Made by a program: the position numbers and the translations under genes
Shown here: positions 1 to 64,000 of the stretch, one piece after another
Position numbering within the stretch: the first letter of the stretch is position 1
Layout of the letters: each line of letters begins with the position of its first letter
Source: Candidatus Woesearchaeota archaeon
GTDB taxonomy: Archaea; Nanobdellota; Nanobdellia; Woesearchaeales; JAHWIC01
Reading direction: 5' to 3'
Assembly (NCBI GenBank): GCA_019322805.1
Contig: JAHWIC010000002.1
Span: forward strand, 2,938 to 66,937
Length of the DNA stretch: 64,000 bases
Notes under the pieces: model-generated
Seen by the model: only the letters and a program-made list of their open reading frames with translations
Told to the model about the DNA's origin: nothing
The model's database searches: none

Positions 1-1453
1 TAGCTAGGTAAATTTTTCCTTGGTCATAGTAAGCCACGCCAAGATTATAATGAGCTTCAAAAAACCTAGGATTTATTTCTACAGCTCTTTTATATTCCTT
101 AATAGCCAAATCTATTTTCCCAAAGTCATCGTAAATGAGGCCTAGATTGTTATGGGATGATATGCTTTCTGGAGAGGTTTCCACTGTTCTTAACCATAAT
201 GTTAGTTCGTCTTTCCAATCATTATTCCTAGCGATAGTTAATGCAGAATAAGTTGTTATCATAAAGATAGAGAGTGCAATCGATGCTATTTTTGTATATC
301 TTGTAATTTGTTTATTATGTCTCAGATGGTAGAGGGAATAAATGATAGAAGAAAAAAGCAAACAAAAGCCAAAAGAAGGTATGTAAAGATACTTCTCTGC
401 CAGTAGCATATACTGTGGGATTATATGTGAAACAGGAGCCAAGCCAATAAAAAACCAACCCATGCAAAATGAAACCAAGGGATATTCCTTAAAGCACTTT
501 ACTGCAACAATCAATAAGGCAGCTATTACTGCTATTGAAAATAGTATGTCAAAATTAAAGAGCGACTGTGCAAATAACGTCTCGTCTGAGATGTATACCC
601 TAAAAGCAGATATACCTTTTGATATTGTATGGTCAACACTTAATTTTACTGGAAATATTGCCAATAAGATATATTTTACGAAAACCTTAGTCATGATAAG
701 CATTGTTATATAGAAGCTGCCAGCGAGATAGCTTCCCCTTGGAGTAGTGTGTAGGATGAATACCCTTATGAGTAGATAGAACATCAAGATTATAAAGTAA
801 GGAGAGTGTATCTTTAATTTTTCTGTTATGTTTTTTCTCTCAATTTTTCTGAAACAAATATCATATAAGACTATCAGCAAAGGAAGTGTTAGTGTGAGCT
901 CGTAAGTAAAAAAGGCTAGTATCGCAAATGTTATTGAAGCTATATTTGCTTTAAAATTGTCCTTAGTGGACTGAGCCCTTAGGTATAAGTAAAAGGAAGC
1001 TAGAAAAAATATTATTCCAATGGTATCAAAGCTGGCAGTCATAAAAGTGACTGCTTCGACATGTATTGGATGAATGCCAAATATAAGTGCAGACATAAAG
1101 GCAATGATGTTTTTCTTTGTGATGTCTGCAACAACAAAATAAACTAGTATTGTACAGATTAAATGAACTAGGATTGACTGAAAATGGTATCCTGCCCTAT
1201 TTAGACCCCATAGTTTGTAGCTTAATGCATAGAATAAGCCCCTTAGGGGTCTATAGACACCTTCATGTCTGGATGGTACGGCTCCCTTAAGCAAGAGGGG
1301 TATGTTTTTCAAACTTTTTGTTTCTTCCCAGTTTACAATAAAATCTTCATCATCCCACACAAATTGGTTCTGGAAGATGTTTATGTAAACTAGAGAAGTA
1401 AGAGTTATAATTATAAGTAAATGTAAGTGAGTTGTTTTAAGCGATATTTTCAT
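1..1453 (-). CDS. TPR-repeat membrane protein (N-terminal multi-TM domain plus C-terminal tetratricopeptide repeats; TMTC/PMT_2-like glycosyltransferase-like). The C-terminus runs off the window start.
   Basis: Open minus-strand frame from ATG (revcomp of cat at 1451-1453) to the window edge. Translation begins MKISLKTTHLHLLIIITLTSLVYINIFQNQFVWDDEDFIVNW, continues through hydrophobic segments, and ends in TPR-like AIKEYKRAVEINPRFFEAHYNLGVAYYDQGKIYLA. It is absent from the ORF track because there is no in-window stop. Confidence 0.6.
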   Translation of the reverse strand, partial: MKISLKTTHLHLLIIITLTSLVYINIFQNQFVWDDEDFIVNWEETKSLKNIPLLLKGAVPSRHEGVYRPLRGLFYALSYKLWGLNRAGYHFQSILVHLICTILVYFVVADITKKNIIAFMSALIFGIHPIHVEAVTFMTASFDTIGIIFFLASFYLYLRAQSTKDNFKANIASITFAILAFFTYELTLTLPLLIVLYDICFRKIERKNITEKLKIHSPYFIILMFYLLIRVFILHTTPRGSYLAGSFYITMLIMTKVFVKYILLAIFPVKLSVDHTISKGISAFRVYISDETLFAQSLFNFDILFSIAVIAALLIVAVKCFKEYPLVSFCMGWFFIGLAPVSHIIPQYMLLAEKYLYIPSFGFCLLFSSIIYSLYHLRHNKQITRYTKIASIALSIFMITTYSALTIARNNDWKDELTLWLRTVETSPESISSHNNLGLIYDDFGKIDLAIKEYKRAVEINPRFFEAHYNLGVAYYDQGKIYLA

Positions 1454-1549
1454 TATTTTCTTTGGTCAGGTTTCTTTATATATAAATTTTAACGTGAATA
1501 AGAGGGAATGATGGAAAGGTTTTTAAATAGTCTACTGTTTCTGGACAAC

Positions 1550-1858
1550 ATGAAATTACCAAAAACAAAGAAGAGATACTGCCCTTACTGCAAGAAACAT
1601 ACAGAGCATAAGGTTGCACAAACAAAGAAGAGAAATCCTCGTAGTATGACCTACGGCTCAAAGATCAGGGCAAGGCTGAGGGGCAAAGCAAGAGGCAAAG
1701 GCAATAGAGGAAGATATTCAAAGCCAGCTATAAGCAAGTTTAAGATGACTGGGAAAAAAACGAGTAAAAAGGCTGATTTAAGGTTTACCTGCAATGTATG
1801 CAAAAAGACCTGGGTTCAAAGCAAAGGATTTAGAGCTAAAAAGGTAGAATTCAAATGA
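1550..1858 (+). CDS. rpl44e: 50S ribosomal protein L44e
   Basis: [22 protein letters not shown]... is a C4 zinc-ribbon, K/R-rich protein typical of L44e. The start was chosen at the internal Met of ORF 1508; a TATA-like tttatatata lies ~70 nt upstream. The stop overlaps the S27e start (ATGA). Confidence 0.85.
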
Positions 1859-2037
1859 AAGTAAGAGAATCCACAAGCAAGTTCATAAAAGTAAGGTGCC
1901 CAAAGTGCAAAAATGAGCAGATAATATTTGGGAAATCAAGCACAAATGTCAGCTGCTTGGTTTGCGGTAAAGTGCTTGCTGAGCCAACTGGAGGCAAAAG
2001 CAAGGTAAAGGCAAGGATTTTAGAAGTTCTGGAATAA
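1855..2037 (+). CDS. rps27e: 30S ribosomal protein S27e
   Basis: 60 aa with C4 zinc finger [29 protein letters not shown]. It sits in the conserved archaeal L44e-S27e-aIF2alpha order. Confidence 0.85.
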
Positions 2038-2045
2038 GTCAAAAA

Positions 2046-2822
2046 ATGCTGTTGAAAAAGAAAGAGTTTCCTGAAGAAGATGAGATTGTAATGTGCACAG
2101 TCACTAAGATACATTTCCATTCTGTTTTTGTTAATCTGGATGAATATGGTAGAACAGGGCTTATCCATATCTCTGAGGTTTCTCCAGGAAGAATAAGAAA
2201 CATAAGAGATTATGTTGTGGAAGGAAAGAAGGTAGTCTGCAAGGTTTTAAGGATTGATGAAGAAAAAGGGCACATTGATTTATCGTTGAGGAGGGTTAGT
2301 GAAGGCCAGAAAAGAAAAAAGGCAAATGAGATTAAACAAGAACAAAAGGCTGAGAAGATAATTGAGTTTGTTGCTAAAAACCTAAAGATTAATCCAGTAC
2401 AGCTTTATAATCAACTATCCGAGAAGATTCTAAAAAAGTATCCCAGTATTTACCCTGCATTTGAAGAAAGTGTCAAGAATAATAAGCTTTTGAAGGAGCT
2501 GGACATTGCTGATAAGATAGCAAAACCATTAACCGAATCTATAAAACAAAGGATTAAGGAGGCAGAGGTGCAGATTGGAGGAGAGCTTACTCTTATTAGT
2601 TACGCTTCTAATGGCATTGAAATTATCAAAGAAGCATTAAAAAAAGCATCTGATGTCGACAAAAGCATAAGTATAAGCTATGAAGGCGGCGGAAAATACA
2701 AGATAATGGTTAAGGCCCCTGATTACAAAAAGGCTGAGAAGATGCTCGATGCTGCTACTAAGAATGCTCTAAAGTTTGTAAACAAACATGACAGCGAAGG
2801 AAGCTTTGTCAGGGCAGAATGA
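2046..2822 (+). CDS. eif2a: Translation initiation factor 2 alpha subunit (aIF2-alpha)
   Basis: S1-domain motif GLIHISEVSPGRIRNIRDYVVEGKKVVCKVLRID and length/architecture of aIF2alpha. It lies between S27e and Nop10. Confidence 0.85.
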   Translation: MLLKKKEFPEEDEIVMCTVTKIHFHSVFVNLDEYGRTGLIHISEVSPGRIRNIRDYVVEGKKVVCKVLRIDEEKGHIDLSLRRVSEGQKRKKANEIKQEQKAEKIIEFVAKNLKINPVQLYNQLSEKILKKYPSIYPAFEESVKNNKLLKELDIADKIAKPLTESIKQRIKEAEVQIGGELTLISYASNGIEIIKEALKKASDVDKSISISYEGGGKYKIMVKAPDYKKAEKMLDAATKNALKFVNKHDSEGSFVRAE

Positions 2823-2995
2823 GACATATATTAAAGTGCATTGACTGCAAGACCTACACTATGAGGAAGAAATGTCCCAGCTGTGATAAAGGAACTGTAT
2901 CATCAAAGCCGGCAAAGTTCAGCCCAAAAGATCCTTATGGTGATTATAGAAGAAAGGCAAAGAAGGAATCGCTAATAAAAGAGGGGTTATTATGA
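2819..2995 (+). CDS. nop10: H/ACA ribonucleoprotein subunit Nop10
   Basis: Unlisted 58-aa ORF MRHILKCIDCKTYTMRKKCPSCDKGTVSSKPAKFSPKDPYGDYRRKAKKESLIKEGLL. The Cys4 ribbon plus FSP.DPYG.YRR motif is diagnostic of Nop10. The ATG overlaps the aIF2alpha stop and the stop overlaps the PAC2 start (ATGA couplings). The aIF2alpha-Nop10 neighbourhood is conserved in archaea. Confidence 0.8.
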   Translation: MRHILKCIDCKTYTMRKKCPSCDKGTVSSKPAKFSPKDPYGDYRRKAKKESLIKEGLL

Positions 2996-3786
2996 GCACG
3001 TGGAAGTTTGAGCAGGTTGGGACTAAACCAAAATTAAGGAATCCAATTCTTGTAGAGGGGTTGCCAGGCATTGGAAATGTTGGCAAGGTTGCTGTTGACT
3101 TTTTAATAGACGAGCTAAAGGCAAAGAAGATTTATGATATCAGTTCATATACATTTCCCCATTCTGTTTTTGTTAACGAAAAAAACCTTGTTGAGCTGCC
3201 TAAGATAGAGGTGTTTTACAAAAAGTTTGGAAATAAAAAGAATGACATATTATTCCTTGCAGGAGACATACAGCCTATTGATGAAGTAAGCTCATATGAG
3301 TTCTCTGACAAGATGCTTGACTTGCTTGAGAAATTCGGCGGGAAAGAGGTTATAACCCTCGGAGGAATTGGCTTATCTGATGTGCCTAAGCAGCCAAAGC
3401 TGTTTTGTACAGGGAATTCTAAACAGATAATTGAAAAATATAAGAATGGAGCTAATGAGAAGCTTTACGGTGTTGTTGGCCCTATTGTAGGCGTTACTGG
3501 ATTGTTGGTAGGCATGGCTTCAAAAAGGAAGATGAATGCAATTGCATTCCTGGCTGAAACTTATGGCCATCCGATGTATCTGGGCATAAAAGGAGCAAGA
3601 GAGATACTTAAGATACTTAATAAGAACCTTAATCTTAAAATTAATATCAAAAAGCTCGACGAGGAAATCAAGGAAGTTGAGACAGAGATTGTTAAAAGAA
3701 GCGGTGAGCTGGCAAAGGTTGCCAAGCAGACTGCATTGAAGAAACTGCAGAGTAAAATCGGGAAGGAAACGAGTTATATTGGATAA
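2992..3786 (+). CDS. PAC2-family proteasome assembly chaperone-like protein (archaeal PbaA/PbaB-like)
   Basis: LVEGLPGIGNVGKVAVDFLI motif typical of PAC2/DUF75. This family is conserved immediately downstream of Nop10 in archaea. Confidence 0.6.
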   Translation: MSTWKFEQVGTKPKLRNPILVEGLPGIGNVGKVAVDFLIDELKAKKIYDISSYTFPHSVFVNEKNLVELPKIEVFYKKFGNKKNDILFLAGDIQPIDEVSSYEFSDKMLDLLEKFGGKEVITLGGIGLSDVPKQPKLFCTGNSKQIIEKYKNGANEKLYGVVGPIVGVTGLLVGMASKRKMNAIAFLAETYGHPMYLGIKGAREILKILNKNLNLKINIKKLDEEIKEVETEIVKRSGELAKVAKQTALKKLQSKIGKETSYIG

Positions 3787-4035
3787 TCAATTTTAAAAGA
3801 TATCATTATCAAAAATATCAATAGAAAGAAAATAATTCTGAGTTTTGCTTTCTTCCTTTGTTTAAAGCAAAACTCGTCTTATTCTATTTCTTAAAGAACC
3901 AGAATAAGATGAAAATTCCCTTATCCTAGTTGTGAAAGGAATTTTCGGAATTAATTGTTATTAAATGATGATTTAATGTTGATAAAAAGAAACAAGCGCA
4001 CAACTAGTTGTGATTCCTGAAAGTGCGCCCAATGA
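3787..4035 (+). repeat. Structured intergenic repeat, copy 1. It begins at the PAC2 stop codon.
   Basis: Hairpin 1 spans 3840-3875: gagttttgcttt/aaagcaaaactc, 12 bp. Hairpin 2 spans 3911-3946: gaaaattcc.../...ggaattttc. The conserved tail is gttgtgaaaggaatt..attgttattaaat ... acaactagtt..ctgaaagt. It is ~85% identical to copy 2 (28400-28645) and related to copies 3 and 4. Confidence 0.8.
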
Positions 4036-4074
4036 TTATTAATATCGATGAAAACAACTGCAAAATAACAAAAT

Positions 4075-4084
4075 TTATATAAAC
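4075..4084 (+). promoter_or_regulatory. TATA-box-like element upstream of enolase
   Basis: tttatataaa lies ~40 nt upstream of ATG 4123, and a gaggt RBS-like motif sits at 4112-4116. Confidence 0.35.
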
Positions 4085-4122
4085 CCTAAATCTAAAAATC
4101 CCTTATAAAAGAGGTTGATACT

Positions 4123-5400
4123 ATGGACTATACTATCAAAAAGATAAAGGCAAGAGAGATACTTGATTCCAGAGGGAATCCTACTGTTGAGGCTGATATT
4201 CTTACAACATTTGGGATTGCCAGAGCTGCTGTTCCATCCGGTGCATCAACTGGTGTTCATGAGGCTCTTGAGCTTCGTGACGGCGGCAAAAGGTTTGGCG
4301 GGAAGGGTGTTCTTAAGGCTGTCGATAATGTGAATAAGGTTATTGCGAAGAAATTAGTTGGGGCTGATTGCAGAGAGCAGGAAAAAATAGACAAAATAAT
4401 GCTGGAGCTCGACGGTACTGATAATAAATCAGGGCTTGGAGCAAATGCAATCCTTGCTGTTTCGATGGCTTGCTGCAAAGCTGGCGCTGTACTGCAGGAT
4501 ATTCCTTTGTATCAATGGCTCAAGGAGTTGAGCAAAAACAAGAAATATGTCATGCCTGTGCCTTGCATGAATGTTATTAATGGAGGTGTTCATGCTGGAA
4601 ACAAGCTTGATGTGCAGGAATTCATGCTTTTTCCAGTAGGGGCAAAGTCGTTCAGCCAAGCGCTGCAGTTTGGAGCTGAGGTGTATCATACACTAAAATC
4701 AACTATAAAAAAGAAGTACGGCATTAACGCTGTTAATGTTGGGGATGAAGGTGGATTTGCGCCGCCAGTAGCTAAGATTGACGAGCCCATGGGGCTGCTT
4801 CTTGACGCTATTGACCGCGCAGGCCATAAAGGAAAAGTAGAGATCGGGATTGACGCTGCTGCCTCAGAATTTTTCAAAAATGGAAAGTATTTTCTTGAAG
4901 GAAAAAAGCTTTCTACTGCCCAATTAGCCTCAAGATATGAAGAACTTGTGAAGAAATATCCCTTAGTTAGTATTGAGGACCCTTTTTGTGAAGAGGATTT
5001 TGAAGATTTCGCATTATTGAATAAGAAGATCGGAAAAAAGGTGCAGATTGTTGGGGATGATCTGCTTGTTACCAACCCAAAGCGTGTTAAAAAAGCTATA
5101 GGAAATAAGGCATGCAATGCGCTTCTTCTAAAGGTTAACCAGATCGGAAGCATTACAGAAGCAATAGAAGCTGCAAGGCTTGCTCAAAGTGATGGCTGGG
5201 GTGTTATGGTAAGCCATCGCAGCGGAGAAACAGAGGACAGCTTTATTGCGGACCTTGTTGTTGGCTTGGGAACAGGTGAGATTAAGTCAGGAGCTCCTTG
5301 CAGGAGTGAGAGGCTTGCTAAATACAACCAATTATTGAGAATAGAAGAGGAACTTGGAAACCAAGCAAAGTATGCTGGAAAAAACTTCAGAAAACCATGA
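4123..5400 (+). CDS. eno: Enolase (phosphopyruvate hydratase)
   Basis: [26 protein letters not shown]... with full-length enolase signatures. Confidence 0.95.
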
Positions 5401-5972
5401 AACTGCATATCTATATCTTCAGGCACGGAGAAACCTACTGGAATAAAAATAAGATATTCTGCGGCTGGAGAGATTCAAAACTTACGCCTAACGGCGTTAA
5501 ACAGGCCAGAGCTCTTGCAAAGCGATTAAAGGGTAAAAAATTTCAAGCAGCTTATTACACCCGGCTCACAAGATCTAAACAGACCTTAAAAGAGGTTCTT
5601 AAATATCATCCAGAATGCAAAAAGCTAATCAAAGATGACAGAATCATTGAAAGACGCTATGGAAGACTGCAGGGCAAAAAGCATGCTACAATTATCAGGA
5701 AAGTAGGGAAAAAACAGTATGATATATGGCATAGAAGCTATGCTGTCCCTCCACCAGGCGGCGAGAGTGTAAAGATGGTTGAAAAAAGGGTCTATCCATT
5801 TGTTAAAGACCTGATCAAGATGATGAAGAAAGAAAAGGTAAATGTAGCTGTATCTGCCCATAACAACTCAATGAGGCCTTTCAGGAAATATTTTGAGAAG
5901 CTAACAGTCAAGCAGATGATGAAGCTTGAGAACCCCTGGGATAATTATTTTGAGTATACTATAGAAGTATAA
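5397..5972 (+). CDS. Histidine-phosphatase family phosphoglycerate mutase (2,3-BPG-dependent PGM-like)
   Basis: [32 protein letters not shown] matches the dPGM RHGE.EWN...GW.D..L...G N-terminal signature. The ATGA overlap with the enolase stop suggests co-translation. Confidence 0.75.
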
Positions 5973-6028
5973 AAAATAACAAAATCTTTATATATCATAT
6001 ATCCAAAGTTTCTTTTGGGTGGTTTTAC

Positions 6029-7120
6029 GTGCACAAAAAACTGTTTATACCTGGACCTGTGGAAGTTAAGGAAGATATTCTTAAGGCTATGAGTACGCCT
6101 ATGATAGGTCATAGAACAGAGGAGTATAAGGAATTGATGGGCTTTCTGAAAGAACCTTTGCAGAAACTGATGTATACAAAGAATGATGTTCTTATATCAA
6201 CTTCTTCAGGCTCTGGATTTATGGAAGGGGGGATAAGGAATTGTGTCAGTAAAAAGGTTCTTAACTGCGTTAATGGAGCTTTTTCAAAGAAATGGGCTGA
6301 TATTGCTGTTGGTTGTGCAAAGCAAAATGAAGTGATAAAAGTAGACTGGGGCAAGGCAATAAAGCCGGATATGGTTGACGAAAAACTTGCTACCGGTGAC
6401 TTTGATGCTATTTGTGTGACTCATAATGAAACATCAACTGGTGTAATGAACAATCTTGAAGAGCTCTCTGAGGTTATTAAGAAGTATCCTGATATCATCT
6501 GGATGGTTGATTGTGTTAGTTCTCTTGCCGGCGTTAAGATTGATGTTGATAAGCTTGGAATTGATATCTGCCTGGCAAGCTCTCAAAAAGCGCTCGCTTT
6601 GCCGCCTGGAATAGCAGTTGCAAGCATTAGTGAGAAGGCATATAAAAAAGCAGAAACTGTGGACGGCAGAGGATATTATTTTGATTTTCTTGGTTTGAAA
6701 AAGTCTTATGACAAAGATCAAACACCTTATACACCGTCGATAAGTCATTTGTATGCATTAAAGCTGCAGCTAGGGAATATAATGAAAGAAAGAATAGAGA
6801 ATAGATTTGAGCGGCACAAGCAGATGGCAGAGCTTACCAGAAAATGGGCTAAGGATAATTTTGAGATGTTTTCTGAGGAAGGCTATCAGTCCAACACTGT
6901 TTCCTGCATAAAAAACACAAAAGGCATTGATTTTGATAAAGTTAAGGAAGAGATGGGGAAAAGGGGTTTTGGTATAGATGCAGGGTATAGGAAGTTAAAT
7001 GCGAAATTAAAGGAAGAAGGAAAACCATTGACATTTAGAATAGCGCATATGGGAGATTTAAGCGTCGATGAGGTTAAGGAATTGTTAGATAATATTGACA
7101 GTGTAATAAAGGGGATGTAA
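6029..7120 (+). CDS. Class-V pyridoxal-phosphate aminotransferase (serine-pyruvate/serine-glyoxylate or phosphoserine aminotransferase-like)
   Basis: GTG start. LFIPGPVEV...GHRTEEY N-terminus and length match the AGT/SerC-like class V fold. Confidence 0.7.
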   Translation: MHKKLFIPGPVEVKEDILKAMSTPMIGHRTEEYKELMGFLKEPLQKLMYTKNDVLISTSSGSGFMEGGIRNCVSKKVLNCVNGAFSKKWADIAVGCAKQNEVIKVDWGKAIKPDMVDEKLATGDFDAICVTHNETSTGVMNNLEELSEVIKKYPDIIWMVDCVSSLAGVKIDVDKLGIDICLASSQKALALPPGIAVASISEKAYKKAETVDGRGYYFDFLGLKKSYDKDQTPYTPSISHLYALKLQLGNIMKERIENRFERHKQMAELTRKWAKDNFEMFSEEGYQSNTVSCIKNTKGIDFDKVKEEMGKRGFGIDAGYRKLNAKLKEEGKPLTFRIAHMGDLSVDEVKELLDNIDSVIKGM

Positions 7121-7122
7121 AA

Positions 7123-8076
7123 ATGAAGGTTCTATTAGCTGATAAGATATCCAAGGCTGCTGTTGATATCTTTGAAAAAGCTGGTATTGAGGTCGACAAT
7201 AAACCCGGTTTAAGTGAAGATGAGCTTGCAGCCATTATATCAGAATATGATGCTATGGTTGTAAGAAGCGGCGTCAAAGTCACTGCTAAGATACTCGAAG
7301 CTGGAAAAAAGCTTAAGGTTGTTGGAAGAGCAGGAGTTGGAACAGATAATATAGATAAAGAAACTGCTGCAAAATTAGGTATTGCAGTAGAGAATACTCC
7401 TCTTGGTAATGTAAATGCAGCTGCTGAGCATACTTTAACTATGTTAATGATGCTTGCTAAGCATGTCATCCATGGCACTGAATCATTAAAGAAAGGGGAA
7501 TGGGAACGGAAGAAATACAAAGGAATTGAATTAAAAGGAAAGACTCTCGGAATTGTAGGTATAGGGAATGTTGGCAAGAAGGTTGCAAAGGTTGCGCTTG
7601 CATTAGAGATGGATGTTATTGGTTATGATCCTTTTGTAGACGAGAAAACCTCAAAATCAATGGGAATCAAGAAGGTCGAGCTTGATAAATTGATAAAAGG
7701 TTCTGATTTTATAACAGTGCATGTGCCATTAAATGATAAAACCAAGGATATGATTGGAAAAAAGCAGTTTGCTCAAATGAAAGATAGTGTCAGAATCCTT
7801 AATGTAGCCAGGGGCGGAGTGATAAATGAGAAAGAGCTGCTTGATGCGCTTAATTCAGGCAAAGTAGCTGCTGCAGCAATTGACGTCTGGGAGCAAGAGC
7901 CGCCAACTCTAAGAGAGCTTGTTGAGTCGCCAAAGGTTATTGCAACTCCTCATTTAGGTGCATCGACTGCAGAAGCACAGGAGAATGTTGCTGTTGATGT
8001 TTCTAATCAGATAGTTGATGCTTTGAAGAAGGGGAAGATTGTTAATGTTGTGAATGGAGTCAAGGAACTGAGATAA
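7123..8076 (+). CDS. D-isomer-specific 2-hydroxyacid dehydrogenase (phosphoglycerate dehydrogenase/hydroxypyruvate reductase-like)
   Basis: Rossmann motif GIVGIGNVGKKVAKVALALEMDVIGYDP and a catalytic-domain pattern. 317 aa with no ACT domain. Confidence 0.75.
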   Translation: MKVLLADKISKAAVDIFEKAGIEVDNKPGLSEDELAAIISEYDAMVVRSGVKVTAKILEAGKKLKVVGRAGVGTDNIDKETAAKLGIAVENTPLGNVNAAAEHTLTMLMMLAKHVIHGTESLKKGEWERKKYKGIELKGKTLGIVGIGNVGKKVAKVALALEMDVIGYDPFVDEKTSKSMGIKKVELDKLIKGSDFITVHVPLNDKTKDMIGKKQFAQMKDSVRILNVARGGVINEKELLDALNSGKVAAAAIDVWEQEPPTLRELVESPKVIATPHLGASTAEAQENVAVDVSNQIVDALKKGKIVNVVNGVKELR

Positions 8077-8092
8077 AGATATTATGTTCATG

Positions 8093-9379
8093 TTAATGCA
8101 ATGGCAACTGATCTTGCTCTTTTCTCAACTTCACTATTAAACTATCAGAAACATCAACCATATCATATGTAATTGGAGTATCTTTAGGAATTTTTTTCTT
8201 TACTGTTGCAAATCCTACTAATCCGATAGGCAATAGGCTTTCTTTTGCTGTTATATCTGCTCTTTCAACTACCCCGTAACAATCATATCCTCCTATTCCA
8301 TCAAGTTTTTGTCCAGGTTTTAAGTCCCTCTTTGCAATAGCAACCGCATCAACATATCTTCCTTTAGGAGAAAGTGTAGGAATGTTAAATAAATCCACTT
8401 CTGCAATAGTGGATGGTGTTTCTATGCTGCATAAATGGTGGTCCCTAAAGAACAGATAATGAGGGCCTTCTCCTTTCTTTAGAAGTTTCATATCTGCCTT
8501 GAGCCTTGGATCTTCACTGCATGCAATTATGAAAACAGGACCGCCTTGATTTGGTTCGCATGTCCCTAATGTATACTCTATATGGCCCCCTTTAAGTGAT
8601 TTTAAATTAACTAAATCATCGAATGTCTTAATCAAATCTTTTTTTAAAGTTCTTGGACCATACATCCCTCTCTTCAAAGGATGGTAACCAAAAGCATTTC
8701 CTACAACAGCTAATTCAAAGGATTGTTTTGTACCGTCTGTATAAGAGCATATCTTAAATGCATCCTGTCCTTTTGGAACAAAGGGTTTAACGCCTAAGGG
8801 TGTTTGATACATATCAAAAAATTCTTTACAGTTTCCAACAATCCTTGGCTCAAATCCCCAAGCAATAACCTCATTTAGCATTCTAGCTAAACATCCTGGT
8901 TGATCTCCATCTGAATTTGAATATACAATGCCTTTTTCAGCTGCAAGATTAGCTAGTCTTAACCCTATTGTTGCGTCCATCTCAGAATTTATAGTGACAA
9001 AATGAATTCCTGCTTCAATTGAGTCCAGGGCTGCTTTTGCACCAGCAAGAATATTTCCTGTAGCTTCGAAAATTACATCAATACCCTTTAGTTCCTTGAT
9101 TAACTCAAAATCAGAAAAAGCAATATATTTTGCAGAATTTTGAGCAAGGCTTAGTTCTTTAGAATTATGAACTACTGCTATATCATTTTTATTTATACCC
9201 ATTTCAAGAAAAGCTGCAACTGCCTTCTCAATAGTTCTATTAATCAGAACTTTAGGGAGCATACCTGGAATTCTATGTAATTCTTTTGCTACTCCGCTCC
9301 CATACCACCCGCAACCAACAATAGCAACATTGATTGGTTTTTCTCTTTCTTTTAATTTTTGAGTAATCAGTTTATACAT
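8093..9379 (-). CDS. NAD(P)-binding oxidoreductase with C-terminal SAF domain (COG4091-like 'predicted homoserine dehydrogenase')
   Basis: N-terminal VAIVGCGWYGSGVAKEL Rossmann motif. Family and size match COG4091 proteins commonly found in sugar-modification loci. Confidence 0.5.
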   Translation of the reverse strand: MYKLITQKLKEREKPINVAIVGCGWYGSGVAKELHRIPGMLPKVLINRTIEKAVAAFLEMGINKNDIAVVHNSKELSLAQNSAKYIAFSDFELIKELKGIDVIFEATGNILAGAKAALDSIEAGIHFVTINSEMDATIGLRLANLAAEKGIVYSNSDGDQPGCLARMLNEVIAWGFEPRIVGNCKEFFDMYQTPLGVKPFVPKGQDAFKICSYTDGTKQSFELAVVGNAFGYHPLKRGMYGPRTLKKDLIKTFDDLVNLKSLKGGHIEYTLGTCEPNQGGPVFIIACSEDPRLKADMKLLKKGEGPHYLFFRDHHLCSIETPSTIAEVDLFNIPTLSPKGRYVDAVAIAKRDLKPGQKLDGIGGYDCYGVVERADITAKESLLPIGLVGFATVKKKIPKDTPITYDMVDVSDSLIVKLRKEQDQLPLH

Positions 9380-9391
9380 TTTTAATTTTCT

Positions 9392-10414
9392 TTAAAGAAA
9401 CTCTTTATGATTAACTGGTTTTGAAATATGTTCCAAGCCTCTATTGATATCATCATTTCTGCAAAAATATGGACAATCTTTGAAATCAATGTTTTCAAAA
9501 ATCTCCCTTATTCTCGATGAATCCCAGATTTCTTTTAATGCACTTTTGTTTAAATCCCCCAATAGATATTTCTCTTTTTGCCTGTGGCTTAAGCATGCAA
9601 ACACCCTAAAATCTGCAGTAACCACTGTGTTAAAAAACATTCCATAGCATTTACGATAGGGTCTTTTTTCTTTATCATCAAATCTTTTATATTTATGAAT
9701 TGATGATATTACCTTAAAATTTCCATCTTCATAAAGCTCTTTTGCTTTTTTAAATTCTTTATCTACCTTGGTAAAATCTCCTGTAAAAGGCCTGATCTGG
9801 GCAAAATCAACTCCACATTCTTTACTTAACTTATAGAAATTAAGTATATCCGATTTTGTTAGCTCATTAGTCAAAAAGCCTGTACCAAAAGCAACATCTC
9901 TATTAAGTTCTTTTCTTAGCTTTGAGAACATTTTCATATTTTCAACCACTTTGAGAAATGCTTCCTCTTCCACTCCATGGGTTTTCTTATACATCTCTTT
10001 TGTTCCCGCATCAAGGCTTATCCTAAAATATGTGCAGCAATCAATTATTGCTCTTGCTTTAGCTTCATCAAGCGCAAAACCATTTGAATTAAGTCCTATT
10101 CTCAAGCCTTTGCTCTTGATGTAATAGAGGATTTTTATGAAATCCGGGTGCAAAAGCGGTTCTCCGCCGCCACTGATTATGATTGATTTTGCTTCAAAGA
10201 CATCAGTAAGTTCATCTGCGAGTTTCTTTACCTGTCCAAATGTAAGGGAAATTTTTTTGTCTTTTGCACTGGTGCAATAGGGGCATTTATTGTCGCAAAG
10301 GTTTGTCAGATCAAGCTCAACTGAGATTAATGTTTTGTGTTTATTAAAAAAATAATCCTGCTTATCACTATACTTAAATATTTTCTCAAATGCATTGAAT
10401 TTATTTATTTTCAT
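9392..10414 (-). CDS. Radical SAM enzyme (possible SPASM/twitch C-terminal domain)
   Basis: CDNKCPYC CxxxCxxC cluster near the N-terminus. A Cys-rich C-terminus (CYGMF...ACLSH...CPYFC) is also present. Confidence 0.7.
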   Translation of the reverse strand: MKINKFNAFEKIFKYSDKQDYFFNKHKTLISVELDLTNLCDNKCPYCTSAKDKKISLTFGQVKKLADELTDVFEAKSIIISGGGEPLLHPDFIKILYYIKSKGLRIGLNSNGFALDEAKARAIIDCCTYFRISLDAGTKEMYKKTHGVEEEAFLKVVENMKMFSKLRKELNRDVAFGTGFLTNELTKSDILNFYKLSKECGVDFAQIRPFTGDFTKVDKEFKKAKELYEDGNFKVISSIHKYKRFDDKEKRPYRKCYGMFFNTVVTADFRVFACLSHRQKEKYLLGDLNKSALKEIWDSSRIREIFENIDFKDCPYFCRNDDINRGLEHISKPVNHKEFL

Positions 10415-10422
10415 TTTTACAG

Positions 10423-11679
10423 CTATTGGCCTATTACTTTAAGTTTAGGAATGGCTATTATGTATTTACCGCCATTTTCTTTATATTCTTTTGTCTTTTC
10501 AATTATTTCTCCAGCGAAATTCCATGCCAAGATCAATAGGTAATCTGGTTTTTCCTTATCAATCCATTCGCAAGGAACTATTGGGATTCTTGTCCCAGGA
10601 TATAATTTTCCCTGTTTATCTTTTGTATCATCAACTATAAAATTTATATCTTCTTTATCCAGCCCACAATAATTAACAAACACATTACCTTTTGCTGCTG
10701 CACCATATCCAGCAACTTTTTTGCCCCCTGCCTTTATTTTAGTCAATTTCTTAATAAACCTTTCTTTGACAGATTTGGCTTTCTCTTCTAATTTTTTATA
10801 AGGTTTTATTGTATAGAGTTTTTCTTTCAGTTCAATCTCCAAAAATTTATCTATAATTTTTTGATTGGTTTTTATTCTTGTATTAGAATCTTTAATTGCA
10901 GTAATTCTTATGGTGCCGCCATGCATATCAAGCCCTGATAAATTGCATATCTTCATTTTATGCCTAAAAAAAAGTTTTATTAGAGGTTTAACTAAAAAAT
11001 ATGATAAATGCTCATGGTACATCGTATCAAATTCCTTATTTCTTATAAGCTCTCGCATATAAGGAACTTCTATGACAAAGATGCCATTATCTGATAAAAC
11101 TTCATATACAGCAGACACAAAGCTGTGTATATCATCTACATGTGCTAGAACATTAGTCGCTGTAATGACGTCTACTTTGCCTAATTCTTTTAACACCTCT
11201 TTGGCAGCAGTCATATTCCAAAAAGAATTTATAGTTTTAATTCCTTGAGCATTTGCTATTTTAGATAAATTCTTAGCAGGTTCAACTCCTATCACATCAT
11301 AACCCTGTGCTCTAAATTCTTTTAATAGGCATCCATCATTGCTTGCTATATCAAGACATTTTAGATTATTTTTATTCTTAAACAGGCTTTTTATATCTTT
11401 GGCCATCTGTGAAAAATGTTTTTGTAGGGTCTTTGATACAGATGAGTGATAGATATAATCTGAAAAAAGATGAGTTGGATTAACAACAACATTCAATTGT
11501 GAATTTGAACAATCATTACAGAACATAACTGCTAAAGGCATTTTATCTGCTTCTTTTTCTCCTGGAGCAACAAAAGAATTAACAAGCGGTATATTACCCA
11601 AATCAAAATACTTTATAAGATTCCTTGATCCGCATATTCTACATGTATCTCTGGATTTATATTTTGGTTTATTTTCCAT
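10423..11679 (-). CDS. Zn-ribbon plus class I SAM-dependent methyltransferase with C-methyltransferase C-terminal domain (TylCIII-like NDP-hexose C-methyltransferase family)
   Basis: N-terminal CRICGS...LGNIPLVNSF...CNDCSNSQL zinc-binding domain. A Methyltransf-like core follows (VIGVEPAKNLSKIANAQGIK). Confidence 0.55.
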   Translation of the reverse strand: MENKPKYKSRDTCRICGSRNLIKYFDLGNIPLVNSFVAPGEKEADKMPLAVMFCNDCSNSQLNVVVNPTHLFSDYIYHSSVSKTLQKHFSQMAKDIKSLFKNKNNLKCLDIASNDGCLLKEFRAQGYDVIGVEPAKNLSKIANAQGIKTINSFWNMTAAKEVLKELGKVDVITATNVLAHVDDIHSFVSAVYEVLSDNGIFVIEVPYMRELIRNKEFDTMYHEHLSYFLVKPLIKLFFRHKMKICNLSGLDMHGGTIRITAIKDSNTRIKTNQKIIDKFLEIELKEKLYTIKPYKKLEEKAKSVKERFIKKLTKIKAGGKKVAGYGAAAKGNVFVNYCGLDKEDINFIVDDTKDKQGKLYPGTRIPIVPCEWIDKEKPDYLLILAWNFAGEIIEKTKEYKENGGKYIIAIPKLKVIGQ

Positions 11680-11689
11680 TTGAATTAAC

Positions 11690-12751
11690 CTAGTTAAGTG
11701 CGTATTGCCGAATCGTTCTATTTAGCCATATCAATTCATCAAAAAAATCAGTATATTTTTTAGCTATTTTGCTTATATCAAAGTTCTTAAGAACATATCT
11801 CCTACCAGCTTTACCTATTTTTTCCCGCAACTTTGGGTTTTCTATTAATTTTTTTAAATAATTATACCAATCTTCATCTGTATAAGCAAAATATCCTGTT
11901 TTGCCATGCTTGATTACTAATTTATCAGCTGCTGATGGAGTGCAAACAACAGGCAACCCAGCTGCCCTATAGGTATTTACCTTAGCTGATGGTTTATTTC
12001 TTTGCTGAAATTCATCGTCAAGGGGTTTGATAGTTACAGCTATATCTGAGCTTGCAAGCATTTTCTCCCAATCAGAAAGTTTCCATTCCACATACTTTAT
12101 AATGCCTTCATCCTTAGATGGGGTATTGGTATGATAAATCATATTGATTTTGTGCTTAGTATTTTTAGATATCTTTTTAATGATCAGATTTAATTTATTC
12201 ATAAATTTCATATTTACAGCAAAACCGTCCCAAAGAATATTAATTGGCCCTTCTTTTCTGTAATCCTCTTTATGTTGATGGTTAATGATTGGAACTTCTA
12301 TTAGTCTAAAATTAGAATTATATTGTTGGATATCCTTTCCTTGAAGAGGATTCACTATTATTATCCCGTCCATTAATTTTATGAATGTAATCTCTTTATC
12401 TGGATTATCTTGAATATCGTAAATTAAGATTGTATTATTTTCTTTAAGTTGTTTAATTATTTTTTCACTTATATTGCAAAATTCTACCATAACAACAATA
12501 TCAAATTTAGATAAGTCATCACCATCAAAAAAGATATCACATACATATTTTTTGCTGCGTTTATTAATACCATTTACTATAGGATCTATTCTCCATTTTC
12601 TGACATACATATTATTTTCTGCACTTAAAACTGGTCCAAAACCAACCCTTGTTTTATTTGAAAAGACATTTCTTAATTTAAGTTCTAAAAGCCAGCTTAG
12701 TCTAACCAACGAAAATTTAGGGTGAATTTTGTATAGCAATTGACGCAACAT
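11690..12751 (-). CDS. Glycosyltransferase (GT1/GT4-like C-terminal domain)
   Basis: C-terminal YRAAGLPVVCTPSAADKLVIKHGKTGYF...NPKLREKIGKAGRRYVLKNFD matches the GT-B 'glycos_transf_1' domain. Confidence 0.55.
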   Translation of the reverse strand: MLRQLLYKIHPKFSLVRLSWLLELKLRNVFSNKTRVGFGPVLSAENNMYVRKWRIDPIVNGINKRSKKYVCDIFFDGDDLSKFDIVVMVEFCNISEKIIKQLKENNTILIYDIQDNPDKEITFIKLMDGIIIVNPLQGKDIQQYNSNFRLIEVPIINHQHKEDYRKEGPINILWDGFAVNMKFMNKLNLIIKKISKNTKHKINMIYHTNTPSKDEGIIKYVEWKLSDWEKMLASSDIAVTIKPLDDEFQQRNKPSAKVNTYRAAGLPVVCTPSAADKLVIKHGKTGYFAYTDEDWYNYLKKLIENPKLREKIGKAGRRYVLKNFDISKIAKKYTDFFDELIWLNRTIRQYALN

Positions 12752-12861
12752 TTTAATTCATTCCAGCAAGCACCTCATAGAAGTTAGCCTAAGAGGAATT
12801 ACCTTGCCCCCCCATAAACTTTGTGTTTGAGCAGACATTTAAATACTTTTCTCATGAAAAA

Positions 12862-13728
12862 TTAAGAAATACATAACGACGCAGCACCTAAAATACCTGC
12901 GTCTTCACCTAATTTGCTTCTAATAACTTTAACATTCTTGACTAATGCTCTCTTTTTAATTGTAGTATTCATTTCTTTACTAAAGAACTTCCACGCTTTT
13001 GCTATATTTCCGCCAATAACGATTGCATCTGGGTCAAAGATATTAGCAAAGTTTGCAACAGCAACACCAAGATAAAAGCCAGTATCCTGCCAAAGCTTGA
13101 GTGCTTTCTTGTTTCTTTGCTCTGCTAGCTCAAAAAGCTCTCTTGGATTCTTAATGTATAACCCTTTTACTCGATTTAATATTCCCCGTATAGAAACATA
13201 ATTCTCAACACAGCCGTTATTGCCGCACTTTGACTTTGGGCCATTAAAATTAATAGTTGTATGGCCTAGTTCAGCTGCGCTGCCTCTTCCATGATAGAGT
13301 TTTCCGTCGATAAGGATGCCAGAGCCAACACCTGTGCCAAGAGTTAAACCAATAACATTTTCTTTGTTTTTAGCAGCTCCATATTTGGTTTCAGCAAGAG
13401 TGAAACAGTTTGCGTCATTATCAACAAAAACAGGCTTTTTGAATTCTTTTTCTATTAATTTTTTGATATTCACATTCTTAAGAGGAAGATTCGGAGAATA
13501 TTTTACAATTCCATTCTTTGCATCAATCATGCCGGGGACTCCTAAGCCAATGCCAGCGATATTTTTGCTTGGAAAGCTCTCAATAATATCAACAACCTTC
13601 CTTAGAACTGCTTTTTGACCTTTTTTTGGCTCAGTCTTTGTTTTTATCTTTGATATTATCTTTCCATTACTGACTACAGCAGCTCTGATGTTTGTTCCCC
13701 CTACATCAACACCAATTATATGTTTCAT
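12862..13728 (-). CDS. ROK-family sugar kinase (glucokinase-like)
   Basis: MKHIIGVDVGGTNIRAAVV N-terminus with ROK zinc motif region CGNNGCVE. Confidence 0.8.
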   Translation of the reverse strand: MKHIIGVDVGGTNIRAAVVSNGKIISKIKTKTEPKKGQKAVLRKVVDIIESFPSKNIAGIGLGVPGMIDAKNGIVKYSPNLPLKNVNIKKLIEKEFKKPVFVDNDANCFTLAETKYGAAKNKENVIGLTLGTGVGSGILIDGKLYHGRGSAAELGHTTINFNGPKSKCGNNGCVENYVSIRGILNRVKGLYIKNPRELFELAEQRNKKALKLWQDTGFYLGVAVANFANIFDPDAIVIGGNIAKAWKFFSKEMNTTIKKRALVKNVKVIRSKLGEDAGILGAASLCIS

Positions 13729-13733
13729 CTTTT

Positions 13734-14867
13734 TTAGCGTTTCTCTACGAACTTCATAAATTTAACCCACTGTTTCTGGAACTTGAAATATTTAGGCACG
13801 TTTTTCTTCGCAAAAGTGTTTGCTTCAGTTAAGAAGAGCCTGGCATTGTCAAGACTTTGGTGAAATTCCTCTTTATCTCCTTTTTTTAAGCATTCCTTTG
13901 CATAATTTAGGCTGGTGGATATAGCCTTAAACTCTAAATCATCCTTAAGGAAGAACTTAGGATAGTCATCAAGGGATTCCAGTTTAAAATTATAGTATTT
14001 CATCTTTTCTCTCTGATAGATAAACCTGAATGCATCCCTTCTTATCTTAAGCCAGTAAGGAACATACTCTTTAGGAGGCAAATGCCTTACTACCATTTTA
14101 TTATCAAACATAAACTTATATCCAAAATGTTTTGCATTGAGCAATAGGTCCATATCTTCTCCTCTAGATATAAATGGGTCAAAAGGAACATTCTTATAAA
14201 GCCCTTTGTTAATTACCATATTGCCGCCTAAGGCCATACTAATCTCATGAAACCTTTTTTTAGACTCAATGTTGTTGAACAGCTTTCTCATGCGCCCTCT
14301 TTTCTGCCAATAGTCTTTCCACCTTGAGGGGTAATCTGGGGGCATGTAGGAACCATCCTTATCAATATAATAACCAGTCTTTGCAACAAGCGGCTTTCTG
14401 CCAAACTTTTTTCCAATGCCGTCTACAGCCAATTTAAAATAATCTTTCTCTTCTATAACCTCATCATCATCAAGGTGAATTAAGTTGTCTGCCCCCCACA
14501 TAGCGCCAATGATAAAACCCAGGTTCCTTATGCTTCCATAGTCCTCCAGGTTAATCTCACTCCTGAATAAAGGGGGCATCCTGCTGTCTCTTAACAAGGA
14601 TTTAACCTTTTTGTAGAATATGGTGTTAAAGAGATTGATATTCAATTCTGGGAATTTTTTTATGATCTCCCTGTTCTTTTTTATGACCTTTTTATAAATA
14701 GGTGTGGGGAATACGACAATATCCTCTCTTATTTTCAGTTTTCTTATACTTTCTAATAATCTTCCAAGAGTAGATTCCTTGTCTATCGGCGTCGGATGGT
14801 CAAAAATCTCACCTGTTCTTTTTGCTGGTAATGTCCAGTAGGTCGGTATAATGATCAGGTTTTTCAT
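13734..14867 (-). CDS. Divergent GT-A-fold glycosyltransferase-like protein (paralog A of 20167-21417)
   Basis: IIIPTYW beta-strand start with HLDDDEV DxD-like motif ~130 aa downstream. It is clearly paralogous to 20167..21417 (IPTYW..DHPTP..LDDDEV..GGNMV..RGE(D/N)MD). Confidence 0.45.
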   Translation of the reverse strand: MKNLIIIPTYWTLPAKRTGEIFDHPTPIDKESTLGRLLESIRKLKIREDIVVFPTPIYKKVIKKNREIIKKFPELNINLFNTIFYKKVKSLLRDSRMPPLFRSEINLEDYGSIRNLGFIIGAMWGADNLIHLDDDEVIEEKDYFKLAVDGIGKKFGRKPLVAKTGYYIDKDGSYMPPDYPSRWKDYWQKRGRMRKLFNNIESKKRFHEISMALGGNMVINKGLYKNVPFDPFISRGEDMDLLLNAKHFGYKFMFDNKMVVRHLPPKEYVPYWLKIRRDAFRFIYQREKMKYYNFKLESLDDYPKFFLKDDLEFKAISTSLNYAKECLKKGDKEEFHQSLDNARLFLTEANTFAKKNVPKYFKFQKQWVKFMKFVEKR

Positions 14868-14935
14868 TTTATACTACCCTAGAAGTTCTCGTATTTAAAC
14901 TTTTTTGATATAATAAGAATTAGCAGAACAAAGAT

Positions 14936-16381
14936 TTAATAAAATCTTTTATTCTCTATTGCTATTTTTAAAGCAGTGATTTGTGCGGGTTCTTCTGAGA
15001 TGACTATATCTTCAGGTGTGATTGCTGGCTCAAAGAGTCTAATCTGATTTTCAAGCCTAACTCTCACTATCTCATTTAAGATAACACTTCCTGTCAGACC
15101 AACGATAAATCTCTTATTATGCAAGCCAATATCCGTTGCTATGCGGCTTATATATGCTGCCATAGTCTTAGCTCCATCCAAGATTATTTTAAGAGCTGCT
15201 TTGTCGCCTTCTCTTGCTGCTATAAGAACATATTCTCCTAATTCAGGAATATCATTAACAGCCATGCCATGTGCTTGTGCAAGCACTACATTATGAGAAA
15301 TATTAGGCCCGATCCTAAATCCTACTTCAAAGAAATGGTTAATATCTATAAGTATCTCTTCAAATGTTCTTCCTCCTTCCTTGTAAAGTCTGAATAGCTT
15401 GCCTTTATCAAAAGCTTTCTTAGTGATTCTTGCTAATATTGACTTTGGATTTGTCTTTATAGCTCTTGCACCATGGTATGCGAGAAATCTGCCAGATAAG
15501 TGAACATTCTCAATTGTATTCAGATTCTTAGAAGCTTCGTATGTAAAGCACACTGCTTCTTTTTTAGTAAGAGGATTATGGCCGTAGGCAATATGCCCTG
15601 TTCCACCAATTAATATTACTCCGGGTCTTCCTTTTGTTGCAGCATACCAAGAAACAACATGGTCTGGCAAGAAAATCGCGTCTTTTACATGTTTTGGCAT
15701 GAATCTATAAGTATATTCTGTCATTAGTTCTTCGACTCTCCTATGAATCTCTTTACTTCTTATGACAATGCCAGCACCTATCCTCTCGAATTTTGCAGTC
15801 TTAAAGTTTATTCCTGCCTTCTCGCATGCTTGTTTGAGAGCTACTACAATGCTATCAAATGATCTTATAGCACCTACCCTGCCTGGGTCGCAAGGGCCTC
15901 CTCTTCCTATTCCAAGCACTTTTCCACCTGCTCTGCTTATTATTGCTACGGTTTTTGTGCCGCCACCATCAATTCCTGCATAGATACCTTCTCCTCTTGC
16001 AACTTTCTTTTCGTATTTTTTGAGGATCTTGCCAATATTTGCTTCTAGAATAATTATGTCTTTTAGAATAGCCTCTACTAATTCTGGTTGGGCACCCTTA
16101 TTTCTCTTAATAACAGCTAAAGCTTCTGTGCATCTCTTAGATATTGCTTGTAAGTCTTTAACTAGTTGTTCCTCTTGTTTGTTTATATCCATGCTCTGCC
16201 TGATATAATTATAACCCATTATTTTCCTACCCAGAGTTCTAAATAGTCTAATTGCACGATTGTAATCAAAAGAATGTTTAATCTCTTCTTGAGCTTTTTT
16301 TGCTTCTTCTATACAAAAATAACAAAATCTAACAGCACTATCAATATCCCTTGTCCTAAACTCAAATGGAGTTACATCCAT
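14936..16381 (-). CDS. BadF/BadG/BcrA/BcrD-type ATPase (N-acetylglucosamine kinase-like ASKHA fold) with N-terminal extension
   Basis: GIDGGGTKTVAIISRAGGKVLGIGRGGPCDP phosphate-1 motif plus C-terminal VGLTGSV. Confidence 0.65.
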   Translation of the reverse strand: MDVTPFEFRTRDIDSAVRFCYFCIEEAKKAQEEIKHSFDYNRAIRLFRTLGRKIMGYNYIRQSMDINKQEEQLVKDLQAISKRCTEALAVIKRNKGAQPELVEAILKDIIILEANIGKILKKYEKKVARGEGIYAGIDGGGTKTVAIISRAGGKVLGIGRGGPCDPGRVGAIRSFDSIVVALKQACEKAGINFKTAKFERIGAGIVIRSKEIHRRVEELMTEYTYRFMPKHVKDAIFLPDHVVSWYAATKGRPGVILIGGTGHIAYGHNPLTKKEAVCFTYEASKNLNTIENVHLSGRFLAYHGARAIKTNPKSILARITKKAFDKGKLFRLYKEGGRTFEEILIDINHFFEVGFRIGPNISHNVVLAQAHGMAVNDIPELGEYVLIAAREGDKAALKIILDGAKTMAAYISRIATDIGLHNKRFIVGLTGSVILNEIVRVRLENQIRLFEPAITPEDIVISEEPAQITALKIAIENKRFY

Positions 16382-16435
16382 ATTATCACCTTCTTTATCC
16401 TTTAACAGATTAGTATTTATTTCTTTCTTGTTTAT

Positions 16436-17923
16436 TCAAAGCTTTTCTGCAAAGCCTTTTGCTTCTTTTCTCCTTTTTAGCATCTCAGCAGCTAATGGTA
16501 AGTCTTCTGGTGCATCGTATCTAACGAGCCTAAATACATTAAATTCGTACATTGGTTTTCTTATATAGCGGGACATGAATTTAAATTCCCTCATCATTCT
16601 GCGCCTTTTTAAGAAGTTTAATGTTTCTTGTTCAAACATCTGCTTTAGGGCTATTTTCATAGCAACCGTTTGTTCAAGCAGTTCAATGAATTGTCCTCTT
16701 CTATCCGCTCTTTTGAACCTAGACCAGGTCCAGTCTTTTTCAGTCCAGCCTCTATTAACAGTCCTTATATCATGCATCATGCCTCTAATTTGTTCTTTAA
16801 CAGGTATATCTGTTCTCACTATAAAATCTCTTCCAGCAGGATCATCCATTGGATACATATGGATTGTTTCTGTATCTACAAATACAAGCCTTTTTCCATT
16901 CCAGCAAAAGTTAGCAGGCTTGAAATCCAGCATCCAATGCGTATTATGGATAATTGCCCTGTATGCATTATGTAACATCTGTCTATATAATGCCCGAATA
17001 AAACGTCTATTGCTGCTTTCTCTAATTAGTAAAGCCGCATTTTTTCCGATATGTTCCTGGTTCAAAACAGCTTGGTAATAGCCGGTTGGTCTTGCACCAG
17101 AAGGAGTCTTCTCCCACTGCTCAATTACATAGAGATCATTGTGGTCTGGAACACTCACTCCTGCTTCTTTTAGAAAAGCATAAAATCTCTTATTATTCTC
17201 TAGCCTTTTCTTAGCTTGTTCATAGCTCCATTTCCTACCCATTGTAAGCATTCCATACTTCTTAACAACTCTTATCCTTCCATCAATCCATGTCCAGGAG
17301 AATACTGTGCTTGCTCTACCTTTGCCTACTTTCTCTATCTTAACCCTTTCTTTTAGCGGCATCACTTGATTATAAATCTCTACTATGAGTTCTCTTTCTC
17401 CTTTAAAACCACTTAATCCATTATCAAAAAGGAGTTCTCCTTCTTGTCTTACGAGCCCCAGTAAAGGCTGTACTTCCTCTCTTTTGAATGCTGATTCAAA
17501 GGATTTATGCTCTTTAAACCATACTATCTCTTTAGCAACCACTGCAGCTAAAGCTCTTCTTACGCTAAATAATTCATTTATGTGTCCTTTTATTGACTCA
17601 GCTAAAGCTCTTTCTCCAACATCCTTCCTCTCAATATCACTTAACTCAGCAATCATCTCTCTATCTTTCCTGGAGTCTCTCTCATCAACCAAAAATTCAA
17701 ATTTATCAACTGATGTGAATATGCCTTTCATACGTTCAAAGATAGCTTCTGCTTTAGAAAGGTTCCTTCTGCTGCCAATCCTGCCAACAAAATCTCTCAA
17801 GAACTTTAACTTCCTTTGGTAAAAAGCAATAAACTCTTTTAGGTCCCTAAGCTCAGTTCCTACTTGCTTACTAATTCTTTCTATATCCTTTATCTGCCTA
17901 TCAGCCAATAAACTAGCAAACAT
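16436..17923 (-). CDS. Protein-kinase-like (PKL) fold phosphotransferase, uncharacterised
   Basis: HWMLDFKPANF resembles the catalytic loop (D.K..N) and VFVDTE is a DFG-like motif. No clear family assignment. Confidence 0.4.
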   Translation of the reverse strand: MFASLLADRQIKDIERISKQVGTELRDLKEFIAFYQRKLKFLRDFVGRIGSRRNLSKAEAIFERMKGIFTSVDKFEFLVDERDSRKDREMIAELSDIERKDVGERALAESIKGHINELFSVRRALAAVVAKEIVWFKEHKSFESAFKREEVQPLLGLVRQEGELLFDNGLSGFKGERELIVEIYNQVMPLKERVKIEKVGKGRASTVFSWTWIDGRIRVVKKYGMLTMGRKWSYEQAKKRLENNKRFYAFLKEAGVSVPDHNDLYVIEQWEKTPSGARPTGYYQAVLNQEHIGKNAALLIRESSNRRFIRALYRQMLHNAYRAIIHNTHWMLDFKPANFCWNGKRLVFVDTETIHMYPMDDPAGRDFIVRTDIPVKEQIRGMMHDIRTVNRGWTEKDWTWSRFKRADRRGQFIELLEQTVAMKIALKQMFEQETLNFLKRRRMMREFKFMSRYIRKPMYEFNVFRLVRYDAPEDLPLAAEMLKRRKEAKGFAEKL

Positions 17924-18035
17924 CTTAATATCATCCTGGGTATAATTATTATTTAAACCTTTCTAACAAATTTCTTCACTAATATCAAACAAAAAGCAAA
18001 ATTTATATATCAATTAACCGAGAGAAGACTATAAG

Positions 18036-20150
18036 ATGAAAAAGAGGGAACTCAAGGACTTAAACGGACAGTGGCTGTACTGCAAGACTAACTCGAGAAG
18101 AAAGTCTGACTGGAAGCCAATTAAGGTTCCTTCTAACTGGTATCTGCAGGGCTTAGACCACCATGGAAGGCTGTACTATAAAAGATATTTCTTAATGGAT
18201 AAGCTGAAGAAGGATAAAGCAGCATACATAAGGTTTCATGGTATTGATTATATTGCTGATATCTGGCTTAATGATGAGTATATCGGCCATCATGAGGGCT
18301 ATTTCCAGAGATTTGGATATAATATAACCCAATCTTTGAGGAGGAAGAATGAGCTTGTCGTAAGAGTAAACTCTCCAAAAGAATCTCCAAATGAATGGCC
18401 TGATAAGAAAAAGATAATCAAAGGCATATTTAGCCTGCATGACACAAGACCTGGCGGATGGGATCCAAAGCACGGGCAGGATAAAAATACAGGCGGAATC
18501 TGGAATAAAGTAGAGATAATTATTACAAGCAATATAGCAAGGATAAGGAGAGCGTATCTGTCAACAGTAAGTGCAAGCAAAAAAAGAGCAAACATAAATT
18601 GCGAAGTAAGGTTCTTCTCAAAAAATGAAGTAGAGTTTCAATTAAAGACTGTCTTTAAGCCGTTGAATTTCAAAGGGCGTGACATCAATTTTCCCCTGCA
18701 AACCATCAAGCAAAAAAGGGGATTCCATGTAACCTCTTTTAATCTTGAACTTAAGAATCCAAAACTTTGGTGGACTTGGGACCAGGGGTTTCCTTACATG
18801 TATAAGATTGAATTCCATGTTATCCATGAGGGAAGGGTAATTGATGTCTTAGAGAGAAAGTTTGGCATAAGAACATTCCAGGTAGACAAGCAGGAGCAAT
18901 GGTGGCTTAACAATAAGAGGGTTTTTCCAAGAGGAGTAAATTTCATACCAGAGCAATGGCTTTCCCAATATGAGTATGACCAGATAGAAAGGGACATCGC
19001 TTTGTTAAAGAAAGCAAATGTAAATGCTATAAGGATCCATGGACATATAAACAGGAGGGGGCTTTATGAAGCATGTGATAAAGAAGGAATCCTGATATAC
19101 CAGGACTTTCCGTTACAATGGGGGTACAGCAATACCCATAGCTTCATAAAAAGGGCCAGCAAGCAGGCAAAAGAGATGGTTCATCATCTGTATAATCACC
19201 CATCAATAGTCGTATGGTGCTGCCATAATGAGCCGTATCATACAACATCAAAGCTGGACAAGTCGGTCCATAGAGCTGTTGCACGAATGGACCATACAAG
19301 GCATGTTGTAGCAGGCTCTTTACTAACAGAGCATGCGTACCCTGGCTGGTATTATGGGCACTACAAGGAATTCTCAGGCATACCTGCCGGCCCATTAGTA
19401 ACTGAATTTGGTGCACAGGCACTGCCTAACGTGGAATCATTAAGAAAATTCATACCCAAGGAGGATTTATGGCCTCCAAACTGGAATCACTGGTCCTACC
19501 ATAACTTCAGATTCGAGCAGACATTTGAGGTTGCGAAGATAAAAAAGGGAAGAAGCCTTGCACAGTTTGTAAGAAACAGCCAGGATTATCAGGAAGAGCT
19601 CCTTAAATATGCAATAGAGACTATGCGAAGAGAAAAAGGGCGAAGAGTTACCGGCTTGTTTCAATTCATGTTCGTTGATTGCTGGCCGTCTATTTCCTGG
19701 TCTGTTGTTGATTATTACAGGCAGCCAAAAAAAGCATTCTATGCGCTACAGGCATCTTATGAGCCAATCCTAGTATCAATAAGGATAAAAAGGAGGCCAT
19801 TAGCTACATTCACATACAGGAATGATGTTGGCTGGACATATGTCTTATGGGACCCAAGGCAGGTTATCTGGATAACAAATGACACTTACAACAAATACAA
19901 GAATGCAAAGCTTGTCCTAAAGGTTGAAGATGAGAGCGGAAAAGGATACATTAGAAAAGTAATCAGCACAAACATACCAAGATATTCTTCTGCGCCAGTA
20001 TTAACACCTATAAGATTCAAACCAGTATTAAAGATAAAAGGAATTTTAGAGCCAGGAAGGTACATATTAAGGATGGGTATCTGGTACAGAAGAAAGAAGA
20101 TATCTAAAAACTATGAATATTTCAGAATAACAAAGAGGCAGGAGATATAA
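18036..20150 (+). CDS. Glycoside hydrolase family 2 (beta-mannosidase/beta-galactosidase-like)
   Basis: GH2 sugar-binding N-domain (WYLQGLDHHGRLYYKRYF) and TIM-barrel region NAIRIHGHINRRGLYEACDKEGILIYQDFPLQWGY. Confidence 0.75.
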   Translation: MKKRELKDLNGQWLYCKTNSRRKSDWKPIKVPSNWYLQGLDHHGRLYYKRYFLMDKLKKDKAAYIRFHGIDYIADIWLNDEYIGHHEGYFQRFGYNITQSLRRKNELVVRVNSPKESPNEWPDKKKIIKGIFSLHDTRPGGWDPKHGQDKNTGGIWNKVEIIITSNIARIRRAYLSTVSASKKRANINCEVRFFSKNEVEFQLKTVFKPLNFKGRDINFPLQTIKQKRGFHVTSFNLELKNPKLWWTWDQGFPYMYKIEFHVIHEGRVIDVLERKFGIRTFQVDKQEQWWLNNKRVFPRGVNFIPEQWLSQYEYDQIERDIALLKKANVNAIRIHGHINRRGLYEACDKEGILIYQDFPLQWGYSNTHSFIKRASKQAKEMVHHLYNHPSIVVWCCHNEPYHTTSKLDKSVHRAVARMDHTRHVVAGSLLTEHAYPGWYYGHYKEFSGIPAGPLVTEFGAQALPNVESLRKFIPKEDLWPPNWNHWSYHNFRFEQTFEVAKIKKGRSLAQFVRNSQDYQEELLKYAIETMRREKGRRVTGLFQFMFVDCWPSISWSVVDYYRQPKKAFYALQASYEPILVSIRIKRRPLATFTYRNDVGWTYVLWDPRQVIWITNDTYNKYKNAKLVLKVEDESGKGYIRKVISTNIPRYSSAPVLTPIRFKPVLKIKGILEPGRYILRMGIWYRRKKISKNYEYFRITKRQEI

Positions 20151-20166
20151 TGAGGAAATATAAAAA

Positions 20167-21417
20167 ATGAAAGAACAGATAATAACCATACCAACATACT
20201 GGACGAGGAGGGATGGTGTAAAAAAAGTAGGCGACACTTATTTTGATCATCCTACACCTTTGAATGGAGAGCAGACACTTACAAGAATGCTAGACAGCCT
20301 TAAAGAGGCATGGGGAAATTTTAAGGTCGTTGTTCTAACTGCAACTGTGGATTATAGTGACCAAAAGCTTTACGAGCAGGTTGAAAAAAAAGTAAATTCC
20401 CTCATTAAACCTTACAAGAAGCATTTCCCAATAATGCAGTTTGTAAAGTCTGATGTGAAGTTCTTGAAGGAAAGGATGAAGAAATACGGCATGGAAGACA
20501 TGATAACACAAATCAATCTTGCTTGTTATCCTACAATAAGGAACTGCCAGCTTATTGTTACAAACGGCCTGGGTGCTGATGTAATGCTCGGCCTGGATGA
20601 TGATGAGGTTGTTATGCGTGACCATGTTAAAAAGGCAACTGAGTTTATAGGAAAAGAGCATAAAGGTCAGAAAATTTACGGAATAGGCGGTTATTACAAA
20701 GATAAAAAAGGGGACCACATCATGAGGGATCTCAAAAAACCTCCAATTGATAATGTTTTCTATAGGAAGAGATGGATAAAGAATAATGGGTTCATAGTCA
20801 TAGATAAGAAAAAAGGCCGCGTGCATAAATCAAATTTCGTGTTTGGCGGAAATATGGTCATGCACAGGAAGATGTTCATGAATGTTGCTTATGACCTGGG
20901 GATAACAAGAGGAGAGAATATGGATTATCTTATTAATGCAAAGATGCACGGCTTAAACTTCTATTTTGACAAGGAACTTTATGTCATACACATGCCCCCT
21001 GAAAAATGGCATAAAAAGGTGAAAGCATTCCTAAAAACTGGTGCTTTTAGTATGGAAAGCTATTACAGGCTTGAGCAGGACATGCTGAGATTCATTTATG
21101 AACGCGAGAAAATCAGAGAGTGCAATGACCATCACCCAGAGCTAAAAAAAGTCAGTATTGACGGATTAAGACCTTACCCAGGAGATTTCTTTGAAGAAAA
21201 GGTTATCAATGATGCTGTATACGCATTGAAGTATATGTACCCAGAACAAACAAAAAAACTTAAGGTTAATGCTGAAGTGCAGGTTAACCGTGCCTTGGAA
21301 AGATCTAGAAAATTAGCACCCAATTATTTCCTGTTTAATGAAAAGTGGATAAAATTGATGAAGTTCATTGAGAAGGACAAAGCATTCAGGAAATACCTTA
21401 ACAGCAGATGGCTATAA
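20167..21417 (+). CDS. Divergent GT-A-fold glycosyltransferase-like protein (paralog B)
   Basis: ITIPTYW...DHPTP...LGLDDDEVV...FGGNMVMH...ITRGENMDYL. It is a paralog of 13734..14867. Confidence 0.45.
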   Translation: MKEQIITIPTYWTRRDGVKKVGDTYFDHPTPLNGEQTLTRMLDSLKEAWGNFKVVVLTATVDYSDQKLYEQVEKKVNSLIKPYKKHFPIMQFVKSDVKFLKERMKKYGMEDMITQINLACYPTIRNCQLIVTNGLGADVMLGLDDDEVVMRDHVKKATEFIGKEHKGQKIYGIGGYYKDKKGDHIMRDLKKPPIDNVFYRKRWIKNNGFIVIDKKKGRVHKSNFVFGGNMVMHRKMFMNVAYDLGITRGENMDYLINAKMHGLNFYFDKELYVIHMPPEKWHKKVKAFLKTGAFSMESYYRLEQDMLRFIYEREKIRECNDHHPELKKVSIDGLRPYPGDFFEEKVINDAVYALKYMYPEQTKKLKVNAEVQVNRALERSRKLAPNYFLFNEKWIKLMKFIEKDKAFRKYLNSRWL

Positions 21418-22206
21418 ATGCCTTAGAACAGCCTCTTTAAAACCTTCAGGACCTATCTTATTTATTCTTATTACATCCTTATGCCTGAAGCTGTAGTCTC
21501 CTTTATAATTCTTAACCTGATAGCCGTAATCAACATTCTTTAGCATTGGCAGATCATTCATCCCGTCACCAACACCAATTGCTGTAATCTTTCCAAATTT
21601 CTTTTTAAACAGTTTCTTCAGGGTATTGACTGCTTTTCCTTTATCGTTCTTTCCCATTATATAATGATATCTGCCGCCTTTGGTATAATTAAGCCTGTAT
21701 TTCTTAATCAATTTCTTTATTTTGTTTATATCCCCTTTAAACAACAAAAATGGTTCTGTGAATTCGCGTTTTTTTGCTAATCTTGCTTTCTGCAGTGATA
21801 TTCCAGCATTCTCTGACAGCTCTTTTAAAGTCAAATCTCCAAAGCCTTTTATCTCGTAACCTGTTTCTTTCTTTATTTTATTCAGGACTTTTCTTAATTC
21901 TCCATATTTGGTGCCAAATTGCAGTATCTCGCAGCCTCGCTTTATATAATCAGATTTAAGGCCCTTAAAATAACCTTTAGGAACAAAGATAGCAGCACCA
22001 TTCTCAGAAATAAAAGGGTGTTTTACTTTTATTTTCTTATAGTATATATCCATTTCATGGCTTACTCGACTGCTGCAAAACACCAAAGGAACCCTGTTTT
22101 TCACTATTTTACGTACAGCCGGCATTGCCTTACTGTAAGAATATGTGCTATGGTCAAGGAATGTTCCATCCATATCTGAAAAGATGACAAGACTAGCCAT
22201 AGTCAT
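21412..22206 (-). CDS. HAD-IIB phosphatase of the mannosyl-3-phosphoglycerate phosphatase (MPGP/YedP) family
   Basis: VIFSDMDGTFLD and VPLVFCSSR closely match the MPGP/YedP N-terminal signature (LVFSDLDGTLLD...VPVILCSSK). The C-terminal motif is GDGMNDLPM. Confidence 0.75.
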   Translation of the reverse strand: MTMASLVIFSDMDGTFLDHSTYSYSKAMPAVRKIVKNRVPLVFCSSRVSHEMDIYYKKIKVKHPFISENGAAIFVPKGYFKGLKSDYIKRGCEILQFGTKYGELRKVLNKIKKETGYEIKGFGDLTLKELSENAGISLQKARLAKKREFTEPFLLFKGDINKIKKLIKKYRLNYTKGGRYHYIMGKNDKGKAVNTLKKLFKKKFGKITAIGVGDGMNDLPMLKNVDYGYQVKNYKGDYSFRHKDVIRINKIGPEGFKEAVLRHL

Positions 22207-23512
22207 ATATCTCTTCCCTGAATTTCTTAAGTTGTTCGTTTTGGTATCGTAAGAACTCGTTAAAACCCTTTTTTGTAAACTTCTGAAATGGCGCTAACTT
22301 AAATGGCGTGGTCTCATATTCTATCTTTCTTTTTAGAAGGGATTCCTTTATCTCTTTATCTGAATATATTTCATTTAAAATTTTCTGGATTACCTTCTTC
22401 CTTTGACGCTCAAACCGCTCATTTGACATTGATTTAGTACCAAATAAGTAACCTTGAGTAGAATATCTTACCTGAAGCAGTTTTGCAAATTCCTGGATTC
22501 TTGGTTCTAAAAACCTAAAATCAGAATTTAAGAGATCCAAGAAATGTTTGAGGAATTCTTCCTTGGGCATATCAAAAGGGAGTGCATCTGACTCAATTGC
22601 CAAGTAAATGTAAGCCCTCAACATATTTTCATTTCTCCTCCTCATTGTCCTGGTAGGGGACTCAGCAACCTTGATATCATTATGGAATATCAGACCCCAC
22701 TCATTAGCGTTGTACAGATGCTCCATCTTATTGGGGGATCTGCACAAAAACCCTCCAATAAGGCCGTATCGCTGCAGGCGGTAGTTTAATTCAGTATGTT
22801 CACCATACCAGCCCCGAGTCTGATTGAATATGCCATTTCCAGGATGCTCTTTTTGCAGTTTTTCGAGAACCTTTGTAAAATGCAGCTGAAGATTACCATG
22901 GACATGGCCGTATAAAACATAAGCATTTTCATACTTTTCCCCTCTAAACGGCGTATACCTCCTTGGTTTCTCTACTTCTAAAAAATTAAATAATTTGGCA
23001 GCAAGTTCTTTCTTAGCCACGATTGTATCAACAAGAGCATTTGCTTCTGCCAGTCTTTTAGTCTTGGGCAGCCTAGAAACCTCAAATGTTGGATACCCAA
23101 CAAAAGCAGCATACTGCAGCCCCTGCTCCAAGAAGTCAAATAGCTCCTTTGGTTTATAGATAACAATATCATCATCAATCATATAGGTGAGCCTTGTTCC
23201 CTTAACTATATTCTGGATTGAACGCATAAGGCCTACATTTCTTCCGCTTGGTATCGTCTTTTCAGGATTGTAAACAACCTGGTACGGCAGGCTGCCCAAG
23301 TTATATTTCTCAAATACCTTTTTAACAAAGGACTCTGATTCCTGGTTTTTTTCAGTATTGCAGACAAGGATTATATTGTATTTTTTTCTGTCTAAATCGC
23401 CCAGGCATGTAAGAAATGTTCCAATCTGTCTTTCCCTGGAGGGTATGGTCAGGACTATGATATCCCTTTTAACTCCCTCTTTTATTTTCAGCTTAAGCAT
23501 ATAAACCCCCAA
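22193..23512 (-). CDS. Hypothetical protein with N-terminal GT-A-like region
   Basis: VLTIPSRERQ...MIDDDIV pattern. No confident family assignment. Confidence 0.3.
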   Translation of the reverse strand: MGVYMLKLKIKEGVKRDIIVLTIPSRERQIGTFLTCLGDLDRKKYNIILVCNTEKNQESESFVKKVFEKYNLGSLPYQVVYNPEKTIPSGRNVGLMRSIQNIVKGTRLTYMIDDDIVIYKPKELFDFLEQGLQYAAFVGYPTFEVSRLPKTKRLAEANALVDTIVAKKELAAKLFNFLEVEKPRRYTPFRGEKYENAYVLYGHVHGNLQLHFTKVLEKLQKEHPGNGIFNQTRGWYGEHTELNYRLQRYGLIGGFLCRSPNKMEHLYNANEWGLIFHNDIKVAESPTRTMRRRNENMLRAYIYLAIESDALPFDMPKEEFLKHFLDLLNSDFRFLEPRIQEFAKLLQVRYSTQGYLFGTKSMSNERFERQRKKVIQKILNEIYSDKEIKESLLKRKIEYETTPFKLAPFQKFTKKGFNEFLRYQNEQLKKFREEIYDYG

Positions 23513-23573
23513 GAATAAATGGTTCAGGACAGTATTTAAAGGTTATTGTTTTTGGGGCGGAATAGCGAGGGGG

Positions 23574-24791
23574 CTATTTCTTGAGAATAACCCCAATATC
23601 TGCCACATTAGAGCCAGTTAATCCTGTAATAATAAGGTCCCTTGTTCTCTTAAAGAAGTGATAAGAATCATTATTTTCCAGATATTCTTTATAGTTCAGC
23701 CTCAGCTTTATAGCTCCGCCAAGAGATTTATTGTCAATTATTGCTCCAGCAGCGTCAGTTGGTCCGTCCCTGCCGTCAGAACCAATAGAAACAAGCGCAG
23801 CATTCTTTAATTTTGATATTTCCTCAATTGCTCCCAGGCAAAGCTCCTGGTTTCTGCCGCCTTTTCCTTTGCCTTTGACAGCAACTGTTGTTTCGCCAGC
23901 AAAAAGAAGTGCAATATTTTTTTTATTTTGGATTTTTTTAATGAATTTTTTCCCAATGATTTTAGCTTCTCCTTTCAGTTTATTAGTGATTATTACCGGC
24001 TTCAAACCTAATGACAGCGCCTTCTGTTTCATTGCTCCAAGCGCAACTTGATTGTTTAACAATAAGATATTATCAACATTCTTCAAACTCTTGTCGACTG
24101 TTGGTCCTGATGCAATTGTGCTTAAGTCATCTCCAACAACGTCTGAGAAAATCAATGAAATAATTCTTGCTTTTGTCAGCTTTGCTAATTTTCCCCCTTT
24201 AACAAGAGATAATTTTTTTCTTATTTTGTTTAATGCTCCGATGTCGATTCCTGATGCAAAGTGCTTGTTTATTATTTTCATGTATTGCTTGAATGGAATT
24301 TTAGGATAGCAAAGTAAAGCTGAACCCCCTCCTGAAACCAAGCAGATCACTAAATCATTTTTATTGAGATTTTTAATTAAATTGACAATTTTCTTGGCTC
24401 CATCAACATTCCTTTTGGAAGGCATTGGATGCGTTCCTTTTATCACCTTTATTTTTTTCAGTTTAATTTTCTTTGTTGATATTACAATTCCAGAGTCTAC
24501 TATATTCCCCAATATTTTCTCCAATTCTTTCGCCATTAAAGAAGAAGCTTTTCCAAAACCGATAACAATTATTTTCTTATATTTTTTTAAATCTATTTTT
24601 TTAATTGCCTTTTTATAATTTTTAATAAACAGAGCCTCTTTTCTTAATGTTATATTTTCACCCATTATCTTTTCAGTCTTGAGAGCATTAAGACCAGCAT
24701 CGATAATCTGCAATGCTTTAACCCGAGAATCAGAATTTTTTATCAACCGCCTGTAATTCTTAATAATCATTCTATTTTTTCTCTTCACCAA
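23574..24791 (-). CDS. Glycerate kinase (MOFRL/GckA-type, glycerate 2-kinase)
   Basis: VIGFGKASSLMAKELEKILG and LVSGGGSALLCYP motifs of the DUF4147+MOFRL glycerate kinase family. Confidence 0.75.
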   Translation of the reverse strand: MVKRKNRMIIKNYRRLIKNSDSRVKALQIIDAGLNALKTEKIMGENITLRKEALFIKNYKKAIKKIDLKKYKKIIVIGFGKASSLMAKELEKILGNIVDSGIVISTKKIKLKKIKVIKGTHPMPSKRNVDGAKKIVNLIKNLNKNDLVICLVSGGGSALLCYPKIPFKQYMKIINKHFASGIDIGALNKIRKKLSLVKGGKLAKLTKARIISLIFSDVVGDDLSTIASGPTVDKSLKNVDNILLLNNQVALGAMKQKALSLGLKPVIITNKLKGEAKIIGKKFIKKIQNKKNIALLFAGETTVAVKGKGKGGRNQELCLGAIEEISKLKNAALVSIGSDGRDGPTDAAGAIIDNKSLGGAIKLRLNYKEYLENNDSYHFFKRTRDLIITGLTGSNVADIGVILKK

Positions 24792-25860
24792 CGCTGAATT
24801 TTTTTATAAACAGTTTCCCTTTATTCGCCTTAACAGAAAACTCGTCCTTTTCAGCAAACTTGGTTATATTTGTTATGACTTCCGGCAAAAGGATCCTGTT
24901 TCCCCTAAAATCAAGATTTGTTATGATTTCTTTTGAAGGCTCTGCCCCTATTTCTTTCAGTATATCCTTTGTCGTTTCTTCTTTTCCAGACTCGTGAGAT
25001 TCCTTTGCTTTCATATATAAGAATTTAGCAATCTTATCTGCAACATTTATCTTTGTTGCTTGGGTAATGCCCTGCAAGCCAGGTGACAGGTTTATCTCTA
25101 TAACAGTAGGGCCTTTCACACTTTCTAATATATCAACAGCGCAGATATCTGCTTCTATTGCCTCAGCAGCCCTGATTGCCAGTTTCTTTGTATGGGCATC
25201 AAGCTCGTAGGGTTCACCAGTGCCGCCTGCATGTATATTTGCGCGCTTTTCGCCAAACTCTGCTTTGCGCTTCATAGCTGCCACAACCTTATCGCCAACA
25301 ACTATGGCTCTTACATCTATGCCAGCGCTCTCTACATATTCCTGGATTATGAACGGCTGCCTTAAAGCAGCTAAAGCATCAAGCATAGAGGCTGCAGATG
25401 AGTATGAATCTGCAAACATAACCCCCTTACCATGAGAGCCGTGAGGAAATTTCATAACAATCGGATAATTCACCTTCTTAAGAATTTTCTTTGCCGCCTC
25501 TATAGTTGCAGCTATATAAGTAGTTGGCATTGGTATCTTATGCTGCTGAATATCTAATTGAGTCAACAGCTTATCATGGCCTACTGTGAATGCAACCGGC
25601 TTTATCGGCATGTATGTTTTGCCGTACAAAGCAGTTGCTATGGATCTAAGCAAAGGCTCATACCTAAAAGACCCCTTCAGGTATATGCAGTCATATGTAT
25701 CAAATGGCTTGCCTTCGTAAAGAACTTCAAGAGACTCACTGCCTAGGTTCACTTCAATGTTTTTTAGGTCTATATCATCAACTACCTTAAAGTATTTCTC
25801 CATCTCTTTGACTATCATCAAAGAGCTTTTGCTTCTTAATGATATTACTGCTGCTTTCAT
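24772..25860 (-). CDS. ATP-grasp ligase, RimK family (alpha-L-glutamate ligase-like)
   Basis: RimK-like ATP-grasp motifs YPIVMKFPHGSHGKGVMF, FIIQEYVESAGIDVRAIVVG, VIEINLSPGLQG. Confidence 0.75.
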   Translation of the reverse strand: MKAAVISLRSKSSLMIVKEMEKYFKVVDDIDLKNIEVNLGSESLEVLYEGKPFDTYDCIYLKGSFRYEPLLRSIATALYGKTYMPIKPVAFTVGHDKLLTQLDIQQHKIPMPTTYIAATIEAAKKILKKVNYPIVMKFPHGSHGKGVMFADSYSSAASMLDALAALRQPFIIQEYVESAGIDVRAIVVGDKVVAAMKRKAEFGEKRANIHAGGTGEPYELDAHTKKLAIRAAEAIEADICAVDILESVKGPTVIEINLSPGLQGITQATKINVADKIAKFLYMKAKESHESGKEETTKDILKEIGAEPSKEIITNLDFRGNRILLPEVITNITKFAEKDEFSVKANKGKLFIKKFSVGEEKK

Positions 25861-25965
25861 TTTTTCTATAATTCCTCTATATATCCAAAAATTAAAGCTA
25901 CGAACGATAGTGTCTCAAGCTTTGCTTGAGATAACGAATGCAGTGAGTGTGAGTATGCTTTCATT

Positions 25966-26313
25966 TTAGCGTTTTGAAGGGTCTATTAAAAATCCTTCCT
26001 TTAGTATATTTTGGCCAATCAAGCATCTGTATTTCATATGGCTCCTGTCAGCCAGGGTAAACTCTCCTTTTAGCTTTTTGTCAGCTAATTTCACTTCAGC
26101 ATTTATAACCGGCCTTAGTTTGTTGCCATGGGCTGATTTAACTAATTTTGACTTGATTACAGGCCCAAGCTTTAGTTTAGCAGCTAATTTTACATCCATT
26201 GAGCTTTTTGTAGCTCCTGTATCAATACGCGCCATGACACTCCTGCGCTTCTTTTTGCCGTATATTGTAACCTTCTCGCTAAGCCCGATTATTGTCTTAT
26301 CCTTGTGTTCCAT
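25966..26313 (-). CDS. Retropepsin-like aspartic protease domain protein (RimK-associated, COG4067-like)
   Basis: RIDTGATKSSM D-T-G-A motif. 115 aa and immediately upstream of RimK, as is typical. Confidence 0.6.
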   Translation of the reverse strand: MEHKDKTIIGLSEKVTIYGKKKRRSVMARIDTGATKSSMDVKLAAKLKLGPVIKSKLVKSAHGNKLRPVINAEVKLADKKLKGEFTLADRSHMKYRCLIGQNILKEGFLIDPSKR

Positions 26314-26387
26314 AGCTAAAACCTGAGCGTATTTTGGTTTATAAAGGTTTCCACCAAGTTAAATAAAGTTTTATTCCCATAAAAAGA

Positions 26388-26566
26388 AAAAAATCCACCC
26401 ACTCACGGCAGCCGTCGCCACTACGTGGCTCGCTCGCCAGCCAGCGAAATGTGAGCGAGTTCGCGAGCTCACTCGCAGGTCGCTGGCGCGTCCCCAGGAT
26501 TTGCAAAGTGAGGCTTGCTCGCTTTGCTCGCAAGCCATTCGCCGGCGCCGTGGATGGATTTTTTCT
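26388..26566. other. GC-rich (~65% GC) highly structured ~180-nt island with 15-nt imperfect terminal inverted repeats; candidate structured ncRNA or MITE
   Basis: Termini aaaaaatccacccac / gtggatggatttttt. Internal stems include cgccagc/gctggcg, gtgagc/gctcac and ggcttgc/gcaagcc. Contains ccaggatttgcaaagt, which resembles the 3' ends of this genome's tRNA T-loop introns. It starts 7 nt after the stop of the minus-strand aminopeptidase gene. ORF 26339..26533 is probably spurious. Confidence 0.4.
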
Positions 26567-26572
26567 TATGCC

Positions 26573-27646
26573 CTATACTACCAACTTTTCACCATCAACA
26601 TAAATAGATGGGTTTCTAAATATCTGGTCAAGGTGGATTATTGCGTAGATTGTTCCGCCAAACCAGTAATTTGAGCCTAATGCAAAGTGGGCAGTACCAA
26701 GGACCTTCTCATCAATAATGGTTGCTCCAACAATCCTTGCATTTGGATTAAGGCCGATACCAAACTCTCCAACACGTCTAATGCCCCAGGGGTGCTTTGC
26801 TTTTGCCTCTGCCCAGTCCAAGGTTAATTTTAATGCGTCAGCTTCCTTGTCCCCGTCTATCTCAACAACCTTGCCTTTTTCTACTATTAAAGTGATGGGG
26901 TGTTTTACCAGCGTAGAGCCTTCTTTATGTGACGACGAGGCATCTATGACCATTTTTCCAGATACATATTTCTTCCCATAAGGAGGGATATAAACTTCCC
27001 CAGCTGGTATGTTGCCACCTGTAGCTGGTTTTTTGTAATCACCATCATTCTTTACAGCCTTCTTACTTTTAATATTCATATAGAAGTCTGTTCCCTTCGG
27101 AGATGTTACATGCAGTTCCTTGCCATCATCAAGTATTTGTTTTATTTGTTCTGATCTTTCCTGCAGAGCCTTATAATCAATATTGATGGAGTTTGCTACT
27201 AGAGAAAATCTATCATTAGTCAGCCTGCCTATTTTCGGGGTTGATACAAACCTATGGCCGTGAGATTTCACAAATTTTCTATAACTTTTTCCAAGGTCTT
27301 TTATTGAACCAAGCCTGTTTGAGAGGTTGAGAATTATTATGTTGCCTTCTTTCAAATTCTCCAAAGAATCTATAATATTTTCGTCTGCATCGTCACCTTT
27401 GGTTTTAGGCTTTTGTATTATCAAATTTGCATTTAAACCAAGTTCTCTTGCAGCAACATAATAGCTAGTTGCCATTAATGCAGCAATGCGCCTGCCTTCA
27501 TAGCCTTCATCACCTACAATAAGAACCTCTTCTTTCTTTGCATTAAGGCATTCTGTTAACACCCTTTTGAAAATATGTGAATGAGATTTAGCAGAATCTA
27601 TCAGATTGTATTTTTCCAATAATTTTAGTGTTGTTCTTGGATGCAA
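26573..27646 (-). CDS. M29-family aminopeptidase (AmpS/PepS-like)
   Basis: GGNIPAGEVYIPP and LGTAHFALG motifs of thermophilic aminopeptidase M29. Confidence 0.7.
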   Translation of the reverse strand: MHPRTTLKLLEKYNLIDSAKSHSHIFKRVLTECLNAKKEEVLIVGDEGYEGRRIAALMATSYYVAARELGLNANLIIQKPKTKGDDADENIIDSLENLKEGNIIILNLSNRLGSIKDLGKSYRKFVKSHGHRFVSTPKIGRLTNDRFSLVANSINIDYKALQERSEQIKQILDDGKELHVTSPKGTDFYMNIKSKKAVKNDGDYKKPATGGNIPAGEVYIPPYGKKYVSGKMVIDASSSHKEGSTLVKHPITLIVEKGKVVEIDGDKEADALKLTLDWAEAKAKHPWGIRRVGEFGIGLNPNARIVGATIIDEKVLGTAHFALGSNYWFGGTIYAIIHLDQIFRNPSIYVDGEKLVV

Positions 27647-27736
27647 AAAATCACCTTTACATTCAATTTTGAACAGTAGTTTTTATATTTTGTGGAATGA
27701 AAAGCTTTTTATTGAATATATAATGAACAGGGTACT

Positions 27737-28399
27737 ATGGAACTAAAAGGCATAAAAGGTAAGATACCAGCAGAATTATACAATATATTAGGGAAGGACA
27801 TCAAAGAACTCAGGTCATGCCAGGTAAAGGCTATTAAAACGGGGTTGTTGGAACGAGAGAACCTCCTGGTTTGCACTCCTACAGCTTCTGGAAAAACATT
27901 GATTGCTGAGTTGGCTGCTATAAGCTCTATACTGAAAGGCTCTGGAAAGGCTGTTTATATAGTTCCATTAAAGGCTCTTGCAAACGAGAAGTTCAGTGAC
28001 TTTAAGAAAAGGTACGGCAACCTTATTAGGGTTGCTTTATCCATAGGAGATATTGATTCTGCTGATCCTTACCTTGCTGATTATGACTTAATCATCACAA
28101 CCTCTGAAAAGCTTGACAGCCTTACAAGACATCATGCGCCATGGCTGAGCAGGATTGGAACTGTGATAGTAGATGAGATACACCTAATGAATGATCCTGG
28201 AAGAGGACCTACTCTTGAGATATTAATAACGATACTAAAGCAGCTATTAAAGCATGTACAAATTATTGGGTTATCAGCTACAATAGGAAATCCTGAGGAA
28301 TTAGCTGAATGGCTGGATGCCAGGCTGGTTATAGATAATTGGAGGCCAGTAAAGCTGCATAAGGGCATTTGTATGAGAGATGAAATTGAGTTCTATTAA
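27737..28399 (+). CDS. Truncated Ski2/Hel308-like DEAD/DEAH helicase (RecA1 domain only; probable gene fragment)
   Basis: Motif I TPTASGKT, Ia, II VIVDEIH and III SAT are present. The ORF stops after 220 aa with no RecA2 or C-terminal domains, and the stop is immediately followed by repeat copy 2. Confidence 0.6.
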   Translation: MELKGIKGKIPAELYNILGKDIKELRSCQVKAIKTGLLERENLLVCTPTASGKTLIAELAAISSILKGSGKAVYIVPLKALANEKFSDFKKRYGNLIRVALSIGDIDSADPYLADYDLIITTSEKLDSLTRHHAPWLSRIGTVIVDEIHLMNDPGRGPTLEILITILKQLLKHVQIIGLSATIGNPEELAEWLDARLVIDNWRPVKLHKGICMRDEIEFY

Positions 28400-28645
28400 T
28401 CAATTTAAAAAATTCAATAAAAAATAATCAATAGAAAAATAAATAATTCTGATTTTTGCTTTCTTCTCTTGTTTAAAGCAAAAATCATCTGCTCCTGTTT
28501 CTCAAAGAACCACTTAAGATGAAAATTCCCTTATTCTAGTTGTGAAAGGAATTTTCAGAATGATTAATTGTTATTAAATAAAAAATAGAGAATATCAACT
28601 GAAAAAATGTACAACTAATTCTAAAAGCTGAAAGTAAACCTAATG
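28400..28645 (+). repeat. Structured intergenic repeat, copy 2. It begins at the truncated helicase stop.
   Basis: Hairpin 1 at 28451-28486 (gatttttgcttt/aaagcaaaaatc) shows compensatory changes relative to copy 1. Hairpin 2 at 28521-28556. Shares the conserved attgttattaaat and acaactaatt...ctgaaagt tail. Confidence 0.8.
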
Positions 28646-28667
28646 ATAATAAACCAATGACAACCAA

Positions 28668-29831
28668 CTAAGCTTCTAAACCAAGATTTTGGAGCACAAT
28701 CTCAGAATCAAATTCTTTTAAGTCTTTGTATTCCTGACCAACACCAATATATATTATTGGCTTTTTTGTGACATAACTTACAGAAACAGCTGCTCCTCCT
28801 TTCTCATCAACATCTGCTTTTGAAAGGATTATTGCATCTATGCCGACTGCTTCATCAAATCTTTTGGCCTGCTCAACACAATCATTGCCAGTAATACTCT
28901 CTCCTACAAATATCTTTAAGTCAGGCTTGGCAACCCTAACTATCTTGCTCATTTCATCCATCAGGTTTGAGTTAGCATGCATCCTTCCCGCAGTATCAAT
29001 CAGAACAACATCTATGTTTTTTGATTCAGCATGCTTTATTGCGTCAAAGGCAACTGCTGCAGGGTCTGAGCCGTAATCATGCTTTATCAGTTTAACTCCA
29101 AGTTTATCAGCGTGAATCTGTAATTGGTCAATTGCAGCTGCCCTGAATGTGTCAGCAGCAGCAAGAACAACCTTCTTGTTATTGTTAAGAAGCATCTTGG
29201 CAATTTTGGCTATTGTTGTTGTTTTTCCAGAGCCATTAATACCAACAAAGCAGACAACAAATGGCTTCTTTTGCTTTATTTTGTCGAGTAAGTTAAAAGG
29301 TTTAGCTTCAAATAAATCCCCTATGCTTTTTTTCAAGGATTGTTCTATTGTTTTCTCTATCTTAGAACGCCTTATCGGTTTTTCAACAAGCTCTTGCTTA
29401 AGGTCTTCCTTGATTTTTCCTATGACCTCTGTTGCAACATTATTCTCAAGCAAAGCAACCTCAAGATTCCAGAATAATTCCTCAAACTGCTTTTCATTTA
29501 TTTTCTTTGTTACTACCTTTTCTTTTATTTTTCCGAAAAAGCCTTTTTTCTCCTCTGCTTCTTCCTCAATCTCTTTTTTAATTTCTCCTTTTTTTTCTAC
29601 TAATTTTTCAACCTTGGGTTTAGGCCTTTTTTCTTCAATCTTTTCTTCTTTCTCTTCTACTTTTTCAACTTTTACTTCTCCTTTTTTTGGCTTCTCCTCA
29701 AGTATGATTTCCTCCTTCTTAACTTCAGGTTTAGGCTCGACCCTAACTACCTCTTCCTTACCTTCTTCCTTAACCTTCTTAGAAATCTTGGAGATGGTGC
29801 TTCTTAATTTATCCTTTAAGAATTTAAACAT
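28668..29831 (-). CDS. ftsY: Signal recognition particle receptor FtsY
   Basis: K/E-rich N-domain followed by NG domain with FVGINGSGKTTT and DTAGR motifs. Confidence 0.9.
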   Translation of the reverse strand: MFKFLKDKLRSTISKISKKVKEEGKEEVVRVEPKPEVKKEEIILEEKPKKGEVKVEKVEEKEEKIEEKRPKPKVEKLVEKKGEIKKEIEEEAEEKKGFFGKIKEKVVTKKINEKQFEELFWNLEVALLENNVATEVIGKIKEDLKQELVEKPIRRSKIEKTIEQSLKKSIGDLFEAKPFNLLDKIKQKKPFVVCFVGINGSGKTTTIAKIAKMLLNNNKKVVLAAADTFRAAAIDQLQIHADKLGVKLIKHDYGSDPAAVAFDAIKHAESKNIDVVLIDTAGRMHANSNLMDEMSKIVRVAKPDLKIFVGESITGNDCVEQAKRFDEAVGIDAIILSKADVDEKGGAAVSVSYVTKKPIIYIGVGQEYKDLKEFDSEIVLQNLGLEA

Positions 29832-29845
29832 CTTGACTCATCTAA

Positions 29846-30268
29846 TTATTCAGATTGCTCAACAAGCTTTTGAAGCTCTTTCTCAATTGACTCTGCTGCT
29901 ACCGCAACTTTCTGAAGCTGTTCAAGCATCTGCTTCTGTAACTTTTTGACTTCGGCTGTCTGCTTTTCTACAAGCTTTTTTGTGTCAGAAACGCTTTTCT
30001 TAACTATTGTATTTGCTCCAACATTTACCAGCAAACCTTCGTTATCTTTTAACGAAGCTTTTGCAAATATTCCGGAACTTATTGGAACAAGTGTATCTGT
30101 GCCTGGCTTGAGTTTTTTGAAGTCGTCAAGGCTTTGGCCTAGGTTATTCAGCTCAGCTGTCTGCTGCTCGAACTGCTGTATCTGCTGCTGCAGCTGCTTA
30201 AGCTGCTGCTGCATTAACTGAAGCTGCATATACTTCTGCTGCATTTCTTTTTGCTGCTCTTCCTTCAT
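29846..30268 (-). CDS. pfdA: Prefoldin alpha subunit
   Basis: Q-rich coiled coils flank beta-hairpin segments (VPISSGIFAKASL..GLLVNVGANTIV). The pfdA-ftsY neighbourhood is conserved in archaea. Confidence 0.7.
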   Translation of the reverse strand: MKEEQQKEMQQKYMQLQLMQQQLKQLQQQIQQFEQQTAELNNLGQSLDDFKKLKPGTDTLVPISSGIFAKASLKDNEGLLVNVGANTIVKKSVSDTKKLVEKQTAEVKKLQKQMLEQLQKVAVAAESIEKELQKLVEQSE

Positions 30269-30432
30269 TTTAGCTTACCTAACAATTCCTTAAGCATTGA
30301 TTCATATTTTTCTTCGGTGGCAATAAAACCAGGCATTACATCCCTGATTACCTTTTCCTCGCTCTCAAACTCCTTAAGTTCCCTTTCAACTAAATTCTTC
30401 AAAACAGCTTTTTCTTCTTTAGTTAGATTCAT
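30265..30432 (-). CDS. Small hypothetical helical protein (55 aa), translationally coupled between prs and pfdA
   Basis: MNLTKEEKAVLKNLVERELKEFESEEKVIRDVMPGFIATEEKYESMLKELLGKLK. The ATG overlaps the prs stop (ATGA) and the stop overlaps the pfdA start (ATGA). It is below the ORF-track length cutoff. Confidence 0.4.
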   Translation of the reverse strand: MNLTKEEKAVLKNLVERELKEFESEEKVIRDVMPGFIATEEKYESMLKELLGKLK

Positions 30433-31478
30433 TTTTTGTTACCTGACTTTTTTCTTAAATCATCATAGATTTTATCAAACACCACACCCATAGGTTTGCC
30501 TTCAAAGATTCTGTTTATTGTCTCAGAAAGCAAAGGAGCTAAGCTTATCACCTTTACCTTATCAAGCTTCTTATCTTCTGGGATAGTTATTGTGTTTGTA
30601 ACTATAACCTCTTTGATTGGAGCCTCTTTCAGCCTGTCAATAGCAGGTCCAGAGAAGACAGGGTGTGATGCGCAAACATAAACATCTAAGGCTCCAGCAT
30701 CTTTTAGTGCCTGGGCTGCCTTTGTTATTGTTCCTGCTGTATCAATCATGTCATCAATAAGGATTGCAGTTTTGTCCTTTACCTCACCAATAATGTTCAT
30801 CACCTTTGCTACGCCATGTTTAGGCCTGCGCTTGTCTATGATTGCCAAGGATGCTCCTATAAGCTTTGCAAGGCGCCTTGCCCTTACAGTTCCGCCAGCA
30901 TCAGGGGATACCACAACAGGGTCTCTAAGGTTCTTATTTAACATATGGTCTGCCAGCAAAGGCATTACCTCCAGATTATCAAGAGGTATATCAAAGAATC
31001 CCTGCAGCTGGTCAATATGCAGGTCAAATGTGACTACCCTATTAACGCCTGATATTGTAAGCAGATTTGCTACCAGCTTAGCACTTATTGGCTCTCTTGG
31101 AGTAGCTTTGCGGTCCTGCCTTGCATAGCCGTAATAAGGTATGACTGCTGTTATCTCACGCGCAGATGCGCGCCTAAGAGCATCAACAATAATCAAAAGC
31201 TCCATGAGGGTCTCATTTGTTGGAGGGCATGTTGGCTGTATGAGAAATATGTCACAGCCTCTAACGCTTTCTTCTACTTTAACATATATCTCTCCGTCAT
31301 TGAATCTAGAGATTGTTATTGGTGTAAGAGGTATATTTAGCTTAGATGATGCTTCTTTTGCTAGTTCCTGATTTGCTGTTCCTGATATTAGTTTTAATTT
31401 TTTCAAAATAAACACCCATTCAAGAAATAACTGGCTTTGATTTAAAAAGGTTATTCTAATTAGCAAGCTCTTTTTCAA
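30429..31478 (-). CDS. prs: Ribose-phosphate pyrophosphokinase (PRPP synthetase)
   Basis: FNDGEIYVKVEESVRGCDIFLIQPT and a PRPP-binding loop. The true start may be the TTG at ~31406 (LKKLKLISGTAN...) rather than ATG 31478, which would overlap scpA. Confidence 0.85.
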   Translation of the reverse strand: MKKSLLIRITFLNQSQLFLEWVFILKKLKLISGTANQELAKEASSKLNIPLTPITISRFNDGEIYVKVEESVRGCDIFLIQPTCPPTNETLMELLIIVDALRRASAREITAVIPYYGYARQDRKATPREPISAKLVANLLTISGVNRVVTFDLHIDQLQGFFDIPLDNLEVMPLLADHMLNKNLRDPVVVSPDAGGTVRARRLAKLIGASLAIIDKRRPKHGVAKVMNIIGEVKDKTAILIDDMIDTAGTITKAAQALKDAGALDVYVCASHPVFSGPAIDRLKEAPIKEVIVTNTITIPEDKKLDKVKVISLAPLLSETINRIFEGKPMGVVFDKIYDDLRKKSGNKK

Positions 31479-32202
31479 CAGCCCTATTAGCGGGCAAAGT
31501 TATCTCTATATCTCCAAAGTGCTGCTGCTGGAATAAGTCTATTTTGCGCTGGTCTTGGTTAGCTAAATGAAGCAGAGGGATAAACGCATATACCCTATCT
31601 TCTTTTTTATCTGAAGTCACAAGCCTAGAGAAAGTAAGTTTCTCGCTGCCTCCAGAGAAGAATAATTTTATTCTGGTGTAGATATCCTTTATTATCTCTG
31701 TTATATCCCTCTTTTTTTGAGGCACCTCGACATCCAAAGGAGGTATACTATTCAACACGCGTCTTTGTTTAACCTCAAGTGCTTTGTTTAATGCTCCAAC
31801 TAAATCATAGATAGAGACCTTTCTTTTCCTTGGCTGTGGTGTCCTTGGAATTAAAACCGGTGTCTCGGGCCTTGTTAGTTTCTGGAATTCTTCTTCTAGT
31901 TCATCATACAGCTCAGCTGCCTCTGGCTCAGCAAACATCTGCTCAAGCTGATTTGCATCTCCAACAAGCCTGTTTGATTTCATCTTTAGCAGTATAGCTG
32001 CTGCCAATAAAACCTTTCCAGAAACCCTAAAATCCATCTCTTTTAGTTTCTTAATCATCTCAAGATATTTTCTAGTTAACAAGCTAATATCCACATCCCA
32101 GGGATCCATTTGTTCTGTTCTGACAAGATCATAAATAATAGACTGCCAAGTAATTTCATCCTGGTTAAACAAAAGTTCAAATACCTGTTCATGACCCTTC
32201 AT
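31456..32202 (-). CDS. scpA: Segregation and condensation protein A (ScpA kleisin)
   Basis: IYDLVRTEQMDPWDVDISLLTRKYLEMI N-terminal ScpA signature. Confidence 0.7.
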   Translation of the reverse strand: MKGHEQVFELLFNQDEITWQSIIYDLVRTEQMDPWDVDISLLTRKYLEMIKKLKEMDFRVSGKVLLAAAILLKMKSNRLVGDANQLEQMFAEPEAAELYDELEEEFQKLTRPETPVLIPRTPQPRKRKVSIYDLVGALNKALEVKQRRVLNSIPPLDVEVPQKKRDITEIIKDIYTRIKLFFSGGSEKLTFSRLVTSDKKEDRVYAFIPLLHLANQDQRKIDLFQQQHFGDIEITLPANRAVEKELAN

Positions 32203-32270
32203 TTTGATTAAACAAAGTTAGTAGAATATATAAAATTAGTGATTTTAGAAGAGTAAGCTTAACAAAACCT

Positions 32271-32279
32271 TTTTATATA
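32271..32279 (+). promoter_or_regulatory. TATA box for tRNA-Val
   Basis: ttttatata lies 25 nt upstream of the tRNA 5' end at 32304. Confidence 0.5.
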
Positions 32280-32303
32280 GAAATGGAATCTTTTGACTTA
32301 ATT

Positions 32304-32406
32304 GGGCTTGTGATCTAGTGGCTATGATGTCGCCCTTACAAGGCGAATATCCCCGGTTCGAGTTGTTTGAGGTTTTACCTTTAACATGAAATTCCGGGCA
32401 GGCCCA
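32304..32406 (+). tRNA. tRNA-Val (anticodon TAC) with a ~30-nt non-canonical intron in the T-loop
   Basis: Acceptor GGGCTTG/CAGGCCC. Anticodon arm TCGCC-CTTACAA-GGCGA. T-stem CCCGG...CCGGG interrupted after TTCGAGT by tgtttgaggttttacctttaacatgaaatt (32364-32393). Discriminator A, followed by TTTT. Confidence 0.7.
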
Positions 32407-32427
32407 TTTTTTTGTTGCTAGCCATAA

Positions 32428-32487
32428 ATTGGCTTCGCCAATTTAATTAAGAAAGCCATAAATCGACTTTGTCGATTTAATTTCACT
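32428..32487 (+). repeat. Tandem pair of ~29-nt hairpin units upstream of tRNA-Gly
   Basis: agccataaat-[aattggc ttc gccaatt]-taatt followed by agccataaat-[cgac ttt gtcg]-atttaatt. Each unit has an ATAAAT TATA-like motif plus a perfect hairpin. The second unit is positioned as the tRNA-Gly promoter. Confidence 0.5.
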
Positions 32488-32559
32488 GCGGTAGTAGTAT
32501 AGTGGTTAGTATACGGCGTTGCCAACGCTGTGACCTGGGTTCAAATCCCAGCTACCGCA
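32488..32559 (+). tRNA. tRNA-Gly (anticodon GCC), intron-less
   Basis: Acceptor GCGGTAG/CTACCGC. Anticodon arm CGGCG-TTGCCAA-CGCTG. T-arm CTGGG-TTCAAAT-CCCAG. Discriminator A. Confidence 0.85.
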
Positions 32560-32659
32560 TTTCTTATTGTCTTGTGGGCTTGACGAACGGTGAAATTAAA
32601 CGCGAAGCGTTTATGGCATTATCCGTGAGGAAACCCACGAAGGTGCCAGTCTGACTTCT

Positions 32660-32692
32660 CAGCTGCCTCGGGTTCAAATCCCAGCTACCACA
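32660..32692 (+). other. Partial duplicate of the tRNA-Gly 3' half (degenerate T-arm plus acceptor)
   Basis: gggttcaaatcccagctacc is identical to tRNA-Gly positions 50-69, but the T-stem is degenerate and no 5' half is detectable. It lies ~100 nt downstream of tRNA-Gly. Confidence 0.5.
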
Positions 32693-32710
32693 TATATAAT
32701 TCTTAGAAAC

Positions 32711-32720
32711 TTTTAAATAA
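32711..32720 (+). promoter_or_regulatory. TATA box for tRNA-Ile
   Basis: ttttaaataa lies 25 nt upstream of 32745. Confidence 0.45.
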
Positions 32721-32744
32721 AGAATTGTTTTCATCTATCTCTAT

Positions 32745-32872
32745 GAGTCCGTAGCTCAGTCTGGTTTAGAGCGCTGGTCTTATATGACTACGCTTTAATC
32801 AATCTAAGAGAGCCAGCGGTCTGGGGTTCAAATAGTAATGCTCAGCATTGCTTGGATGTCCCCGCGGACTCA
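32745..32872 (+). tRNA. tRNA-Ile (anticodon TAT) with two introns (anticodon loop 37/38 ~26 nt, and T-loop ~26 nt)
   Basis: Acceptor GAGTCCG/CGGACTC. D-arm GCTC..GAGC. Anticodon stem CTGGT/GCCAG with loop CTTATA|tgactacgctttaatcaatctaagag|A. T-arm TGGGG-TTCAAAT|agtaatgctcagcattgcttggatgt|CCCC-G. Discriminator A. Confidence 0.6.
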
Positions 32873-32906
32873 TAGGGCGGGCTGTAACAGCTTGCCCATT
32901 TTCAAT

Positions 32907-33051
32907 GCCCCTGTGGTGTAGTCCGGCCAATCATTCAGCCTTTTCGTGTTGGCAATCGTCCGACTCGGTGCGATTCCATCGAAAACAGGCTGGGACCTGG
33001 GTTCGAACGCCGTTAAGCGAAGCTTATGGCTTGAAAGTCCCGGCGGGGGCA
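32907..33051 (+). tRNA. tRNA-Glu (anticodon TTC) with two introns (anticodon loop ~40 nt, T-loop ~30 nt)
   Basis: Acceptor GCCCCTG/CGGGGGC. Anticodon stem CAGCC/GGCTG with loop TTTTCG|40-nt intron|A. T-arm CTGGG-TTCGAAC|gccgttaagcgaagcttatggcttgaaagt|CCCGG. Discriminator A. Confidence 0.65.
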
Positions 33052-33131
33052 TTTATTCTTTTTTCATCAAAAGTTATTTAAAAGGCATTCTCCTATGATG
33101 GGCTAGGTATATAGGTATAAGGTGCAATCTT

Positions 33132-33407
33132 ATGGCAAAAGCCTATGGGAAATGTAAACTATGCGGAGCGGATAGTTTTCTTAACTTTGCTGGACTTTGC
33201 AAGAAGTGCAATAAGAAAAAAGAAGGCACAGAGATAAAAAAAGAGATATTTAGTGACCGAGAAATAGAGAAAGAAGCAAAGAAGAAAGAGATGGCAGCAA
33301 TACAAGAGAAAATAGTAGAAACCAAAAAAGAAGCACCAGCAGAAGAAGCTAAGGAAGAAAAATCTGCAGAGGAAAGCAAAGAAAAGGCTGAAGATAAGAA
33401 AGAGTGA
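33132..33407 (+). CDS. Small zinc-ribbon protein with K/E-rich tail (hypothetical)
   Basis: CKLCGADSF...CKKCNKKKE followed by a low-complexity KE-rich region. Weak support. Confidence 0.3.
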   Translation: MAKAYGKCKLCGADSFLNFAGLCKKCNKKKEGTEIKKEIFSDREIEKEAKKKEMAAIQEKIVETKKEAPAEEAKEEKSAEESKEKAEDKKE

Positions 33408-33465
33408 TGCAAAGTATGCATGCCTTTACAATATATTCTTAATCATATAGTGCTAAATAGAAATC

Positions 33466-33473
33466 TTTATAAA
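33466..33473 (+). promoter_or_regulatory. Candidate rRNA operon TATA box
   Basis: tttataaa lies ~180 nt upstream of the 16S 5' end. Position-based only. Confidence 0.25.
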
Positions 33474-33649
33474 GAGGCGAAAATTTCTCCCCTTATCGCC
33501 ACCAATATATTCTAGATATCCAAACTCTAGAATTTCTACCCTGAAAAGGGATTTTAACTGCAAACAAGCAGATTTAGGTATGCTTGATGCTATCATCAAG
33601 TATGGGAAGTTATTTCCCGTCAAATGTGACAATAGTGCGACCAAAATAA

Positions 33650-35288
<1,639 letters not shown>

Positions 35289-35327
35289 TTATTTCAATTT
35301 TTCATGATCAGAAACTGGGCCCGTAGC

Positions 35328-35450
35328 TCAGCAGTAGAGCGCCGCCCTTGCATTATACGTTTATAGTATATAGTATACGAGCGAGGCGGAGGCCTCGGGT
35401 TCGAATATTCCAGGACCATTGGACTGGATTTGAAAGTCCCGACGGGTCCA
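35328..35450 (+). tRNA. tRNA-Ala (anticodon TGC) in the 16S-23S spacer, with two introns (anticodon loop and T-loop)
   Basis: Acceptor GGGCCCG/CGGGTCC. Anticodon stem CCGCC/GGCGG with loop CTTGCA|tatacgtttatagtatatagtatacgagcg|A. T-arm TCGGG-TTCGAAT|attccaggaccattggactggatttgaaagt|CCCGA. Discriminator A. Confidence 0.75.
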
Positions 35451-35571
35451 TCTTTTACCTTAGGTGCAGAATAATCAGATAATGCTTATTTTTCATTTGA
35501 ACCAATCAATGATTGTATTATCTTGGTTGGAAGGTTGAAATCATTTTAATGAAACCATGCATAGTTGGTAG

Positions 35572-38500
35572 TAATGCTATTAGGTGGATGACTAGGCTCA
35601 AACGCTGATGAAGGATGTGACAAGCTACATTATGCTCTGGCGAGTCGCACGTAGACTTTGAACCGGAGATTCCTGAATGAGACTTCTCATTAGATCCGTA
35701 AGGATCGGGAACGCAGGGAATTGAAACGTCTTAGTACCTGCAGGAAAAGAAATCAATTGAGATGCTGTTAGTAAAGGCGATTGAAGACAGCTCAAGGCAA
35801 ACTGAATCCTTTGTTGAAAGGCAAAGGAGATGTGGTGTTATAAGACCGCCTACATAGGTTTTCTCTTGGGAACCTGAAGTCCCTTGGAAAAAGGTACCTA
35901 AGAATGTGACAGTCATGTAAGGGTAACTGAGAAAGACCTTGGCGGTATCTTGAGTACCATTTGCTGGATACCAAATGGGAATTTGGGAGGCATCAACTTC
36001 CAACCTTAAATACGTTTTGAGTCCGATAGAGCATTAGTACAGTGATGGAAAGTTGAAAAGAACCCTTGATAGGAAGTAAAAAGAACCTGAAACCTAATAG
36101 CTATAGTAAGGTACTGCTCTTCGGAGCTGTACCGTACGTTTCGAATAACGTGCCAGGGAGTTTATCTAAGTGGCAAGGGTAATCCCTAAAGGAGTACCCG
36201 CAGGGAAACCAAAATGCTCGCAGCCTGCAAGGAGCGAGGTATGAAAGTGCCTAGAGTCACTTGGATATGACCCGAAGCCAGGCGATCTAACCCTGAGTAA
36301 GGTGAAACAAGGGTAAAACCTTGTGGAGGCCTGAAGAGGTTCTACGAGCAAGTGTTCTTCTAACTTGGGGCTAGGGGTGAAAAGCCAATCGAGCCTGGCG
36401 ATAGCTGGTTCCTACCAAAATTGGCCGTAGTCAAGTCCTAAGCGAGATAGCTAGAATGGTAGAGCTACGGATTGGGGATTTAGGTCTCGAAAGGGATCGG
36501 TCTCCTGTCCAACTCCGAATATGCTAGCGTTGTAGACCTTAGGAGACGGGGAGCCTGGGGTAAGCTTGGCTTCCAAGAGGGGAACAACCCAGACTACAGT
36601 TAAGGTCCCTAAATACTGACTAAGTGTTAAAGGGTGAAGAGTGTTCAAGGTCATAGACAGCGAGGAGGTTGGCTCAGAAGCAGCCACCCTTTAAAAAGTG
36701 CGTATACATTACGACGCTTTTAAGCGGCGTATGGCTCGCAAGACAGCTTACTTGTCAAGATCTTGGGCCTCTAAAATGGACGGGGCTAAGTCAGTTACCG
36801 ATACTGTAGACCACTCAAAAGAGTGCGTGGTAGGTAGGCGTTTTGGAAGGGCAGAAGCATTCTTGAAAAGGAATGTGAACCTTTCAAAAATGAGAATCCT
36901 GGCGGTAGTAGGATCTAAGCAGAGTGAGAATCTCTGCCACTGAAAGGGCAAGGGTTCCTTGACAATGTCAATCAGTCAAGGGTTAGTTGAACCTAACGGA
37001 GTCCATAAATTGGATACTCTGGAAAGAGCAAAAGGTTAATATTCCTTTACTATCCGAGTATACGTGGCAACACAAGTCTGGTTTCCGACTCTTTGGGATA
37101 GACCGACATAAACCTTCGTTTGTGTTAATAAGAATAAATCAGGGGAGTATCATAACGATGAGAACCTGATTAAATCTTAGAATAGTGGGTCGTATGATTC
37201 ATTCGGTTGATTCCTGGAGACCATGAAAAGGGAATCAGAAAAAATCTTGGATAATTATACCCAGAACCAGCACTGGTGCCCCTAGGTGAGAAACCTAAAG
37301 TGTGAAGGCATAACTTGATTGAGGGAATTCGGCAAATTAGTCCCGTACCTTCGGTATAAGGGATCCCTGCGATTGTGGCTTTTAGTTGCGATTGCAGGGC
37401 GTAGTGACTAAGGAGGTCCGACTGTTTAACAAAAACTTAACTGACTGCTAGCCTGCAAAGGTGTGTATAGTCAGTGAAGCCTGCCCAGTGCCAGTACTTT
37501 AAACTTGGTTCCAACTGAGCTAAGAGCTGGTATACGGCGGGAGTAACTATAACTCTCTTAAGGTAGCGTAATACCTTGTCGTTTGAATGACGACTTGCAT
37601 GAATGGCGCAACGAGATCTCCACTGTCCCCAATCAGGAGCCTCCGAACTCCCTTTCCTGGTGCAAAAGCCAGGGATCTCCAGTGGGAAGCGAAGACCCCG
37701 TGAAACTTTACTGTAGCTTATCATTGCGACGTGAGTTTTGTTGTATAGCGTAAGTGGGAGCTGCTAAGCTTAAGTCGTCAGGCTTAAGATAGGCGACGAT
37801 GTAACACCACTTTTCAGAATTTGCGTTGCTAACTTCGAAAGAAAGACATTGATAGGTGGACAGTTTGGCTGGGGTGGCACCCCGCTGAAATTGTATCAGC
37901 GGGGCCCAATGGTTGGCTCAATCCGGTCAGAAATCGGATGTCGAGTGCAAAGGCAAAAGCCAGCCTGACTGGATTCTTACTAAGATGGAATCCAGAAACG
38001 AAAGTTAGGCTTAGCGAACCTCTATGTCCTCCTTGATGGGGGCTAGAGATGACCAAAAAGTTACTCCGGGGATAACAGAGTTGTCGCGCCCGAGAGTTCA
38101 TAGAAAGCAGCGAGTCCTTCGCTGCTCTCAGGACAAATCGACGGCGCGGCTTGCTACATCGATGTCGGCTCTTCCTATCCTGGATGTGCAGAAGTATAAT
38201 TTGCTGGGCAAATTATGCTCAGTAACTTGTTACTGTATGCATCCAAGGGTGGGGGTGTTCACCCATTAAAAGGGATCGTGAGCTGGGTTCAGAACGCTGT
38301 GAGGCAGTTTGTTTGATATCTACTGGAGATGTTGATGTCTGAAGGGAAGGATCCTCTAGTACGAGAGGAACGAGGATTCGGCGCCTCTGGTTTACCGGTT
38401 ATCCGAAAGGGTAAGCTGGGCAGCTACGCGCCAAGGGATAAGAGCTGAAAGCATCTAAGCTCGAAACCCGCCTTGAAAATAGACATCTTAGGACACGAGC

Positions 38501-38605
38501 AAAATACTCGTTTAATGGAACTGATGTGTAAGTATAAAGCTTCGGCGATATATTCAGCATGCAGTTCCCAACAGTCCATTTTACCAACTATGTATGGTTT
38601 TTCAT
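35572..38605 (+). rRNA. 23S rRNA (ends approximate)
   Basis: 5' region GGTGGATGACTAGGCTCAAACGCTGATGAAGGATGTG. Sarcin-ricin, peptidyl-transferase and other conserved blocks are present (GATGTCGGCTCTTCCTATCCTGG; GGGATCGTGAGCTGGGTTCAGAACG; GCTGAAAGCATCTAAGC near 38440). Small AT-rich perfect-hairpin insertions occur, e.g. at 38190-38245. No 5S gene in the operon. Confidence 0.85.
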
Positions 38606-38725
38606 TTATTTTATTCTTTGTTCTAGTATCAATGGATCTTTTGCATAGTGTGAACTCTATTATCTAAACTGCCTCACAGCGTTAGTCTCACGACCCTTAT
38701 TTCTATCAATAATTTTTTAAAGTAA

Positions 38726-39145
38726 GTGGTGTTCTTTTACAGCATGGCTAGACTATTCAAGAATATGGAGATATACCAATTAAGCTATAACCTTGCAATA
38801 GATATTCATAGGTTATTGGACAAGTTCCCTGAGAAAGAAAAGGATAACTTAATATCTCAGATGAGAAGAGCAGTTACGTCTATTCCGTTGAATATTGCTG
38901 AGGGAAGCGTAAAAAAATCCTATAGAGAATTTCTTAATTTTTTAGGCTACTCTTATGGTTCTGCAAAAGAACTTGACGTTTTATTATCAATGTCAAAAGA
39001 TTTAAAATATATCACAGAGAAAGAATATGATGAGCTTTTTGGTAAGCTAGACAAACTTATGGCGAAACTTTTTGGTTTTATGAAGAATATTGAATCAAGG
39101 TTTGAAAATAAAAAGAAATTTTTTACAAAGTATAAAGGAAAATGA
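38726..39145 (+). CDS. Four-helix-bundle protein of the '23S rRNA intervening-sequence protein' family (PF05635-like)
   Basis: IYQLSYNLAIDIHRLLDKFPEKEKDNLISQMRRAVTSIPLNIAEGSVKKSYREFLNFLGYSYGSAKEL matches the family consensus (...FP.EE...L.SQ.RRAA.SI..NIAEG......EF..FL..A.GS..EL). It sits immediately 3' of the 23S gene. Confidence 0.65.
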   Translation: MVFFYSMARLFKNMEIYQLSYNLAIDIHRLLDKFPEKEKDNLISQMRRAVTSIPLNIAEGSVKKSYREFLNFLGYSYGSAKELDVLLSMSKDLKYITEKEYDELFGKLDKLMAKLFGFMKNIESRFENKKKFFTKYKGK

Positions 39146-40119
39146 TATGTTTAGGTATTGAAAGCACAGCTCACACCTTTGGTGTTGGAATCATTGACGA
39201 TAAAGGAAAGATACTAGCTGATGCTAGAAATAGCTATACAACAGAATCTGGTGGGATTCATCCTTCTCAAGCAAAGGAGCACCATGAGTTAGTTGCTGAC
39301 GAGGTTATTTACGAAGCTCTTAACCAAGCTAAGCTTGAACTTAAGGATATTAATTTGATTAGTTTTTCACAAGGTCCTGGTTTGCCACCTTGCCTTGTTG
39401 TTGGATTGCAGAAGGTGAAAGAGCTTTCTAAAAAAGCCCATAAGCCTGTTGTTGGTGTTAATCATTGTATTGCGCATCTTGAAATTGGAAATCTATTGAC
39501 TAATTCTAATGATCCTGTATTGCTATATGTGAGCGGAGCAAATACTCAGGTTATTGCTTACGACGGCGGCAAGTATAGAATATTTGGAGAGACTCTTGAT
39601 AAGGGTGTTGGTAATTTTCTTGATGCTTTTGCTCGTCATGCTGGAATGGGCTTTCCAGGCGGACCTAAGATATACGAGCTTGCACTTAAAGGCAAAGAAT
39701 ATGTTGAACTGCCTTATGTTGTAAAAGGAATGGATATTTCTGTAAGCGGTATTCTTACAAATGTAAAACAAAAGTTTGATTCTAAAAAGTACAAGTTAGA
39801 GGATTTAGCATATTCTATTCAGGAAACCGTTTTTGCAATGCTTGTTGAGGTTGCTGAGCGTGCTATGGCACACTGCGAAAAAACAGAGCTTTTGCTTGGT
39901 GGTGGAGTTGCTTGCAATAAAAGATTGCAGGAGATGTGTGAGAAGATGTGTAAGGATAGAGGCGCTAGATTATTTGTTCCTGAAAACCGTGTTTTAACTG
40001 ATAATGCAATAATGATTGCTTGGCAGGGTATTCTCGAGCAGAAGAAACGCGAGCCACTTGATAAGATTGATATTCTGCCAAATTGGCGTACTGATGATGT
40101 TAAGGTTGATTGGAGATAA
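39142..40119 (+). CDS. kae1: tRNA N6-adenosine threonylcarbamoyltransferase Kae1 (KEOPS catalytic subunit)
   Basis: MICLGIESTAHTFGVGII...GVNHCIAHLEIG...LLGGGVACNKRL, full-length Kae1/TsaD. Confidence 0.9.
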   Translation: MICLGIESTAHTFGVGIIDDKGKILADARNSYTTESGGIHPSQAKEHHELVADEVIYEALNQAKLELKDINLISFSQGPGLPPCLVVGLQKVKELSKKAHKPVVGVNHCIAHLEIGNLLTNSNDPVLLYVSGANTQVIAYDGGKYRIFGETLDKGVGNFLDAFARHAGMGFPGGPKIYELALKGKEYVELPYVVKGMDISVSGILTNVKQKFDSKKYKLEDLAYSIQETVFAMLVEVAERAMAHCEKTELLLGGGVACNKRLQEMCEKMCKDRGARLFVPENRVLTDNAIMIAWQGILEQKKREPLDKIDILPNWRTDDVKVDWR

Positions 40120-40300
40120 AATCAATTTAAAGAACATCATTTGAAAAATAAATCTGATTTTTGCTTTCTTCTCTTGTTTAAAGCAAAAATCCTCTACACT
40201 TGGTTCTTGAAGAAAAAGAATAAGAAGAAAATTCCTTTAATGTAGTGAATAAGGGAATTTTCAGATTTAATTTTTGTTCTATTGATAAAGACTACAATCG
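40120..40300 (+). repeat. Structured intergenic repeat, copy 3. It begins at the Kae1 stop.
   Basis: TAAAATCAATTTAAAG...aaatctgatttttgctttcttctcttgtttaaagcaaaaatc (hairpin 1 identical to copy 2) ... gaaaattcctttaatgtagtgaataagggaattttc (hairpin 2 variant). The 3' tail diverges. Confidence 0.7.
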
Positions 40301-40347
40301 CAACATATTTATACAAGTTATTTGAAAATAATCTAAGAGGTGATAGC

Positions 40348-40434
40348 ATGCCATGCGGATGTTGTGGATCAAGAAAAAAGAAGGCTTCTAAGAAGAAGGC
40401 TTCTAAGAAGAAAGGTAAGAAGAAAAAGAGATAA
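40348..40434 (+). CDS. Tiny Cys/Lys-rich ORF (28 aa), speculative
   Basis: MPCGCCGSRKKKASKKKASKKKGKKKKR, preceded by a GGTGA RBS-like motif. Contains an 18-nt direct repeat. Very low support. Confidence 0.15.
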   Translation: MPCGCCGSRKKKASKKKASKKKGKKKKR

Positions 40435-40455
40435 TTCAGTTCTTTCTTTTATTTT

Positions 40456-40617
40456 TTATTTTTGTTCGTGAGCTTCTTCAAATCTCTTTTCTTTTTTTGG
40501 TGTAAACTCTGCAAATACTGCACCGCAATCCTGGCAGATTAATTCATCCTTTTCTTTGTCATATATGACATTTGTACTGCCGCATTCCTGGCACTCTTTT
40601 TTTAGTTTTTCTTTCAT
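40456..40617 (-). CDS. Stand-alone TFIIB-type zinc-ribbon protein (53 aa), translationally coupled to lon
   Basis: [35 protein letters not shown] matches the TFB/TFIIB N-terminal Zn-ribbon pattern (CPECGS..L..D...GE.VC..CG.V). The ATG overlaps the lon stop (ATGA). ORF-track upstream extension to 40671 would overlap lon. Confidence 0.5.
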
Positions 40618-42554
40618 TTTCCACCATTGATCTCGATTATCTTTTTTAATATTTTTTCTTTGCCTTTCCAAACCAAGGCTTCTTTTAAGACGCCTGATAT
40701 GGTTTCGACAGGTATTATTTTTATCTGACTGAGTTTTTTTGGATCTATTATTATATCCTGTATATTTGATTTTGGCACTATCACATTCTTGATTCCTGCG
40801 TCAATCGCAGCTTCTACCTTTGATGAAACTCCACCAACAGGAAGGACCTCCCCTCTTACTGATAATGAACCTGTCAGTGCAAAGTTCTGCCTTACAGGTA
40901 TTTTTTCTAAAGCAGATATTATTGATGTTGCTACTGCTATTGAGGCTGAGTCACCTTCAACGCCTTCGTAAGTCTGGAGGAATTGAACATACAAATCATA
41001 TGTTTCCTTTATATCTTCACCAAAGTATTTTTTTATTATGGCGGAAACATTCTTTATAGCTTCTTTTGCTATTTCTCCAAGCTTTCCGGTTGCAATGATT
41101 TCTTTTTCCTTTCCCCCAGGTGTTACCTGTGATTCTATAGGAAGGATTATTCCTGAGTATGCGTCTGCGCCACCAATAACAGCTAATCCATTTACTCTTC
41201 CAATCTTGCTGCCGTCGGTGATTATTACATCGTATTCCTTTTTCCTCTCAATATATTTATCTGCTATCTGCTGTTCTAGGGTTCTTGCTATTTTTTTAGC
41301 CTCAATTATGTGTTTCTTTTCAGTAAATTTCGCATTTTGTTTTTTTGCAAGATCTCCTGCAGCTCTTATTAAACCACCTAATTCCCTTAATCTTAAGGTT
41401 AAGTGGCCTTTACGGTTTGCTCTTCTTCTTGCTTCTTCAATTATTTCTTCAACACCTTCCTTGCTGAAGTGAGGTATTTTAGCATCTTTTACAACCTCTT
41501 GTGCAACAAATAATGCAATCTTGTCCCTGTTTTCTTCTGTATCTTTGATAGTTTCATCCATATAAACCTCATAACCATAGCCTCTTATCCTTGACCTTAA
41601 GGCAGGATGCATGTGCTTTACTGTTTCCATGTTTCCAGCTGCAACAAGAATAAAATCGCATGGAACTGGCTCTGTTCTGACCATTGCTCCTGCTGAACGC
41701 TCACTCTGGCCTGTTATTGAGAATTTCTTTTCCTGCAGGGCTGATAATAATTCCTGCTGTGTTGCTGGATGCAAAGTTGCAATCTCATCTACAAAGAGGA
41801 CTCCTTTGTTTGCTTTATGCATCATACCTGCAACAACCCTTTCATGAGCAGGTGTTCCCAAGCCGCCAGACTGGAAAGGGTCATGGAGTACATCTCCCAG
41901 TAATGCTCCAGCATGTGCTCCTGTTGCATCAAAGAAAGGTGCATGCTTCTTATTGAAATTATCAACGATTAATCTGGGTATAAGTATTTTGGTGCCTGTG
42001 ATTCCTCGTTTTCCCATATTTAGAAAGATGACAAAAGCTGCAAGGAATATCATTCCTCCAAGAAAGAATGCTGTGAACATTAAATCTGACTTGTAATAGC
42101 CTCTGACCCACCAGGGAGCTATCATTGCTAAAAGAACCAGGACAAACATTATCAAGTTCTGGTTCTTGAACATAGTCATGCTTTCTATCTTTGCCTTCTT
42201 GACTAGTTCACGGCCTTTGCCTGCTTTTAGTGTCCTTATCAAAGGGGTGTTCTCATCATTAGGATTTGGGAAAGAAACAGTATCCATAAGGGTCTCTTTT
42301 GGCAGTAACTCTGCTAAGCCCATCCCAAGCATAGACTTGCCTGTGCCAGGCTCTCCTATTAAAAGGACGTGTCTTCTTTGGGCAGCAGCTTTTTTCATTA
42401 CCTCAACAGCATCATCCTGGCCAATGACCTGGTCTATTATGTTCTTATTTACCTTTATGTCTGCTGTTGTCTTATACTTTAGTTTTGGCATGTTGTCTAG
42501 AGATAGTCTAGTATTTAAAAATGTTAGCATAAAAAGTATTAAATAAAAACACAT
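40614..42554 (-). CDS. lon: Archaeal membrane-bound Lon protease (LonB)
   Basis: AAA+ Walker [16 protein letters not shown] insertion ([19 protein letters not shown]...FLAAFVIFL) and C-terminal Lon protease domain. Confidence 0.9.
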
Positions 42555-42566
42555 AATGACACTATT

Positions 42567-42914
42567 ATGAAGGAGAAAATACTGCTTAGAACAGCACTAA
42601 TTGTTTCTATTGTGGGCGTTACACTCCTATTTTTTATTTCTGACTTCAGTGAACTTGGAGAAACAGGCATAGAAGAGATAACAATTGACGACTTAGATAA
42701 GAATGTTAAAGTGATTGGAGCTGTTACCAAGGTTATTGATACTGATAAGGTTCTCATAATGGATATTGCCCAACAAGAAGAGTTCAAGGTTGTTGTGTTC
42801 AAGGATAAGAACATCAGCTTGAAAAGAGGTGATTATATTGAGGTTTTAGGGACAGTTGAGGAGTATGAAGGTGAGCTTGAGATTATTGGCGACAGAATAA
42901 GGCTGATTGATTAA
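42567..42914 (+). CDS. Membrane-anchored OB-fold domain protein (hypothetical)
   Basis: N-terminal TM/signal segment then OB-fold-like [12 protein letters not shown]...[17 protein letters not shown]. Confidence 0.4.
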
Positions 42915-42915
42915 A

Positions 42916-43032
42916 ATGTTTGTGCAGGTATTTATTTCAATTCTTTGCGGTGTTTGTGCAGGGATTGTGACCGGCAAGTGTGTGGTTGGTTCCTCGCTTC
43001 AAGCCAAAATTTATCGACTGCAATACAAATGA
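42916..43032 (+). pseudogene. Remnant duplicate of the 5' end of the TctA-like permease gene (38-codon fragment)
   Basis: MFVQVFISILCGVCAGIVTGKCVVG... versus the 44591 gene's MFLSTIIAILCGILAGVVTGLIPG... (13/20 identical at the N-terminus). It terminates after 38 codons. Confidence 0.5.
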
Positions 43033-43194
43033 AATACAAATAGTCTTAGGTGATAACTAAGATTATTGATAAGCCGTAACACAGGCCGATGACTTAGTGA
43101 TTACATTAAATAAGCAGCTGTTTTCTGGAAGCTTGAATAAGTGACCATAAGTTTTAAATAGGACAATTTATGACGTACAAGGAAAGGGAGATTA

Positions 43195-44466
43195 ATGAGA
43201 ATCCTATTTGTCAATGCAGCGCGTAAGAAGCATATGTTTGCATTAGCTCCACCTTTAGCGCTAGCCACATTGGCTGCACATACTCCTCAAAATTATACTA
43301 TTGAGATAGTTGACGAGTATGTTTCCTCTTTAAAATTCAAAGATTTTGATCTAGTCGCGATATCTTGCACAACAGATGCAGCAGTAAGAGGATATGAGAT
43401 AGCAAAAAAGTACAGAGAAAAGGGAGCTAAAGTGGTTATGGGTGGAGTCCATGTATCTATGTTACCAAACGAAGCAATAAACTATTGCGATAGTGTAGTT
43501 ATAGGAGAGGCAGAAAGTGTTTGGAAGATAGTTTTAAATGATTTTGAAAACAATTCATTAAAGAAATTCTACTATGGAAAAAGGCTACCTATGGTTAATA
43601 TGCCAATACCTAGAAGAGATTTATTCAAAAAGAGGTATGTTATGCAAAACGTAGAGACAGCAAGAGGCTGTCCATTCCGATGCGAGTTTTGTTCTGTTTC
43701 AGCTTTTAGTGGAGAAACCTACAGGCAAAGACCTGTTAAAGAGGTGATTGACGAAATAGAGACTATAAAACAGAGAAATATCCTCTTTGTTGATGATAAT
43801 ATATTGGGAGTGGGTAAAGATAACGAGGAAAGGGCAATAAAATTATGCAATGAACTTAAACCCTTAAACAAGAGATTGTTTGCACAAACATCAATAAATG
43901 TAGCAGATAATGATGAAGTTCTAAAAGCATTTTCTGATGCAGGCATGAAGGTGTTATTCGTAGGGATAGAATCCTTAAATAAAAAAAATTTAGAACAGAT
44001 GGGCAAAGGAATAAACCTAGGTAGGATTAAGGATTATAAGAGAATAATAAGAAAGATACATGATCATGGAATGTGTGTCTTAGGTTCATTTATTTTTGGC
44101 AATGATTATGATACAAAAAAAACTTTTAAAGATATAATAGAATTTATTAATGCTGCTGATTTGGATGCAAATTTATTTCATTTTTTGCTGCCGCTGCCAG
44201 GCACGAGACTTTATGGTAGGTTGTTCAAAGAAAATAGAATATTGTATACTAATTATCCCGATGATTGGAAAAAGTATAGAGAGGTTGTTTTCAAACCTAA
44301 AAATATGACTTCTGAGGAATTAGAGCTAAATACCTATGATGCTTTGAAGCAAACAACATCTCTTGGATTTTCATTTAATAAGTTCCTCAAATCAATGTCG
44401 ATAACAAAATCATTGAGTGTTTCAACAGGGATATTTATTTATAATTATATAAAGAGTGGGTGGTAA
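43195..44466 (+). CDS. B12-binding-domain radical SAM protein (class B rSAM, DUF4070-type)
   Basis: N-terminal cobalamin-binding-like domain (DLVAISCTTDAAV..VVMGGVHVS) and radical SAM CPFRCEFCSV motif. Confidence 0.7.
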   Translation: MRILFVNAARKKHMFALAPPLALATLAAHTPQNYTIEIVDEYVSSLKFKDFDLVAISCTTDAAVRGYEIAKKYREKGAKVVMGGVHVSMLPNEAINYCDSVVIGEAESVWKIVLNDFENNSLKKFYYGKRLPMVNMPIPRRDLFKKRYVMQNVETARGCPFRCEFCSVSAFSGETYRQRPVKEVIDEIETIKQRNILFVDDNILGVGKDNEERAIKLCNELKPLNKRLFAQTSINVADNDEVLKAFSDAGMKVLFVGIESLNKKNLEQMGKGINLGRIKDYKRIIRKIHDHGMCVLGSFIFGNDYDTKKTFKDIIEFINAADLDANLFHFLLPLPGTRLYGRLFKENRILYTNYPDDWKKYREVVFKPKNMTSEELELNTYDALKQTTSLGFSFNKFLKSMSITKSLSVSTGIFIYNYIKSGW

Positions 44467-44590
44467 ACAACTGAAAAATACGTCGAGATTAAAGTAAGAA
44501 TAAACAAACAGTTTGTTTATTTAGCTAATTCTAATTGAATAATATCCATTAAACTAAACAACTGATGTCTTAGGACATGGAGGTGAAAAA

Positions 44591-45802
44591 ATGTTTTTGT
44601 CGACGATAATTGCAATACTTTGCGGAATCTTGGCTGGGGTCGTGACAGGCTTAATCCCTGGCATACATATCAATCTTGTTTCGTTGTTGTTGGTTTCAAT
44701 CTCCGGCTATTTCCTGGCAATTACTTCTTCTCTAACACTTGGTGTGTTTATAATCGCAATGGCTGTCACGCATACATTTCTTGACTCAATTCCGTCTATA
44801 TTCTTAGGAGCTCCTGATGCTGATATGGTTTTAGGTGTTTTGCCAGGCCATAAGTTATTGCTTGAGGGCAAAGGTTATGAAGCTGTTAAGTTAACCACAA
44901 TTGGTTCTTTGGTCTGCCTTGTTCTTGTTGTTCTTATAATACCAATTATGATTCCAGCTGTTCCCTGGATTTATTCAGTTATCCAGCCTTTTATTGGGTG
45001 GATTTTGATTTTTGTTGTTGTGTTTATGCTTTTGAAAGAGAATGGTGTAAAAGGAAAGCTTTGGGGCAGTTATGTATTCCTTCTTTCTGGTGTGCTGGGA
45101 ATGATTGTATTTAGCTTGCCAAACCTAAAGCAGCCCCTTTTTCCGATGTTGTCAGGATTATTTGGTGTAAGTACTCTTATAACCTCTCTGTCTAACAATG
45201 TTAAGGTTCCAAAACAGAAGATTACAGAGACAATTGTCGTCGAGAAAAAGAATAAGTTTAAGGCATATGGTGCTGCTGTTTTTTCCGGAAGCCTGACTGG
45301 AATGTTTCCTGGCCTTGGCTCTGCACAGGCAGCAATATTATCTACTCAGCTTGTTGGTGATATAGGGAATCATGCTTTTTTGATTTTGGTTGGTGGAATC
45401 AATACAGTGAATTTTGTATTTAGTCTTGTGACTCTTTATACTCTGCAGAAAGCCAGGAATGGCGCAATTGTTGCTGTAATGGAAATCCTTAAAGAAATTA
45501 GCGTTAACGAGTTGGTTGTGTTTTTATGCGCTGCGCTTATTGCTGGGGGAATTGCTACTTTCCTCGCTTTGTTTATTACTCGTGGATTTTCGAGTTTGAT
45601 TAATAAGATAAATTACAGAAAATTATGTATTTCTATAATAACATTGATAAGTGTTTTAGTGCTTTATTTTTCCGGAATTATTGGAATTTTGATTTTGGTT
45701 GTGTCGACTGCAATTGGGATTATTCCCGCGCTTGTTGGAGTTAAAAGGTCTAACGCAATGGGCTGTCTGCTTTTGCCCGTTATATTGTATTTTATTTTAT
45801 AA
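44591..45802 (+). CDS. TctA-family (DUF112) membrane permease
   Basis: Multi-TM protein with repeated G..PG.(G/H) motifs (GLIPGIH, GMFPGLGSAQAA) typical of the tripartite tricarboxylate transporter large subunit family. Confidence 0.6.
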   Translation: MFLSTIIAILCGILAGVVTGLIPGIHINLVSLLLVSISGYFLAITSSLTLGVFIIAMAVTHTFLDSIPSIFLGAPDADMVLGVLPGHKLLLEGKGYEAVKLTTIGSLVCLVLVVLIIPIMIPAVPWIYSVIQPFIGWILIFVVVFMLLKENGVKGKLWGSYVFLLSGVLGMIVFSLPNLKQPLFPMLSGLFGVSTLITSLSNNVKVPKQKITETIVVEKKNKFKAYGAAVFSGSLTGMFPGLGSAQAAILSTQLVGDIGNHAFLILVGGINTVNFVFSLVTLYTLQKARNGAIVAVMEILKEISVNELVVFLCAALIAGGIATFLALFITRGFSSLINKINYRKLCISIITLISVLVLYFSGIIGILILVVSTAIGIIPALVGVKRSNAMGCLLLPVILYFIL

Positions 45803-45851
45803 TGCGGTAAATTTATATATCAATATGATTAGGTATTTCAATGGTGATACA

Positions 45852-46034
45852 ATGGGATTCTTAACAAAAATTAAGATAGCTAAGTTAAAGAGGAGATTAG
45901 CTAGTGTAACTGCGTTATTACAAACAGCTAAAGTCCAAAAGGATGTAAAGTTGGCAAAAAAATTAACTGCTTTGCAGGCTGTTCTAACTGATAAGATAAG
46001 TGCTTTAGAGCAAAGTAAGAAAAAGGTTGGATAA
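45852..46034 (+). CDS. Small coiled-coil hypothetical protein (60 aa; start uncertain)
   Basis: MGFLTKIKIAKLKRRLASVTALLQTAKVQKDVKLAKKLTALQAVLTDKISALEQSKKKVG. The TATA-like aaatttatatatc at 45810-45822 is positioned for a leaderless start at 45852. Alternative start at 45825. Confidence 0.3.
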   Translation: MGFLTKIKIAKLKRRLASVTALLQTAKVQKDVKLAKKLTALQAVLTDKISALEQSKKKVG

Positions 46035-46066
46035 GCTTTTTAAATAAAACCCTAATTCTTGAGCCT

Positions 46067-46324
46067 ATGGAAGGAATAATATCCAATTTCAGACGCGGAA
46101 GACACAGGCAAGTAACAAACCAGATGATTATTAAGCCTGCCGGTGTTGACAAGAAAGAAGCAGCTGCAAAACTGGTCGGCAAAGCAGTCAGCTGGAAGAG
46201 CCCTGCTGGTAAAGAGATAAAAGGGAAAGTAGCTAAGGAGCACGGCAGGAATGGTTCTGTAAGGGTCCTTTTTGAGACAGGAATGCCTGGGCAGTCAATA
46301 GGTACTAAAGTTAGTATTCAATAA
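46067..46324 (+). CDS. rpl35ae: 50S ribosomal protein L35Ae
   Basis: RRGRHRQVTNQMIIKPAGVDKKEAAAKLVGKAVSWKSPAGKEIKGKVAKEHGRNGSVRVLFETGMPGQSIGTKV matches the L35Ae consensus. Confidence 0.8.
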   Translation: MEGIISNFRRGRHRQVTNQMIIKPAGVDKKEAAAKLVGKAVSWKSPAGKEIKGKVAKEHGRNGSVRVLFETGMPGQSIGTKVSIQ

Positions 46325-46384
46325 ATCATTAATTCTTATCACTAGGTGCACAAAAACATTTAGAATTAGTTGTGAACTTTGATT

Positions 46385-46657
46385 TTAACTATCATGTTAA
46401 ATTATCACTAATAACAATTAAATCCGAATTCCTTTCACAACCACAATAAAGGTTATAGTAAGCGAAATTATATAATCAATAGTTTCGCTTACTAAATAGT
46501 AAACGCAATCTTTCATAAAATAGTTGCGTTTACTAAATTTTCGTCTGCTTATGGTTCTTAAGAAACAGGAGCGGGATGATTTTTGCCTTAAGTAAGGAAT
46601 AAAGCAAAAATCGGATTTATTATTTTTCTAATGATATTTTTTATTGATAAGAAAAAA
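46385..46657 (-). repeat. Structured intergenic repeat, copy 4 (minus orientation). It starts immediately 3' of the minus-strand tRNA-iMet and carries two extra inserted hairpins.
   Basis: Read on the minus strand: ttatcaataaaaaatatcattagaaaaataataaatccgatttttgctttattccttacttaaggcaaaaatc... then two perfect 12-bp hairpins (tagtaaacgcaa/ttgcgtttacta and tagtaagcgaaa/tttcgcttacta) replace hairpin 2. Ends ...gttgtgaaaggaattcggatttaattgttatta as in copies 1-2. Confidence 0.7.
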
Positions 46658-46797
46658 TAGCGGGGAATGGACTCTCAAATCCTGAGGGATTTGTGGTCTC
46701 CCTCTGGGATATTTGAACCATCGACCTGAGGGTCTCTCTGCTTAAGCATATGAGCCCTCCGGGCACTCCTGACTGCCCTACCCCGCTGTAAGGTCTG
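46658..46797 (-). tRNA. Initiator tRNA-Met (anticodon CAT, A1:U72 pair) with two introns (anticodon loop ~15 nt; T-loop ~40 nt)
   Basis: Minus-strand read: AGCGGGG-TA-GGGC-AGTCAGGAGT-GCCC-G-GAGGG-CTCATA|tgcttaagcagagag|A-CCCTC-AGGTC-GATGG-TTCAAAT|atcccagagggagaccacaaatccctcaggatttgagagt|CCATT-CCCCGCT-A. The A1:U72 pair is an archaeal initiator hallmark. It overlaps the spurious ORF 46641..47162. Confidence 0.7.
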
Positions 46798-46881
46798 AGA
46801 AATAATCGGCTATTTATAAAAGTTTGGAATAAAAAAGAAAACGAAAGATAAATAAATACATTCAATAAATCAGAGATAGAG

Positions 46882-47187
46882 GTGTTTACTATGACAAATG
46901 GAATAAAATTATTAATACTTGATATATTAAAGCCGATAGAGCCCCCTATATTAGAATATGCCCAGGCTATAGCTGCTATAGATAAATCGTATTCTGTGAG
47001 TCTCAGGGTTGAAGAGATCGATGAGAAGACCGAAACAGTTGAGGTGATTGTTATCGGTGATAACATCAACTTCAAAAAAATAGAAGAGAAGATTAACAAG
47101 CTTGGCGGAACAGTGCATAGCTTAGACGAGGTCTCTGAGGGAAAACAGATGATTAACTCCAAGGATTTTTCTGGGATGCGTAAATGA
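46882..47187 (+). CDS. DUF211-family protein (COG1888)
   Basis: IKLLILDILKPIEPPILEYAQAIAAIDKSYSVSLRVEEIDEKTETVEVIVIGDNINFKKIEEKINKLGGTVHSLDEV matches the DUF211 consensus (LVLDVLKPH.P...E.A..L.....V..V........D..TE....TIEG..ID...I...IE..GG.IHSIDEV). Confidence 0.6.
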   Translation: MFTMTNGIKLLILDILKPIEPPILEYAQAIAAIDKSYSVSLRVEEIDEKTETVEVIVIGDNINFKKIEEKINKLGGTVHSLDEVSEGKQMINSKDFSGMRK

Positions 47188-47762
47188 TAAACTTTTTTAG
47201 GAAAATATTAGATTATGTGAAATTGGGCATTTCTGACAAGATTGCTAGAAGGTACTTTATTGTGAATGCTTTTGATGGTTCCTTGACTCTTCTTGGTATG
47301 TTGATGGGAGCCTTTATCGTAGGTATTGAAAATTACCATGTTATCTTTGGAGCTGGAATGGGAGCAACTATTGCTATGGGAATCTCTGGTCTTTCTGGGG
47401 CTTACCTCAGCGAGAAAGCTGAAAGGGCAGAAGGAATTAGAGAACTAGAGAAAGCAATGTTAAAGAAGCTGGATAATACTACCCTATCTGAAGCCTCGAA
47501 GGTTGCTCCTATATTCTCTGCTCTTGCACATGGAGGCTCTCCTTTCTTAGCAGGTCTTTTGATAATGGCTCCTTTCTTTTTTGGAGAGCTTTTTTCAGTT
47601 ACCCGGCTGGTTTACATGTCATTAGGGCTTTGTTTTGGAATCCTCTTCCTATTGGGGTTGGTACTGGGAAAGATATCAAAAGAAAACATGTTTCTTTCTG
47701 GCATTAGAGCCTTGGCAGTAGGTATCTTTACAGCCGTGATTCTATATATATTCAAGATATAA
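47184..47762 (+). CDS. VIT1/CCC1-like membrane protein (DUF211-associated)
   Basis: FIVNAFDGSLTLLGMLMGAFIVG resembles the VIT family GANDG..S...LV.G motif. Several TM segments and a coupled start (ATGA-type overlap with the DUF211 gene). Confidence 0.4.
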   Translation: MINFFRKILDYVKLGISDKIARRYFIVNAFDGSLTLLGMLMGAFIVGIENYHVIFGAGMGATIAMGISGLSGAYLSEKAERAEGIRELEKAMLKKLDNTTLSEASKVAPIFSALAHGGSPFLAGLLIMAPFFFGELFSVTRLVYMSLGLCFGILFLLGLVLGKISKENMFLSGIRALAVGIFTAVILYIFKI

Positions 47763-47771
47763 TAAAAGAAA

Positions 47772-47897
47772 ACGCCGCGGGGGAGACTTTCAAAAAGCAT
47801 GCCGAACGCTGCGCGCGGCATGCTGTTTTTGAACTCCCGTGCCCCGAAGGACAGAGGATTAGCAATCCTCCGCAATGGCCGGGCTATGCGACCGCGG
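47772..47897 (-). tRNA. tRNA-Ser (anticodon GCT) with long variable arm and a ~41-nt T-loop intron
   Basis: Minus-strand read: GCCGCGG-TC-GCAT-AGCCCGGCCA-TTGC-G-GAGGA-TTGCTAA-TCCTC-TGTCCTTCGGGGCAC (variable arm hairpin GTCC/GGGC)-GGGAG-TTCAAAA|acagcatgccgcgcgcagcgttcggcatgctttttgaaagt|CTCCC-CCGCGGC-G, then TTTT. Appears as a GC-rich island on the plus strand. ORF 47875..48057 is spurious. Confidence 0.75.
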
Positions 47898-47980
47898 CAT
47901 AGGATTTGTTATTTGTTATTTATATATAAATGTTGTTGATTTCATAATATTTAAATATCAGGATAAAAAGATTAGTACAT

Positions 47981-50050
47981 ATGAAAAAAATAATGTTCTT
48001 AATGTTATTTCTAGTCATGATTCCAATATGCATTTCACAGGATTACTACAGGGCTAAAAACCTCATTATTGAGCTGGATGTAGATTCTGAGTTTCAGATA
48101 ATCCCTAGCTCAGGAGATTATCAGATTAGCTATGTTACTGCAAATCTCTATTTTTTCCCTCGCGATGGATTTAACCAGGATGTGCTTAAATTAACAACTA
48201 CTCCAAAAGCTGAGGAAATTGATGAAAGCATTACATTCAGATGGGACAACCCGCAAGCTGGCAAGCTGGCGTTTAATGTCAATTCCGAGATAATGACTAA
48301 TGATAAAAAGGTTGAGGTAAAAAGCAGGGTAAGGTTTCCTATTACAAGCCTGCCTAATGATGTTTTGCCTTACACTCAGCCGTCTGCAACAATTGACTCT
48401 GATAATATGGATATAATCCTATTGGCTTCAGAGCTTGCTGCTGGAGAGGATGATCTTTATGTTGTTGTGCACAATATTGGCGCATGGGTAAAGAAGAATA
48501 TTGATTATGAGTTAAGCTCGTTAACTACAGGAATAAGCCAGACAGCTTCATGGGTTTTGCTTACAAAAAAGGGAGTGTGTGATGAGATAACAAATCTGTT
48601 CATTGCTATGTTAAGGTCTTTAGGAATACCTGCAAGGTTTATCTCTGGTGTTTCTTACACAGAGCTTATCGAAGGCAACTGGGGCAATCATGGCTGGGCA
48701 GAGGTCTACTTTCCAGGCTATGGCTGGATTCCATTTGATGTTACCTATGGCGAGCTTGGTTATTTAGATCCAACACATATAAACCTGCATGCAGCTATAG
48801 ATGCAGAGGAGTCCTCAACAAAATATCAATGGTATGGCCGCAATGTTGATGTAGTCACCAAACTCCTTGAAACAAAAGTTAGAGTAATGCAGATACGCGG
48901 GGAGGCAGAGCCCAAGATAAGGCTAAACACTATTGCTATAAAAAGTGAGGTTGGTTTTGGCTCATACAACCTTATTGAAACCATTGTAGAAAATCTTGAT
49001 GACAGCTATTACTCTACAGAGCTGCATATATCAAAGCCTGTTGAAGTTAGTGTGTTAGGCGATGAAGAAAGGTTTGTACTTCTAAGGCCGAATGAGCGCA
49101 AAAAGGTTTATTGGGATATCAAAATACCCAGCAGCCTTAGAAAAACAAGCGTCTATACTTTCCCCATTGCTGTCTGGTCTTCAAAAAACTTCAGTTCTTA
49201 CACCAGCTTTAAGTCTTCTTATTTAGATAAAGTTTATTCAGCAAAAGAGATAGAAGATATACTCAACCAGCGGCAGGTAGAGGAATCCAAGGTTTATTCA
49301 AGGAATGTCGGCCTTAGTTGCAGCATTAGTAAGGATGAACTCTACCTTAATGAATACACCTTAGTTGCCTGTAATCTAAAGAATGTAGGAAACGTGCTGC
49401 TCAGAAACATTAGGCTGTGCGGTGGTGATTCCTGTGAAATATTTGACCTTGGAATCTCACAGATGGTCTATAAGGAATACAAAATCTATCCTTCAGAAAT
49501 AGGCTCATTCGAATTTGTTGTAAGGATTGACAGTCCTGATGTCTCAAAAGCAGAGTACATTAAGTATACTGTTCTTGACAAGCCTGTTGTTTCAATAGAA
49601 AACCTGAATTATCCAGATAGTGTTTCATACGGAGATGCATTTTCCGTAGAATTCTCATTGGATAAGGGCTCTTTATCTACGCCGAAGGAGGTTTTTGTAG
49701 AGCTGTACCAGGGCAGTGTACCAAAGGGCTGGCGCATAGATAAGCTTAGCGCAGAGCAGTCATTCAAAGTAAATTTTGACAGCAAAGGCCTAGGATTAAA
49801 TGAGAATGATTTTGAGATAAGAGTCAGGTATAAGGATAATCTAGGCAGGGAGTACCTGGAAACAAAATCATTTAAGGTAATCCTTACAAATGTTCCAGCG
49901 TCGGAAATTCCATTTGTTGCATTAAGATCCATTATAATGAATCTTGGATATATGGATATAAAAAAGATTGTTTATATTTCAGGCGCAGTTATTATTGCAT
50001 TTGTAATTGTTATAATGTACACTGTGAGGGCTGTTGAGAAGAAGAGATAA
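47981..50050 (+). CDS. Secreted/surface-anchored transglutaminase-like cysteine protease domain protein
   Basis: Signal peptide MKKIMFLMLFLVMIPICIS. Transglutaminase core GVCDEITNLFIAMLRSLGIPARFISGV...GNHGWAEVYFPGYGWIPFDVT (Cys-His-Asp). C-terminal TM anchor IVYISGAVIIAFVIVIMY. Confidence 0.7.
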   Translation: MKKIMFLMLFLVMIPICISQDYYRAKNLIIELDVDSEFQIIPSSGDYQISYVTANLYFFPRDGFNQDVLKLTTTPKAEEIDESITFRWDNPQAGKLAFNVNSEIMTNDKKVEVKSRVRFPITSLPNDVLPYTQPSATIDSDNMDIILLASELAAGEDDLYVVVHNIGAWVKKNIDYELSSLTTGISQTASWVLLTKKGVCDEITNLFIAMLRSLGIPARFISGVSYTELIEGNWGNHGWAEVYFPGYGWIPFDVTYGELGYLDPTHINLHAAIDAEESSTKYQWYGRNVDVVTKLLETKVRVMQIRGEAEPKIRLNTIAIKSEVGFGSYNLIETIVENLDDSYYSTELHISKPVEVSVLGDEERFVLLRPNERKKVYWDIKIPSSLRKTSVYTFPIAVWSSKNFSSYTSFKSSYLDKVYSAKEIEDILNQRQVEESKVYSRNVGLSCSISKDELYLNEYTLVACNLKNVGNVLLRNIRLCGGDSCEIFDLGISQMVYKEYKIYPSEIGSFEFVVRIDSPDVSKAEYIKYTVLDKPVVSIENLNYPDSVSYGDAFSVEFSLDKGSLSTPKEVFVELYQGSVPKGWRIDKLSAEQSFKVNFDSKGLGLNENDFEIRVRYKDNLGREYLETKSFKVILTNVPASEIPFVALRSIIMNLGYMDIKKIVYISGAVIIAFVIVIMYTVRAVEKKR

Positions 50051-50105
50051 TTTTTCAATAACTTTATAAACCATAAACTGCTCTGAAAACAAAAAGGGGG
50101 AAAAT

Positions 50106-51935
50106 ATGGAGAAGACTGAAAAGATTGTTCCTGACACCTCTATAATAATAGAAGGTTCGCTCTCGCAGAAAATAGCGAAAAAAGAATTTAAGGTCAGCCA
50201 GGTTATTGTTCATGAAGCTGTTTTTGCTGAGCTTGAGCATCAGGCTAACGAAGGCAAGGCAATTGGTTTTCTTGGCTTAGACGAGCTTAAGACGCTTCGC
50301 GAACTTGCTGGCAAACATAAGTTTGAGATTGTTTATGCAGGCAAAAGGCCAAGTGCGCATGAGATTAAGTATGCGAGCTTAGGCGAAATAGACGCTTCCA
50401 TAAGGCAGCTTGCCTGGGAAGAGGACGCTACCTTACTGACTGGGGACCGGATACAGGCAGAGGCTGCAAGAGCAAAAGGAGTAAAGGTCATACTTATTGC
50501 CAAAGAGATTTCTGAAAAAAAGCTAAGGCTTGAGAAGTATTTTGATGAAACTACTATGTCTGTTCATCTGCGTGAAAATGTAGTTCCTTACGCAAAAAAA
50601 GGCATGCCTGGCAAATGGGATTTTGTTGCTTTGGCAAAGAAAACCTTAACACAGGATGAAGTAAAGAAAATCAGCAATGAGATTATTGAGGAAGCAAGAG
50701 TCAGGGATGACGGCTTTATTGAGATAGAAAGGCATCACAGCACAATTGTTCAGCTTGGCAATTACAGGATTGTCATAACTACGCCGCCTTTCTCAGACGG
50801 GTGGGAGATAACTGCTGTAAGGCCTGTTAAAAAGCTGGTTCTTGGTGATTATAAGCTTAGTGAGAAGTTGATGAAACGGGTTGCAGAGCAGGCTGAAGGT
50901 ATCCTGATTGCAGGTGCACCTGGCCATGGAAAGACAACCTTTGCGCAGGCTTTGGCAGAGTTTTATGCTTCAAAAGAAAAGGTTGTCAAAACTGTTGAGG
51001 CTCCTCGTGATTTAGTTCTGCCTGACAGTGTAACACAGTATGCTATTAGCCGGGGAACGCCGCAGGAAATCCATGATATTCTTTTGCTGTGCAGGCCTGA
51101 TTATACAATCTTTGATGAAATGCGCAATACTGCTGACTTTAAGCTGTTTGCTGATATGCGCTTAGCGGGAGTGGGCATGGTTGGTGTTGTTCATGCAACA
51201 AATCCAATTGATGCTATCCAAAGGTTTATTGGAAGAATCGAGATGGGTGTTATACCTCAAGTCATTGATACCGTTGTGTTCATTAAGAACGGCACGATAA
51301 ATGAGGTTCTGAGTGTTAAGATGACTGTAAAGGTTCCATCCGGAATGACTGAGGCTGATTTAGCAAGACCAGTTGTTGAAGTGGTCAATTTTGAAACAGG
51401 AAAGATTGAGTTTGAGATTTACACTTATGGCGAACAGACTGTTGTTGTTCCTGTCAGTGCAAGTGCTGAGAGTGTTGGTGCTCATAAACTAGCTGAGAAA
51501 ACAATTGAAGAAGAGTTTTTGAAATATACTGATAATCCACATGCTGAGGTTGTTAGTGCACATAAGGCAATTGTAAAGGTTCCTGCACGGGACATACCAA
51601 GGATTATTGGCAAACAAGGACAGAATATTGACAGGATTGAAGAAAAGCTCGGTATAAGCATTGACATACAGGAGCTTGGCGCTGTTTCTGGTGGCGAAGA
51701 AAAGAGGAGGAATAAAGAGGCGCAATACGAGTTAAAGGTTAAGAGTAAGTCAGTTAATTTCTTTCTTGACATAACAATGCAAAATCAAGAGTTTGATATT
51801 TATGTTGAGGATGAGTATCTTCTCTCAGCAAGAGCAGGAAAAACAGGAATAATAAAGATAAAGAAAGACAATCCGATTGGAAGAAGATTGATTAAGGCTC
51901 TGCAGTCTGGCGAGAGGATCAGGCTGTTTGGTTAG
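50106..51935 (+). CDS. PIN-domain plus PhoH-like ATPase plus KH-domain protein (archaeal COG1855 'PilT-family ATPase')
   Basis: N-terminal PIN-like fold (VPDTSIIIEG...LTGD). Walker A GAPGHGKTTFAQALA. C-terminal KH-like region (RIIGKQGQNIDRIEEKLGISIDI). Confidence 0.6.
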   Translation: MEKTEKIVPDTSIIIEGSLSQKIAKKEFKVSQVIVHEAVFAELEHQANEGKAIGFLGLDELKTLRELAGKHKFEIVYAGKRPSAHEIKYASLGEIDASIRQLAWEEDATLLTGDRIQAEAARAKGVKVILIAKEISEKKLRLEKYFDETTMSVHLRENVVPYAKKGMPGKWDFVALAKKTLTQDEVKKISNEIIEEARVRDDGFIEIERHHSTIVQLGNYRIVITTPPFSDGWEITAVRPVKKLVLGDYKLSEKLMKRVAEQAEGILIAGAPGHGKTTFAQALAEFYASKEKVVKTVEAPRDLVLPDSVTQYAISRGTPQEIHDILLLCRPDYTIFDEMRNTADFKLFADMRLAGVGMVGVVHATNPIDAIQRFIGRIEMGVIPQVIDTVVFIKNGTINEVLSVKMTVKVPSGMTEADLARPVVEVVNFETGKIEFEIYTYGEQTVVVPVSASAESVGAHKLAEKTIEEEFLKYTDNPHAEVVSAHKAIVKVPARDIPRIIGKQGQNIDRIEEKLGISIDIQELGAVSGGEEKRRNKEAQYELKVKSKSVNFFLDITMQNQEFDIYVEDEYLLSARAGKTGIIKIKKDNPIGRRLIKALQSGERIRLFG

Positions 51936-51937
51936 AA

Positions 51938-53515
51938 TTAAGCGCATCTATTATGTTCCAGTTCTTGCTCAACCCATGATACATCGGTTGACCTATAACC
52001 TATTTTTGTGTCTGCAATACCCATATAAGTCCATAAGACCCTTCCCTGTATGACAATTCCTGTCGGGAAAGCAACCATCTTCACTTCTGGTTTTCCTTCT
52101 GCATTAGGATGTTCATACTTATACATCTCTCCATCCGGTACAAAGAGAGGATCTCTCATTATTGCTACAGCTTTTGTAGGGTCTTCAGGATGCCTTTCAT
52201 AGAAAGATCCAGAGTACCATAAATCATCATTTACACCATGATAGAGCCCTATGCGTTTGCCATTATGAACTGTTGTTCCTGCATCCCCCCAGCCAACCTT
52301 CTTCCTACACCATGGTTCTTGACCCTCTATGAATTCATACTTTACTATATTCCTTATATAATCTCTCCAGAACTCAATGTTCTTAAAGTGTTCTAGCTTG
52401 CGTGCTCTGGCAACATGCATATCGGGATCTAATCTGTGCTTAAGAACCCACCAGCCGTCTTCATAGCTTACTGCAGCATCTTTATCATCAAGGAGGATTG
52501 GTACTTTTCTGCCTCTGCCGTTTATCTCGTATGTTCCAGGGGCCTTAATATCCCCATCATTTCCACGTGATTTACTGAGCCCTTCTGACCATACTTTCCT
52601 GTATCGCTCATCTGGGACTAATTCTACTGCTTCTTCCAAACGTATTTCAGGGCCAATAGGCCCTAGCTTTTTAACATGTACAAAATCTCTTGTTACTGCC
52701 AAAGCAATTCTTGCATTTACTCCATCATAAGCTGTGTATGTTATAAAATAAGTATCTCCAACCTTAGTGAGCCTTGGGTCCTCACAGCCACGGCATTCCC
52801 ACCCATATTCACGAACTATCAGGGGCCTGCTTTTTTTGCTTAATTTTGTTGGAGGCTTAAGCAACCTAAAATGTATCTCAGAGTAGTCTCCAGCATCATC
52901 CTCCATTACAACCCTATAAGGGAATGGCCAAGGACCATCTTCATTATGCTGGTACACTGCAGGGTTTAAAACAGCAAGTTCTCCTTTTTCCAGGTCAGGC
53001 TCTAAAAGAATTCCTTCTTCATCATGAGTGTAGTCAACAGGCACAATATTATCAGATGGTCTGCTTCTTACAAATATGGCACGGGGGAGTCCTACTAATT
53101 CTTTATCCTTTATCGCACTTCTTACATAACCTGCTGTTTCATCGTATGCCTTCTCTACAGCTTTTAATCTGGATTCTAACTTCTCTTTTTCATTAACCAG
53201 TACCCTCATCTTATCAGCTTTAGCTAATCCTCCTTCTAAAGTTACCTTATCCCCATCTCTATGGTAAATTGCTGATTCACGCCAGGCTGCAATGTCTCTT
53301 TCAACTTCTTGTAATTGAGAACTCAGATAGTCTCTAACACCACCATTAGTAAGGTATTCCAAAAGGCCTTCTAATCTCTCAAGAGTATAATTATCACGAT
53401 AAAAAGCAACCATATCACCTGTTGCTTCAAATCTTGATATCTCAGCATCTAAAGAAACATCCTCACCTCCCTCAACAGGAGGTGATTCAACCTCCGCAGC
53501 AGGTGCTTGAACCAT
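51938..53515 (-). CDS. Glycoside hydrolase family 130 (beta-mannoside phosphorylase-like) with N-terminal coiled-coil extension
   Basis: CEDPRLTKVGDTYFITYTAYDGVNARIALAVTRDFVHVKKLGPI matches GH130 (EDPRI..G.YY.TYTA.DG). Additional WYSGSFYE-type beta-propeller repeats. Confidence 0.6.
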   Translation of the reverse strand: MVQAPAAEVESPPVEGGEDVSLDAEISRFEATGDMVAFYRDNYTLERLEGLLEYLTNGGVRDYLSSQLQEVERDIAAWRESAIYHRDGDKVTLEGGLAKADKMRVLVNEKEKLESRLKAVEKAYDETAGYVRSAIKDKELVGLPRAIFVRSRPSDNIVPVDYTHDEEGILLEPDLEKGELAVLNPAVYQHNEDGPWPFPYRVVMEDDAGDYSEIHFRLLKPPTKLSKKSRPLIVREYGWECRGCEDPRLTKVGDTYFITYTAYDGVNARIALAVTRDFVHVKKLGPIGPEIRLEEAVELVPDERYRKVWSEGLSKSRGNDGDIKAPGTYEINGRGRKVPILLDDKDAAVSYEDGWWVLKHRLDPDMHVARARKLEHFKNIEFWRDYIRNIVKYEFIEGQEPWCRKKVGWGDAGTTVHNGKRIGLYHGVNDDLWYSGSFYERHPEDPTKAVAIMRDPLFVPDGEMYKYEHPNAEGKPEVKMVAFPTGIVIQGRVLWTYMGIADTKIGYRSTDVSWVEQELEHNRCA

Positions 53516-53629
53516 TTTACCTCCGTATAAACCTGTATGGTAAAACGTATACTAATATATTTTAAATACCTCATATGGATAGATACATTTATATACTTTT
53601 CGGTTAATTAGTGGTATAAATATAACAAA

Positions 53630-54217
53630 ATGGGTGATATTATGAGAACGCTAGATGAACAGGAAATAAAGATTGTCAGGGAATTAATAAGGAATCCAAG
53701 GATATCTGATAACCAGCTCAGCAAGAAAACCAAGATTCCTGTGATGAGTGTTAACAGAAAAAGGAAGAAGTTGGAAAATGAAAATTTGCTGTATTATTTT
53801 GCCTATCTGAACAAGGGGAATGCAAAAACACATATCTATAAAGCAAGACAGCTTTACATAATACAATTCAAGATTGGAATTACCAGGGAGGAATATTTAA
53901 AGGCAATAGAGGAAGACAAGAAGTTTCAAGAAACAAACGCAAGGTATCATGCAAATTCTTTTTTAGGCGAGAAGGAAGGCCACCTAGCATTGGCAATTAT
54001 ACTTGAAGCAGAAAGCCAGTCTAAGCTTATTGATGTATTTAACGGGTATGTGATCAAGGGCCTAAAAGATAGGTATGGTGATGATTGTATAAGCAAAATT
54101 AACACTATAAGATTGGACCTGCCAATAAGGCTGCACCACAATTATTTGCCAATAATGAATATGGAAAACGGCATTATAAAAGAAGACTGGCTGGATGAGT
54201 GGATCTTTGTCCAATAG
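53630..54217 (+). CDS. HTH (Lrp/AsnC-type winged helix) domain transcriptional regulator with uncharacterised C-terminal domain
   Basis: LDEQEIKIVRELIRNPRISDNQLSKKTKIPVMSVNRKRKKLENENLL is an AsnC-type HTH. The upstream region is AT-rich with TATA-like tttatatac. Confidence 0.5.
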   Translation: MGDIMRTLDEQEIKIVRELIRNPRISDNQLSKKTKIPVMSVNRKRKKLENENLLYYFAYLNKGNAKTHIYKARQLYIIQFKIGITREEYLKAIEEDKKFQETNARYHANSFLGEKEGHLALAIILEAESQSKLIDVFNGYVIKGLKDRYGDDCISKINTIRLDLPIRLHHNYLPIMNMENGIIKEDWLDEWIFVQ

Positions 54218-54223
54218 CAAGAT

Positions 54224-54919
54224 CTAAAACACATCAACCTTTTTTGGATCTATCCTTATTCCTTTATCAGATATCTCTAAATCGATTGTTTTTTCTGGTA
54301 TTCTTGTGCCCCTCATCTTTAATATTTCAATAGCCCTTTTTCTTATTCCCTTCTGTTTAAAATGATAAAGAAGTATTATGCTGTCAGTCTCAAATTCAAG
54401 TGCTGTTGAAATAGTATGTCCATCTTTTGACTCATCCTGGGATGTCAGCACACCAGTGCAGTTCCATTTATTAATAAGCTCGAATAATGCTAAAGCAGCC
54501 TCTTTTTTTGTTAACTCATCTTCATACAGCAAGGAAAAAGAGGTTATAGAATCTATGACTATGCGCTTTGCTTTAATTTTTTCAATGACAGACTCAACTA
54601 TGCCTCCGCCTTCTGTTAAGACCTTCTTTACCTGCTCAGGGGTATATTCTAAAAAAACAAATTTTCCTTGTTTTTCATACTCGGCAAGGTCCCAGCCAAG
54701 CTTTAACATATCCTCATAAACCTTTTCCTTTCTTTCCTCAAAGGTCATATAGATTCCAGGCTCATTCTTCTTGATACCATCAATAATAAACTGCATCCCA
54801 AAGATAGTCTTGCCTGTTCCAGGGCCGCCGGCCACTAAGTTAATGCTGTTTTTTTTAAAGCCGCCTTCTATTAAACCGTCCAGATTTGGGATGCCTGTAG
54901 AAATTCTTCTTATCATCAT
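54224..54919 (-). CDS. KaiC/RecA-superfamily ATPase (FlaH/ArlH-like)
   Basis: GIPNLDGLIEGGFKKNSINLVAGGPGTGKTIFGMQFIIDG Walker A. ~230 aa single KaiC domain. Confidence 0.7.
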   Translation of the reverse strand: MMIRRISTGIPNLDGLIEGGFKKNSINLVAGGPGTGKTIFGMQFIIDGIKKNEPGIYMTFEERKEKVYEDMLKLGWDLAEYEKQGKFVFLEYTPEQVKKVLTEGGGIVESVIEKIKAKRIVIDSITSFSLLYEDELTKKEAALALFELINKWNCTGVLTSQDESKDGHTISTALEFETDSIILLYHFKQKGIRKRAIEILKMRGTRIPEKTIDLEISDKGIRIDPKKVDVF

Positions 54920-55644
54920 TTGAATCTTTTCGTATCTTTCTCTATTAATGAAAAAGGAATCTGTTGAGGGAATATCTTTACGCCCCCATTCCCTATTTTA
55001 AAAGGGAATAGATCTATTGAGTGGTCTTGGCCCCTCATTTTGTATACTTGAGCACAATGCTCGAAAGAATGGCCCTTTCTTATTTTTGTCAAGATGATTA
55101 ACCCTTCAAACAAAAAGTCTTCTGGCTTGTAATGTATCTCGTCTATATTTGATATAGATTTTTCAGACACTGCCAGTAAAGTAACTTTCGCCTCTTTCAT
55201 CTTTAACACAAAATCCAAGACCTCTTTTCTGTAGTCCATTTCTCCTGAAAGGTGCATGTATTCAAATAGGGTTATGGAATCCAAAACAACCCTCCTTACT
55301 TTTTTTGATTTGATTATAGACAAGGGGGTGGCTATTGACATTAGTTTTTTTGGTTGAACTGGCTGTTGTACCAGGGTTATTAGGCCCTTTTTTTCATATT
55401 CTTTCATATCTAAGCCCAAGGCTTCTGCATATGACCTTACATCTTCCACTGTTTCTTCAGAAGTGATATATATTCCTGCTTCACCACGCTTAGCTCCCTC
55501 AACAATAAACTGTATTGCCAGTATTGATTTCCCACTACCCGGAGGACCAGTAACCAAAACAGAGGCCCCTTCCCTCATTCCTCCTTTTAATACTTCATCC
55601 AGACCGGAGATTCCTGTTTCTATTTTCTTTATCACTAAAATCAC
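54916..55644 (-). CDS. KaiC/RecA-superfamily ATPase (second tandem copy)
   Basis: GISGLDEVLKGGMREGASVLVTGPPGSGKSILAIQFIVEG. Overlaps the downstream paralog by 4 nt. Confidence 0.7.
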   Translation of the reverse strand: MILVIKKIETGISGLDEVLKGGMREGASVLVTGPPGSGKSILAIQFIVEGAKRGEAGIYITSEETVEDVRSYAEALGLDMKEYEKKGLITLVQQPVQPKKLMSIATPLSIIKSKKVRRVVLDSITLFEYMHLSGEMDYRKEVLDFVLKMKEAKVTLLAVSEKSISNIDEIHYKPEDFLFEGLIILTKIRKGHSFEHCAQVYKMRGQDHSIDLFPFKIGNGGVKIFPQQIPFSLIEKDTKRFK

Positions 55645-55760
55645 CTTTTCAATATATAATCATATGGTTTATATATAAAATTTATGGAAATCTTCTGATT
55701 TTGGATTCCCACAAAACATTTAAATACAAGTAAAACAGAGAAAATAGTAAGTACTGATGG

Positions 55761-56345
55761 TTGGTTTTAGGTAAGATGGCAAGAATAAAGGAGGAATTCG
55801 AAAAAAAACTCAAGGATTTAACAGAATATGTGGCGCTGGCTACTGTGAATGCTAATAAATACCAGAAAACAAATCTAGGGATTATAAAGCATTTGACTGA
55901 CAAGAATGTTCCTGGTGTTTATGTTACCTTAAACAAGCCATTTGAAACTATGCAGAATATTTTTAAGAGGCAAAAGATTGGTACCGAGATTATCATATTT
56001 ATTGATGCTGTTACCCAAACAGCTGGGGGAGATATTGAAAAAACTGATAAGTGCTTATTTATAGGCTCTCCAGACAACCTAAGCGATATATCTATTGCAA
56101 TGGATCAGGCTGTTAGGGCCTTGCCGACTAAAGAAAAATTTGTTTTCTTTGATTCTTTATCAACGCTTCTGATGTATAATAATGTAGAAACAGTGTCCAG
56201 ATTTATCCATTTTCTTGCTGGAAAGATGAGGGTGTGGAAGGTTAAAGGCATAATCGTCTCATTAAGAAAAAAACAGGATAAAGAATTGATTGATGCCTTG
56301 ATGCAGTTTTGTGATGTTGTATTAGATTTTGATAAAAAAAAGTAG
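55761..56345 (+). CDS. KaiC/RecA-fold-like protein with degenerate P-loop (predicted inactive)
   Basis: Beta-strand/Walker-B-like FVFFDSLSTLL and GIIVSL pattern with KaiC-like topology, but no GxxxxGK[ST]. Confidence 0.35.
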   Translation: MVLGKMARIKEEFEKKLKDLTEYVALATVNANKYQKTNLGIIKHLTDKNVPGVYVTLNKPFETMQNIFKRQKIGTEIIIFIDAVTQTAGGDIEKTDKCLFIGSPDNLSDISIAMDQAVRALPTKEKFVFFDSLSTLLMYNNVETVSRFIHFLAGKMRVWKVKGIIVSLRKKQDKELIDALMQFCDVVLDFDKKK

Positions 56346-56375
56346 AGTATTTTTACAGGAAAAGGGTAGCTTTCC

Positions 56376-56852
56376 TTGTATGTTAAAAAAGAGGTGTTTT
56401 CAATGAAGAAAGGACTTGGCACAGTGCTTGGGCTTATAGCTATTGCAGCAGGGTTAGTAGCTATTTTCAGGATTGTTGTTGATACTGAAGTGGCAGTTGG
56501 TTTTGTGACTATCTCATTTGGGATATTAGCTATAATATGGACCTCAATGGCCACTGGCTCATTATCAAAAGGTTCTTCTTTGAGAAGACATACTGTCAAT
56601 TTCCTGTTTTGTTTGGTGTTTGTACTATTGTTCTCGATATGGCATACCTTATCAAAGCTGTTCAAGTGGAGGGAGACAGTTAATGAATTTATGTTATACC
56701 CTGGTTACTTGTTTCTTATCATGGCTTTCCTGATATTTGTAATAACATCTTATCAGATTCTTACTATGGGCCAAGAATTTGGGTTCGGACAGCAGGCAAC
56801 GAAAATAAAGGGTATCATCAAAGAGAAGAGGAAGAAAAAGAAGAAAAGCTAA
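56376..56852 (+). CDS. Small 4-TM membrane protein (hypothetical)
   Basis: Four hydrophobic segments and a K-rich C-terminal tail. Start possibly at 56403 (MKKGLG). Confidence 0.35.
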   Translation: MYVKKEVFSMKKGLGTVLGLIAIAAGLVAIFRIVVDTEVAVGFVTISFGILAIIWTSMATGSLSKGSSLRRHTVNFLFCLVFVLLFSIWHTLSKLFKWRETVNEFMLYPGYLFLIMAFLIFVITSYQILTMGQEFGFGQQATKIKGIIKEKRKKKKKS

Positions 56853-56854
56853 GA

Positions 56855-57673
56855 TTACCCTAACAGGCCGCCAAGCATATTTCTTATTGTGAATCTGATC
56901 AGAAAAAAGATAGCTAGACTTGAAGCTACTAGTATGGGTATAAACTTTATTCCATCTCTTTCTTTTCCTTTGTATATTAAGCCAAGTATCAAGGAACCCA
57001 GAACAGAGGATGTCATCAAAAATACTACAGAATATCTTATTACAAAATGAATGCCAAGGCTAACTTCTGAGAAGCTTATTGGCATGGAGGTTGTCAAGGC
57101 AGTCTTAGGTACATCCAAGGCTTGTAAATTCATTGTTAGAACCTCAACCAAAAAGGTGCCTAATCCAAATAACAAAGGTGCTCCAAAACAAACAGCAGCA
57201 AATACAAATATAACATACATCATTACATTAGCCCTTATCCTGCCATCAACAAGCCCTTGCTGCCTTAGATTCCTGGCTGTTTGTTCTAATAAAGAAGCCA
57301 GTTCGCCTCCTGACCTTAGCCCAGAAACTACGAGCTCCATGGTTTTGCTTAATCGTTCTGATCTAATCCTTTGGGTCATGTCCAACAAAGCCTTGCCGAC
57401 TTCTGCGCCCATTGTGATCTCTTTTCCTATGCGATTTATTTCATCCTGAAATGGCCCAAACTCAGGCCTGGCTGACAGCAGTAAAGCCTTGTCAGTAGTT
57501 AAACCTGCCCTTAGATTAGATGTCATCAGCTGCAGAACATCCGGCAGTATACCCTCAACAAATGTTGCCTTTGCATCTGCTCTTAACAGTAATATAAAAT
57601 AAACGAGAATTTGGAATAAAAAGAAAATCCCAACAACAGAAAGCAGAAAAGGGACTTCAACAAACAAAGCCAA
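56855..57673 (-). CDS. Type II secretion system F-domain membrane protein (TadC/FlaJ C-terminal-half-like)
   Basis: T2SSF-like cytoplasmic domain (FGPFQDEINRIGKEITMGAEVGKALLDMTQRI...LSKTMELVVSGLRSGGELASLLEQTA) flanked by TM helices. Confidence 0.65.
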   Translation of the reverse strand: MALFVEVPFLLSVVGIFFLFQILVYFILLLRADAKATFVEGILPDVLQLMTSNLRAGLTTDKALLLSARPEFGPFQDEINRIGKEITMGAEVGKALLDMTQRIRSERLSKTMELVVSGLRSGGELASLLEQTARNLRQQGLVDGRIRANVMMYVIFVFAAVCFGAPLLFGLGTFLVEVLTMNLQALDVPKTALTTSMPISFSEVSLGIHFVIRYSVVFLMTSSVLGSLILGLIYKGKERDGIKFIPILVASSLAIFFLIRFTIRNMLGGLLG

Positions 57674-57828
57674 ATAGAATGTAATTGTTAATGCCAGAAG
57701 AAAACCAAAGGAAGTAATAAACCCAACAAACCTGTGGGGGTTTAGTTGGATATTGGAATATCTTAACAGCTTAACATAATCCTCCCTAATCTTTTTCGGG
57801 TAAAATTTCGCTAAAGATCTGTATATGT

Positions 57829-58728
57829 TTATTCCCCAAGTAAATTTGGCCTTTTCGATTTTATTACCCCCATAAACATTAACTGAAAGAAAATAATAAC
57901 AGCATATAGACCCCAGAATATCATCTTTGTAATTTTCCCTGGCATAGACACAAATGAAGACAATATAATTAAGAATGTGGTGCCTAAAGAGGGCATTATT
58001 ACAACCAGCAGCATATAAAACATCGCAAGAGGGTTAAGCTGGCTTCCATATCTCTGTATTTGAAGGACCTGCTCCTCTGACAGCAGATTGATGGTCTCAT
58101 TTATCACCCTGGACATATCAGCGCCTGATTTCATGCCATTGACAAGCTGCCATACAGCCCTTCTGAAAAACAAGGAAGGGTTGGTAGCTGCCATTTCCTC
58201 TAAAGTGTGTACCTGGGAGCTGCCAGCATTTATCTCCTTAACAGCCCTTGAAAATTCTTTAGAAATCTCTCCATAATCACCTTTTGATATATTAACCAAG
58301 ATATCGAACAAAGGAACCCCTGAATTAAGCTGGACCAATATATTCTGCAGGGCAGCCATTAGGTTTTTTTCTATGCCTCTCACCCTTCTGTTTACAAACA
58401 TCTTTGGGTACGCTAACTGCTGCAAAAAAGCAAAGATAGTCAGAAGAAATGAGGCTGTTAATGCAAATGAAAGGAATTTTTCAACACCAGCTGAAGCCAG
58501 GATAACAACAAGGAAAAAAGCAAAAAAGACAAAAAAAATGATGCTTGATAAAAAACACATGCTTAGATATTCCTTAGCTGAAAAATCAACCTCTGCCTGT
58601 TTTAGGCTTATTTTTAAAAAAGGGAAGAAATCCTGCAGGGACTCCCCAACTCCGAGAAAAGAATAGGATAACTTCTTCAAAGTTTTTGGCGGCAATAAGG
58701 AATAAGGCAATTTAAACATTGAAATCAC
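57829..58728 (-). CDS. Type II secretion system F-domain membrane protein (TadB/FlaJ N-terminal-half-like)
   Basis: T2SSF-like domain (LQNILVQLNSGVPLFDILVNISKGDYGEISKEFSRAVKEINAGSSQVHTLEEMA) plus TM segments. It is separated from the downstream T2SSF ORF by a 155-nt gap. Confidence 0.65.
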   Translation of the reverse strand: MISMFKLPYSLLPPKTLKKLSYSFLGVGESLQDFFPFLKISLKQAEVDFSAKEYLSMCFLSSIIFFVFFAFFLVVILASAGVEKFLSFALTASFLLTIFAFLQQLAYPKMFVNRRVRGIEKNLMAALQNILVQLNSGVPLFDILVNISKGDYGEISKEFSRAVKEINAGSSQVHTLEEMAATNPSLFFRRAVWQLVNGMKSGADMSRVINETINLLSEEQVLQIQRYGSQLNPLAMFYMLLVVIMPSLGTTFLIILSSFVSMPGKITKMIFWGLYAVIIFFQLMFMGVIKSKRPNLLGE

Positions 58729-58737
58729 GTATAGACA

Positions 58738-60249
58738 TCAACTTCCCAGCAGTTTGTCTGGTTTTGCGTTTTTATTTACCATATCTATCACAAAGTCAGG
58801 ATCAAGATAATAAAGATTTATTATCCTGCCAACATCATCCAGGCTTCTGATATTATTCTTAACTAAATAATCCAATATCTTCTTTTTGGTTTTTAGATCA
58901 TTATTTATTTCTGCCTGGCTTAGGCCGGTATGCCTGCTTAGCTCCTCAAACAGCCTCGTTGACTGGGAGTGTTGAACAATAGTGTCGTTAGACGGCTTCC
59001 ACCTGTAGAGTATATTTGGTTTGACTGCAATGCCTCCAGATTCTTCTGATGCAATGAATTCCCCTATCTGGTGGGTCCTCCTTATGCCGCGCCTGCGCTC
59101 CCTAAACATCACAACATTCAGGTTAACTGCTCCAAGCAGATTTTTTGGCACGCTTATTGGAGGGTTGGTTAATCTCTGGATGGTCTCGTTGATTGAGTCA
59201 GCGTGAACAGTAGCGTAAACACTATGGCCGGTATGCATTGCTTCGAATAAGACCTCTGCTTCTTCCCTCCTTCTCATTTCTCCCAAAATTACCCTGTCAG
59301 GCCTCATCCTAAGCGAGTTAATCAACAGGTCAAGCATTGTAACTTCTCCTTTTCCTTCCGGGTTTGGCTGTCTGGTTGTCAGAGGGCACCAATACAGAAA
59401 TTTAGGAAGCTGCAGCTCGCGCGTATCCTCAATGCTTATCAGCCTATGATTCGGCGGCATAAAAACCATGCAAACGTTCAGGAAAGAGGTCTTGCCAGAG
59501 CCTGTGCCTCCGCTGATTAGTATATTCATCTCGTATTGTATTGCCAGCCAGATTAAGGCAAATATCTCAGAGCTCGATGTTTTATTTGCAATGAAATCTG
59601 TTACAGTCCATGGGTCACGGGCAAATTTTCTTATTGTGATTGAATTGCCTTTATTTGAGATCGGATAAAAAACAGCATTTGCCCTGTCACCAGTTATCAG
59701 GTGCGCGTCAAGCAAGGGGTTTAAAACAGTTATCTGCCTGCCAACACGCCTGGCAATTGTATTGGAAAAGTTTTGGATTTTCTCTTCCTTATCAATTGTT
59801 ACGTTTGTCTCTAACCAGCCATGCTTTTTATGGTATATCCTTACAGGCTCATCTGCAGAATTTATGACAATCTCCTCTAGGTTGCCATCATTCAACAGGA
59901 ATTCAATCTCACCAAAACCAAGCATTTCATGCAGCAGGGTTCCAATTAAAAATGTCTTAGTTTCTTCTTTTATTACCGGCAATTTTCCTTTTAATAGCTC
60001 AGAAGCCTTTTCCTTAAACTTCTGCTTTAATGTGTCCATGACCTTTGGGTCTAATATCTCAGCTGCACTTACCTTTACCTCTACAATAAGCTGGCGCCTT
60101 ATCTCATCAACCAAGGCCAGAGTAGGTTTGCTGAGCTGCGGCACAATAATATTATACCGCCCCATTTTTCCTTTCTCTTTAACTATGTTTATATCTACAT
60201 TTACGCCATCAGCTTCTACTTTGTATTTCTCAATTCCTTCTGCTGCCAA
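58738..60249 (-). CDS. FlaI/TadA/VirB11-type secretion ATPase (type IV pilus / archaellum assembly ATPase)
   Basis: Walker A ISGGTGSGKTSFLN, Asp box, Walker B LISIEDTRELQL and His box HTGHSVYATVHADS. Confidence 0.85.
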   Translation of the reverse strand: MAAEGIEKYKVEADGVNVDINIVKEKGKMGRYNIIVPQLSKPTLALVDEIRRQLIVEVKVSAAEILDPKVMDTLKQKFKEKASELLKGKLPVIKEETKTFLIGTLLHEMLGFGEIEFLLNDGNLEEIVINSADEPVRIYHKKHGWLETNVTIDKEEKIQNFSNTIARRVGRQITVLNPLLDAHLITGDRANAVFYPISNKGNSITIRKFARDPWTVTDFIANKTSSSEIFALIWLAIQYEMNILISGGTGSGKTSFLNVCMVFMPPNHRLISIEDTRELQLPKFLYWCPLTTRQPNPEGKGEVTMLDLLINSLRMRPDRVILGEMRRREEAEVLFEAMHTGHSVYATVHADSINETIQRLTNPPISVPKNLLGAVNLNVVMFRERRRGIRRTHQIGEFIASEESGGIAVKPNILYRWKPSNDTIVQHSQSTRLFEELSRHTGLSQAEINNDLKTKKKILDYLVKNNIRSLDDVGRIINLYYLDPDFVIDMVNKNAKPDKLLGS

Positions 60250-60261
60250 AGTTCTTACCTC

Positions 60262-61167
60262 TTATTGTCGGTTATTCTTGGCTTTAATCTCTTTGGTATC
60301 AATCTTAATTTTAATTAATTCTGGTTCCCCTACAGCGGGATAATGCAATTTTAGCAGGTCATGCTCTTCTAAAATTGCTGCCCAATCCTCTATCTTCTTT
60401 CTGTCAACACCGAAATATTTGGCCATAACAGACAATTTTACCTTGCCGCTTTTCTCTACCATTCTATGCAAAGCATCAAGATAGGTCTCATACCTGCCAA
60501 GCGCTATTTTTCTTGGCTGCGGTGATTCTTTAGGGGCAGATAATACTTTTGACAAGATAAATTTGTTTCCTCTCTCAGGATTTTTTTCTATATACGATTT
60601 TGACTGGGCTAATGACCTATACGATACATCTCCTCTGGTAGACCTAATAAAATAATAGGCATGTGTTGTGGCCATTATAGCAAGTATTATGGTTATTACC
60701 AACATGCCTGTCTGAGTTGATAGTTTTGGTAAATTAGGTATTTCAACAGACGCAAAACCGACAATTGAGGAGGTTTCTGTGAACAGAAAAACAATGACCA
60801 TTATTGACAAAACCCCTAGAAGATATATGCTGCGTTTGACTATCTTTTCAGACATGTATGAGCTAATCAGTCCTTCAGTAAGGTCTTTATCATAACCATG
60901 CTTGATAAGCGCTTCTTTGATTGAATCAAGACTGTGGCCTTTATCAAAATTCCTCTTTATATACTCCCTCAACTTCCTTACAGTATGCTTAGAAAGGTTT
61001 GCCTCTTTTCCAACGCTCTCATTTACCTCAGCTGGTTTCTCTTTGCTGTTCTTTTTTATTGAGGAGTGCCTAACTGGTTTTTGTTTTTTGTTCTTTTTTA
61101 TTGAAGAAGGCCGAGTTGACTTCCCTTTCTTGCTTGCCTTTTTCATCAGGCTCCTTTTTTTAGCCAT
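60262..61167 (-). CDS. Hypothetical membrane protein with K-rich N-terminus, first gene of the pilus operon
   Basis: MAKKRSLMKKASKKGKSTRPSSIKKNKKQK..., central TM helices and a C-terminal soluble domain. No family recognised. Confidence 0.35.
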   Translation of the reverse strand: MAKKRSLMKKASKKGKSTRPSSIKKNKKQKPVRHSSIKKNSKEKPAEVNESVGKEANLSKHTVRKLREYIKRNFDKGHSLDSIKEALIKHGYDKDLTEGLISSYMSEKIVKRSIYLLGVLSIMVIVFLFTETSSIVGFASVEIPNLPKLSTQTGMLVITIILAIMATTHAYYFIRSTRGDVSYRSLAQSKSYIEKNPERGNKFILSKVLSAPKESPQPRKIALGRYETYLDALHRMVEKSGKVKLSVMAKYFGVDRKKIEDWAAILEEHDLLKLHYPAVGEPELIKIKIDTKEIKAKNNRQ

Positions 61168-61375
61168 TTTAGTTACATGAGTTTATATTTACGACTAGGT
61201 GGATATTAAATATTAGTCTATCCTTTTTAAACGTATGTAGTAACCTTCTGATAATAAATATTAATCTGGAGGTAGTATAATTAAGTTTAAATATCATGTA
61301 AAATTTGTTATATAAAAAAATGAAAAAGTGTCAGAAATTTTATAAACTGACGCTTTATTTAAAAAAAGGTGACGT

Positions 61376-61822
61376 ATGAAAAAAATTTCTGAGCAAGTTA
61401 GAAAGCTTTGCTTTCAAACTAGGGGTCAGATTAGTATGGAGTACATGATTATTGTTGGTATTACTACCTTTGTTGCTATTTCTTTACTTGCGATATCCCA
61501 TTATTATTCCAGAGAAACAGAGGAAACAATAAACACGCAGCAGATAGACCGGGTAGCAAAAGAAATCGTAGATACTGCAGAATCGATGTATTATTACGGA
61601 GAGCCTTCTAGGACTACTGTTAAGGCCTACCTGCCTGACGGAATAAAAGAAGTCACTGTTGGCCCTGATGAGCTTTCTTTCAGAGTCATAACACAGTCCG
61701 GCGAGACAGACATGTTTTATCCCTCTTCTGTTAACCTGCAGGGGAATATATCTGCATCTTATGGATACCATCATATAACAATAGAAGCAAAAGAGGGTTA
61801 TGTATGGATAAATTCCACCTAA
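61376..61822 (+). CDS. Class III signal peptide (archaeal type IV pilin-like) protein
   Basis: ..TRGQ|ISMEYMIIVGITTFVAISLLAI is a prepilin peptidase-type signal (basic-G-Q then hydrophobic helix). Preceded by an AGGTGA RBS. Confidence 0.65.
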   Translation: MKKISEQVRKLCFQTRGQISMEYMIIVGITTFVAISLLAISHYYSRETEETINTQQIDRVAKEIVDTAESMYYYGEPSRTTVKAYLPDGIKEVTVGPDELSFRVITQSGETDMFYPSSVNLQGNISASYGYHHITIEAKEGYVWINST

Positions 61823-62196
61823 AGTCTCAGGCAGCAATGGAATTTATGATTCTAGCAGGGGTTCTGCTTTTTATACTCACAATAATGTTGGTAGTTGTTG
61901 CAAATAAAACAACCTACATCAACCAAAAAAAGGAAGTTATGCTTGGGGAAGATGCTGTAACTAAAGTACAAAAAGAGATAAATCTCGCTGCTCGTGTTTT
62001 AGATGGCTATTCCAGAGAATTTACGCTTCCACAAAAAATCAGCAATAAAGACTATAACATTTCAATAGTAGGAAATGAGGTCATATTAAGTACAGAGGAA
62101 CAAGACTTCTGGAGGGTAATTCCCTCTGTGGTTGGAAATATTACTAAAGGAAATAACAGGATAAACAAAACAAATGGCATTATCTATCTCAATTAA
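61804..62196 (+). CDS. Class III signal peptide pilin-like protein
   Basis: ..KSQAAMEFMILAGVLLFILTIMLVVV. Confidence 0.6.
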   Translation: MDKFHLKSQAAMEFMILAGVLLFILTIMLVVVANKTTYINQKKEVMLGEDAVTKVQKEINLAARVLDGYSREFTLPQKISNKDYNISIVGNEVILSTEEQDFWRVIPSVVGNITKGNNRINKTNGIIYLN

Positions 62197-62683
62197 GCGC
62201 AAGTCTCAAATTTGGAGCCTTGACCTTATGGTAGCTGTCTTAATATTTTTATGCGCATTACTTATTTTTTATAAGTATAGCATTAATGTTATAGATGTTG
62301 AAGAACAGGGTGTTGAGCACTTATTGCTTGATGCAAAACTCATCTCAAGTTATCTGGTTTCTACCGGCTATCCTGAGGACTGGACTGCTAGTAATGTGAC
62401 CCTAATTGGTTTAACTAATGGAGAGATAAGGCTAAGCAAAGAAAAGGTCCAGCAATTTTCAAGTCTCGCTTTATCTGATTACACGAACAGCAGAAGGCTC
62501 CTCTCAACAATGAATGATTACTACATATCCTTCGAAGACAAGAACGGCAGTTTGTTTGAAATTGAGGGCATATCTTCCATAGGCAAGGACTACTCAGCTG
62601 AAAATCCTGATAATCTGATTAAGGTAGAAAGGGTTGTTATTTACAATTCAAGCATAATAAAATTAATGGTGCACGTATGGTAA
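62174..62683 (+). CDS. Class III signal peptide pilin-like protein
   Basis: ..KRKSQ|IWSLDLMVAVLIFLCALLIF. Confidence 0.55.
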   Translation: MALSISIKRKSQIWSLDLMVAVLIFLCALLIFYKYSINVIDVEEQGVEHLLLDAKLISSYLVSTGYPEDWTASNVTLIGLTNGEIRLSKEKVQQFSSLALSDYTNSRRLLSTMNDYYISFEDKNGSLFEIEGISSIGKDYSAENPDNLIKVERVVIYNSSIIKLMVHVW

Positions 62684-64000
62684 AAAAAGGGGTTTTTTTT
62701 AGCATAGACGCTTTGATAGCAGTCATCATTATCCTATCTGCTATTATTTTTATCTCTGTTTTTTATATTAACAAGCCATCAACTAGCCAGCAGGTATATT
62801 TCTCTTCAGACCTTGTTCAGATATTATCTACAATGAAGATAGGGGAAATCAATGACCCTGCTGTTAGAACCATGCTAAATGAGAGCAATATAACTGAACT
62901 GAACAGGACTATCTTAGAGCAAACCCTAAGGTTCCAGGTAGGAGGGAGGGAGGATGAAGCCAGTGAGTTAATAAACCTTACAATAGGTAACCTTGTGCCG
63001 GATTACTATAATTTAGGTGTTTGGATTGAGGGTTTTGAAGAGCCTGTGTATGCTACAAGCCAGGAACCAGTAACCCAGCTTATATCATCAAAACAGCTGG
63101 TTTCTGGAATAGAGAAAGAAAAGGCAGTAGAAGGGCTGGCTTCCCGCGCTTTTCTATCAGGTATAAATGAAAGAACCAGCTCTGCTTATGCGTATTTTGG
63201 CGGATATGAAGGAGATGGAAATATAACAAAGAAGGTAACCTTGCCTGGCGGTTTAATCTCTATAGATTATGCATATATGGAGCTTGATGCTGGCGGAGAG
63301 TTTGACTTACATATCAATGGTATTAAGTCAGGGCATTACACACCAGCGCAGGATATGAGGGCAGACGAATGGGTGATAAATTCTTCTTGTCTTAGCAATT
63401 TTCAAGAGGGAGAGAATACAATAATATTTTCATTTAATGGAACAAAAAAATATATTGGCGGTGGTTATTTAAGGGTGGATTACACTGCCTCTGAATTAAT
63501 ACTTTACGAGGATATAGGGACAGAGAGATATTATTTTCCAGGAATAGATGGGATTATTAATGTTTATTCCTCATTCTATGTTCCTGGAAGCCTGGATTCT
63601 ATGAACATTCATCTGCATTATGAAAGTGATTATGAAACATTCATGAACATAGGAGGCATAACAGTTTATAGTTATGAGTCTTCTGGAGAAAATACAGTCG
63701 ATATTCCGGATGAAGAATTAAGCCTGATAATCAATTATTCCAGCCTAAGCAACAAAACAGTTCCAATAAGGATAGGGCTTGTAGCAGCAAACCTGAGTGA
63801 GGTAATTGGGCAGGGTGATGTAGATGTAGTTTTAATCACAGACCTTTCAGGAAGTATGGAGTATCGCTTAGATTCTGATGTTGATGGGATAGCAAGGAAC
63901 TGTTCAGACCCTCTTATCTATGAGGCATCAACAAAAAGAGTTTCTTTAGCAAAATGTCTTGATAAAGATTTTATTGATACTATCCTGCAGAGCACAAGAA
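62677..64000 (+). CDS. Large pilin-like protein with class III signal peptide and von Willebrand factor A (vWA) domain. The C-terminus is beyond the window.
   Basis: MVKKG|VFFSIDALIAVIIILSAIIF N-terminus. Near the window end, DVDVVLITDLSGSMEY is a MIDAS DxSxS motif of vWA domains. The ATG overlaps the preceding pilin stop. Confidence 0.6.
   Translation, partial: MVKKGVFFSIDALIAVIIILSAIIFISVFYINKPSTSQQVYFSSDLVQILSTMKIGEINDPAVRTMLNESNITELNRTILEQTLRFQVGGREDEASELINLTIGNLVPDYYNLGVWIEGFEEPVYATSQEPVTQLISSKQLVSGIEKEKAVEGLASRAFLSGINERTSSAYAYFGGYEGDGNITKKVTLPGGLISIDYAYMELDAGGEFDLHINGIKSGHYTPAQDMRADEWVINSSCLSNFQEGENTIIFSFNGTKKYIGGGYLRVDYTASELILYEDIGTERYYFPGIDGIINVYSSFYVPGSLDSMNIHLHYESDYETFMNIGGITVYSYESSGENTVDIPDEELSLIINYSSLSNKTVPIRIGLVAANLSEVIGQGDVDVVLITDLSGSMEYRLDSDVDGIARNCSDPLIYEASTKRVSLAKCLDKDFIDTILQSTR

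Follow-up and report, generated by a model that had tools for sequence, protein, structure and literature searches.

Four related repeats lie in the window, i.e., the whole 64,000-nucleotide stretch of a Candidatus Woesearchaeota contig that was analysed here, and the first of them begins directly after the stop codon of a PAC2 gene. The copies range in size from 170 to 324 bp, and in each of them a pair of arms flanks the hairpin P2 (GATTTTTGC/GCAAAAATC), a variable hairpin P3 and the hairpin P4 (GAAAATTCC/GGAATTTTC). The copies and their parts are as follows.

3787-4050, plus strand: copy 1, including the neighbouring module B
3787-3839, plus strand: 5' arm of copy 1, A-rich, with the motifs TCAAT/ATCATT/ATCAAT, directly 3' of the PAC2 stop codon TAA (3784-3786)
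3840-3875, plus strand: P2 hairpin of copy 1, GAGTTTTGCTTT / AAAGCAAAACTC, with a loop of 12 nt
3876-3910, plus strand: P3 hairpin of copy 1, a variable module, here TCTTATTCT/AGAATAAGA
3911-3946, plus strand: P4 hairpin of copy 1, GAAAATTCC / GGAATTTTC
3947-3985, plus strand: 3' arm of copy 1, an imperfect inverse of the 5' arm, with ATGATGAT and GTTGATAA
3996-4050, plus strand: module B adjoining copy 1, GCGCACAACTAGTTGTG..GAAAGTGCGCCCAATGAT, a separate inverted-repeat unit
28400-28660, plus strand: copy 2, with 5' arm (28400-28450), P2 (28451-28486), degenerate P3, P4 (28521-28556), 3' arm and module B (28607-28660)
40120-40290, plus strand: copy 3, a short form, with 5' arm (40120-40155), P2 (40156-40191), degenerate P3 and P4 (40227-40262)
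40263-40290, plus strand: 3' arm of copy 3, terminating in ATTGATAAAG
46325-46648, minus strand: copy 4, with 5' arm (46613-46648), P2 (46578-46612), P3 and a P4 interrupted by an insert
46426-46452 and 46325-46377, minus strand: remainder of P4 and module B of copy 4

The homology of four copies, proposed at close to these coordinates by an earlier sequence-only reading, was borne out by nhmmer (E 1e-44 to 1e-65) and by a covariance model (R1; 62-128 bits), and neither search found a fifth copy in the 64-kb window. Most of the long intergenic spacers of the window are copies of this hairpin repeat family. Copy 2 is located between the stop codon of a helicase gene (28397-28399) and that of FtsY (28668-28670, minus strand), and copy 4 fills the spacer from a tRNA-Met gene (46658-46787, minus strand) to the L35Ae stop codon (46322-46324, plus strand), so that its far end is 0 nt from this opposite-strand stop codon. 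Copy 4 had been placed at 46385-46657; it is indeed an inverted copy, but its extent had to be reset to 46325-46648. The neighbouring gene was rightly called as tRNA-iMet, and it contains two introns. An open reading frame at 46641-47162 is spurious and crosses this tRNA gene, and no real open reading frame of at least 70 aa was found within any of the copies. The starts described for copies 1 and 2 (0 nt after a TAA) and copy 3 (2 nt after a TAA) were recovered, the latter TAA being the stop codon of Kae1, while copy 4 departs from the 0-2 nt from a gene 3' end given for all four, its first ATCAAT lying 9 nt past the tRNA 3' end, after a T6C tract.

Both of the conserved hairpins in the original description, P2 and P4, were found in all copies, and the RNAalifold consensus consists of these two only. 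P1, the closing stem of a four-way junction seen in copy 1, is poorly supported, with non-standard pairs in 40/372 cells and an alternative partner for the pair that adjoins P4. The P2 and P4 stems are near-invariant in sequence, with 17 of 36 pairs never varying, and therefore little covariation is measurable. Stem cells are paired in 92% of cases and the covariation score of 0.088 (0.056 in shuffles) was reached by 0/500 shuffles; nine pairs were changed on both sides, a number equalled in 141/500 shuffles. The double change noticed in P2, G-C versus T-A (gagttttgc/gcaaaactc versus gatttttgc/gcaaaaatc), is real: copy 1 carries the G-C variant at this covarying pair, and among 62 distinct copies the pair is UA in 52, GC in nine and broken in one.

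Conserved hairpins raise the question of a structured RNA family, i.e., small RNA genes with their own promoter or a cis-acting 3'-UTR or intercistronic module, whose conserved stems would be putative sites for RNA-binding proteins. We consider such a family unlikely. It would agree with the UA-to-GC change in P2, for which just one intermediate occurs in 62 copies, with the fold of copy 1, which is far better than those of its shuffles (z = -5.2), and with P3, which has several versions of unrelated sequence that form a hairpin (mean z = -2.7 over 62 copies). However, the fold of copy 2 is marginal (z = -1.9) and the stems are invariant in sequence, beyond mere pairing. Furthermore, G·U mismatches occupy 45 stem cells and A·C mismatches 42, so that neither strand is favoured and the strand-specific signature of RNA, in which G·U is tolerated and A·C is not, is absent; the covariance model scores 85 bits on the reverse strand versus 120-128 bits on the forward strand. 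The proposal that RNA structure rather than coding potential is under selection thus stands for the lack of coding potential and is not borne out for selection at the RNA level. At gathering thresholds Rfam returned rRNA and one tRNA only, and no family reached threshold over the copies.

In the own-promoter version of this RNA reading, the left-arm TTTAAAAA would serve as a TATA box and the oligo-T after P4 as a terminator, but the TATA-like box lies anywhere from 20 to 41 nt away from P2, for which reason the promoter idea was rejected, and T5+ occurs within 30 nt downstream of P4 in only 31/65 copies (background ~10%). A run of A5+ is found within 30 nt upstream of P2 in 59/65 copies (background again ~10%). 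Taken as a sequence feature, the archaeal oligo-T signal (at least 5 T on the coding strand) is therefore present in 31/65 copies in the sense direction and in 59/65 in the antisense direction. A guide RNA with a fixed scaffold and loops as guides was discarded, since the loops drift near-neutrally between orthologues, as was a C/D-box or H/ACA small RNA, for which CUGA and GAUGA stand in the wrong order and no ACA box was seen by eye, nor was there support from Rfam.

The arms, A-rich on the left and T-rich on the right, are imperfect inverted repeats of ~28-36 nt, each with one to four (T)AATCA(A/T)T motifs and with core-side ends AAATCYG / CRGATTT; in copy 3 they read AATCAAT..AAATCTG / CAGATTT..ATTGAT. 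When the 5' flank was compared with the reverse complement of the 3' flank, 57 of 63 copies beat their own shuffles, with a mean score of 10.8 versus 7.5 for shuffles and 6.1 for a direct-orientation control. The element is also modular, as had been suggested, both in the unrelated versions of P3 and in the presence of nested inserts, and module B is found with the core, without it or inverted relative to it at other loci. Hairpin 2 of copy 4 has not been replaced, as had been thought; instead the 5' arm of P4 contains an inserted block of 83 nt (46453-46535) that is made up of two related hairpins. This composite recurs at three other loci (L220, L152 and L207), and composite versions have spread to new loci. 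Copies 1-3 are each flanked by TAA on either side, but the arm motif itself includes TGATAA/TAATCA, in DNA that is rich in A and T. Compared with an empty site (L232), the copy 1 insertion has AAAAGA at its two edges, again in AT-rich DNA and in a set without young copies. A clean target-site duplication could not be read at copies 1-3.

The repeat had been said always to abut the 3' end of a co-oriented gene. This is automatic for copies 2, 3 and 4, whose neighbours are convergent genes or RNA genes, since a copy placed there in either orientation comes after the 3' end of a gene on its own strand; copy 1 alone is informative. Outside the window, 58 classified copies comprise 21 in tandem and co-oriented, 11 in tandem and anti-oriented, 15 between convergent genes and 11 between divergent genes; one of the anti-oriented arrangements between tandem genes lies in a complete genome (L223). 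The tandem bias of 21:11 would favour an RNA but is non-significant (p about 0.1). With 11/58 copies divergent and 11/58 anti-oriented in tandem, the idea that gene 3' ends are targeted is not supported, and the part that survives is an excess of stop-abutting tips on the 5' side of the core, where an arm tip lies 0-2 nt after a stop codon in 14/40 cases versus 2/26 on the 3' side. This one-sidedness too is in line with an RNA. ATCAAT as a general post-stop signal was rejected, since in the window it is confined to element-associated stops (8/56 versus 8% background).

The ends of the neighbouring genes are not altered by the element. It does not supply a stop codon, as had been proposed, because PAC2 (...KETSYIG*) and the helicase (...EIEFY*) have an unchanged last residue with or without it, and the helicase, described earlier as truncated, has 220 aa everywhere, the conserved length in more than 100 homologues, which rules out truncation by the element. 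The flanking genes are unrelated housekeeping genes, also between or next to paired copies. Insertions occur between tandem, convergent and divergent genes alike and in either orientation, and the stop codons and C-termini of the neighbours are intact.

The suggestion of a non-autonomous mobile element was supported by ~100 dispersed copies and by the sites of copies 1, 2 and 3, at which relatives with 84-93% identity in the flanking proteins have no copy, a truncated one or a remnant. The site of copy 1 is empty in two relatives (L232 and L230) and holds a half-copy in a third (L231); the first ~16 nt of the 5' arm of copy 1 are homologous to the short spacer of L232. The site of copy 2 is empty in L223, retains a 28-nt remnant in L228 and carries a different subtype in L224, and that of copy 3 is empty in L234 and filled in L233 (YT1_182). 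Similarly, two related contigs (L175 and L194) have copies that are reciprocally present and absent. As orthologous sites occur filled, empty, truncated and as remnants, the element is inserted DNA. A solo ATCA(A/T)T motif is often left at 'empty' sites (L232, L175, L228 and L229), and for this reason some of them may be deletions and not ancestral states.

Copy 3 and its YT1_182 orthologue differ at 1/48 stem positions, 3/64 arm positions and 16/60 positions of the loops plus P3, while four-fold degenerate sites of the adjacent Kae1 gene differ at 48/120. In this one orthologous pair, arms and stems are therefore ~4% diverged versus 40% at four-fold sites, which suggests that the arms and the P2 and P4 stems stay near-constant after insertion and that the loops drift. 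That stems and arms are conserved in inserted copies of all contexts, those between divergent genes among them, is a further point for a structured RNA.

The ~100 further copies come from MAG YT1_182, a Woesearchaeota assembly with at least six, from a complete 1.14-Mb genome (CP070655.1, one copy in the 20.6 kb read) and from estuarine or sediment metagenomes (~90 copies on 80 contigs). The window, with four copies in 64 kb, has a density of about 62 per Mb, and the spacing is fairly even in several related lineages, at ~1 copy per 15-20 kb. Between loci, most copies share less than 90% identity and hence give no hint of a recent burst, and a search for recent copies that would define the ends returned contig-end overlaps only. 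A viral origin was rejected, as neither of two sequence patterns found family members in IMG/VR.

Taken together, the four repeats probably represent a small (about 170-320 bp), non-coding and non-autonomous family of the MITE kind that resides in the short spacers of Woesearchaeota (DPANN). The family is smaller than ~500 bp, non-coding, bounded by imperfect terminal inverted repeats, present at many dispersed loci and polymorphic for insertion, as is required of MITEs. By this account, a candidate transposase or recombinase supplied in trans would recognise the arms and the sequence-specific stems and move or copy the element, with a preference for A/T-rich, TAA-like sites. Where spacers are 0-30 nt long, surviving insertions would come to lie right at stop codons, and resident copies would be retained as spacer modules. 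The hairpins between oligo-A and oligo-T are predicted to place an oligo-T termination signal on either strand, and the TGAT motifs of the right arm could act as a Shine-Dalgarno-like site for the downstream gene; the Shine-Dalgarno sequence is the part of an mRNA that pairs with 16S rRNA. Against the MITE reading, no transposase gene bounded by arms was found in ~530 kb of fetched loci. A search for a left arm without a following P2, a pattern that would point to an autonomous element, gave nothing useful, as the pattern was too restrictive. Other observations also run counter to the MITE reading: no clean target-site duplication is readable, a recent burst is not apparent, the solo motifs make deletion possible at some 'empty' sites, host-independent selfish spread leaves the contrast of ~4% arm and stem divergence with 40% neutral divergence unexplained, and symmetric cut-and-paste does not predict the abutment of stops on the 5' side (14/40 versus 2/26).

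The same one-sided abutment would suit a single-strand-DNA element, derived from IS200/IS605 (PATE) or of the REP type, in which P2 and P4 would be bound by a Y1 (HUH) transposase and insertion would be directional, 3' of T(A/G)A or beside TCAAT, with no duplication of the target. Invariant stems with free loops, the lack of a clear target-site duplication, an ATCA(A/T)T-like motif beside the insertion point at empty sites and the symmetry of G·U and A·C, expected of DNA hairpins, are all compatible with such an element, and an IS200-type Y1 transposase occurs in the same populations (PF01797, E 2e-29). However, that gene lies inside one copy of the repeat (L196), and the IS200 to which it belongs has unrelated, GC-rich end hairpins and is itself inserted into the repeat. 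In IS200/IS605 elements the hairpins of the two ends are almost the same, whereas the P2 and P4 arms, read directly from the sequence, match at only 8/12 positions and differ at 4/12, and the inverted arms of the repeat are absent from IS200/IS605 elements. With no RAYT or TnpA gene adjoining any copy in the fetched loci, and the sole Y1 transposase belonging to another element, we judge this origin very unlikely.

Sequence invariance of the arms and of the P2 and P4 half-sites in all contexts and both orientations, the lack of strand asymmetry and the fairly even density would also fit a host array of DNA sites that was scattered by an old mobile ancestor and is now kept for putative binding of a regulatory or chromosome-organising protein. 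Such an array is highly improbable in our view, as no candidate protein is known, copies are lost in close relatives without visible consequence and the half-sites are separated by loops of variable length (10-13 nt).

A more speculative version of the mobile-element account, which we think decidedly doubtful, is that of an 'operon-compatible' mobile element that is now maintained as Woesearchaeota gene punctuation. The arm tips would mimic an anti-Shine-Dalgarno/Shine-Dalgarno pair, with ATCA as found at the 3' end of 16S rRNA and TGAT as found in GGAGGTGAT, and the element would land exactly at TAA stop codons. The arm stem would then join the upstream stop and the downstream start, allowing translational coupling across a 200-nt insert, or alternatively the element would provide bidirectional termination between convergent genes. 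This would account for purifying selection on the arms and stems after insertion. At five tandem loci including copy 1, the TCAAT after the stop is paired in the minimum-energy fold with the Shine-Dalgarno region downstream, which would also suit a structured RNA, but pairing of the Shine-Dalgarno region with the 5' arm, i.e., the first 40 nt, is seen in just 5/23 folds, a result that weighs against the RNA reading and on which translational coupling was rejected.

The MITE reading places the family beside Correia/NEMIS, ERIC, pneumococcal BOX, RUP, SPRITE, the Coxiella QMITE and the MITEs of Sulfolobus and Haloquadratum. Prokaryotic MITEs are described as AT-rich elements of intergenic DNA, with terminal inverted repeats, direct repeats that are lost with age, stably folded transcripts and insertion into one another (PMC10969869). 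Like them, the repeat is small, AT-rich, non-coding, multicopy and exclusively intergenic, with imperfect terminal inverted arms around a core; it is also stably folding, modular, prone to mutual insertion, equipped with terminator-like features and variably present at orthologous sites. Unlike those listed, it resides in a DPANN archaeon with a genome of ~1 Mb, its arms are built from repeated 6-8-nt motifs and not from one simple terminal repeat, and its core is made of three hairpins with stems that are sequence-invariant across species. It further differs in that no target duplication or parent insertion sequence was found, and in the strong conservation after insertion in one orthologous pair. 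A Woesearchaea genome has been credited with 105 MITEs per Mb, among the highest archaeal densities (Nucleic Acids Res 2024, PMC11602168). The text of that bulk census gives counts only, with no family sequence, anatomy or context; its 105 per Mb compares with about 62 in our window.

Multicopy motifs of three consecutive hairpins are also known as the TD-1 RNA motif of Treponema denticola (RF03155), some instances of which overlap the reverse complement of a sister motif, and whose status as an RNA was doubted because mutations break its pairs and its stems are modular (Weinberg et al. 2007, PMC1950547). Copy 1 can be aligned over the full length of the TD-1 model, the sole whole-model match in a permissive Rfam search, at 28.1 bits versus a gathering score of 64.5. 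Membership was rejected on this score, the bacterial host and a likeness that lies mostly in A/U-rich stems, and the similarity is one of kind and not homology. REP elements are intergenic hairpins with conserved stems that often lie just after stop codons, with possible roles in termination or in protection of mRNA 3' ends. In comparison with REP/BIME and IS200/IS605-derived palindromes, the Woesearchaeota repeat is much longer, has three different hairpins and inverted arms, and was found with no associated Y1 transposase. It is therefore an apparently mobile element of a known kind, which would be unusual mainly in that its arms and stems have remained almost unchanged after insertion, as judged from one orthologous pair, and the family has possibly been co-opted as a terminator or spacer.

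The genomes of DPANN archaea are among the smallest and most compact of any cells, and to our knowledge little is known of their mobile DNA and gene punctuation. The family breaks metagenome assemblies, with several contigs ending inside copies, and it can mislead annotation, having suggested 'truncated' genes and false open reading frames that run into the arms. It would also offer a starting point for identifying its recognition protein. If the low divergence of arms and stems proves to be general, a selfish repeat would here have become a terminator or spacer module that a streamlined genome maintains.

The repeat that the sequence-only reading had placed at four sites in the window is real, as seen both by direct reading and in an alignment of the four copies, and it belongs to a well-defined family. 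A profile of these copies run with nhmmer against the window recovered all four, with E-values of 1e-44 to 1e-65, and found no fifth copy there, and a covariance model built from 62 copies scored them at 62-128 bits, with the best other match in the window at 18 bits. The surrounding archaeal DNA (~37% G+C) includes an rRNA operon, is tightly packed with genes (spacers mostly 0-100 nt) and encodes proteins that match Candidatus Woesearchaeota entries from a 134-kb contig at 100% identity and are also found in JGI metagenome 3300027901 (Ga0209427). Refined extents are as follows.

Copies of the family in the window, and the associated module B
3787-4050, + strand: copy 1, TCAAT start immediately 3' of TAA
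28400-28660, + strand: copy 2, TCAAT start immediately 3' of TAA
40120-40290, + strand: copy 3, start 2 nt past TAA
46325-46648, - strand: copy 4, start 9 nt past a tRNA, far end against the stop codon of opposite-strand L35Ae
3996-4050, 28607-28660 and 46325-46377 (also relatives' loci L143, L160, L194 and L223): module B, GTGCRCAACTAATTGTG..CTGAAAGTGCACCTAGTGAT, inverted end ATCACTAGGTGCAC

Every copy comprises three hairpins, P2, P3 and P4 (P1 denoting the closing stem), between two arms. The A-rich left (5') arm contains between one and four (T)AATCA(A/T)T motifs and terminates in AAATCYG, and the right (3') arm, its imperfect reverse complement, runs from CRGATTT into a T-rich stretch with A(A/T)TGAT motifs. 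P2 has the consensus GAKTTTTGC...GCAAAAMTC and P4 GAAAATTCC...GGAATTTTC; P3 is closed by CATC...GATG around one of several unrelated interiors. Copies 1, 2 and 4 carry module B at their 3' side. Elsewhere this module often adjoins the core, and because it also occurs solo, inverted or surrounding the core it is a separate unit, which acts like a second small repeat in its own right.

Beyond the window, a P2 pattern scan covering one genome per species gave predominantly chance matches, the true members being six loci of the Woesearchaeota MAG YT1_182. The P4 pattern, scanned against JGI metagenomes, matched 80 contigs, almost all of them true members and chiefly from JGI2171J19970, Ga0209427, Ga0209636 and SMTZ1; neither pattern found family members in IMG/VR. 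Among unselected loci, i.e., those fetched via neighbouring proteins independently of element presence, we found one copy in the 20.6 kb read of complete genome CP070655.1, and 24 kb from contig 11 of YT1_182 had no copy. The CP070655.1 record is labelled Omnitrophota, its genes are 85% identical to those of Woesearchaeota, and the stretch fetched from it (L223) contains a run of N at 5543-5642. Identity between copies from different loci is below 90% in most cases, and the family is therefore old. At locus L221, an Orc1/Cdc6-like gene (716-2193; AAA_22, Cdc6_lid) lies between two copies in inverted orientation.

Compensatory substitutions had been taken to point to selection on RNA structure, which we assessed on 62 distinct cores (alignment A3). 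The stem sequences of P2 and P4 are almost invariant and are the only stems predicted by RNAalifold. With P1-P4 imposed, 92% of cells are paired and the covariation score lies above all 500 shuffles; 17 of the 36 pairs are constant, and the nine double-change pairs were equalled or passed in 141 of 500 shuffles. The compensatory pair in P2 is genuine (UA 52, GC 9, broken 1) and recurs in several loop backgrounds, and the base of P3 is UA in 25 cells, CG in 15 and AU in 3, a further 13 being unpaired. Most copies form a hairpin at P3 (mean z -2.7), with 29 of 62 not reaching z = -2, i.e., folding little better than shuffled sequence. Pairing is clearly maintained in the family. No result singles out RNA as the level at which this happens, as against DNA or simply a sequence recognised by a protein: the stems are near-invariant, G·U cells (45) are as frequent as A·C cells (42), favouring neither strand, and the reverse strand scores 85 bits with the covariance model. 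Selection on RNA structure is thus unsupported.

The proposed tie to the 3' ends of co-oriented genes is not supported as a rule. Of 58 copies with callable neighbours, 21 are tandem co-oriented, 11 tandem anti-oriented, 15 convergent and 11 divergent; the 21:11 tandem split is the only informative one and is not significant. Copy 3 actually neighbours a minus-strand zinc-ribbon gene of 53 aa, and copies 2, 3 and 4 are uninformative because in a convergent setting either orientation follows a co-oriented 3' end. The CP070655.1 copy is anti-oriented, between two plus-strand genes. What does remain is the precise abutment: an arm tip lies 0-2 nt past a stop codon at 14/40 junctions on the 5' side of the core vs 2/26 on the 3' side, and TAA accounts for 14 of these 16 stops. 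AATCAAT as a general post-stop signal was rejected for the window's stops. In tandem contexts the last TGAT/GGTGAT of the right arm usually lies 4-8 nt upstream of the downstream ATG, a position that would match the expected Shine-Dalgarno location.

Nor does the element supply stop codons or truncate genes, since flanking C-termini are the same whether the site is filled or empty. PAC2 ends in ...KETSYIG* in the window and at L229, L230, L231 and L232, regardless of the downstream sequence, and the helicase ends in ...EIEFY* in the window, L224 and L223 and in ...EIEFYQ* in L228, so that without the element it stops at the same residue or one later. This helicase gene (27737-28399, +), previously regarded as truncated, encodes 220 aa with the first (DEAD) helicase domain alone; it is a conserved stand-alone gene of Woesearchaeota, whose >100 homologues share 74-90% identity and nearly all measure 219-222 aa, and it looks like part of a split helicase.

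Orthologous sites, which are filled, empty, or occupied by a half-copy or remnant in relatives, argue that the element is mobile, one of the two possibilities offered by the sequence-only reading. Between the helicase and FtsY genes, where the window has copy 2, the convergent stop codons of L223 overlap as TTAA (10660-10663; zero spacer), the 28-nt spacer of L228, TAATCAT-gta-ATAATGATT, consists solely of two arm tips, and L224 has a short-form copy with another P2 loop and P3 and without module B. The PAC2/enolase site holds copy 1 in the window, a 5' half-copy in L231, a solo ATCAAT cluster in L229 and spacers of 12 nt (L230) and 23 nt (L232). At the Kae1 site the spacer of L234 measures 8 nt, and copy 3 and a small Cys/Lys-rich ORF are common to the window and YT1_182. 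Furthermore, L175 and L194, ~80% identical, each have one copy that the other is without. Some "empty" sites could be deletions, given a retained ATCA(A/T)T motif, and in this AT-rich DNA no unambiguous target duplication was readable at element sites. The small ORF (40348-40434, +; MPCGCCGSRKKKASKKKASKKKGKKKKR), with its own TATA-like box and a predicted ribosome-binding site, GAGGTGAT, is kept in YT1_182 (L233) and missing along with copy 3 at L234.

After insertion, selection or repeated correction seems to preserve the arms and stems, with the loops left to drift. Between copy 3 and the orthologous copy in YT1_182, 1/48 stem, 3/64 arm and 16/60 loop and P3 positions have changed, as have 48/120 four-fold degenerate sites of the adjoining Kae1 gene; the probability of at most four changes in arms and stems at the neutral rate is about 6e-22. 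This estimate comes from one clean orthologous pair, with which other pairs agree qualitatively. The copies in L223, L224 and L231, found without either pattern, have perfect P2 and P4 stems. In 59/65 copies an A run of at least 5 is found in the 30 nt upstream of P2, and in 31/65 a T run of at least 5 in the 30 nt downstream of P4 (background ~10%), giving oligo-T after the hairpin cluster whichever strand is read. Oligo-T is the archaeal intrinsic termination signal.

Copies are themselves invaded. Copy 4 contains an 83-nt pair of related hairpins (46453-46535) inside the 5' strand of P4, a composite also present at L220 (about 3000-3090), L152 and L207, and a different two-hairpin unit of ~55 nt occurs at four other loci (L176, L183, L200, L211). 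Both kinds sit within or just past P4, each at several loci, and may represent a still smaller mobile unit. In L196 an IS200-type element (75-740), with GC-rich end hairpins and a 157-aa Y1 transposase (PF01797, E 2e-29), is inserted between P3 and P4 of a family copy; the L168 contig is without it and otherwise 99.9% identical.

The tRNA beside copy 4 (46658-46787, -) is an initiator-like tRNA-Met(CAT) interrupted by two introns, one of 15 nt following position 37 and one of 40 nt within the T-loop; it was missed unspliced by ARAGORN and Rfam and called by ARAGORN after in-silico intron removal. The SSU rRNA match (33650-35286) exceeds the length of the Rfam model by ~160 nt (1637 vs 1478), pointing to a possible intron or insertion. 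Directly past the LSU rRNA, the ORF at 38726-39145 corresponds to a PF05635 (23S_rRNA_IVP) protein in identical contigs.

Prokaryotic MITEs are AT-rich and intergenic, with inverted arms and direct repeats that fade with age, and they include stably folding transcripts, mutual insertion and terminator-like members (PMC10969869); the element fits this feature list on six counts, that of faded direct repeats only tentatively. In a census, a density of 105 MITEs per Mb has been reported for one Woesearchaea genome (PMC11602168). The spirochaete TD-1 motif is likewise a multicopy three-hairpin puzzle (PMC1950547), and homology to it was rejected (28 bits vs 64.5). The element does not qualify as an IS200/IS605-type or REP-type element, its hairpins being too dissimilar and arms being present. 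The best reading of the family is as a mobile, MITE-like element of intergenic DNA in Woesearchaeota, of most interest for the strong conservation of its arms and stems after insertion, for its precise, 5'-biased placement at TAA stops and for the putative protein that would recognise it.

Follow-up and report, generated by a model that had tools for sequence, protein, structure and literature searches.

A GT-A-fold protein conserved beside an MPGP-type phosphatase in six archaeal lineages: a possible second-step transferase in glycosyl-glycerate synthesis

Introduction

In Petrotoga mobilis and Rhodopirellula baltica mannosylglucosylglycerate is made by the GpgS-MggA-MggB route, in which one glycosyltransferase acts on 3-phosphoglycerate, a second follows and a phosphatase acts last. 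GpgS belongs to GT81, while MggA and MggS are GT4 enzymes of GT-B fold. The mannosylglycerate pathway consists of MpgS (GT55) and the HAD-IIB phosphatase MPGP. To our knowledge all known glycosyl-glycerates are alpha-linked and are made by retaining enzymes. Ggs and MggS form a non-phosphorylating pathway, and R. baltica carries an mggS-mggB-spase cluster (PMC3736172). GGaP genes are typically accompanied by genes for glycerate kinase, GpgS or GpgP (PMC7178133). MDIP synthase of Thermotoga maritima is a GDP-mannose-dependent beta-1,2-mannosyltransferase that acts on the compatible solute di-myo-inositol phosphate and was described as 'unrelated to known glycosyltransferases' (PMC3124967). Finally, Thermoanaerobacter sp. 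X-514 has a beta-1,2-mannoside phosphorylase cluster that encodes two GH130 proteins, an ABC transporter, a Man-1-P guanylyltransferase, a GT4 protein and the 'hypothetical/glycosyltransferase' Teth514_1785.

Here we analyse a window of 64,000 nt from contig JAHWIC010000002.1 of a Candidatus Woesearchaeota archaeon; all coordinates are positions in this window. An earlier note on this DNA had described two GT-A paralogues, here GTA-1 and GTA-2, as bracketing a sugar-metabolism module and had suggested that they may be a new family of MpgS/GpgS-type synthases. Every open reading frame that it listed was found (Table 1).

Table 1. Features of the window discussed in the text
Feature	Position	Strand	Assignment
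3-phosphoglycerate node	4123..8076	+	enolase, dPGM-type mutase (His_Phos_1), class V aminotransferase, PGDH-like 2-hydroxyacid dehydrogenase
Sugar-modification genes	8093..12751	-	co-directional with GTA-1 (Pfam): DRL-like oxidoreductase with SAF, radical SAM/SPASM, NDP-hexose-type C-methyltransferase, GT4-like
ROK kinase	12862..13728	-	ROK-family sugar kinase, no HTH domain; PF00480, 243 bits
GTA-1	13734..14867	-	paralogue of GTA-2; clade I; within 8-gene minus-strand array
BadF-like protein	14936..16381	-	BadF/BcrAD-family ASKHA ATPase (N-acetylglucosamine-kinase-like); PF01869, 68.7 bits
Kinase-like protein	16436..17923	-	orphan; motifs GKGRAS..RVVKKY, LDFKPANF, FVDTE
GH2	18036..20150	+	beta-mannosidase-like; four GH2 Pfam domains
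GTA-2	20167..21417	+	soluble GT2-like GT-A-fold glycosyltransferase; clade II; conserved module member
Phosphatase	21412..22206	-	MPGP-family HAD-IIB; TIGR01486, 209.3 bits (cutoff 164.75)
Orphan GT-A	22193..23512	-	GT-A-like; true start probably ATG at 23500 (435 aa)
Glycerate kinase	23574..24791	-	glycerate 2-kinase-type; DUF4147 and MOFRL (PF13660, 206.5 bits; PF05161, 125.4 bits)
GH130 protein	51938..53515	-	525 aa; PF04041, 88.7 bits

Family and fold of GTA-1 and GTA-2

The BLASTP alignment of GTA-1 with GTA-2 covers both proteins in full and has 32% identity and 52% positives (E 2e-55), which bears out their paralogy. The motifs quoted for the pair, IPTYW, DHPTP, DDDE, GGNM and RGE[D/N]xD, are invariant columns in family alignments of 42 and of 72 members. 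The two are members of two deep, anciently diverged clades and are not a local duplication. A neighbour-joining tree placed GTA-1 in clade I; its nearest relative (42.6% identity) comes from an Aenigmatarchaeota MAG in which two such genes lie in tandem. The closest relative, L005, has no GTA-1, and in JGI metagenomes no close relative of GTA-1 was found other than GTA-1 itself. L005 likewise lacks the genes for the BadF-like protein, the kinase-like protein and sugar modification and, at this position, that for the glycerate kinase; the idea that the paralogues bracket a single unit does not hold. We regard GTA-1 as a separate addition specific to this lineage, where it shares an operon with genes for kinases and for sugar modification.

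The family is large and uncharacterised; its members are soluble, about 400 aa long and of GT-A fold, remotely GT2-like and in no curated family. It numbers at least 565-1402 homologues (at least 1,400 clusters) in at least 493 species genomes. The earlier statement that the paralogues match no glycosyltransferase family stands for matches above threshold, but GT2 Pfam models do match below it (18.9 and 19.8 bits), and across the family GT2-type models are the sole Pfam matches (25, 20 and 14 of 42 members). The family shares with GT2 the canonical motif series PTY(W), RN, DDD(E), GGN, GED(I/M)D and H. The AF2 model of GTA-2 has a pLDDT of 91.7; its top Foldseek matches are TarP, MtdL, RmlT and K4CP, and its top 50 are mostly inverting GT2-type enzymes, in keeping with the GT-A fold first read for both paralogues. 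Fold and motif series are like those of the inverting GT2-type enzymes TarP, TarS, RmlT and K4CP, to which the structural similarity is greatest (E 8e-9 to 1e-6). In contrast to these enzymes, the family has an additional loop of its own, FDHPTP, and a helical domain at the C terminus, is soluble and lies outside wall-polymer loci; the TM-scores are just 0.35-0.42 and the window proteins fall under the Pfam gathering scores.

Residues R125, N126, D145, D146, G227, G228, D243, G249, E250, D253 and H275 are invariant in 72 of 72 sequences. GED is read by 68 of the 72 relatives whereas GTA-2 reads GEN, a D251N change that is confined to the GTA-2 lineage in this alignment. By our reading of the motif, this Asn presumably aligns with the catalytic base of the GT2 TED/ED motif. 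An Asn at this position fits poorly with a normal inverting transferase.

A conserved archaeal trio

We found that GTA-2, the orphan GT-A and the phosphatase are kept together in six archaeal lineages at 86-50% identity (the window, L005, L090, L007/L089, L087 and L086), which answers the question of neighbourhood conservation that the earlier note had raised. The three proteins diverge in parallel; those of L086 are 50% (GTA-2), 58% (orphan GT-A) and 48% (phosphatase) identical to those of the window. The flanks differ wholly between lineages, and at L089 only housekeeping genes surround the trio. In L086 it forms a single operon, GTA-2, orphan GT-A, phosphatase, with a 5-nt gap and then a 4-nt overlap. 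A sugar-1-phosphate nucleotidylyltransferase, which accompanies the trio in two archaeal lineages, lies divergently upstream of this operon, and beyond it is a block of enolase, iPGM, class V aminotransferase and 2-Hacid_dh genes that corresponds to the 3-phosphoglycerate node of the window.

The phosphatase groups with MPGP and not with Cof-type or sucrose-phosphate phosphatases, as had been suggested: its best PDB matches are MPGP 3ztw (1.4e-29), 1wzc and YedP 1xvi, with Cof-type phosphatases at 1e-7. Since the paralogues have a GT-A fold and the HAD protein is MPGP-type, neither an unrelated fold nor a different phosphatase grouping, the two outcomes that the earlier note had set against its own proposal, was found. 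The MPGP equivalog model TIGR02461 scores 205.9 bits, under its cutoff of 244.35.

The orphan GT-A adjoins the phosphatase gene in all loci compared, and the two genes overlap by 14 nt in the window. It has 11 homologues in total, each at least 54% identical. When its HMMER profile was run against 1.84 billion representatives, its own cluster came up together with four weak matches, three of them to Pfam GT2 proteins. Its AF2 model is poor (pLDDT 62), with GT-A enzymes as Foldseek matches; the earlier GT-A-like assignment is therefore kept.

The trio resembles the GpgS-MggA-MggB route in its make-up of two glycosyltransferases and a phosphatase. However, both trio transferases are GT-A proteins without detectable GT81 similarity, and the phosphatase, unlike R. 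baltica MggB, is MPGP-type. It shares an MPGP-family phosphatase with the mannosylglycerate pathway and, as in mpgS-mpgP operons, the phosphatase gene overlaps that of the upstream glycosyltransferase. In contrast to that pathway, none of the three GT-A proteins gave a GT55 (Osmo_MPGsynth) signal, the phosphatase stays below the equivalog cutoff and a second transferase is always attached.

Because GTA-2 travels with the orphan GT-A and the MPGP-type phosphatase, it probably helps to make a sugar-glycerate protective or storage compound. It is quite possible, and is what we tentatively favour, that the orphan GT-A and the phosphatase build the glycosyl-glycerate core and that GTA-2 adds a second sugar. 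The orphan GT-A, a candidate and the more natural first-step synthase of the glycosyl-3-phosphoglycerate type, would glycosylate 3-phosphoglycerate and be translationally coupled to the phosphatase. GTA-2 would then transfer a sugar, most likely mannose, from an NDP-sugar with inversion, and would do so either before or after that intermediate has lost its phosphate. Motif and fold resemblance and the neighbouring genes suggest inversion and a mannose donor; transfer with inversion would leave the sugar beta-linked. Removal of the phosphate would give a diglycosyl-glycerate-type solute or reserve, in parallel with the route to mannosylglucosylglycerate but through non-homologous transferases. 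The GH2 protein, and GH130 elsewhere in the window, may remove the beta-linked sugar, the ROK, BadF-like and kinase-like proteins may re-activate the freed sugars, and glycerate 2-kinase, PGM and enolase would send glycerate back to glycolysis. By its description, MDIP synthase is proposed as a functional analogue of GTA-2, although it is reported to be restricted to Thermotogales and Aquificales and the GTA family occurs in many phyla.

Bacterial neighbourhoods and alternative functions

Same-strand neighbours within five genes were counted at 54 bacterial clade II loci. These were GH13_18-like (sucrose-phosphorylase-like) proteins at 15, GH130 at 14, MggS-like GT4 at 10 (NF041101, 451 bits) and GH38 at 4; ABC sugar-transporter genes lie at 19, and 25 loci have none of these markers. 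Clade I loci also have none of them and adjoin stp1-like GT4 genes. The MggS-like GT4, GpgS and sucrose-phosphorylase-like GH13 beside relatives of GTA-2 recall the R. baltica cluster, and several loci, such as L029 with GH130-GH130-GT4-family member, resemble that of Thermoanaerobacter sp. X-514, whose authors however propose uptake of external beta-mannan and not endogenous synthesis. Together the MggS-like GT4, GH13, GH130, GH38, GpgS and ABC neighbours independently support the link to glycosyl-glycerate metabolism that the archaeal trio suggests and that the earlier note had drawn.

Could the paralogues themselves be new primary synthases, using an NDP-sugar with 3-phosphoglycerate or D-glycerate as analogues of MpgS, GpgS, MGS or Ggs, with the orphan GT-A as second-step enzyme? 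We consider this unlikely. The L086 operon, with GTA-2 first, would favour it; the module has an aminotransferase and a PGDH-like dehydrogenase beside it, and bacterial members pair with MggS-like GT4 proteins, whose acceptor must be glucosylglycerate, and also with GH13_18-like phosphorylases, the gene set expected for a Ggs and MggS route. However, GT55, GT78 and GT81 gave no signal in Pfam or NCBIfam, no structure at E<=10 in a PDB-sequence profile search and no structure among the top 50 Foldseek matches, the comparison that had been proposed for them. With hhalign the probability against a bona fide GpgS was below 1%, and none of the 240 homologues listed is named glucosylglycerate synthase. 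Motifs and nearest folds point mostly to inverting GT2-type enzymes, so the claim of an MpgS/GpgS-type synthase is not upheld. GT81 enzymes are GT2-like yet retaining, which counts against inferring inversion from GT2 resemblance. In L004 a bona fide GpgS (NF010496, 387.8 bits, cutoff 262) and an MggS/GH63 fusion lie beside the family member, and L039 has a protein of the same GpgS cluster; these loci already possess a first-step enzyme, which suggests that the family has a distinct role. The earlier scheme of breakdown by GH2 and GH130 also meets a stereochemical difficulty with MpgS-type products, which are alpha-mannosides, while GH2 and GH130 act on beta-glycosides.

It is rather improbable that the family is instead catabolic. 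Its members would then use the GT-A fold to break down a glycoside taken up by the cell, either through phosphorolysis or by passing the sugar back to an NDP, and would keep the energy of the bond, like the phosphorylases of GH130 and GH13_18. The LacI-SBP-permease-permease uptake operon of Anoxybacter fermentans encodes no enzyme other than the family member, and at several MAG loci the gene comes straight after those for ABC permeases, a placement more usual for catabolic enzymes. The 19 transporter-linked clade II loci, the frequent position at the end of operons with phosphorylases and GH38, the co-transcription of GTA-2 with GH2 in the window and the loss of the Asp of GED in the GTA-2 lineage point the same way. 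In contrast, the archaeal phosphatase, second transferase and nucleotidylyltransferase form an anabolic set, and the DDD NDP/metal motif is invariant. We know of no GT-A-fold phosphorylase. Phosphorylases have been assigned to GH13, 65, 94, 112 and 130 and to GT4 and 35 (PMC4264767).

A similarly low probability attaches to the proteins, above all GTA-1, being GT2-type transferases of the ordinary kind, which build glycans of the cell surface or of proteins and lie beside solute genes by coincidence in a variable 'sugar island'. The GTA-1 array does hold GT4-like, C-methyltransferase, radical SAM/SPASM and oxidoreductase genes, clade I members have the stp1-like GT4 neighbour, and the region around the module varies between close relatives. 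However, both sequences read as free of membrane segments and signal sequences, the GTA-2 trio is retained at 50-86% identity despite complete change of its flanks, and the bacterial contexts are those of cytoplasmic sugar metabolism and not of polysaccharide export.

An NDP-sugar pyranose/furanose mutase of the MtdL/UAM (GT75-like) type is very improbable. In the Foldseek comparison, which also lists rice UAM2, no top match has higher TM-scores than MtdL (0.40-0.42), and MtdL is the second-best PDB-sequence profile match. However, all TM-scores are below 0.5, the profile match is not significant (E 0.83) and runs through the RN...DDD region, a pattern general to GT2, and a mutase would not account for the phosphatase, second transferase and glycosidases linked to the family.

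Other genes of the region

Most of the surrounding assignments agree with those made earlier. Pfam and NCBIfam concur on the 3-phosphoglycerate node, DUF4147 with MOFRL is a glycerate kinase architecture (NCBIfam glycerate 2-kinase models match under their cutoffs), and the GH130 protein is a PF04041 member, isolated from the module among unrelated neighbours. GH2, recognised by its Pfam domains, has the same orientation as GTA-2 and precedes it by 16 nt. Its best PDB match is beta-mannosidase 5n6u (1.7e-48), well ahead of others, and an L003 orthologue bears Mannosidase_ig; among the loci compared the gene is limited to the window, L005 and L006. Of the two sugar kinases placed between the paralogues, the BadF-like protein does lie there, but the ROK kinase (glucokinase subfamily, 189.8 bits) lies just outside, beside GTA-1; in L005 it is conserved beside GH2. 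The PF01869 match confirms the BadF-type ATPase, which has an N-terminal extension of about 130 aa, matches NagK_SO3507 far under cutoff (72.5 bits) and has a homologue in none of the comparison loci. The kinase-like protein has no Pfam, NCBIfam or PDB match, and its putative kinase label derives from motifs read in the sequence. In L090 a full-length homologue (50% identity) directly follows the phosphatase gene, with the motifs conserved in both, and the protein is a recurrent accessory of the trio module.

Two divergent GT2-like proteins of an uncurated family

The earlier note had singled out two paralogous GT-A proteins, GTA-1 and GTA-2. We found every open reading frame that it named. 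The motifs it quoted vary little or not at all when 42 and 72 members of the family to which both proteins belong are aligned. GTA-1 and GTA-2 align over their full length with 32% identity (E 2e-55), and no hydrophobic N-terminus is found in either sequence. Neither protein reached a curated threshold in Pfam or NCBIfam, where sub-threshold GT2 models were the only signals; these Pfam scores fell below the gathering thresholds, at 18.9 bits vs 27 for GTA-1 (PF13632) and 19.8 bits vs 23.3 for GTA-2 (PF00535). Among the 42 members, PF13632, PF13641 and PF00535 were matched by 25, 20 and 14 proteins at E<=0.01, and nothing else was matched; the best GT2 E-value was 6.9e-8. PDB sequence searches with GTA-2, the nearby orphan GT-A and the 495-aa kinase-like protein, as single proteins and as profiles, returned nothing significant.

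For GTA-2, AlphaFold2 gave a confident model from 42 sequences, with a pLDDT of 91.7 and a pTM of 0.92. Searched against the PDB with Foldseek, it gave 112 matches at E<=0.001, the best being TarP (E 8e-9), the GDP-sugar mutase MtdL, RmlT and K4CP, all GT-A enzymes. This assigns GTA-1 and GTA-2 to the Rossmann-like GT-A fold. The TM-scores all lie between 0.35 and 0.42, thus no solved structure is close to GTA-2. The DxD metal/NDP-binding motif is present as DDD(E) at residues 144-147 of GTA-2, with D145 and D146 invariant in 72/72 members. Judged from the alignments, the family appears to keep the whole GT2 motif series (PTY(W) for PxYN, RN, DDD, GGN, GED(I/M)D and a late His) and to have two additions, a helical domain at the C-terminus and an FDHPTP loop that is invariant. 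The best description of GTA-1 and GTA-2 is as GT2-like proteins that are divergent and unclassified.

One of these motifs differs in GTA-2. The GTA-2 lineage (the window and loci L005, L006 and L007) carries RGENMD, whereas 68 of the 72 family members, GTA-1 included, carry RGED(I/M)D. The Asn of GEN is encoded by codon 251 of GTA-2 (window 20917..20919), and by our own alignment to the known GT2 pattern the replaced Asp occupies what we take to be the position of the TED/ED catalytic base. This hints that transferase chemistry may be altered or lost, in exactly the conserved copy.

Size and spread of the family

Two queries returned at least 565 and at least 1,402 matches, and at least 493 species-representative genomes carry a member. 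The main carriers are Chloroflexota, Spirochaetota, Thermotogota, Halanaerobiales, Atribacterota, Aminicenantes and Coriobacteriia, with a few archaea in addition. The listed homologues are named only 'hypothetical' or 'GT2 family'. This is a family of more than 1,000 proteins, from many bacterial phyla and several archaeal groups, that has no curated model and no assigned activity.

A neighbour-joining tree of 72 members contains two deep clades. Clade I holds GTA-1 with members from Aminicenantes, WOR-3, Coriobacteriia and Actinomycetota; clade II places GTA-2 beside Halanaerobiales, Atribacterota and most bacterial members. GTA-1 and GTA-2 are ancient paralogues, not a bracket. The nearest relative of GTA-1 (42.6%) comes from an Aenigmatarchaeota MAG, and a JGI metagenome pattern scan for close relatives of GTA-1 found only the window's own sequence. 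In that MAG (L074, 4979..7260) two clade I members lie in tandem with a 4-nt overlap, directly after mre11-rad50, and one of the two is this nearest relative. Apparent N-terminal extensions of some family members were rejected as ORF-calling artefacts in GC-rich DNA. An Anaerolineae member (L064, 9992..11794) has a C-terminal extension of ~190 aa that looks cyclic-nucleotide-binding-like by eye (FFEGL...GEMLGE...SATV), which suggests that this enzyme may be allosterically regulated.

A conserved archaeal trio

GTA-2, the orphan GT-A and an MPGP-type HAD phosphatase are encoded together in six lineages, with identities to GTA-2 of 86, 74, 70, 60 and 50%, and the three proteins diverge in parallel across these lineages. 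In every case the orphan GT-A gene runs in the same direction as the HAD gene and overlaps it. L005, the closest relative (86%), reads ROK - GH2 - GTA-2 - HAD - orphan GT - RimK; missing there are GTA-1, the genes for the BadF-like and 495-aa proteins, that for the glycerate kinase, and the window's sugar-modification genes. In L086 the trio forms a single operon, GTA-2 -> orphan GT-A -> HAD, the junctions being a gap of 5 nt and an overlap of 4 nt. Upstream of it lie a divergent sugar-1-phosphate nucleotidylyltransferase, whose best, non-decisive match is mannose-1-phosphate guanylyltransferase, and a block of enolase, iPGM, DUF1015, class V aminotransferase and 2-Hacid_dh genes. This block is the functional counterpart of the enolase/PGM/aminotransferase/dehydrogenase block of the window, with a PGM of a different type. 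In L089 the trio stands alone amid housekeeping genes. L090 has a minus-strand operon of nucleotidylyltransferase -> orphan -> HAD -> 490-aa protein -> GH35-like beta-glycosidase -> GT4.

The orphan GT-A has 11 homologues. Searched exhaustively with HMMER, 1.84 billion representatives yielded its own cluster and four weak matches, three of them Pfam GT2, and as judged by these searches the protein is truly lineage-restricted. Its AlphaFold2 model was poor (pLDDT 62), with an N-terminal half that matches GT-A enzymes. TTG starts were called for both the orphan GT-A and the glycerate kinase. Database orthologues of the orphan GT-A are 435 aa long, so translation probably begins at the ATG at 23500; the TTG called for the glycerate kinase causes a 20-nt overlap with rimK and is perhaps also too far upstream.

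Two records with close orthologues carry taxonomic labels that look doubtful. CP070655.1 (L003/L006), a 1.14-Mb 'Candidatus Omnitrophota bacterium' chromosome, encodes a GTA-2 orthologue 87% identical and a GH2; CAYXMT010000016.1 (L007), an 'uncultured Methanosarcinales' MAG contig, encodes one 70% identical together with the HAD and orphan GT genes.

Genes around the paralogues

Between the paralogues we found a BadF/BcrAD-family ATPase, a 495-aa protein without database matches and a GH2; the second sugar kinase that the earlier note placed there, a ROK protein, lies just outside. The domain architecture of the glycerate kinase, the GH130 and the enolase/PGM/aminotransferase/dehydrogenase block were all confirmed.

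Features of the window discussed in the text
Feature	Position	Strand	Details
Enolase/PGM/aminotransferase/dehydrogenase block	4123..8076		
Sugar-modification genes	8093..12751		
ROK sugar kinase	12862..13728	-	
GTA-1	13734..14867	-	377 aa
BadF-like ATPase	14936..16381	-	
Kinase-like protein	16436..17923	-	495 aa
GH2, predicted beta-mannosidase-like	18036..20150	+	four GH2 Pfam domains
GTA-2	20167..21417	+	416 aa
HAD phosphatase, MPGP type	21412..22206	-	
Orphan GT-A	22193..23512	-	
Glycerate 2-kinase, MOFRL type	23574..24791	-	PF13660 (DUF4147) 206.5 bits; PF05161 (MOFRL) 125.4 bits
16S-23S rRNA operon	33650..38591		
16S rRNA gene	33650..35286		1,637 nt
GH130	51938..53515	-	525 aa

The HAD is a HAD-IIB protein that groups with MPGP rather than Cof-type phosphatases, as had been proposed. 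It contains the N-terminal DMDGT motif and passes the TIGR01486 MPGP-family model (209.3 bits, cutoff 164.75), and its closest solved relatives are the MPGPs of Thermus (3ztw, 1.4e-29) and Pyrococcus (1wzc, 1.9e-29) and E. coli YedP (1xvi, 3.1e-26), with Cof-type phosphatases following only at ~1e-7. Against the TIGR02461 MPGP equivalog, with a cutoff of 244.35 bits, it scores 205.9 and its L086 orthologue 229.6. Since both are below this cutoff, membership of the MPGP family does not fix the substrate specificity of the HAD. The glycerate 2-kinase likewise scores below the NCBIfam equivalog cutoffs (227 bits vs 670). The best PDB relative of the GH2 is the beta-mannosidase 5n6u (1.7e-48; next match 2.4e-33).

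The kinase-like protein had no match in Pfam, NCBIfam or the PDB, alone or as a two-sequence profile, and none in a metagenome pattern scan. Its sole known homologue is the 490-aa protein of L090, which is homologous over the full length and 50% identical and conserves the motifs G-x-G-R-A, RV(V/I)KK, DFKPxN and VDT; it is from these motifs that we take the putative label 'kinase-like'. With this homologue in the L090 operon, the protein is a recurrent accessory of the module. Long helix-rich N-terminal extensions occur in both the kinase-like (~200 aa) and BadF-like (~130 aa) proteins, and homology between the two extensions was not detectable.

The sugar-modification genes continue the GTA-1 operon as a co-directional set encoding a DRL-like oxidoreductase with SAF, a radical SAM/SPASM protein, an NDP-hexose-type C-methyltransferase (Methyltransf_13/14) and a GT4-like protein. 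This set is absent from the closest relative and is thus possibly a mobile cassette dedicated to some modified, perhaps C-methylated, sugar. The GH130 is unusually long, with ~180 aa ahead of the GH130 domain.

Bacterial neighbourhoods

For the bacterial context, the ORFs of 81 loci were clustered and the clusters annotated, and neighbours on the same strand within five genes were counted at 54 clade II loci. ABC sugar-transporter genes were found at 19 of these, a sucrose-phosphorylase-like GH13 at 15, GH130 at 14, an MggS-like GT4 at 10, and a GH38 alpha-mannosidase and LacI at 4 each. At least one marker enzyme is present at 29/54 loci, or 36/54 if the transporter is counted. The clade I loci have none of these neighbours, and an stp1-like GT4 is found in four of them only. 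The best PDB relatives of the neighbouring GH13 are sucrose and glucosylglycerol phosphorylases, the GH130 is beta-1,2-mannobiose-phosphorylase-like, and the GT4 matches NF041101 (mannosylglucosylglycerate synthase) with 451 bits. A recurrent operon reads LacI - SBP - permease - permease - [GH130] - MggS-like - GH13 - family member. After the family member of L004 come an MggS-like/GH63 fusion, two GT4s, a genuine GpgS (NF010496, 387.8 bits vs a cutoff of 262) and a His_Phos_1 protein; L039 encodes a protein of the same cluster as this GpgS. These neighbourhoods consistently indicate glucosylglycerate/mannosylglucosylglycerate and beta-mannoside metabolism.

Glucosylglycerate phosphorylase genes typically occur with those for glycerate kinase, GpgS or GpgP (PMC7178133), and R. 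baltica has an mggS-mggB-sucrose-phosphorylase cluster (PMC3736172). In gene content, several family loci (e.g. L029) resemble the Thermoanaerobacter beta-1,2-mannoside phosphorylase cluster, in which an unassigned 'hypothetical/glycosyltransferase' (Teth514_1785) follows a GT4 and for which the study found no endogenous source of the substrate (PMC4264767). Should the role proposed below hold, the family could supply that substrate.

Relation to known glycosyl-glycerate enzymes

The earlier note had read the paralogues as a new synthase family of MpgS/GpgS type. We found no GT55, GT78 or GT81 signal for them in Pfam or NCBIfam, and the GpgS/MpgS models of both databases matched none of GTA-1, GTA-2 and the orphan GT-A. 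The family profile retrieved no GT55/GT78/GT81 structure from all PDB sequences at E<=10, and none is among the top 50 Foldseek matches of GTA-2. With hhalign, neither GT-A profile reached a probability of 1% against a bona fide GpgS, and a relationship to GpgS was rejected. MggA and MggS belong to GT4 (PMC3736172), and identity of the paralogues with them was rejected on the GT-B fold of GT4 vs the GT-A fold here. As judged by these searches and folds, the transferases fall outside GT81, GT55, GT78 and GT4. The name Ggs (glucosylglycerate synthase) is carried by 0 of 240 listed homologues, matches of a Thermotogae query included; for this family Ggs would be a functional analogy only.

A proposed role in sugar-glycerate metabolism

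The family is tied to glycosyl-glycerate metabolism by the archaeal trio and, independently, by the gene neighbourhoods in bacteria, and we regard this link as reasonably supported. The general idea of a sugar-glycerate cycle is strengthened. The earlier observation is confirmed and its interpretation partly supported, the MpgS/GpgS-like synthase being the part that gained no support. Breakdown of a mannosylglycerate-type (alpha) product by GH2/GH130, also part of that interpretation, is stereochemically inconsistent, and the window's GH130 has unrelated neighbours, namely transglutaminase-like, PIN-KH ATPase and HTH genes.

We favour GTA-2 as a second-step transferase, a step we infer from four observations. 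A genuine GpgS is encoded beside the family member in L004, and a protein that clusters with it in L039. In archaea, the gene in translational coupling with the phosphatase is that of the orphan GT-A. In motifs and nearest folds GTA-2 resembles inverting GT2-type enzymes, and all known glycosyl-glycerates are, to our knowledge, alpha-linked products of retaining enzymes. The degradative neighbours are of types that act on beta-linkages, namely the beta-mannosidase-like GH2 of the window, the GH35-like beta-glycosidase of L090 and GH130, whose members are beta-mannoside phosphorylases.

In the scheme that we tentatively put forward, the orphan GT-A and the phosphatase would build a glycosyl-glycerate core and GTA-2 would add a beta-linked sugar, probably mannose. 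GH2 or GH130 would take this sugar off, the kinases would re-activate the released sugars, and glycerate 2-kinase, PGM and enolase would recycle glycerate. Such a module would work like the GpgS-MggA-MggB and MpgS-MPGP routes, but only the phosphatase is from a known family of those routes. The assignment of the core to the orphan GT-A and of the second sugar to GTA-2 is possible and falls somewhat short of an even chance. Against a second-step GTA-2, its gene comes first in the L086 order. A further weakness of the scheme is that GEN replaces GED in GTA-2 and its orthologues alone.

A catabolic enzyme would better suit Anoxybacter fermentans, whose LacI/ABC uptake operon encodes no enzyme other than the family member, and several MAG loci in which it directly follows ABC permease genes; we consider a catabolic role for the family unlikely. 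Still more improbable is that the family would be the first GT-A-fold glycoside phosphorylase (or a physiologically reverse-acting transferase), with which anaerobes and DPANN archaea would cleave beta-glycosides or glycosyl-glycerates that they import or store, or, in a milder variant, the missing endogenous synthase of the beta-mannosides degraded by bacterial GH130 phosphorylases, a prokaryotic counterpart of the Leishmania mannogen cycle.

If the second-step role is true, the family would be a new transferase family, probably with a new sugar-glycerate solute, and genome-reduced Woesearchaeota-like archaea would invest in a solute or reserve pathway of their own. The three-gene operon of L086 is a compact, directly testable expression target.

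Setting of the window

The window is archaeal, with a G+C content of ~37% and a 16S-23S rRNA operon that matches archaeal Rfam models. A bacterial promoter/terminator scan, whose model is not applicable to an archaeon, found sites no more numerous than in shuffled sequence. The 16S rRNA gene matches the 1,478-position archaeal model end to end and is longer than it, which indicates ~160 nt of insertion(s); insertions of this kind occur in some DPANN and CPR rRNAs.

What the first reader, a model, noticed from the sequence alone, without database searches (positions are those of the whole stretch)
26388..26566. GC-rich (~65%) structured island with 15-nt terminal inverted repeats in an AT-rich genome
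A ~180-nt block sits 7 nt after the stop of the minus-strand aminopeptidase gene. Its compositional jump rivals the rRNA and tRNA genes. It is bounded by aaaaaatccacccac ... gtggatggatttttt (15 nt, 1 mismatch), so oligo-T follows on either strand. Several nested stems are present (cgccagc/gctggcg, gtgagc/gctcac, ggcttgc/gcaagcc). The segment ccaggatttgcaaagt resembles the conserved 3' ends of this genome's tRNA T-loop introns (ggatttgaaagt). I could not fold it as a tRNA, 5S rRNA, or recognisable SRP or RNase P RNA. Open candidates are a novel or reduced structured ncRNA (SRP RNA and RNase P RNA are not otherwise accounted for in this window), a heavily intron-disrupted or permuted tRNA, or a GC-rich MITE of foreign origin.
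Basis: seen in the sequence. Interest (0 to 1): 0.75.

Follow-up and report, generated by a model that had tools for sequence, protein, structure and literature searches.

The report
Mobile panhandle RNA element, DPANN archaea
The GC-rich island is one copy of an uncatalogued family of hairpin-ended, non-coding, RNA-structured elements that sit at different intergenic sites in closely related tiny (DPANN) archaea and have multiplied in some of them; it is not an SRP, RNase P, 5S or tRNA gene.

Summary
Window 26386-26565 is the highest-GC stretch of the 64-kb window, has 15-nt inverted ends and folds far better than shuffles. It matches no Rfam family and no tRNA. The host is a Woesearchaeota-type archaeon. 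A scan with the conserved 3' arm recovered about 27 distinct relatives of 93-422 nt. They share a terminal helix G-A6-UCCAGCCAY / GUGGCUGGA-U6-C, a 4-nt bulge, GGC/GCC and a covarying second helix. Most also have a junction with a hypervariable hairpin P3 and a short hairpin P4. Pairing is 97%, with compensatory changes. G.U pairs outnumber A.C pairs 46 to 3, so a single strand is under selection, which is the window's minus strand. A covariance model built without the window hits only the island (44.8 bits). The element is present or absent at two sites among relatives about 90% identical in protein sequence. One complete genome had a single arm match. Two populations carry at least 8 and about 17 copies, with chimeric and nested forms. 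No copy encodes a protein or lies next to a mobility gene. Best reading: a new, non-autonomous, mobile structured element, here inserted between the aminopeptidase stop codon and the rimB-like promoter. Its molecular role and mobilisation mechanism are inferred, not shown.

The parts
26386..26565 (-). Whole element (180 nt): G-A6 ... U7-C panhandle, a member of the new family
   Evidence: Covariance model built without the window hits 26388-26564 on the minus strand, 44.8 bits, E about 3e-11, and it is the only hit in 64 kb. Segment map.
26559..26565 (-). Closing G plus A-run (5' end of the terminal helix; pairs with the U-run and C)
   Evidence: G precedes the A-run in 22 of 27 family copies. 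Empty sites in relatives carry an A-run at the insertion point.
26550..26558 (-). P1 5' strand UCCAUCCAC
   Evidence: Pairs with 26394-26402. Position 5 is U.G here, G-C in most members, and U-A or A-U in others.
26547..26549 (-). P1b 5' strand GGC
   Evidence: GGC/GCC is invariant in 22 of 23 members.
26543..26546 (-). P2 5' strand GCCG
   Evidence: Pairs with CGGC at 26411-26414. L003 has GCUG/CAGC, a compensatory change. P2 is 100% paired across the family with 3-4 pair types at its variable positions.
26415..26542 (-). Variable GC-rich interior (takes the place of P3, the joiner and P4 in typical members)
   Evidence: Does not align to the family core. Shares short modules with L050 and L055, for example GCGAACUCGCUCACAUU.
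26512..26536 (-). Interior hairpin GGCUUGC-11 nt-GCAAGCC
   Evidence: (I9)
26440..26487 (-). Interior long palindromic hairpin GCCAGCGA...UCGCUGGC, with a GUGAGC/GCGAAC tandem G.A motif. Contig L016 diverges from the window inside it.
   Evidence: (I1)
26417..26429 (-). P4-like hairpin GCCAC-GUA-GUGGC
   Evidence: The GUA loop also occurs in P4 of L035, L037 and L050.
26411..26414 (-). P2 3' strand CGGC
26403..26410 (-). 1-nt bulge U (26410), P1b 3' strand GCC (26407-26409), and the conserved 4-nt bulge GUGA (26403-26406)
   Evidence: The bulge is RUGR in all 22 curated members.
26394..26402 (-). P1 3' strand GUGGGUGGA
26386..26393 (-). U7 run plus closing C (candidate archaeal oligo-U termination signal)
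   Evidence: C follows the U-run in 25 of 29 copies. Scored as terminator-like on both strands.
26573..27646 (-). Upstream neighbour: M29 aminopeptidase gene. Its stop codon lies 7 nt before the element.
26338..26345 (-). TATA box (TTTATAAA) of the downstream rimB-like gene (25966-26313). It is older than the element, so it is context rather than part of it.
   Evidence: AACCTTTATAAACC is conserved in all five syntenic loci, including the three without the element.

Best explanation
The island is the only copy in this window of a previously uncatalogued family of non-coding, panhandle-shaped structured elements of Woesearchaeota-like DPANN archaea.

The biologically relevant strand is the minus strand, the same sense as both flanking genes. 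The conserved part is a terminal helix of about 16 bp (G-A6-UCCAKCCAY paired with GUGGMUGGA-U6-C), a 4-nt bulge on the 3' strand, a 3-bp GGC/GCC helix and a covarying helix P2. Inside that frame the sequence is free to change and to accept inserted modules.

The family behaves as a non-autonomous mobile element. It lands after A-runs in AT-rich intergenic DNA, typically 40-150 nt upstream of a co-oriented gene. One complete genome had a single arm match, and the window has one copy in 64 kb. In some lineages it has multiplied to roughly 8-17 or more copies.

In this genome it was inserted between the aminopeptidase stop codon and the pre-existing promoter of the rimB-like gene.

Inferred, not shown: it is transcribed as the 3' end of the aminopeptidase mRNA and ends in its U7 run. 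There it would act as a very stable 3' stem-loop and terminator or insulator in front of the next promoter. Because the helices evolve with G.U-tolerant covariation on one strand only, whatever recognises or propagates the element would act on a single-stranded form: RNA, or possibly ssDNA.
For: Family and membership
- The 3'-arm scan found copies in 2 genomes and 41 metagenome stretches, giving about 27 distinct full-length members (L008 added; L023b found).
- A covariance model built from 17 members without the window hits only the island in the window, at 44.8 bits on the minus strand against 20.6 bits on the plus strand.

Structure under selection
- 97.1% of cells are paired against 87% in shuffles and 37-51% when partners are slid. 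Ten pairs show compensatory change and 0 of 500 shuffles reach the observed covariation.
- P2 is 100% paired with CG/GC/AU and GC/CG/UA/UG at its variable positions.
- 46 G.U pairs against 3 A.C pairs.

Insertion and mobility
- Site 1 (aminopeptidase|rimB) is filled in the window and L003 and empty in L004/L057, L005 and L007. The downstream promoter is conserved in all.
- Site 2 (tRNA-Val|ScpA) is filled in L008, whose proteins are 90-91% identical to the window's, and empty in the window and L057.
- Only one arm match was found in the complete 1.14-Mb chromosome CP070655.
- At least 8 loci with near-identical copies occur in Ga0208373, and about 17 loci in Ga0315535/CAZPXC01.
- Chimeric copies, nested modules and a solo arm are present.

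No coding capacity and no helper
- The island's ORFs have no Pfam hit.
- No protein family recurs next to the copies.
- No RT, transposase or integrase occurs in about 53 kb of the window.

Ends and context
- G before the A-run in 22 of 27 copies; C after the U-run in 25 of 29.
- The downstream neighbour within 160 nt is a co-oriented gene start in 18 loci and a convergent gene end in 3 (de-duplicated by hand).
Against: - No flanking direct repeats (target-site duplication) were seen. The flanks instead extend the inverted repeat (by inspection).
- No autonomous parent element or mobilising enzyme was found.
- The element is GC-rich, whereas MITEs are typically AT-rich (PMC10969869).
- The conserved junction motifs ((G)GA and (G)GARUA) and the covarying P4 in most members look more like a functional RNA than a selfish repeat. 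The window copy lacks exactly those motifs.
- Some copies have a well-placed TATA box and could be independent small-RNA genes (L009, L012, L015).
- Only 4 of about 25 loci lie just downstream of a co-oriented gene, so the '3' UTR/terminator' role cannot be the family's general function.
- Hairpin-plus-T-run sites are not enriched in this genome (14 found versus 17.7 expected).
- There is no expression data.
- Family members were fished with the 3' arm, so the conservation of that arm is partly by construction.
- The genome-collection scan used the narrower GCCGTG pattern and would have missed GCCATG-type copies, so 'single copy' in CP070655 is a lower bound.
Confidence: 0.55

Rival explanations
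1. A stand-alone, trans-acting small RNA gene family. The conserved terminal helix with its bulge and the junction would bind a protein, and the variable P3 hairpin would be tolerated or serve as cargo, as in Y RNAs or vault RNAs. The window copy would then be a divergent or decaying paralogue.
For: Strong covariation and conserved single-stranded joiners (G)GA and (G)GARUA. TATA box about 25 nt upstream plus a U-run terminator in L009, L012 and L015. One arm match in the complete genome CP070655 and one copy in this window.
Against: The locus differs between relatives that are 90% identical in protein sequence, and the syntenic sites are empty. The window and L003 copies lack the joiner motifs and start 7 nt after a stop codon without a convincing promoter of their own. 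Near-identical copies occur at 8-17 loci, with chimeras and nested inserts, in two populations. The conserved G...C pair lies outside the U-run.
Confidence: 0.25
2. A highly reduced or divergent version of a universal RNA: SRP RNA, RNase P RNA, 5S rRNA, or an intron-containing or permuted tRNA.
For: None of these was detected elsewhere in the window. FtsY lies 2 kb away, and in L012 a copy sits just upstream of SRP54. The motifs GAUGG...GAGUAGG recall the loop E region of 5S rRNA; this comparison rests on sequences recalled from my own knowledge and is only a lead.
Against: No Rfam hit at E <= 10 for the island or for typical members, and no tRNA call. The interior differs completely in length and sequence between relatives that are 89% identical. 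Copy number reaches 17 with 300-nt inserts. SRP-gene proximity is absent in the other loci. The domain order does not match 5S rRNA.
Confidence: 0.02
3. An ordinary transcription terminator hairpin of the aminopeptidase gene that grew in place. L004 has a small hairpin AAAACCCCTGGGGTTT at the same spot.
For: Position 7 nt after the stop codon; a U7 tail; terminator-like on both strands.
Against: The same arms, bulge and P2 occur in unrelated loci and in distant genomes. Hairpin-plus-T-run sites are not enriched in this genome. The covariance-model hit is specific.
Confidence: 0.05
4. An intron-like element cut out of transcripts by the archaeal splicing endonuclease at a bulge-helix-bulge motif and circularised. 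It would be related to the mobile T-loop tRNA introns that abound in this genome.
For: At least five tRNA genes in the window have T-loop introns. Two of those introns have UCC(A)G...CUGGAUUU ends like P1. The element has bulges flanking a 3-4-bp helix.
Against: In most members both bulges lie on the 3' strand, whereas a BHB needs 3-nt bulges on opposite strands, each 5' of a 4-bp helix (inspection). The shared UCCAG/CUGGA is only 5 bp. No exon context is conserved.
Confidence: 0.06
5. A fragment of horizontally acquired GC-rich DNA or a decayed coding remnant.
For: The compositional jump.
Against: Short ORFs without Pfam hits. The helices are conserved by covariation, not by codon pattern. 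The same GC-rich style occurs in copies from other AT-rich hosts (L003, L050, L055). No plasmid or phage match.
Confidence: 0.02

Closest known systems
Prokaryotic MITEs (for example Sulfolobus SM elements, Coxiella QMITE2)
   Same: Under 500 bp, non-coding, terminal inverted repeats, intergenic, multicopy in some genomes, a transcript that folds into a very stable stem-loop, and no transposase of its own (features as listed in PMC10969869).
   Different: No target-site duplication seen. GC-rich rather than AT-rich. One complete genome had a single arm match. No related IS found. Internal helices and joiners are conserved by RNA-type covariation with strand-specific G.U pairs, which a dsDNA-recognised TIR element does not need.
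Pneumococcal BOX / RUP / SPRITE elements and enterobacterial ERIC-type repeats
   Same: Modular small intergenic repeats that insert into one another, form stable RNA structures, and (for SPRITE) look like terminators (PMC10969869).
   Different: These are bacterial and unrelated in sequence. The family here has a fixed outer frame (P1, bulge, P1b, P2) with the modules placed inside one hairpin.
REP / REPIN elements mobilised by RAYT (HUH) transposases
   Same: Hairpin-forming repeats recognised as single strands, with strand-specific imperfect pairing, no TSD, and a conserved foot with a variable spacer (from my own knowledge of the REPIN literature).
   Different: REPs are 20-40-nt palindromes present in tens to hundreds of copies and are associated with a RAYT gene. 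No such gene was seen, and the arms here are not themselves palindromic units.
Y RNAs / vault RNAs (panhandle small RNAs)
   Same: The 5' and 3' ends form a conserved bulged helix. There is a 3' oligo-U, a variable central domain, and several paralogues with different interiors (from my own knowledge).
   Different: No Ro or vault homologue is known or was tested here. The loci are not stable between close relatives, and there are bursts of near-identical copies.
Mobile archaeal tRNA introns at non-canonical positions
   Same: Short structured RNA-level elements that spread between sites in archaeal genomes. They are abundant in this very genome.
   Different: Those introns sit in tRNA exons and carry a BHB motif. 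The element here is intergenic and has no canonical BHB.

Membership tests
New panhandle element family (defined here) | Terminal helix A-run-UCCAKCCAY / GUGGMUGGA-U-run | tested here: met
   Window: AAAAAAUCCAUCCAC / GUGGGUGGAUUUUUUU. Covariance model without the window scores 44.8 bits, E 3e-11.
New panhandle element family (defined here) | 4-nt RUGR bulge on the 3' strand, then GGC/GCC (P1b) | tested here: met
   GUGA bulge at 26403-26406; GGC at 26547-26549 pairs with GCC at 26407-26409.
New panhandle element family (defined here) | Covarying helix P2 next to P1b | tested here: met
   GCCG/CGGC here; GCUG/CAGC in L003.
New panhandle element family (defined here) | Junction joiners (G)GA and (G)GARUA, with P4 of the form GG...CC stacked on P2 | tested here: not met
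   The window has GCGAA and GAGCGA(G) instead, and its interior does not align to the model. The window, L003 and L055 form a divergent subtype.
MITE | Length under 500 bp with terminal inverted repeats of about 4-30 bp (PMC10969869) | tested here: met
   180 nt; 15-16-nt inverted ends.
MITE | Flanking direct repeats (target-site duplication) in young copies | tested here: not met
   No consistent direct repeats flank any copy. The flanks are G...C or CAG...CUG, which is inverted rather than direct.
MITE | Multicopy, with filled and empty sites | tested here: met
   Two polymorphic sites. At least 8 and about 17 loci in two populations. However, only one arm match in CP070655 and one copy in this window.
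MITE | Related autonomous IS that shares the TIRs and supplies a transposase in trans | tested here: inconclusive
   None in any fetched locus or in about 53 kb of the window. Whole genomes could not be scanned.
MITE | AT-rich composition | tested here: not met
   The element is 60-66% GC in a 38% GC genome.
Archaeal SRP RNA | Match to the Rfam Archaea_SRP model (helix 8 / helix 5 core) | tested here: not met
   No hit at E <= 10 on the island or on other members.
RNase P RNA | Match to the Rfam RNase P models (conserved regions CR-I to CR-V) | tested here: not met
   No hit at E <= 10.
tRNA (including intron-containing) | Cloverleaf detected by ARAGORN or the Rfam tRNA model | tested here: not met
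   These tools also miss this genome's T-loop-intron tRNAs, but by eye the island has no GGUUCGAAU T-arm or acceptor/D-arm pattern like those tRNAs.
tRNA (split or permuted) | SPLITS / tRNAscan-type search for permuted or split halves | not testable with these tools
   No such tool was available.
5S rRNA | Match to Rfam 5S_rRNA and slow sequence evolution | tested here: not met
   No hit. The interior is 178 nt here and 100 nt in the 89% relative.
BHB-type archaeal intron | Two 3-nt bulges on opposite strands separated by a 4-bp helix | tested here: not met
   The bulges of 4 nt and 1-3 nt both lie on the 3' strand.
REPIN / RAYT system | A RAYT (Y1 HUH) gene flanked by the repeats | not tested
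   Only local loci were seen, with no such ORF among the recurrent neighbours. Genome-wide search was not possible.
Y RNA-like RNP scaffold | Binding by a Ro60/Rsr-type protein, or adjacency to its gene | not testable with these tools
   No conserved protein neighbour.

The most novel reading that the evidence does not exclude
The family is a new class of RNA-level selfish or domesticated element in DPANN archaea. In one form of this reading, it is a structured RNA that propagates through its transcript, for example by priming on genomic A-runs with its 3' U-run using a host reverse transcriptase (own knowledge: RT-bearing diversity-generating retroelements are reported to be common in DPANN archaea; none was seen or tested here). 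In the other form, it is a modular RNP scaffold whose conserved bulged helix recruits a protein while hairpin P3 carries exchangeable cargo modules.
Probability: 0.2. Interest if true: 0.85.

Novelty: new variant of a known kind. Interest (0 to 1): 0.62.

Why it matters
DPANN archaea have tiny, streamlined genomes and almost no described non-coding RNA or repeat biology. This is a well-supported structured family: 97% pairing, compensatory changes and strand-specific wobbles. It is absent from Rfam 15. It is conserved in its frame across hosts from 33 to 50% GC, and it evidently moves and multiplies without any coding capacity.

It gives a concrete, testable entry point into two questions. The first is how non-autonomous elements spread in these symbionts. 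The second is whether a single-stranded (RNA or ssDNA) intermediate is involved.

There are also practical consequences. Contigs repeatedly break inside these elements. They could be mistaken for missing essential RNAs. A covariance model for them would improve annotation of Woesearchaeota MAGs.

Tried and rejected
- Rfam at gathering threshold on the whole window, and at E <= 10 on the island, on L011 and on L018: only rRNA, one tRNA and noise.
- ARAGORN: no tRNA in the island.
- Second copy in the window: none by BLAST, by arm pattern or by covariance model.
- Coding potential: three short ORFs with no Pfam hit.
- SRP link: a copy lies next to SRP54 in L012, and FtsY is nearby in the window and L008. 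tblastn shows no SRP genes in the other loci, and the second 253-nt copy (L015) is followed by unrelated genes. Rejected as coincidence or shared synteny.
- TnpB/omega-RNA or CRISPR-like idea for the module upstream of the Ga0315535 copies: no ORF of that kind nearby, and only a noise-level CRISPR-DR hit. Dropped.
- 5S rRNA loop E resemblance: domain order, copy number and rate of change do not fit.
- K-turn and BHB readings of the bulges and joiners: the strand order and bulge placement do not fit the consensus. This was by inspection only.
- Composite transposon or integrated element between paired copies (L009, L023): only housekeeping genes lie between them.
- Viral contigs, phage and plasmid collections: no match.
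- Literature: no description found by topic or by arm sequence.
- Generic hairpin terminators: not enriched in this genome.
- L016, a contig from the same species that diverges inside the island's central palindrome: this could be a rearrangement or an assembly chimera. Left unresolved.
Full report
**1. The observation**

The window is a 38% GC archaeal sequence with archaeal 16S and 23S rRNA genes. Proteins next to the finding are named Candidatus Woesearchaeota in public records. The window is part of a 104-kb ENA metagenome contig.

The stretch 26404-26553 is 66% GC, the highest 150-nt value in the 64 kb and above any rRNA window. Both strands fold far better than dinucleotide shuffles (z -5.8 and -5.3). 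The block starts 7 nt after the stop codon of the minus-strand M29 aminopeptidase (26573-27646). It ends 74 nt before the start of a minus-strand rimB-like gene (25966-26313). Contigs from other samples that span part or all of the island are 100% identical to it, including a 134-kb JGI contig with the complete element.

**2. What it is not**

Rfam 15 gives nothing on the island at E <= 10. Nothing else in the window scores beyond the rRNAs and one tRNA. ARAGORN finds no tRNA there. The three short ORFs have no Pfam match. There is no second copy in the window by BLAST, by arm pattern or by covariance model.

**3. Synteny shows an insertion**

I fetched the same locus from relatives whose aminopeptidase is 89, 85, 76 and 73% identical. 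The gap between the aminopeptidase and the rimB-like gene is as follows:

| Locus | Identity to window | Gap |
|---|---|---|
| window | - | 259 nt |
| L003 | 89% | 165 nt |
| L004 | 85% | 55 nt |
| L005 | 76% | 63 nt |
| L007 | 73% | 36 nt |

The promoter of the downstream gene (AACCTTTATAAACC) is conserved in all five loci. L003 carries a 100-nt GC-rich element at exactly the same place. It has the same two arms and a different, shorter interior. Two changes between the window and L003 are compensatory: U.G to G-C in the terminal helix, and GCCG/CGGC to GCUG/CAGC in the next helix. The U.G pair is valid only on the minus strand.

**4. A family**

A scan of species-representative genomes with the 3' arm found five contigs of one MAG (CAZPXC01) and one hit in a complete 1.14-Mb chromosome (CP070655, L008). 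There were also two chance hits without a 5' arm. The same kind of scan in JGI metagenomes gave 41 stretches, and viral contigs gave none.

About 27 distinct full-length members of 93-422 nt result (L008 added; L023b found). Read on the strand equivalent to the window's minus strand, they share these features in order:
- a G, then an A-run;
- P1, UCCAGCCAY paired with GUGGCUGGA;
- a 4-nt RUGR bulge on the 3' strand;
- P1b, GGC/GCC;
- P2, 3-7 bp;
- a joiner (G)GA;
- a hypervariable hairpin P3, from 15 to more than 300 nt, which accepts inserted modules;
- a joiner (G)GARUA;
- a hairpin P4 that starts GG and ends CC and abuts the 3' strand of P2;
- a U-run, then a C.

The shortest member (L017, 93 nt) is essentially this core alone.

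**5. The structure is under selection, on one strand**

On a hand-segmented alignment of 22 members, P1, P1b and P2 are 95-100% paired. P2 shows CG/GC/AU and GC/CG/UA/UG at its variable positions. One P1 position shows G-C, U-A, A-U and U.G.

On a model-based alignment of 23 members:
- 97.1% of cells are paired, against 87% in column shuffles and 37-51% when partners are slid;
- ten pairs carry compensatory changes;
- no shuffle out of 500 reaches the observed covariation.

Across the conserved helices there are 46 G.U pairs and only 3 A.C pairs. Selection therefore acts on a single-stranded form of the sense strand. That form is RNA, or conceivably ssDNA.

One caveat applies. Members were found through the 3' arm, so that arm's conservation is partly by construction. 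The 5' arm, P2, the joiners and P4 are independent of it. The covariance model also found one extra copy with a variant arm (L023 139-326).

**6. Formal membership of the island**

A covariance model built from 17 members without the window hits only 26388-26564 in the 64 kb. The minus strand scores 44.8 bits (E about 3e-11). The plus strand scores 20.6 bits, which comes from the palindromic arms alone.

The match rests on P1, the bulge, P1b and P2. The island's interior does not align to the P3-joiner-P4 core. The window, L003 and the partial L055 form a divergent, GC-rich subtype whose interiors share short modules with L050 and L055. Constraining the family helices costs only 2 kcal/mol relative to the free MFE (-88.7 versus -90.8).

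**7. Dynamics**

*Two polymorphic sites among close relatives.* Site 1 (aminopeptidase|rimB) is filled in the window and L003 and empty in L004/L057, L005 and L007. Site 2 (tRNA-Val|ScpA) is filled in L008, whose ScpA and PRPP synthase are 90-91% identical to the window's. It is empty in the window and in L057. The covariance model gave only chance-level hits in the 17.5 kb of L057 (best 9 bits, E 0.76). In the empty sites an A-run sits where the element would be (TAGAAAA^C, ACAAAA^C, TCTAAAA^).

*Copy number.* The chromosome CP070655 has one arm match. That scan used the narrower GCCGTG form, so this is a lower bound. In contrast, Ga0208373 has at least 8 loci that share the element plus exactly 36 nt of 3' flank. 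Its contigs break inside the repeat. The Ga0315535/CAZPXC01 population has about 17 distinct loci.

*Recombination and nesting.* L012 and L034 combine halves of different subtypes. L009 has a solo 3' arm 43 nt after a full copy. L026, L030, L012, L015 and L034 carry shared modules inserted in P3.

*No helper nearby.* No protein family recurs next to the copies, and the genes between paired copies are housekeeping genes. About 53 kb of the window contains no reverse transcriptase, transposase or integrase.

*No target-site duplication.* The flanks extend the inverted repeat instead. G precedes the A-run in 22 of 27 copies and C follows the U-run in 25 of 29.

**8. Context**

The next gene downstream is usually co-oriented, with its start 37-157 nt away: 18 distinct loci against 3 convergent gene ends within 160 nt (de-duplicated by hand). 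Those genes are unrelated in function (ScpA, SRP54, a TruD-like gene, rimB-like and others), so a riboswitch-type leader is unlikely.

Only four loci, the window among them, lie just after a co-oriented gene. Some copies (L009, L012, L015) have a TATA box about 25 nt upstream and could be transcribed on their own. The window copy has no convincing promoter of its own. Hairpin-plus-T-run sites are not enriched in this genome (14 versus 17.7 expected). The island is therefore not simply an overgrown example of a common terminator type.

**9. Interpretation**

*Shown:*
- a new structured family;
- the island's membership through the outer frame;
- single-strand, sense-specific selection;
- insertion polymorphism and lineage-specific bursts;
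- no coding capacity.

*Inferred:*
- that the family is a non-autonomous mobile element mobilised in trans through a single-stranded intermediate;
- that in this genome it is transcribed as the tail of the aminopeptidase mRNA and stops at its U7 run. There it would act as a stable 3' stem-loop and insulator in front of the rimB-like promoter.

The main rival is a trans-acting small RNA family of the Y-RNA or vault-RNA style. That reading is favoured by the conserved joiners and by the promoters of some copies. It is disfavoured by the unstable loci, the bursts, the chimeras, and the window copy's lack of the junction motifs. Universal RNAs (SRP, RNase P, 5S, tRNA), an in-situ terminator, a BHB intron and foreign DNA are each contradicted by specific tests, listed above and in the membership table.

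**10. Comparison with what is known**

The closest known kinds are these:
- prokaryotic MITEs: size, TIRs, intergenic position, stable transcripts, and mobilisation in trans (PMC10969869);
- the modular, mutually nested pneumococcal BOX, RUP and SPRITE repeats (PMC10969869);
- REP/REPIN elements, which are recognised as single-stranded hairpins (own knowledge).

The family differs from them in several respects. It has no target-site duplication and is GC-rich. One complete genome had a single arm match rather than many copies. It has a conserved multi-helix core with RNA-type covariation. No Rfam family, plasmid, phage or viral contig matches it, and no paper in the searchable library describes it.

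I rate it a new variant of a known kind (small non-autonomous structured repeats). There is a real chance (about 0.2) that it is something more unusual: an RNA-propagated element or a modular RNP scaffold.

**11.

The genome does have at least five tRNA genes with introns in the T-loop, whose 3' ends read UUGAAAGU. The similar string in the island lies on the antisense strand. It corresponds to half of the palindromic GGAUUUGC...GCAAAUCC hairpin seen as P4 in other members. It is not evidence for a tRNA.

Noticed in passing
window 35319-35452 (+); ~46660-46790 (-); ~32910-33050 (+); ~32790-32865 (+); ~47775-47900 (-): At least five tRNA genes carry non-canonical introns in the T-loop (after GGUUCGAAU), some with a second intron in the anticodon loop. 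One is tRNA-Ala in the 16S-23S spacer. All are missed by ARAGORN and the Rfam tRNA model. The intron 3' ends share UUGAAAGU, which can pair with the T-loop UUCGAA. These genes explain the other GC-rich peaks of the window.
   Followed up: partly
L023 330-620 (-), L011 318-560 (-), and the upstream regions of L019, L026, L030, L034, L036, L037, L053, L056: In the Ga0315535/CAZPXC01 population the panhandle is preceded by a second conserved structured non-coding module of about 150-230 nt. It has inverted ends CTTGAACGTGCA...TGCACTTGAAG and an optional 80-nt two-hairpin insert. One or two truncated tandem copies of its 5' part often lie further upstream. There is no Rfam hit and no ORF. This is possibly another new element or RNA.
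   Followed up: partly
L020, L021, L022, L024, L042, L043, L047, L048, L049 (sample Ga0208373): At least eight loci share the element plus exactly 36 nt of 3' flank (CAGTATCGCCTAACGAGAGATTAAATGGATGAAGCC, with a TATA-like TTAAAT) and then diverge. The contigs break inside the repeat. One contig (Ga0208373_1001586) has inverted copies at both of its ends.
   Followed up: partly
L016 / L061 (JGI Ga0209427_10167965) versus window 26478/26479: A contig from the same species is 100% identical to window 25034-26478. It then switches to unrelated sequence exactly inside the island's central palindrome. This is either a real rearrangement at the element or a palindrome-induced assembly chimera. Other short contigs (L002, L062-L064) simply end inside the island.
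   Followed up: partly
L012 5610-5862 (-), L034 229-650 (+), L009 1295-1316 (+): Two copies are chimeric: the 5' half of one subtype is joined to the 3' half of another, giving P2 or P1 mismatches. A solo 3' arm lies 43 nt after a full copy. Together these suggest recombination between copies.
   Followed up: no
L008 (CP070655.1) and L009-L015 (CAZPXC01): The record titles look wrong. The 'Omnitrophota bacterium' chromosome has ScpA and PRPP synthase 90-91% identical to this Woesearchaeota window and has an archaeal-type intron-containing tRNA. The 'Methanosarcinales' MAG has an FtsY 64% identical to the window's.
   Followed up: partly
L004 5075-5095 (the empty site of the island): The 85% relative has a small hairpin AAAACCCC-T-GGGGTTT directly after the aminopeptidase stop codon, where the window has the 180-nt element.
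   Followed up: no
L012 1748-3691 (-): FtsY is 647 aa here, with an N-terminal histidine-phosphatase-like segment fused ahead of the usual acidic linker and NG domain.
   Followed up: no
window ~38745-39146 (+) (L059 764-1165); window 33650-35286: An ORF of the 23S_rRNA_IVP family (PF05635) lies just downstream of the 23S rRNA gene. The 16S gene spans 1637 nt against a 1478-position model and contains at least one insertion (36 nt shown in the alignment).
   Followed up: no
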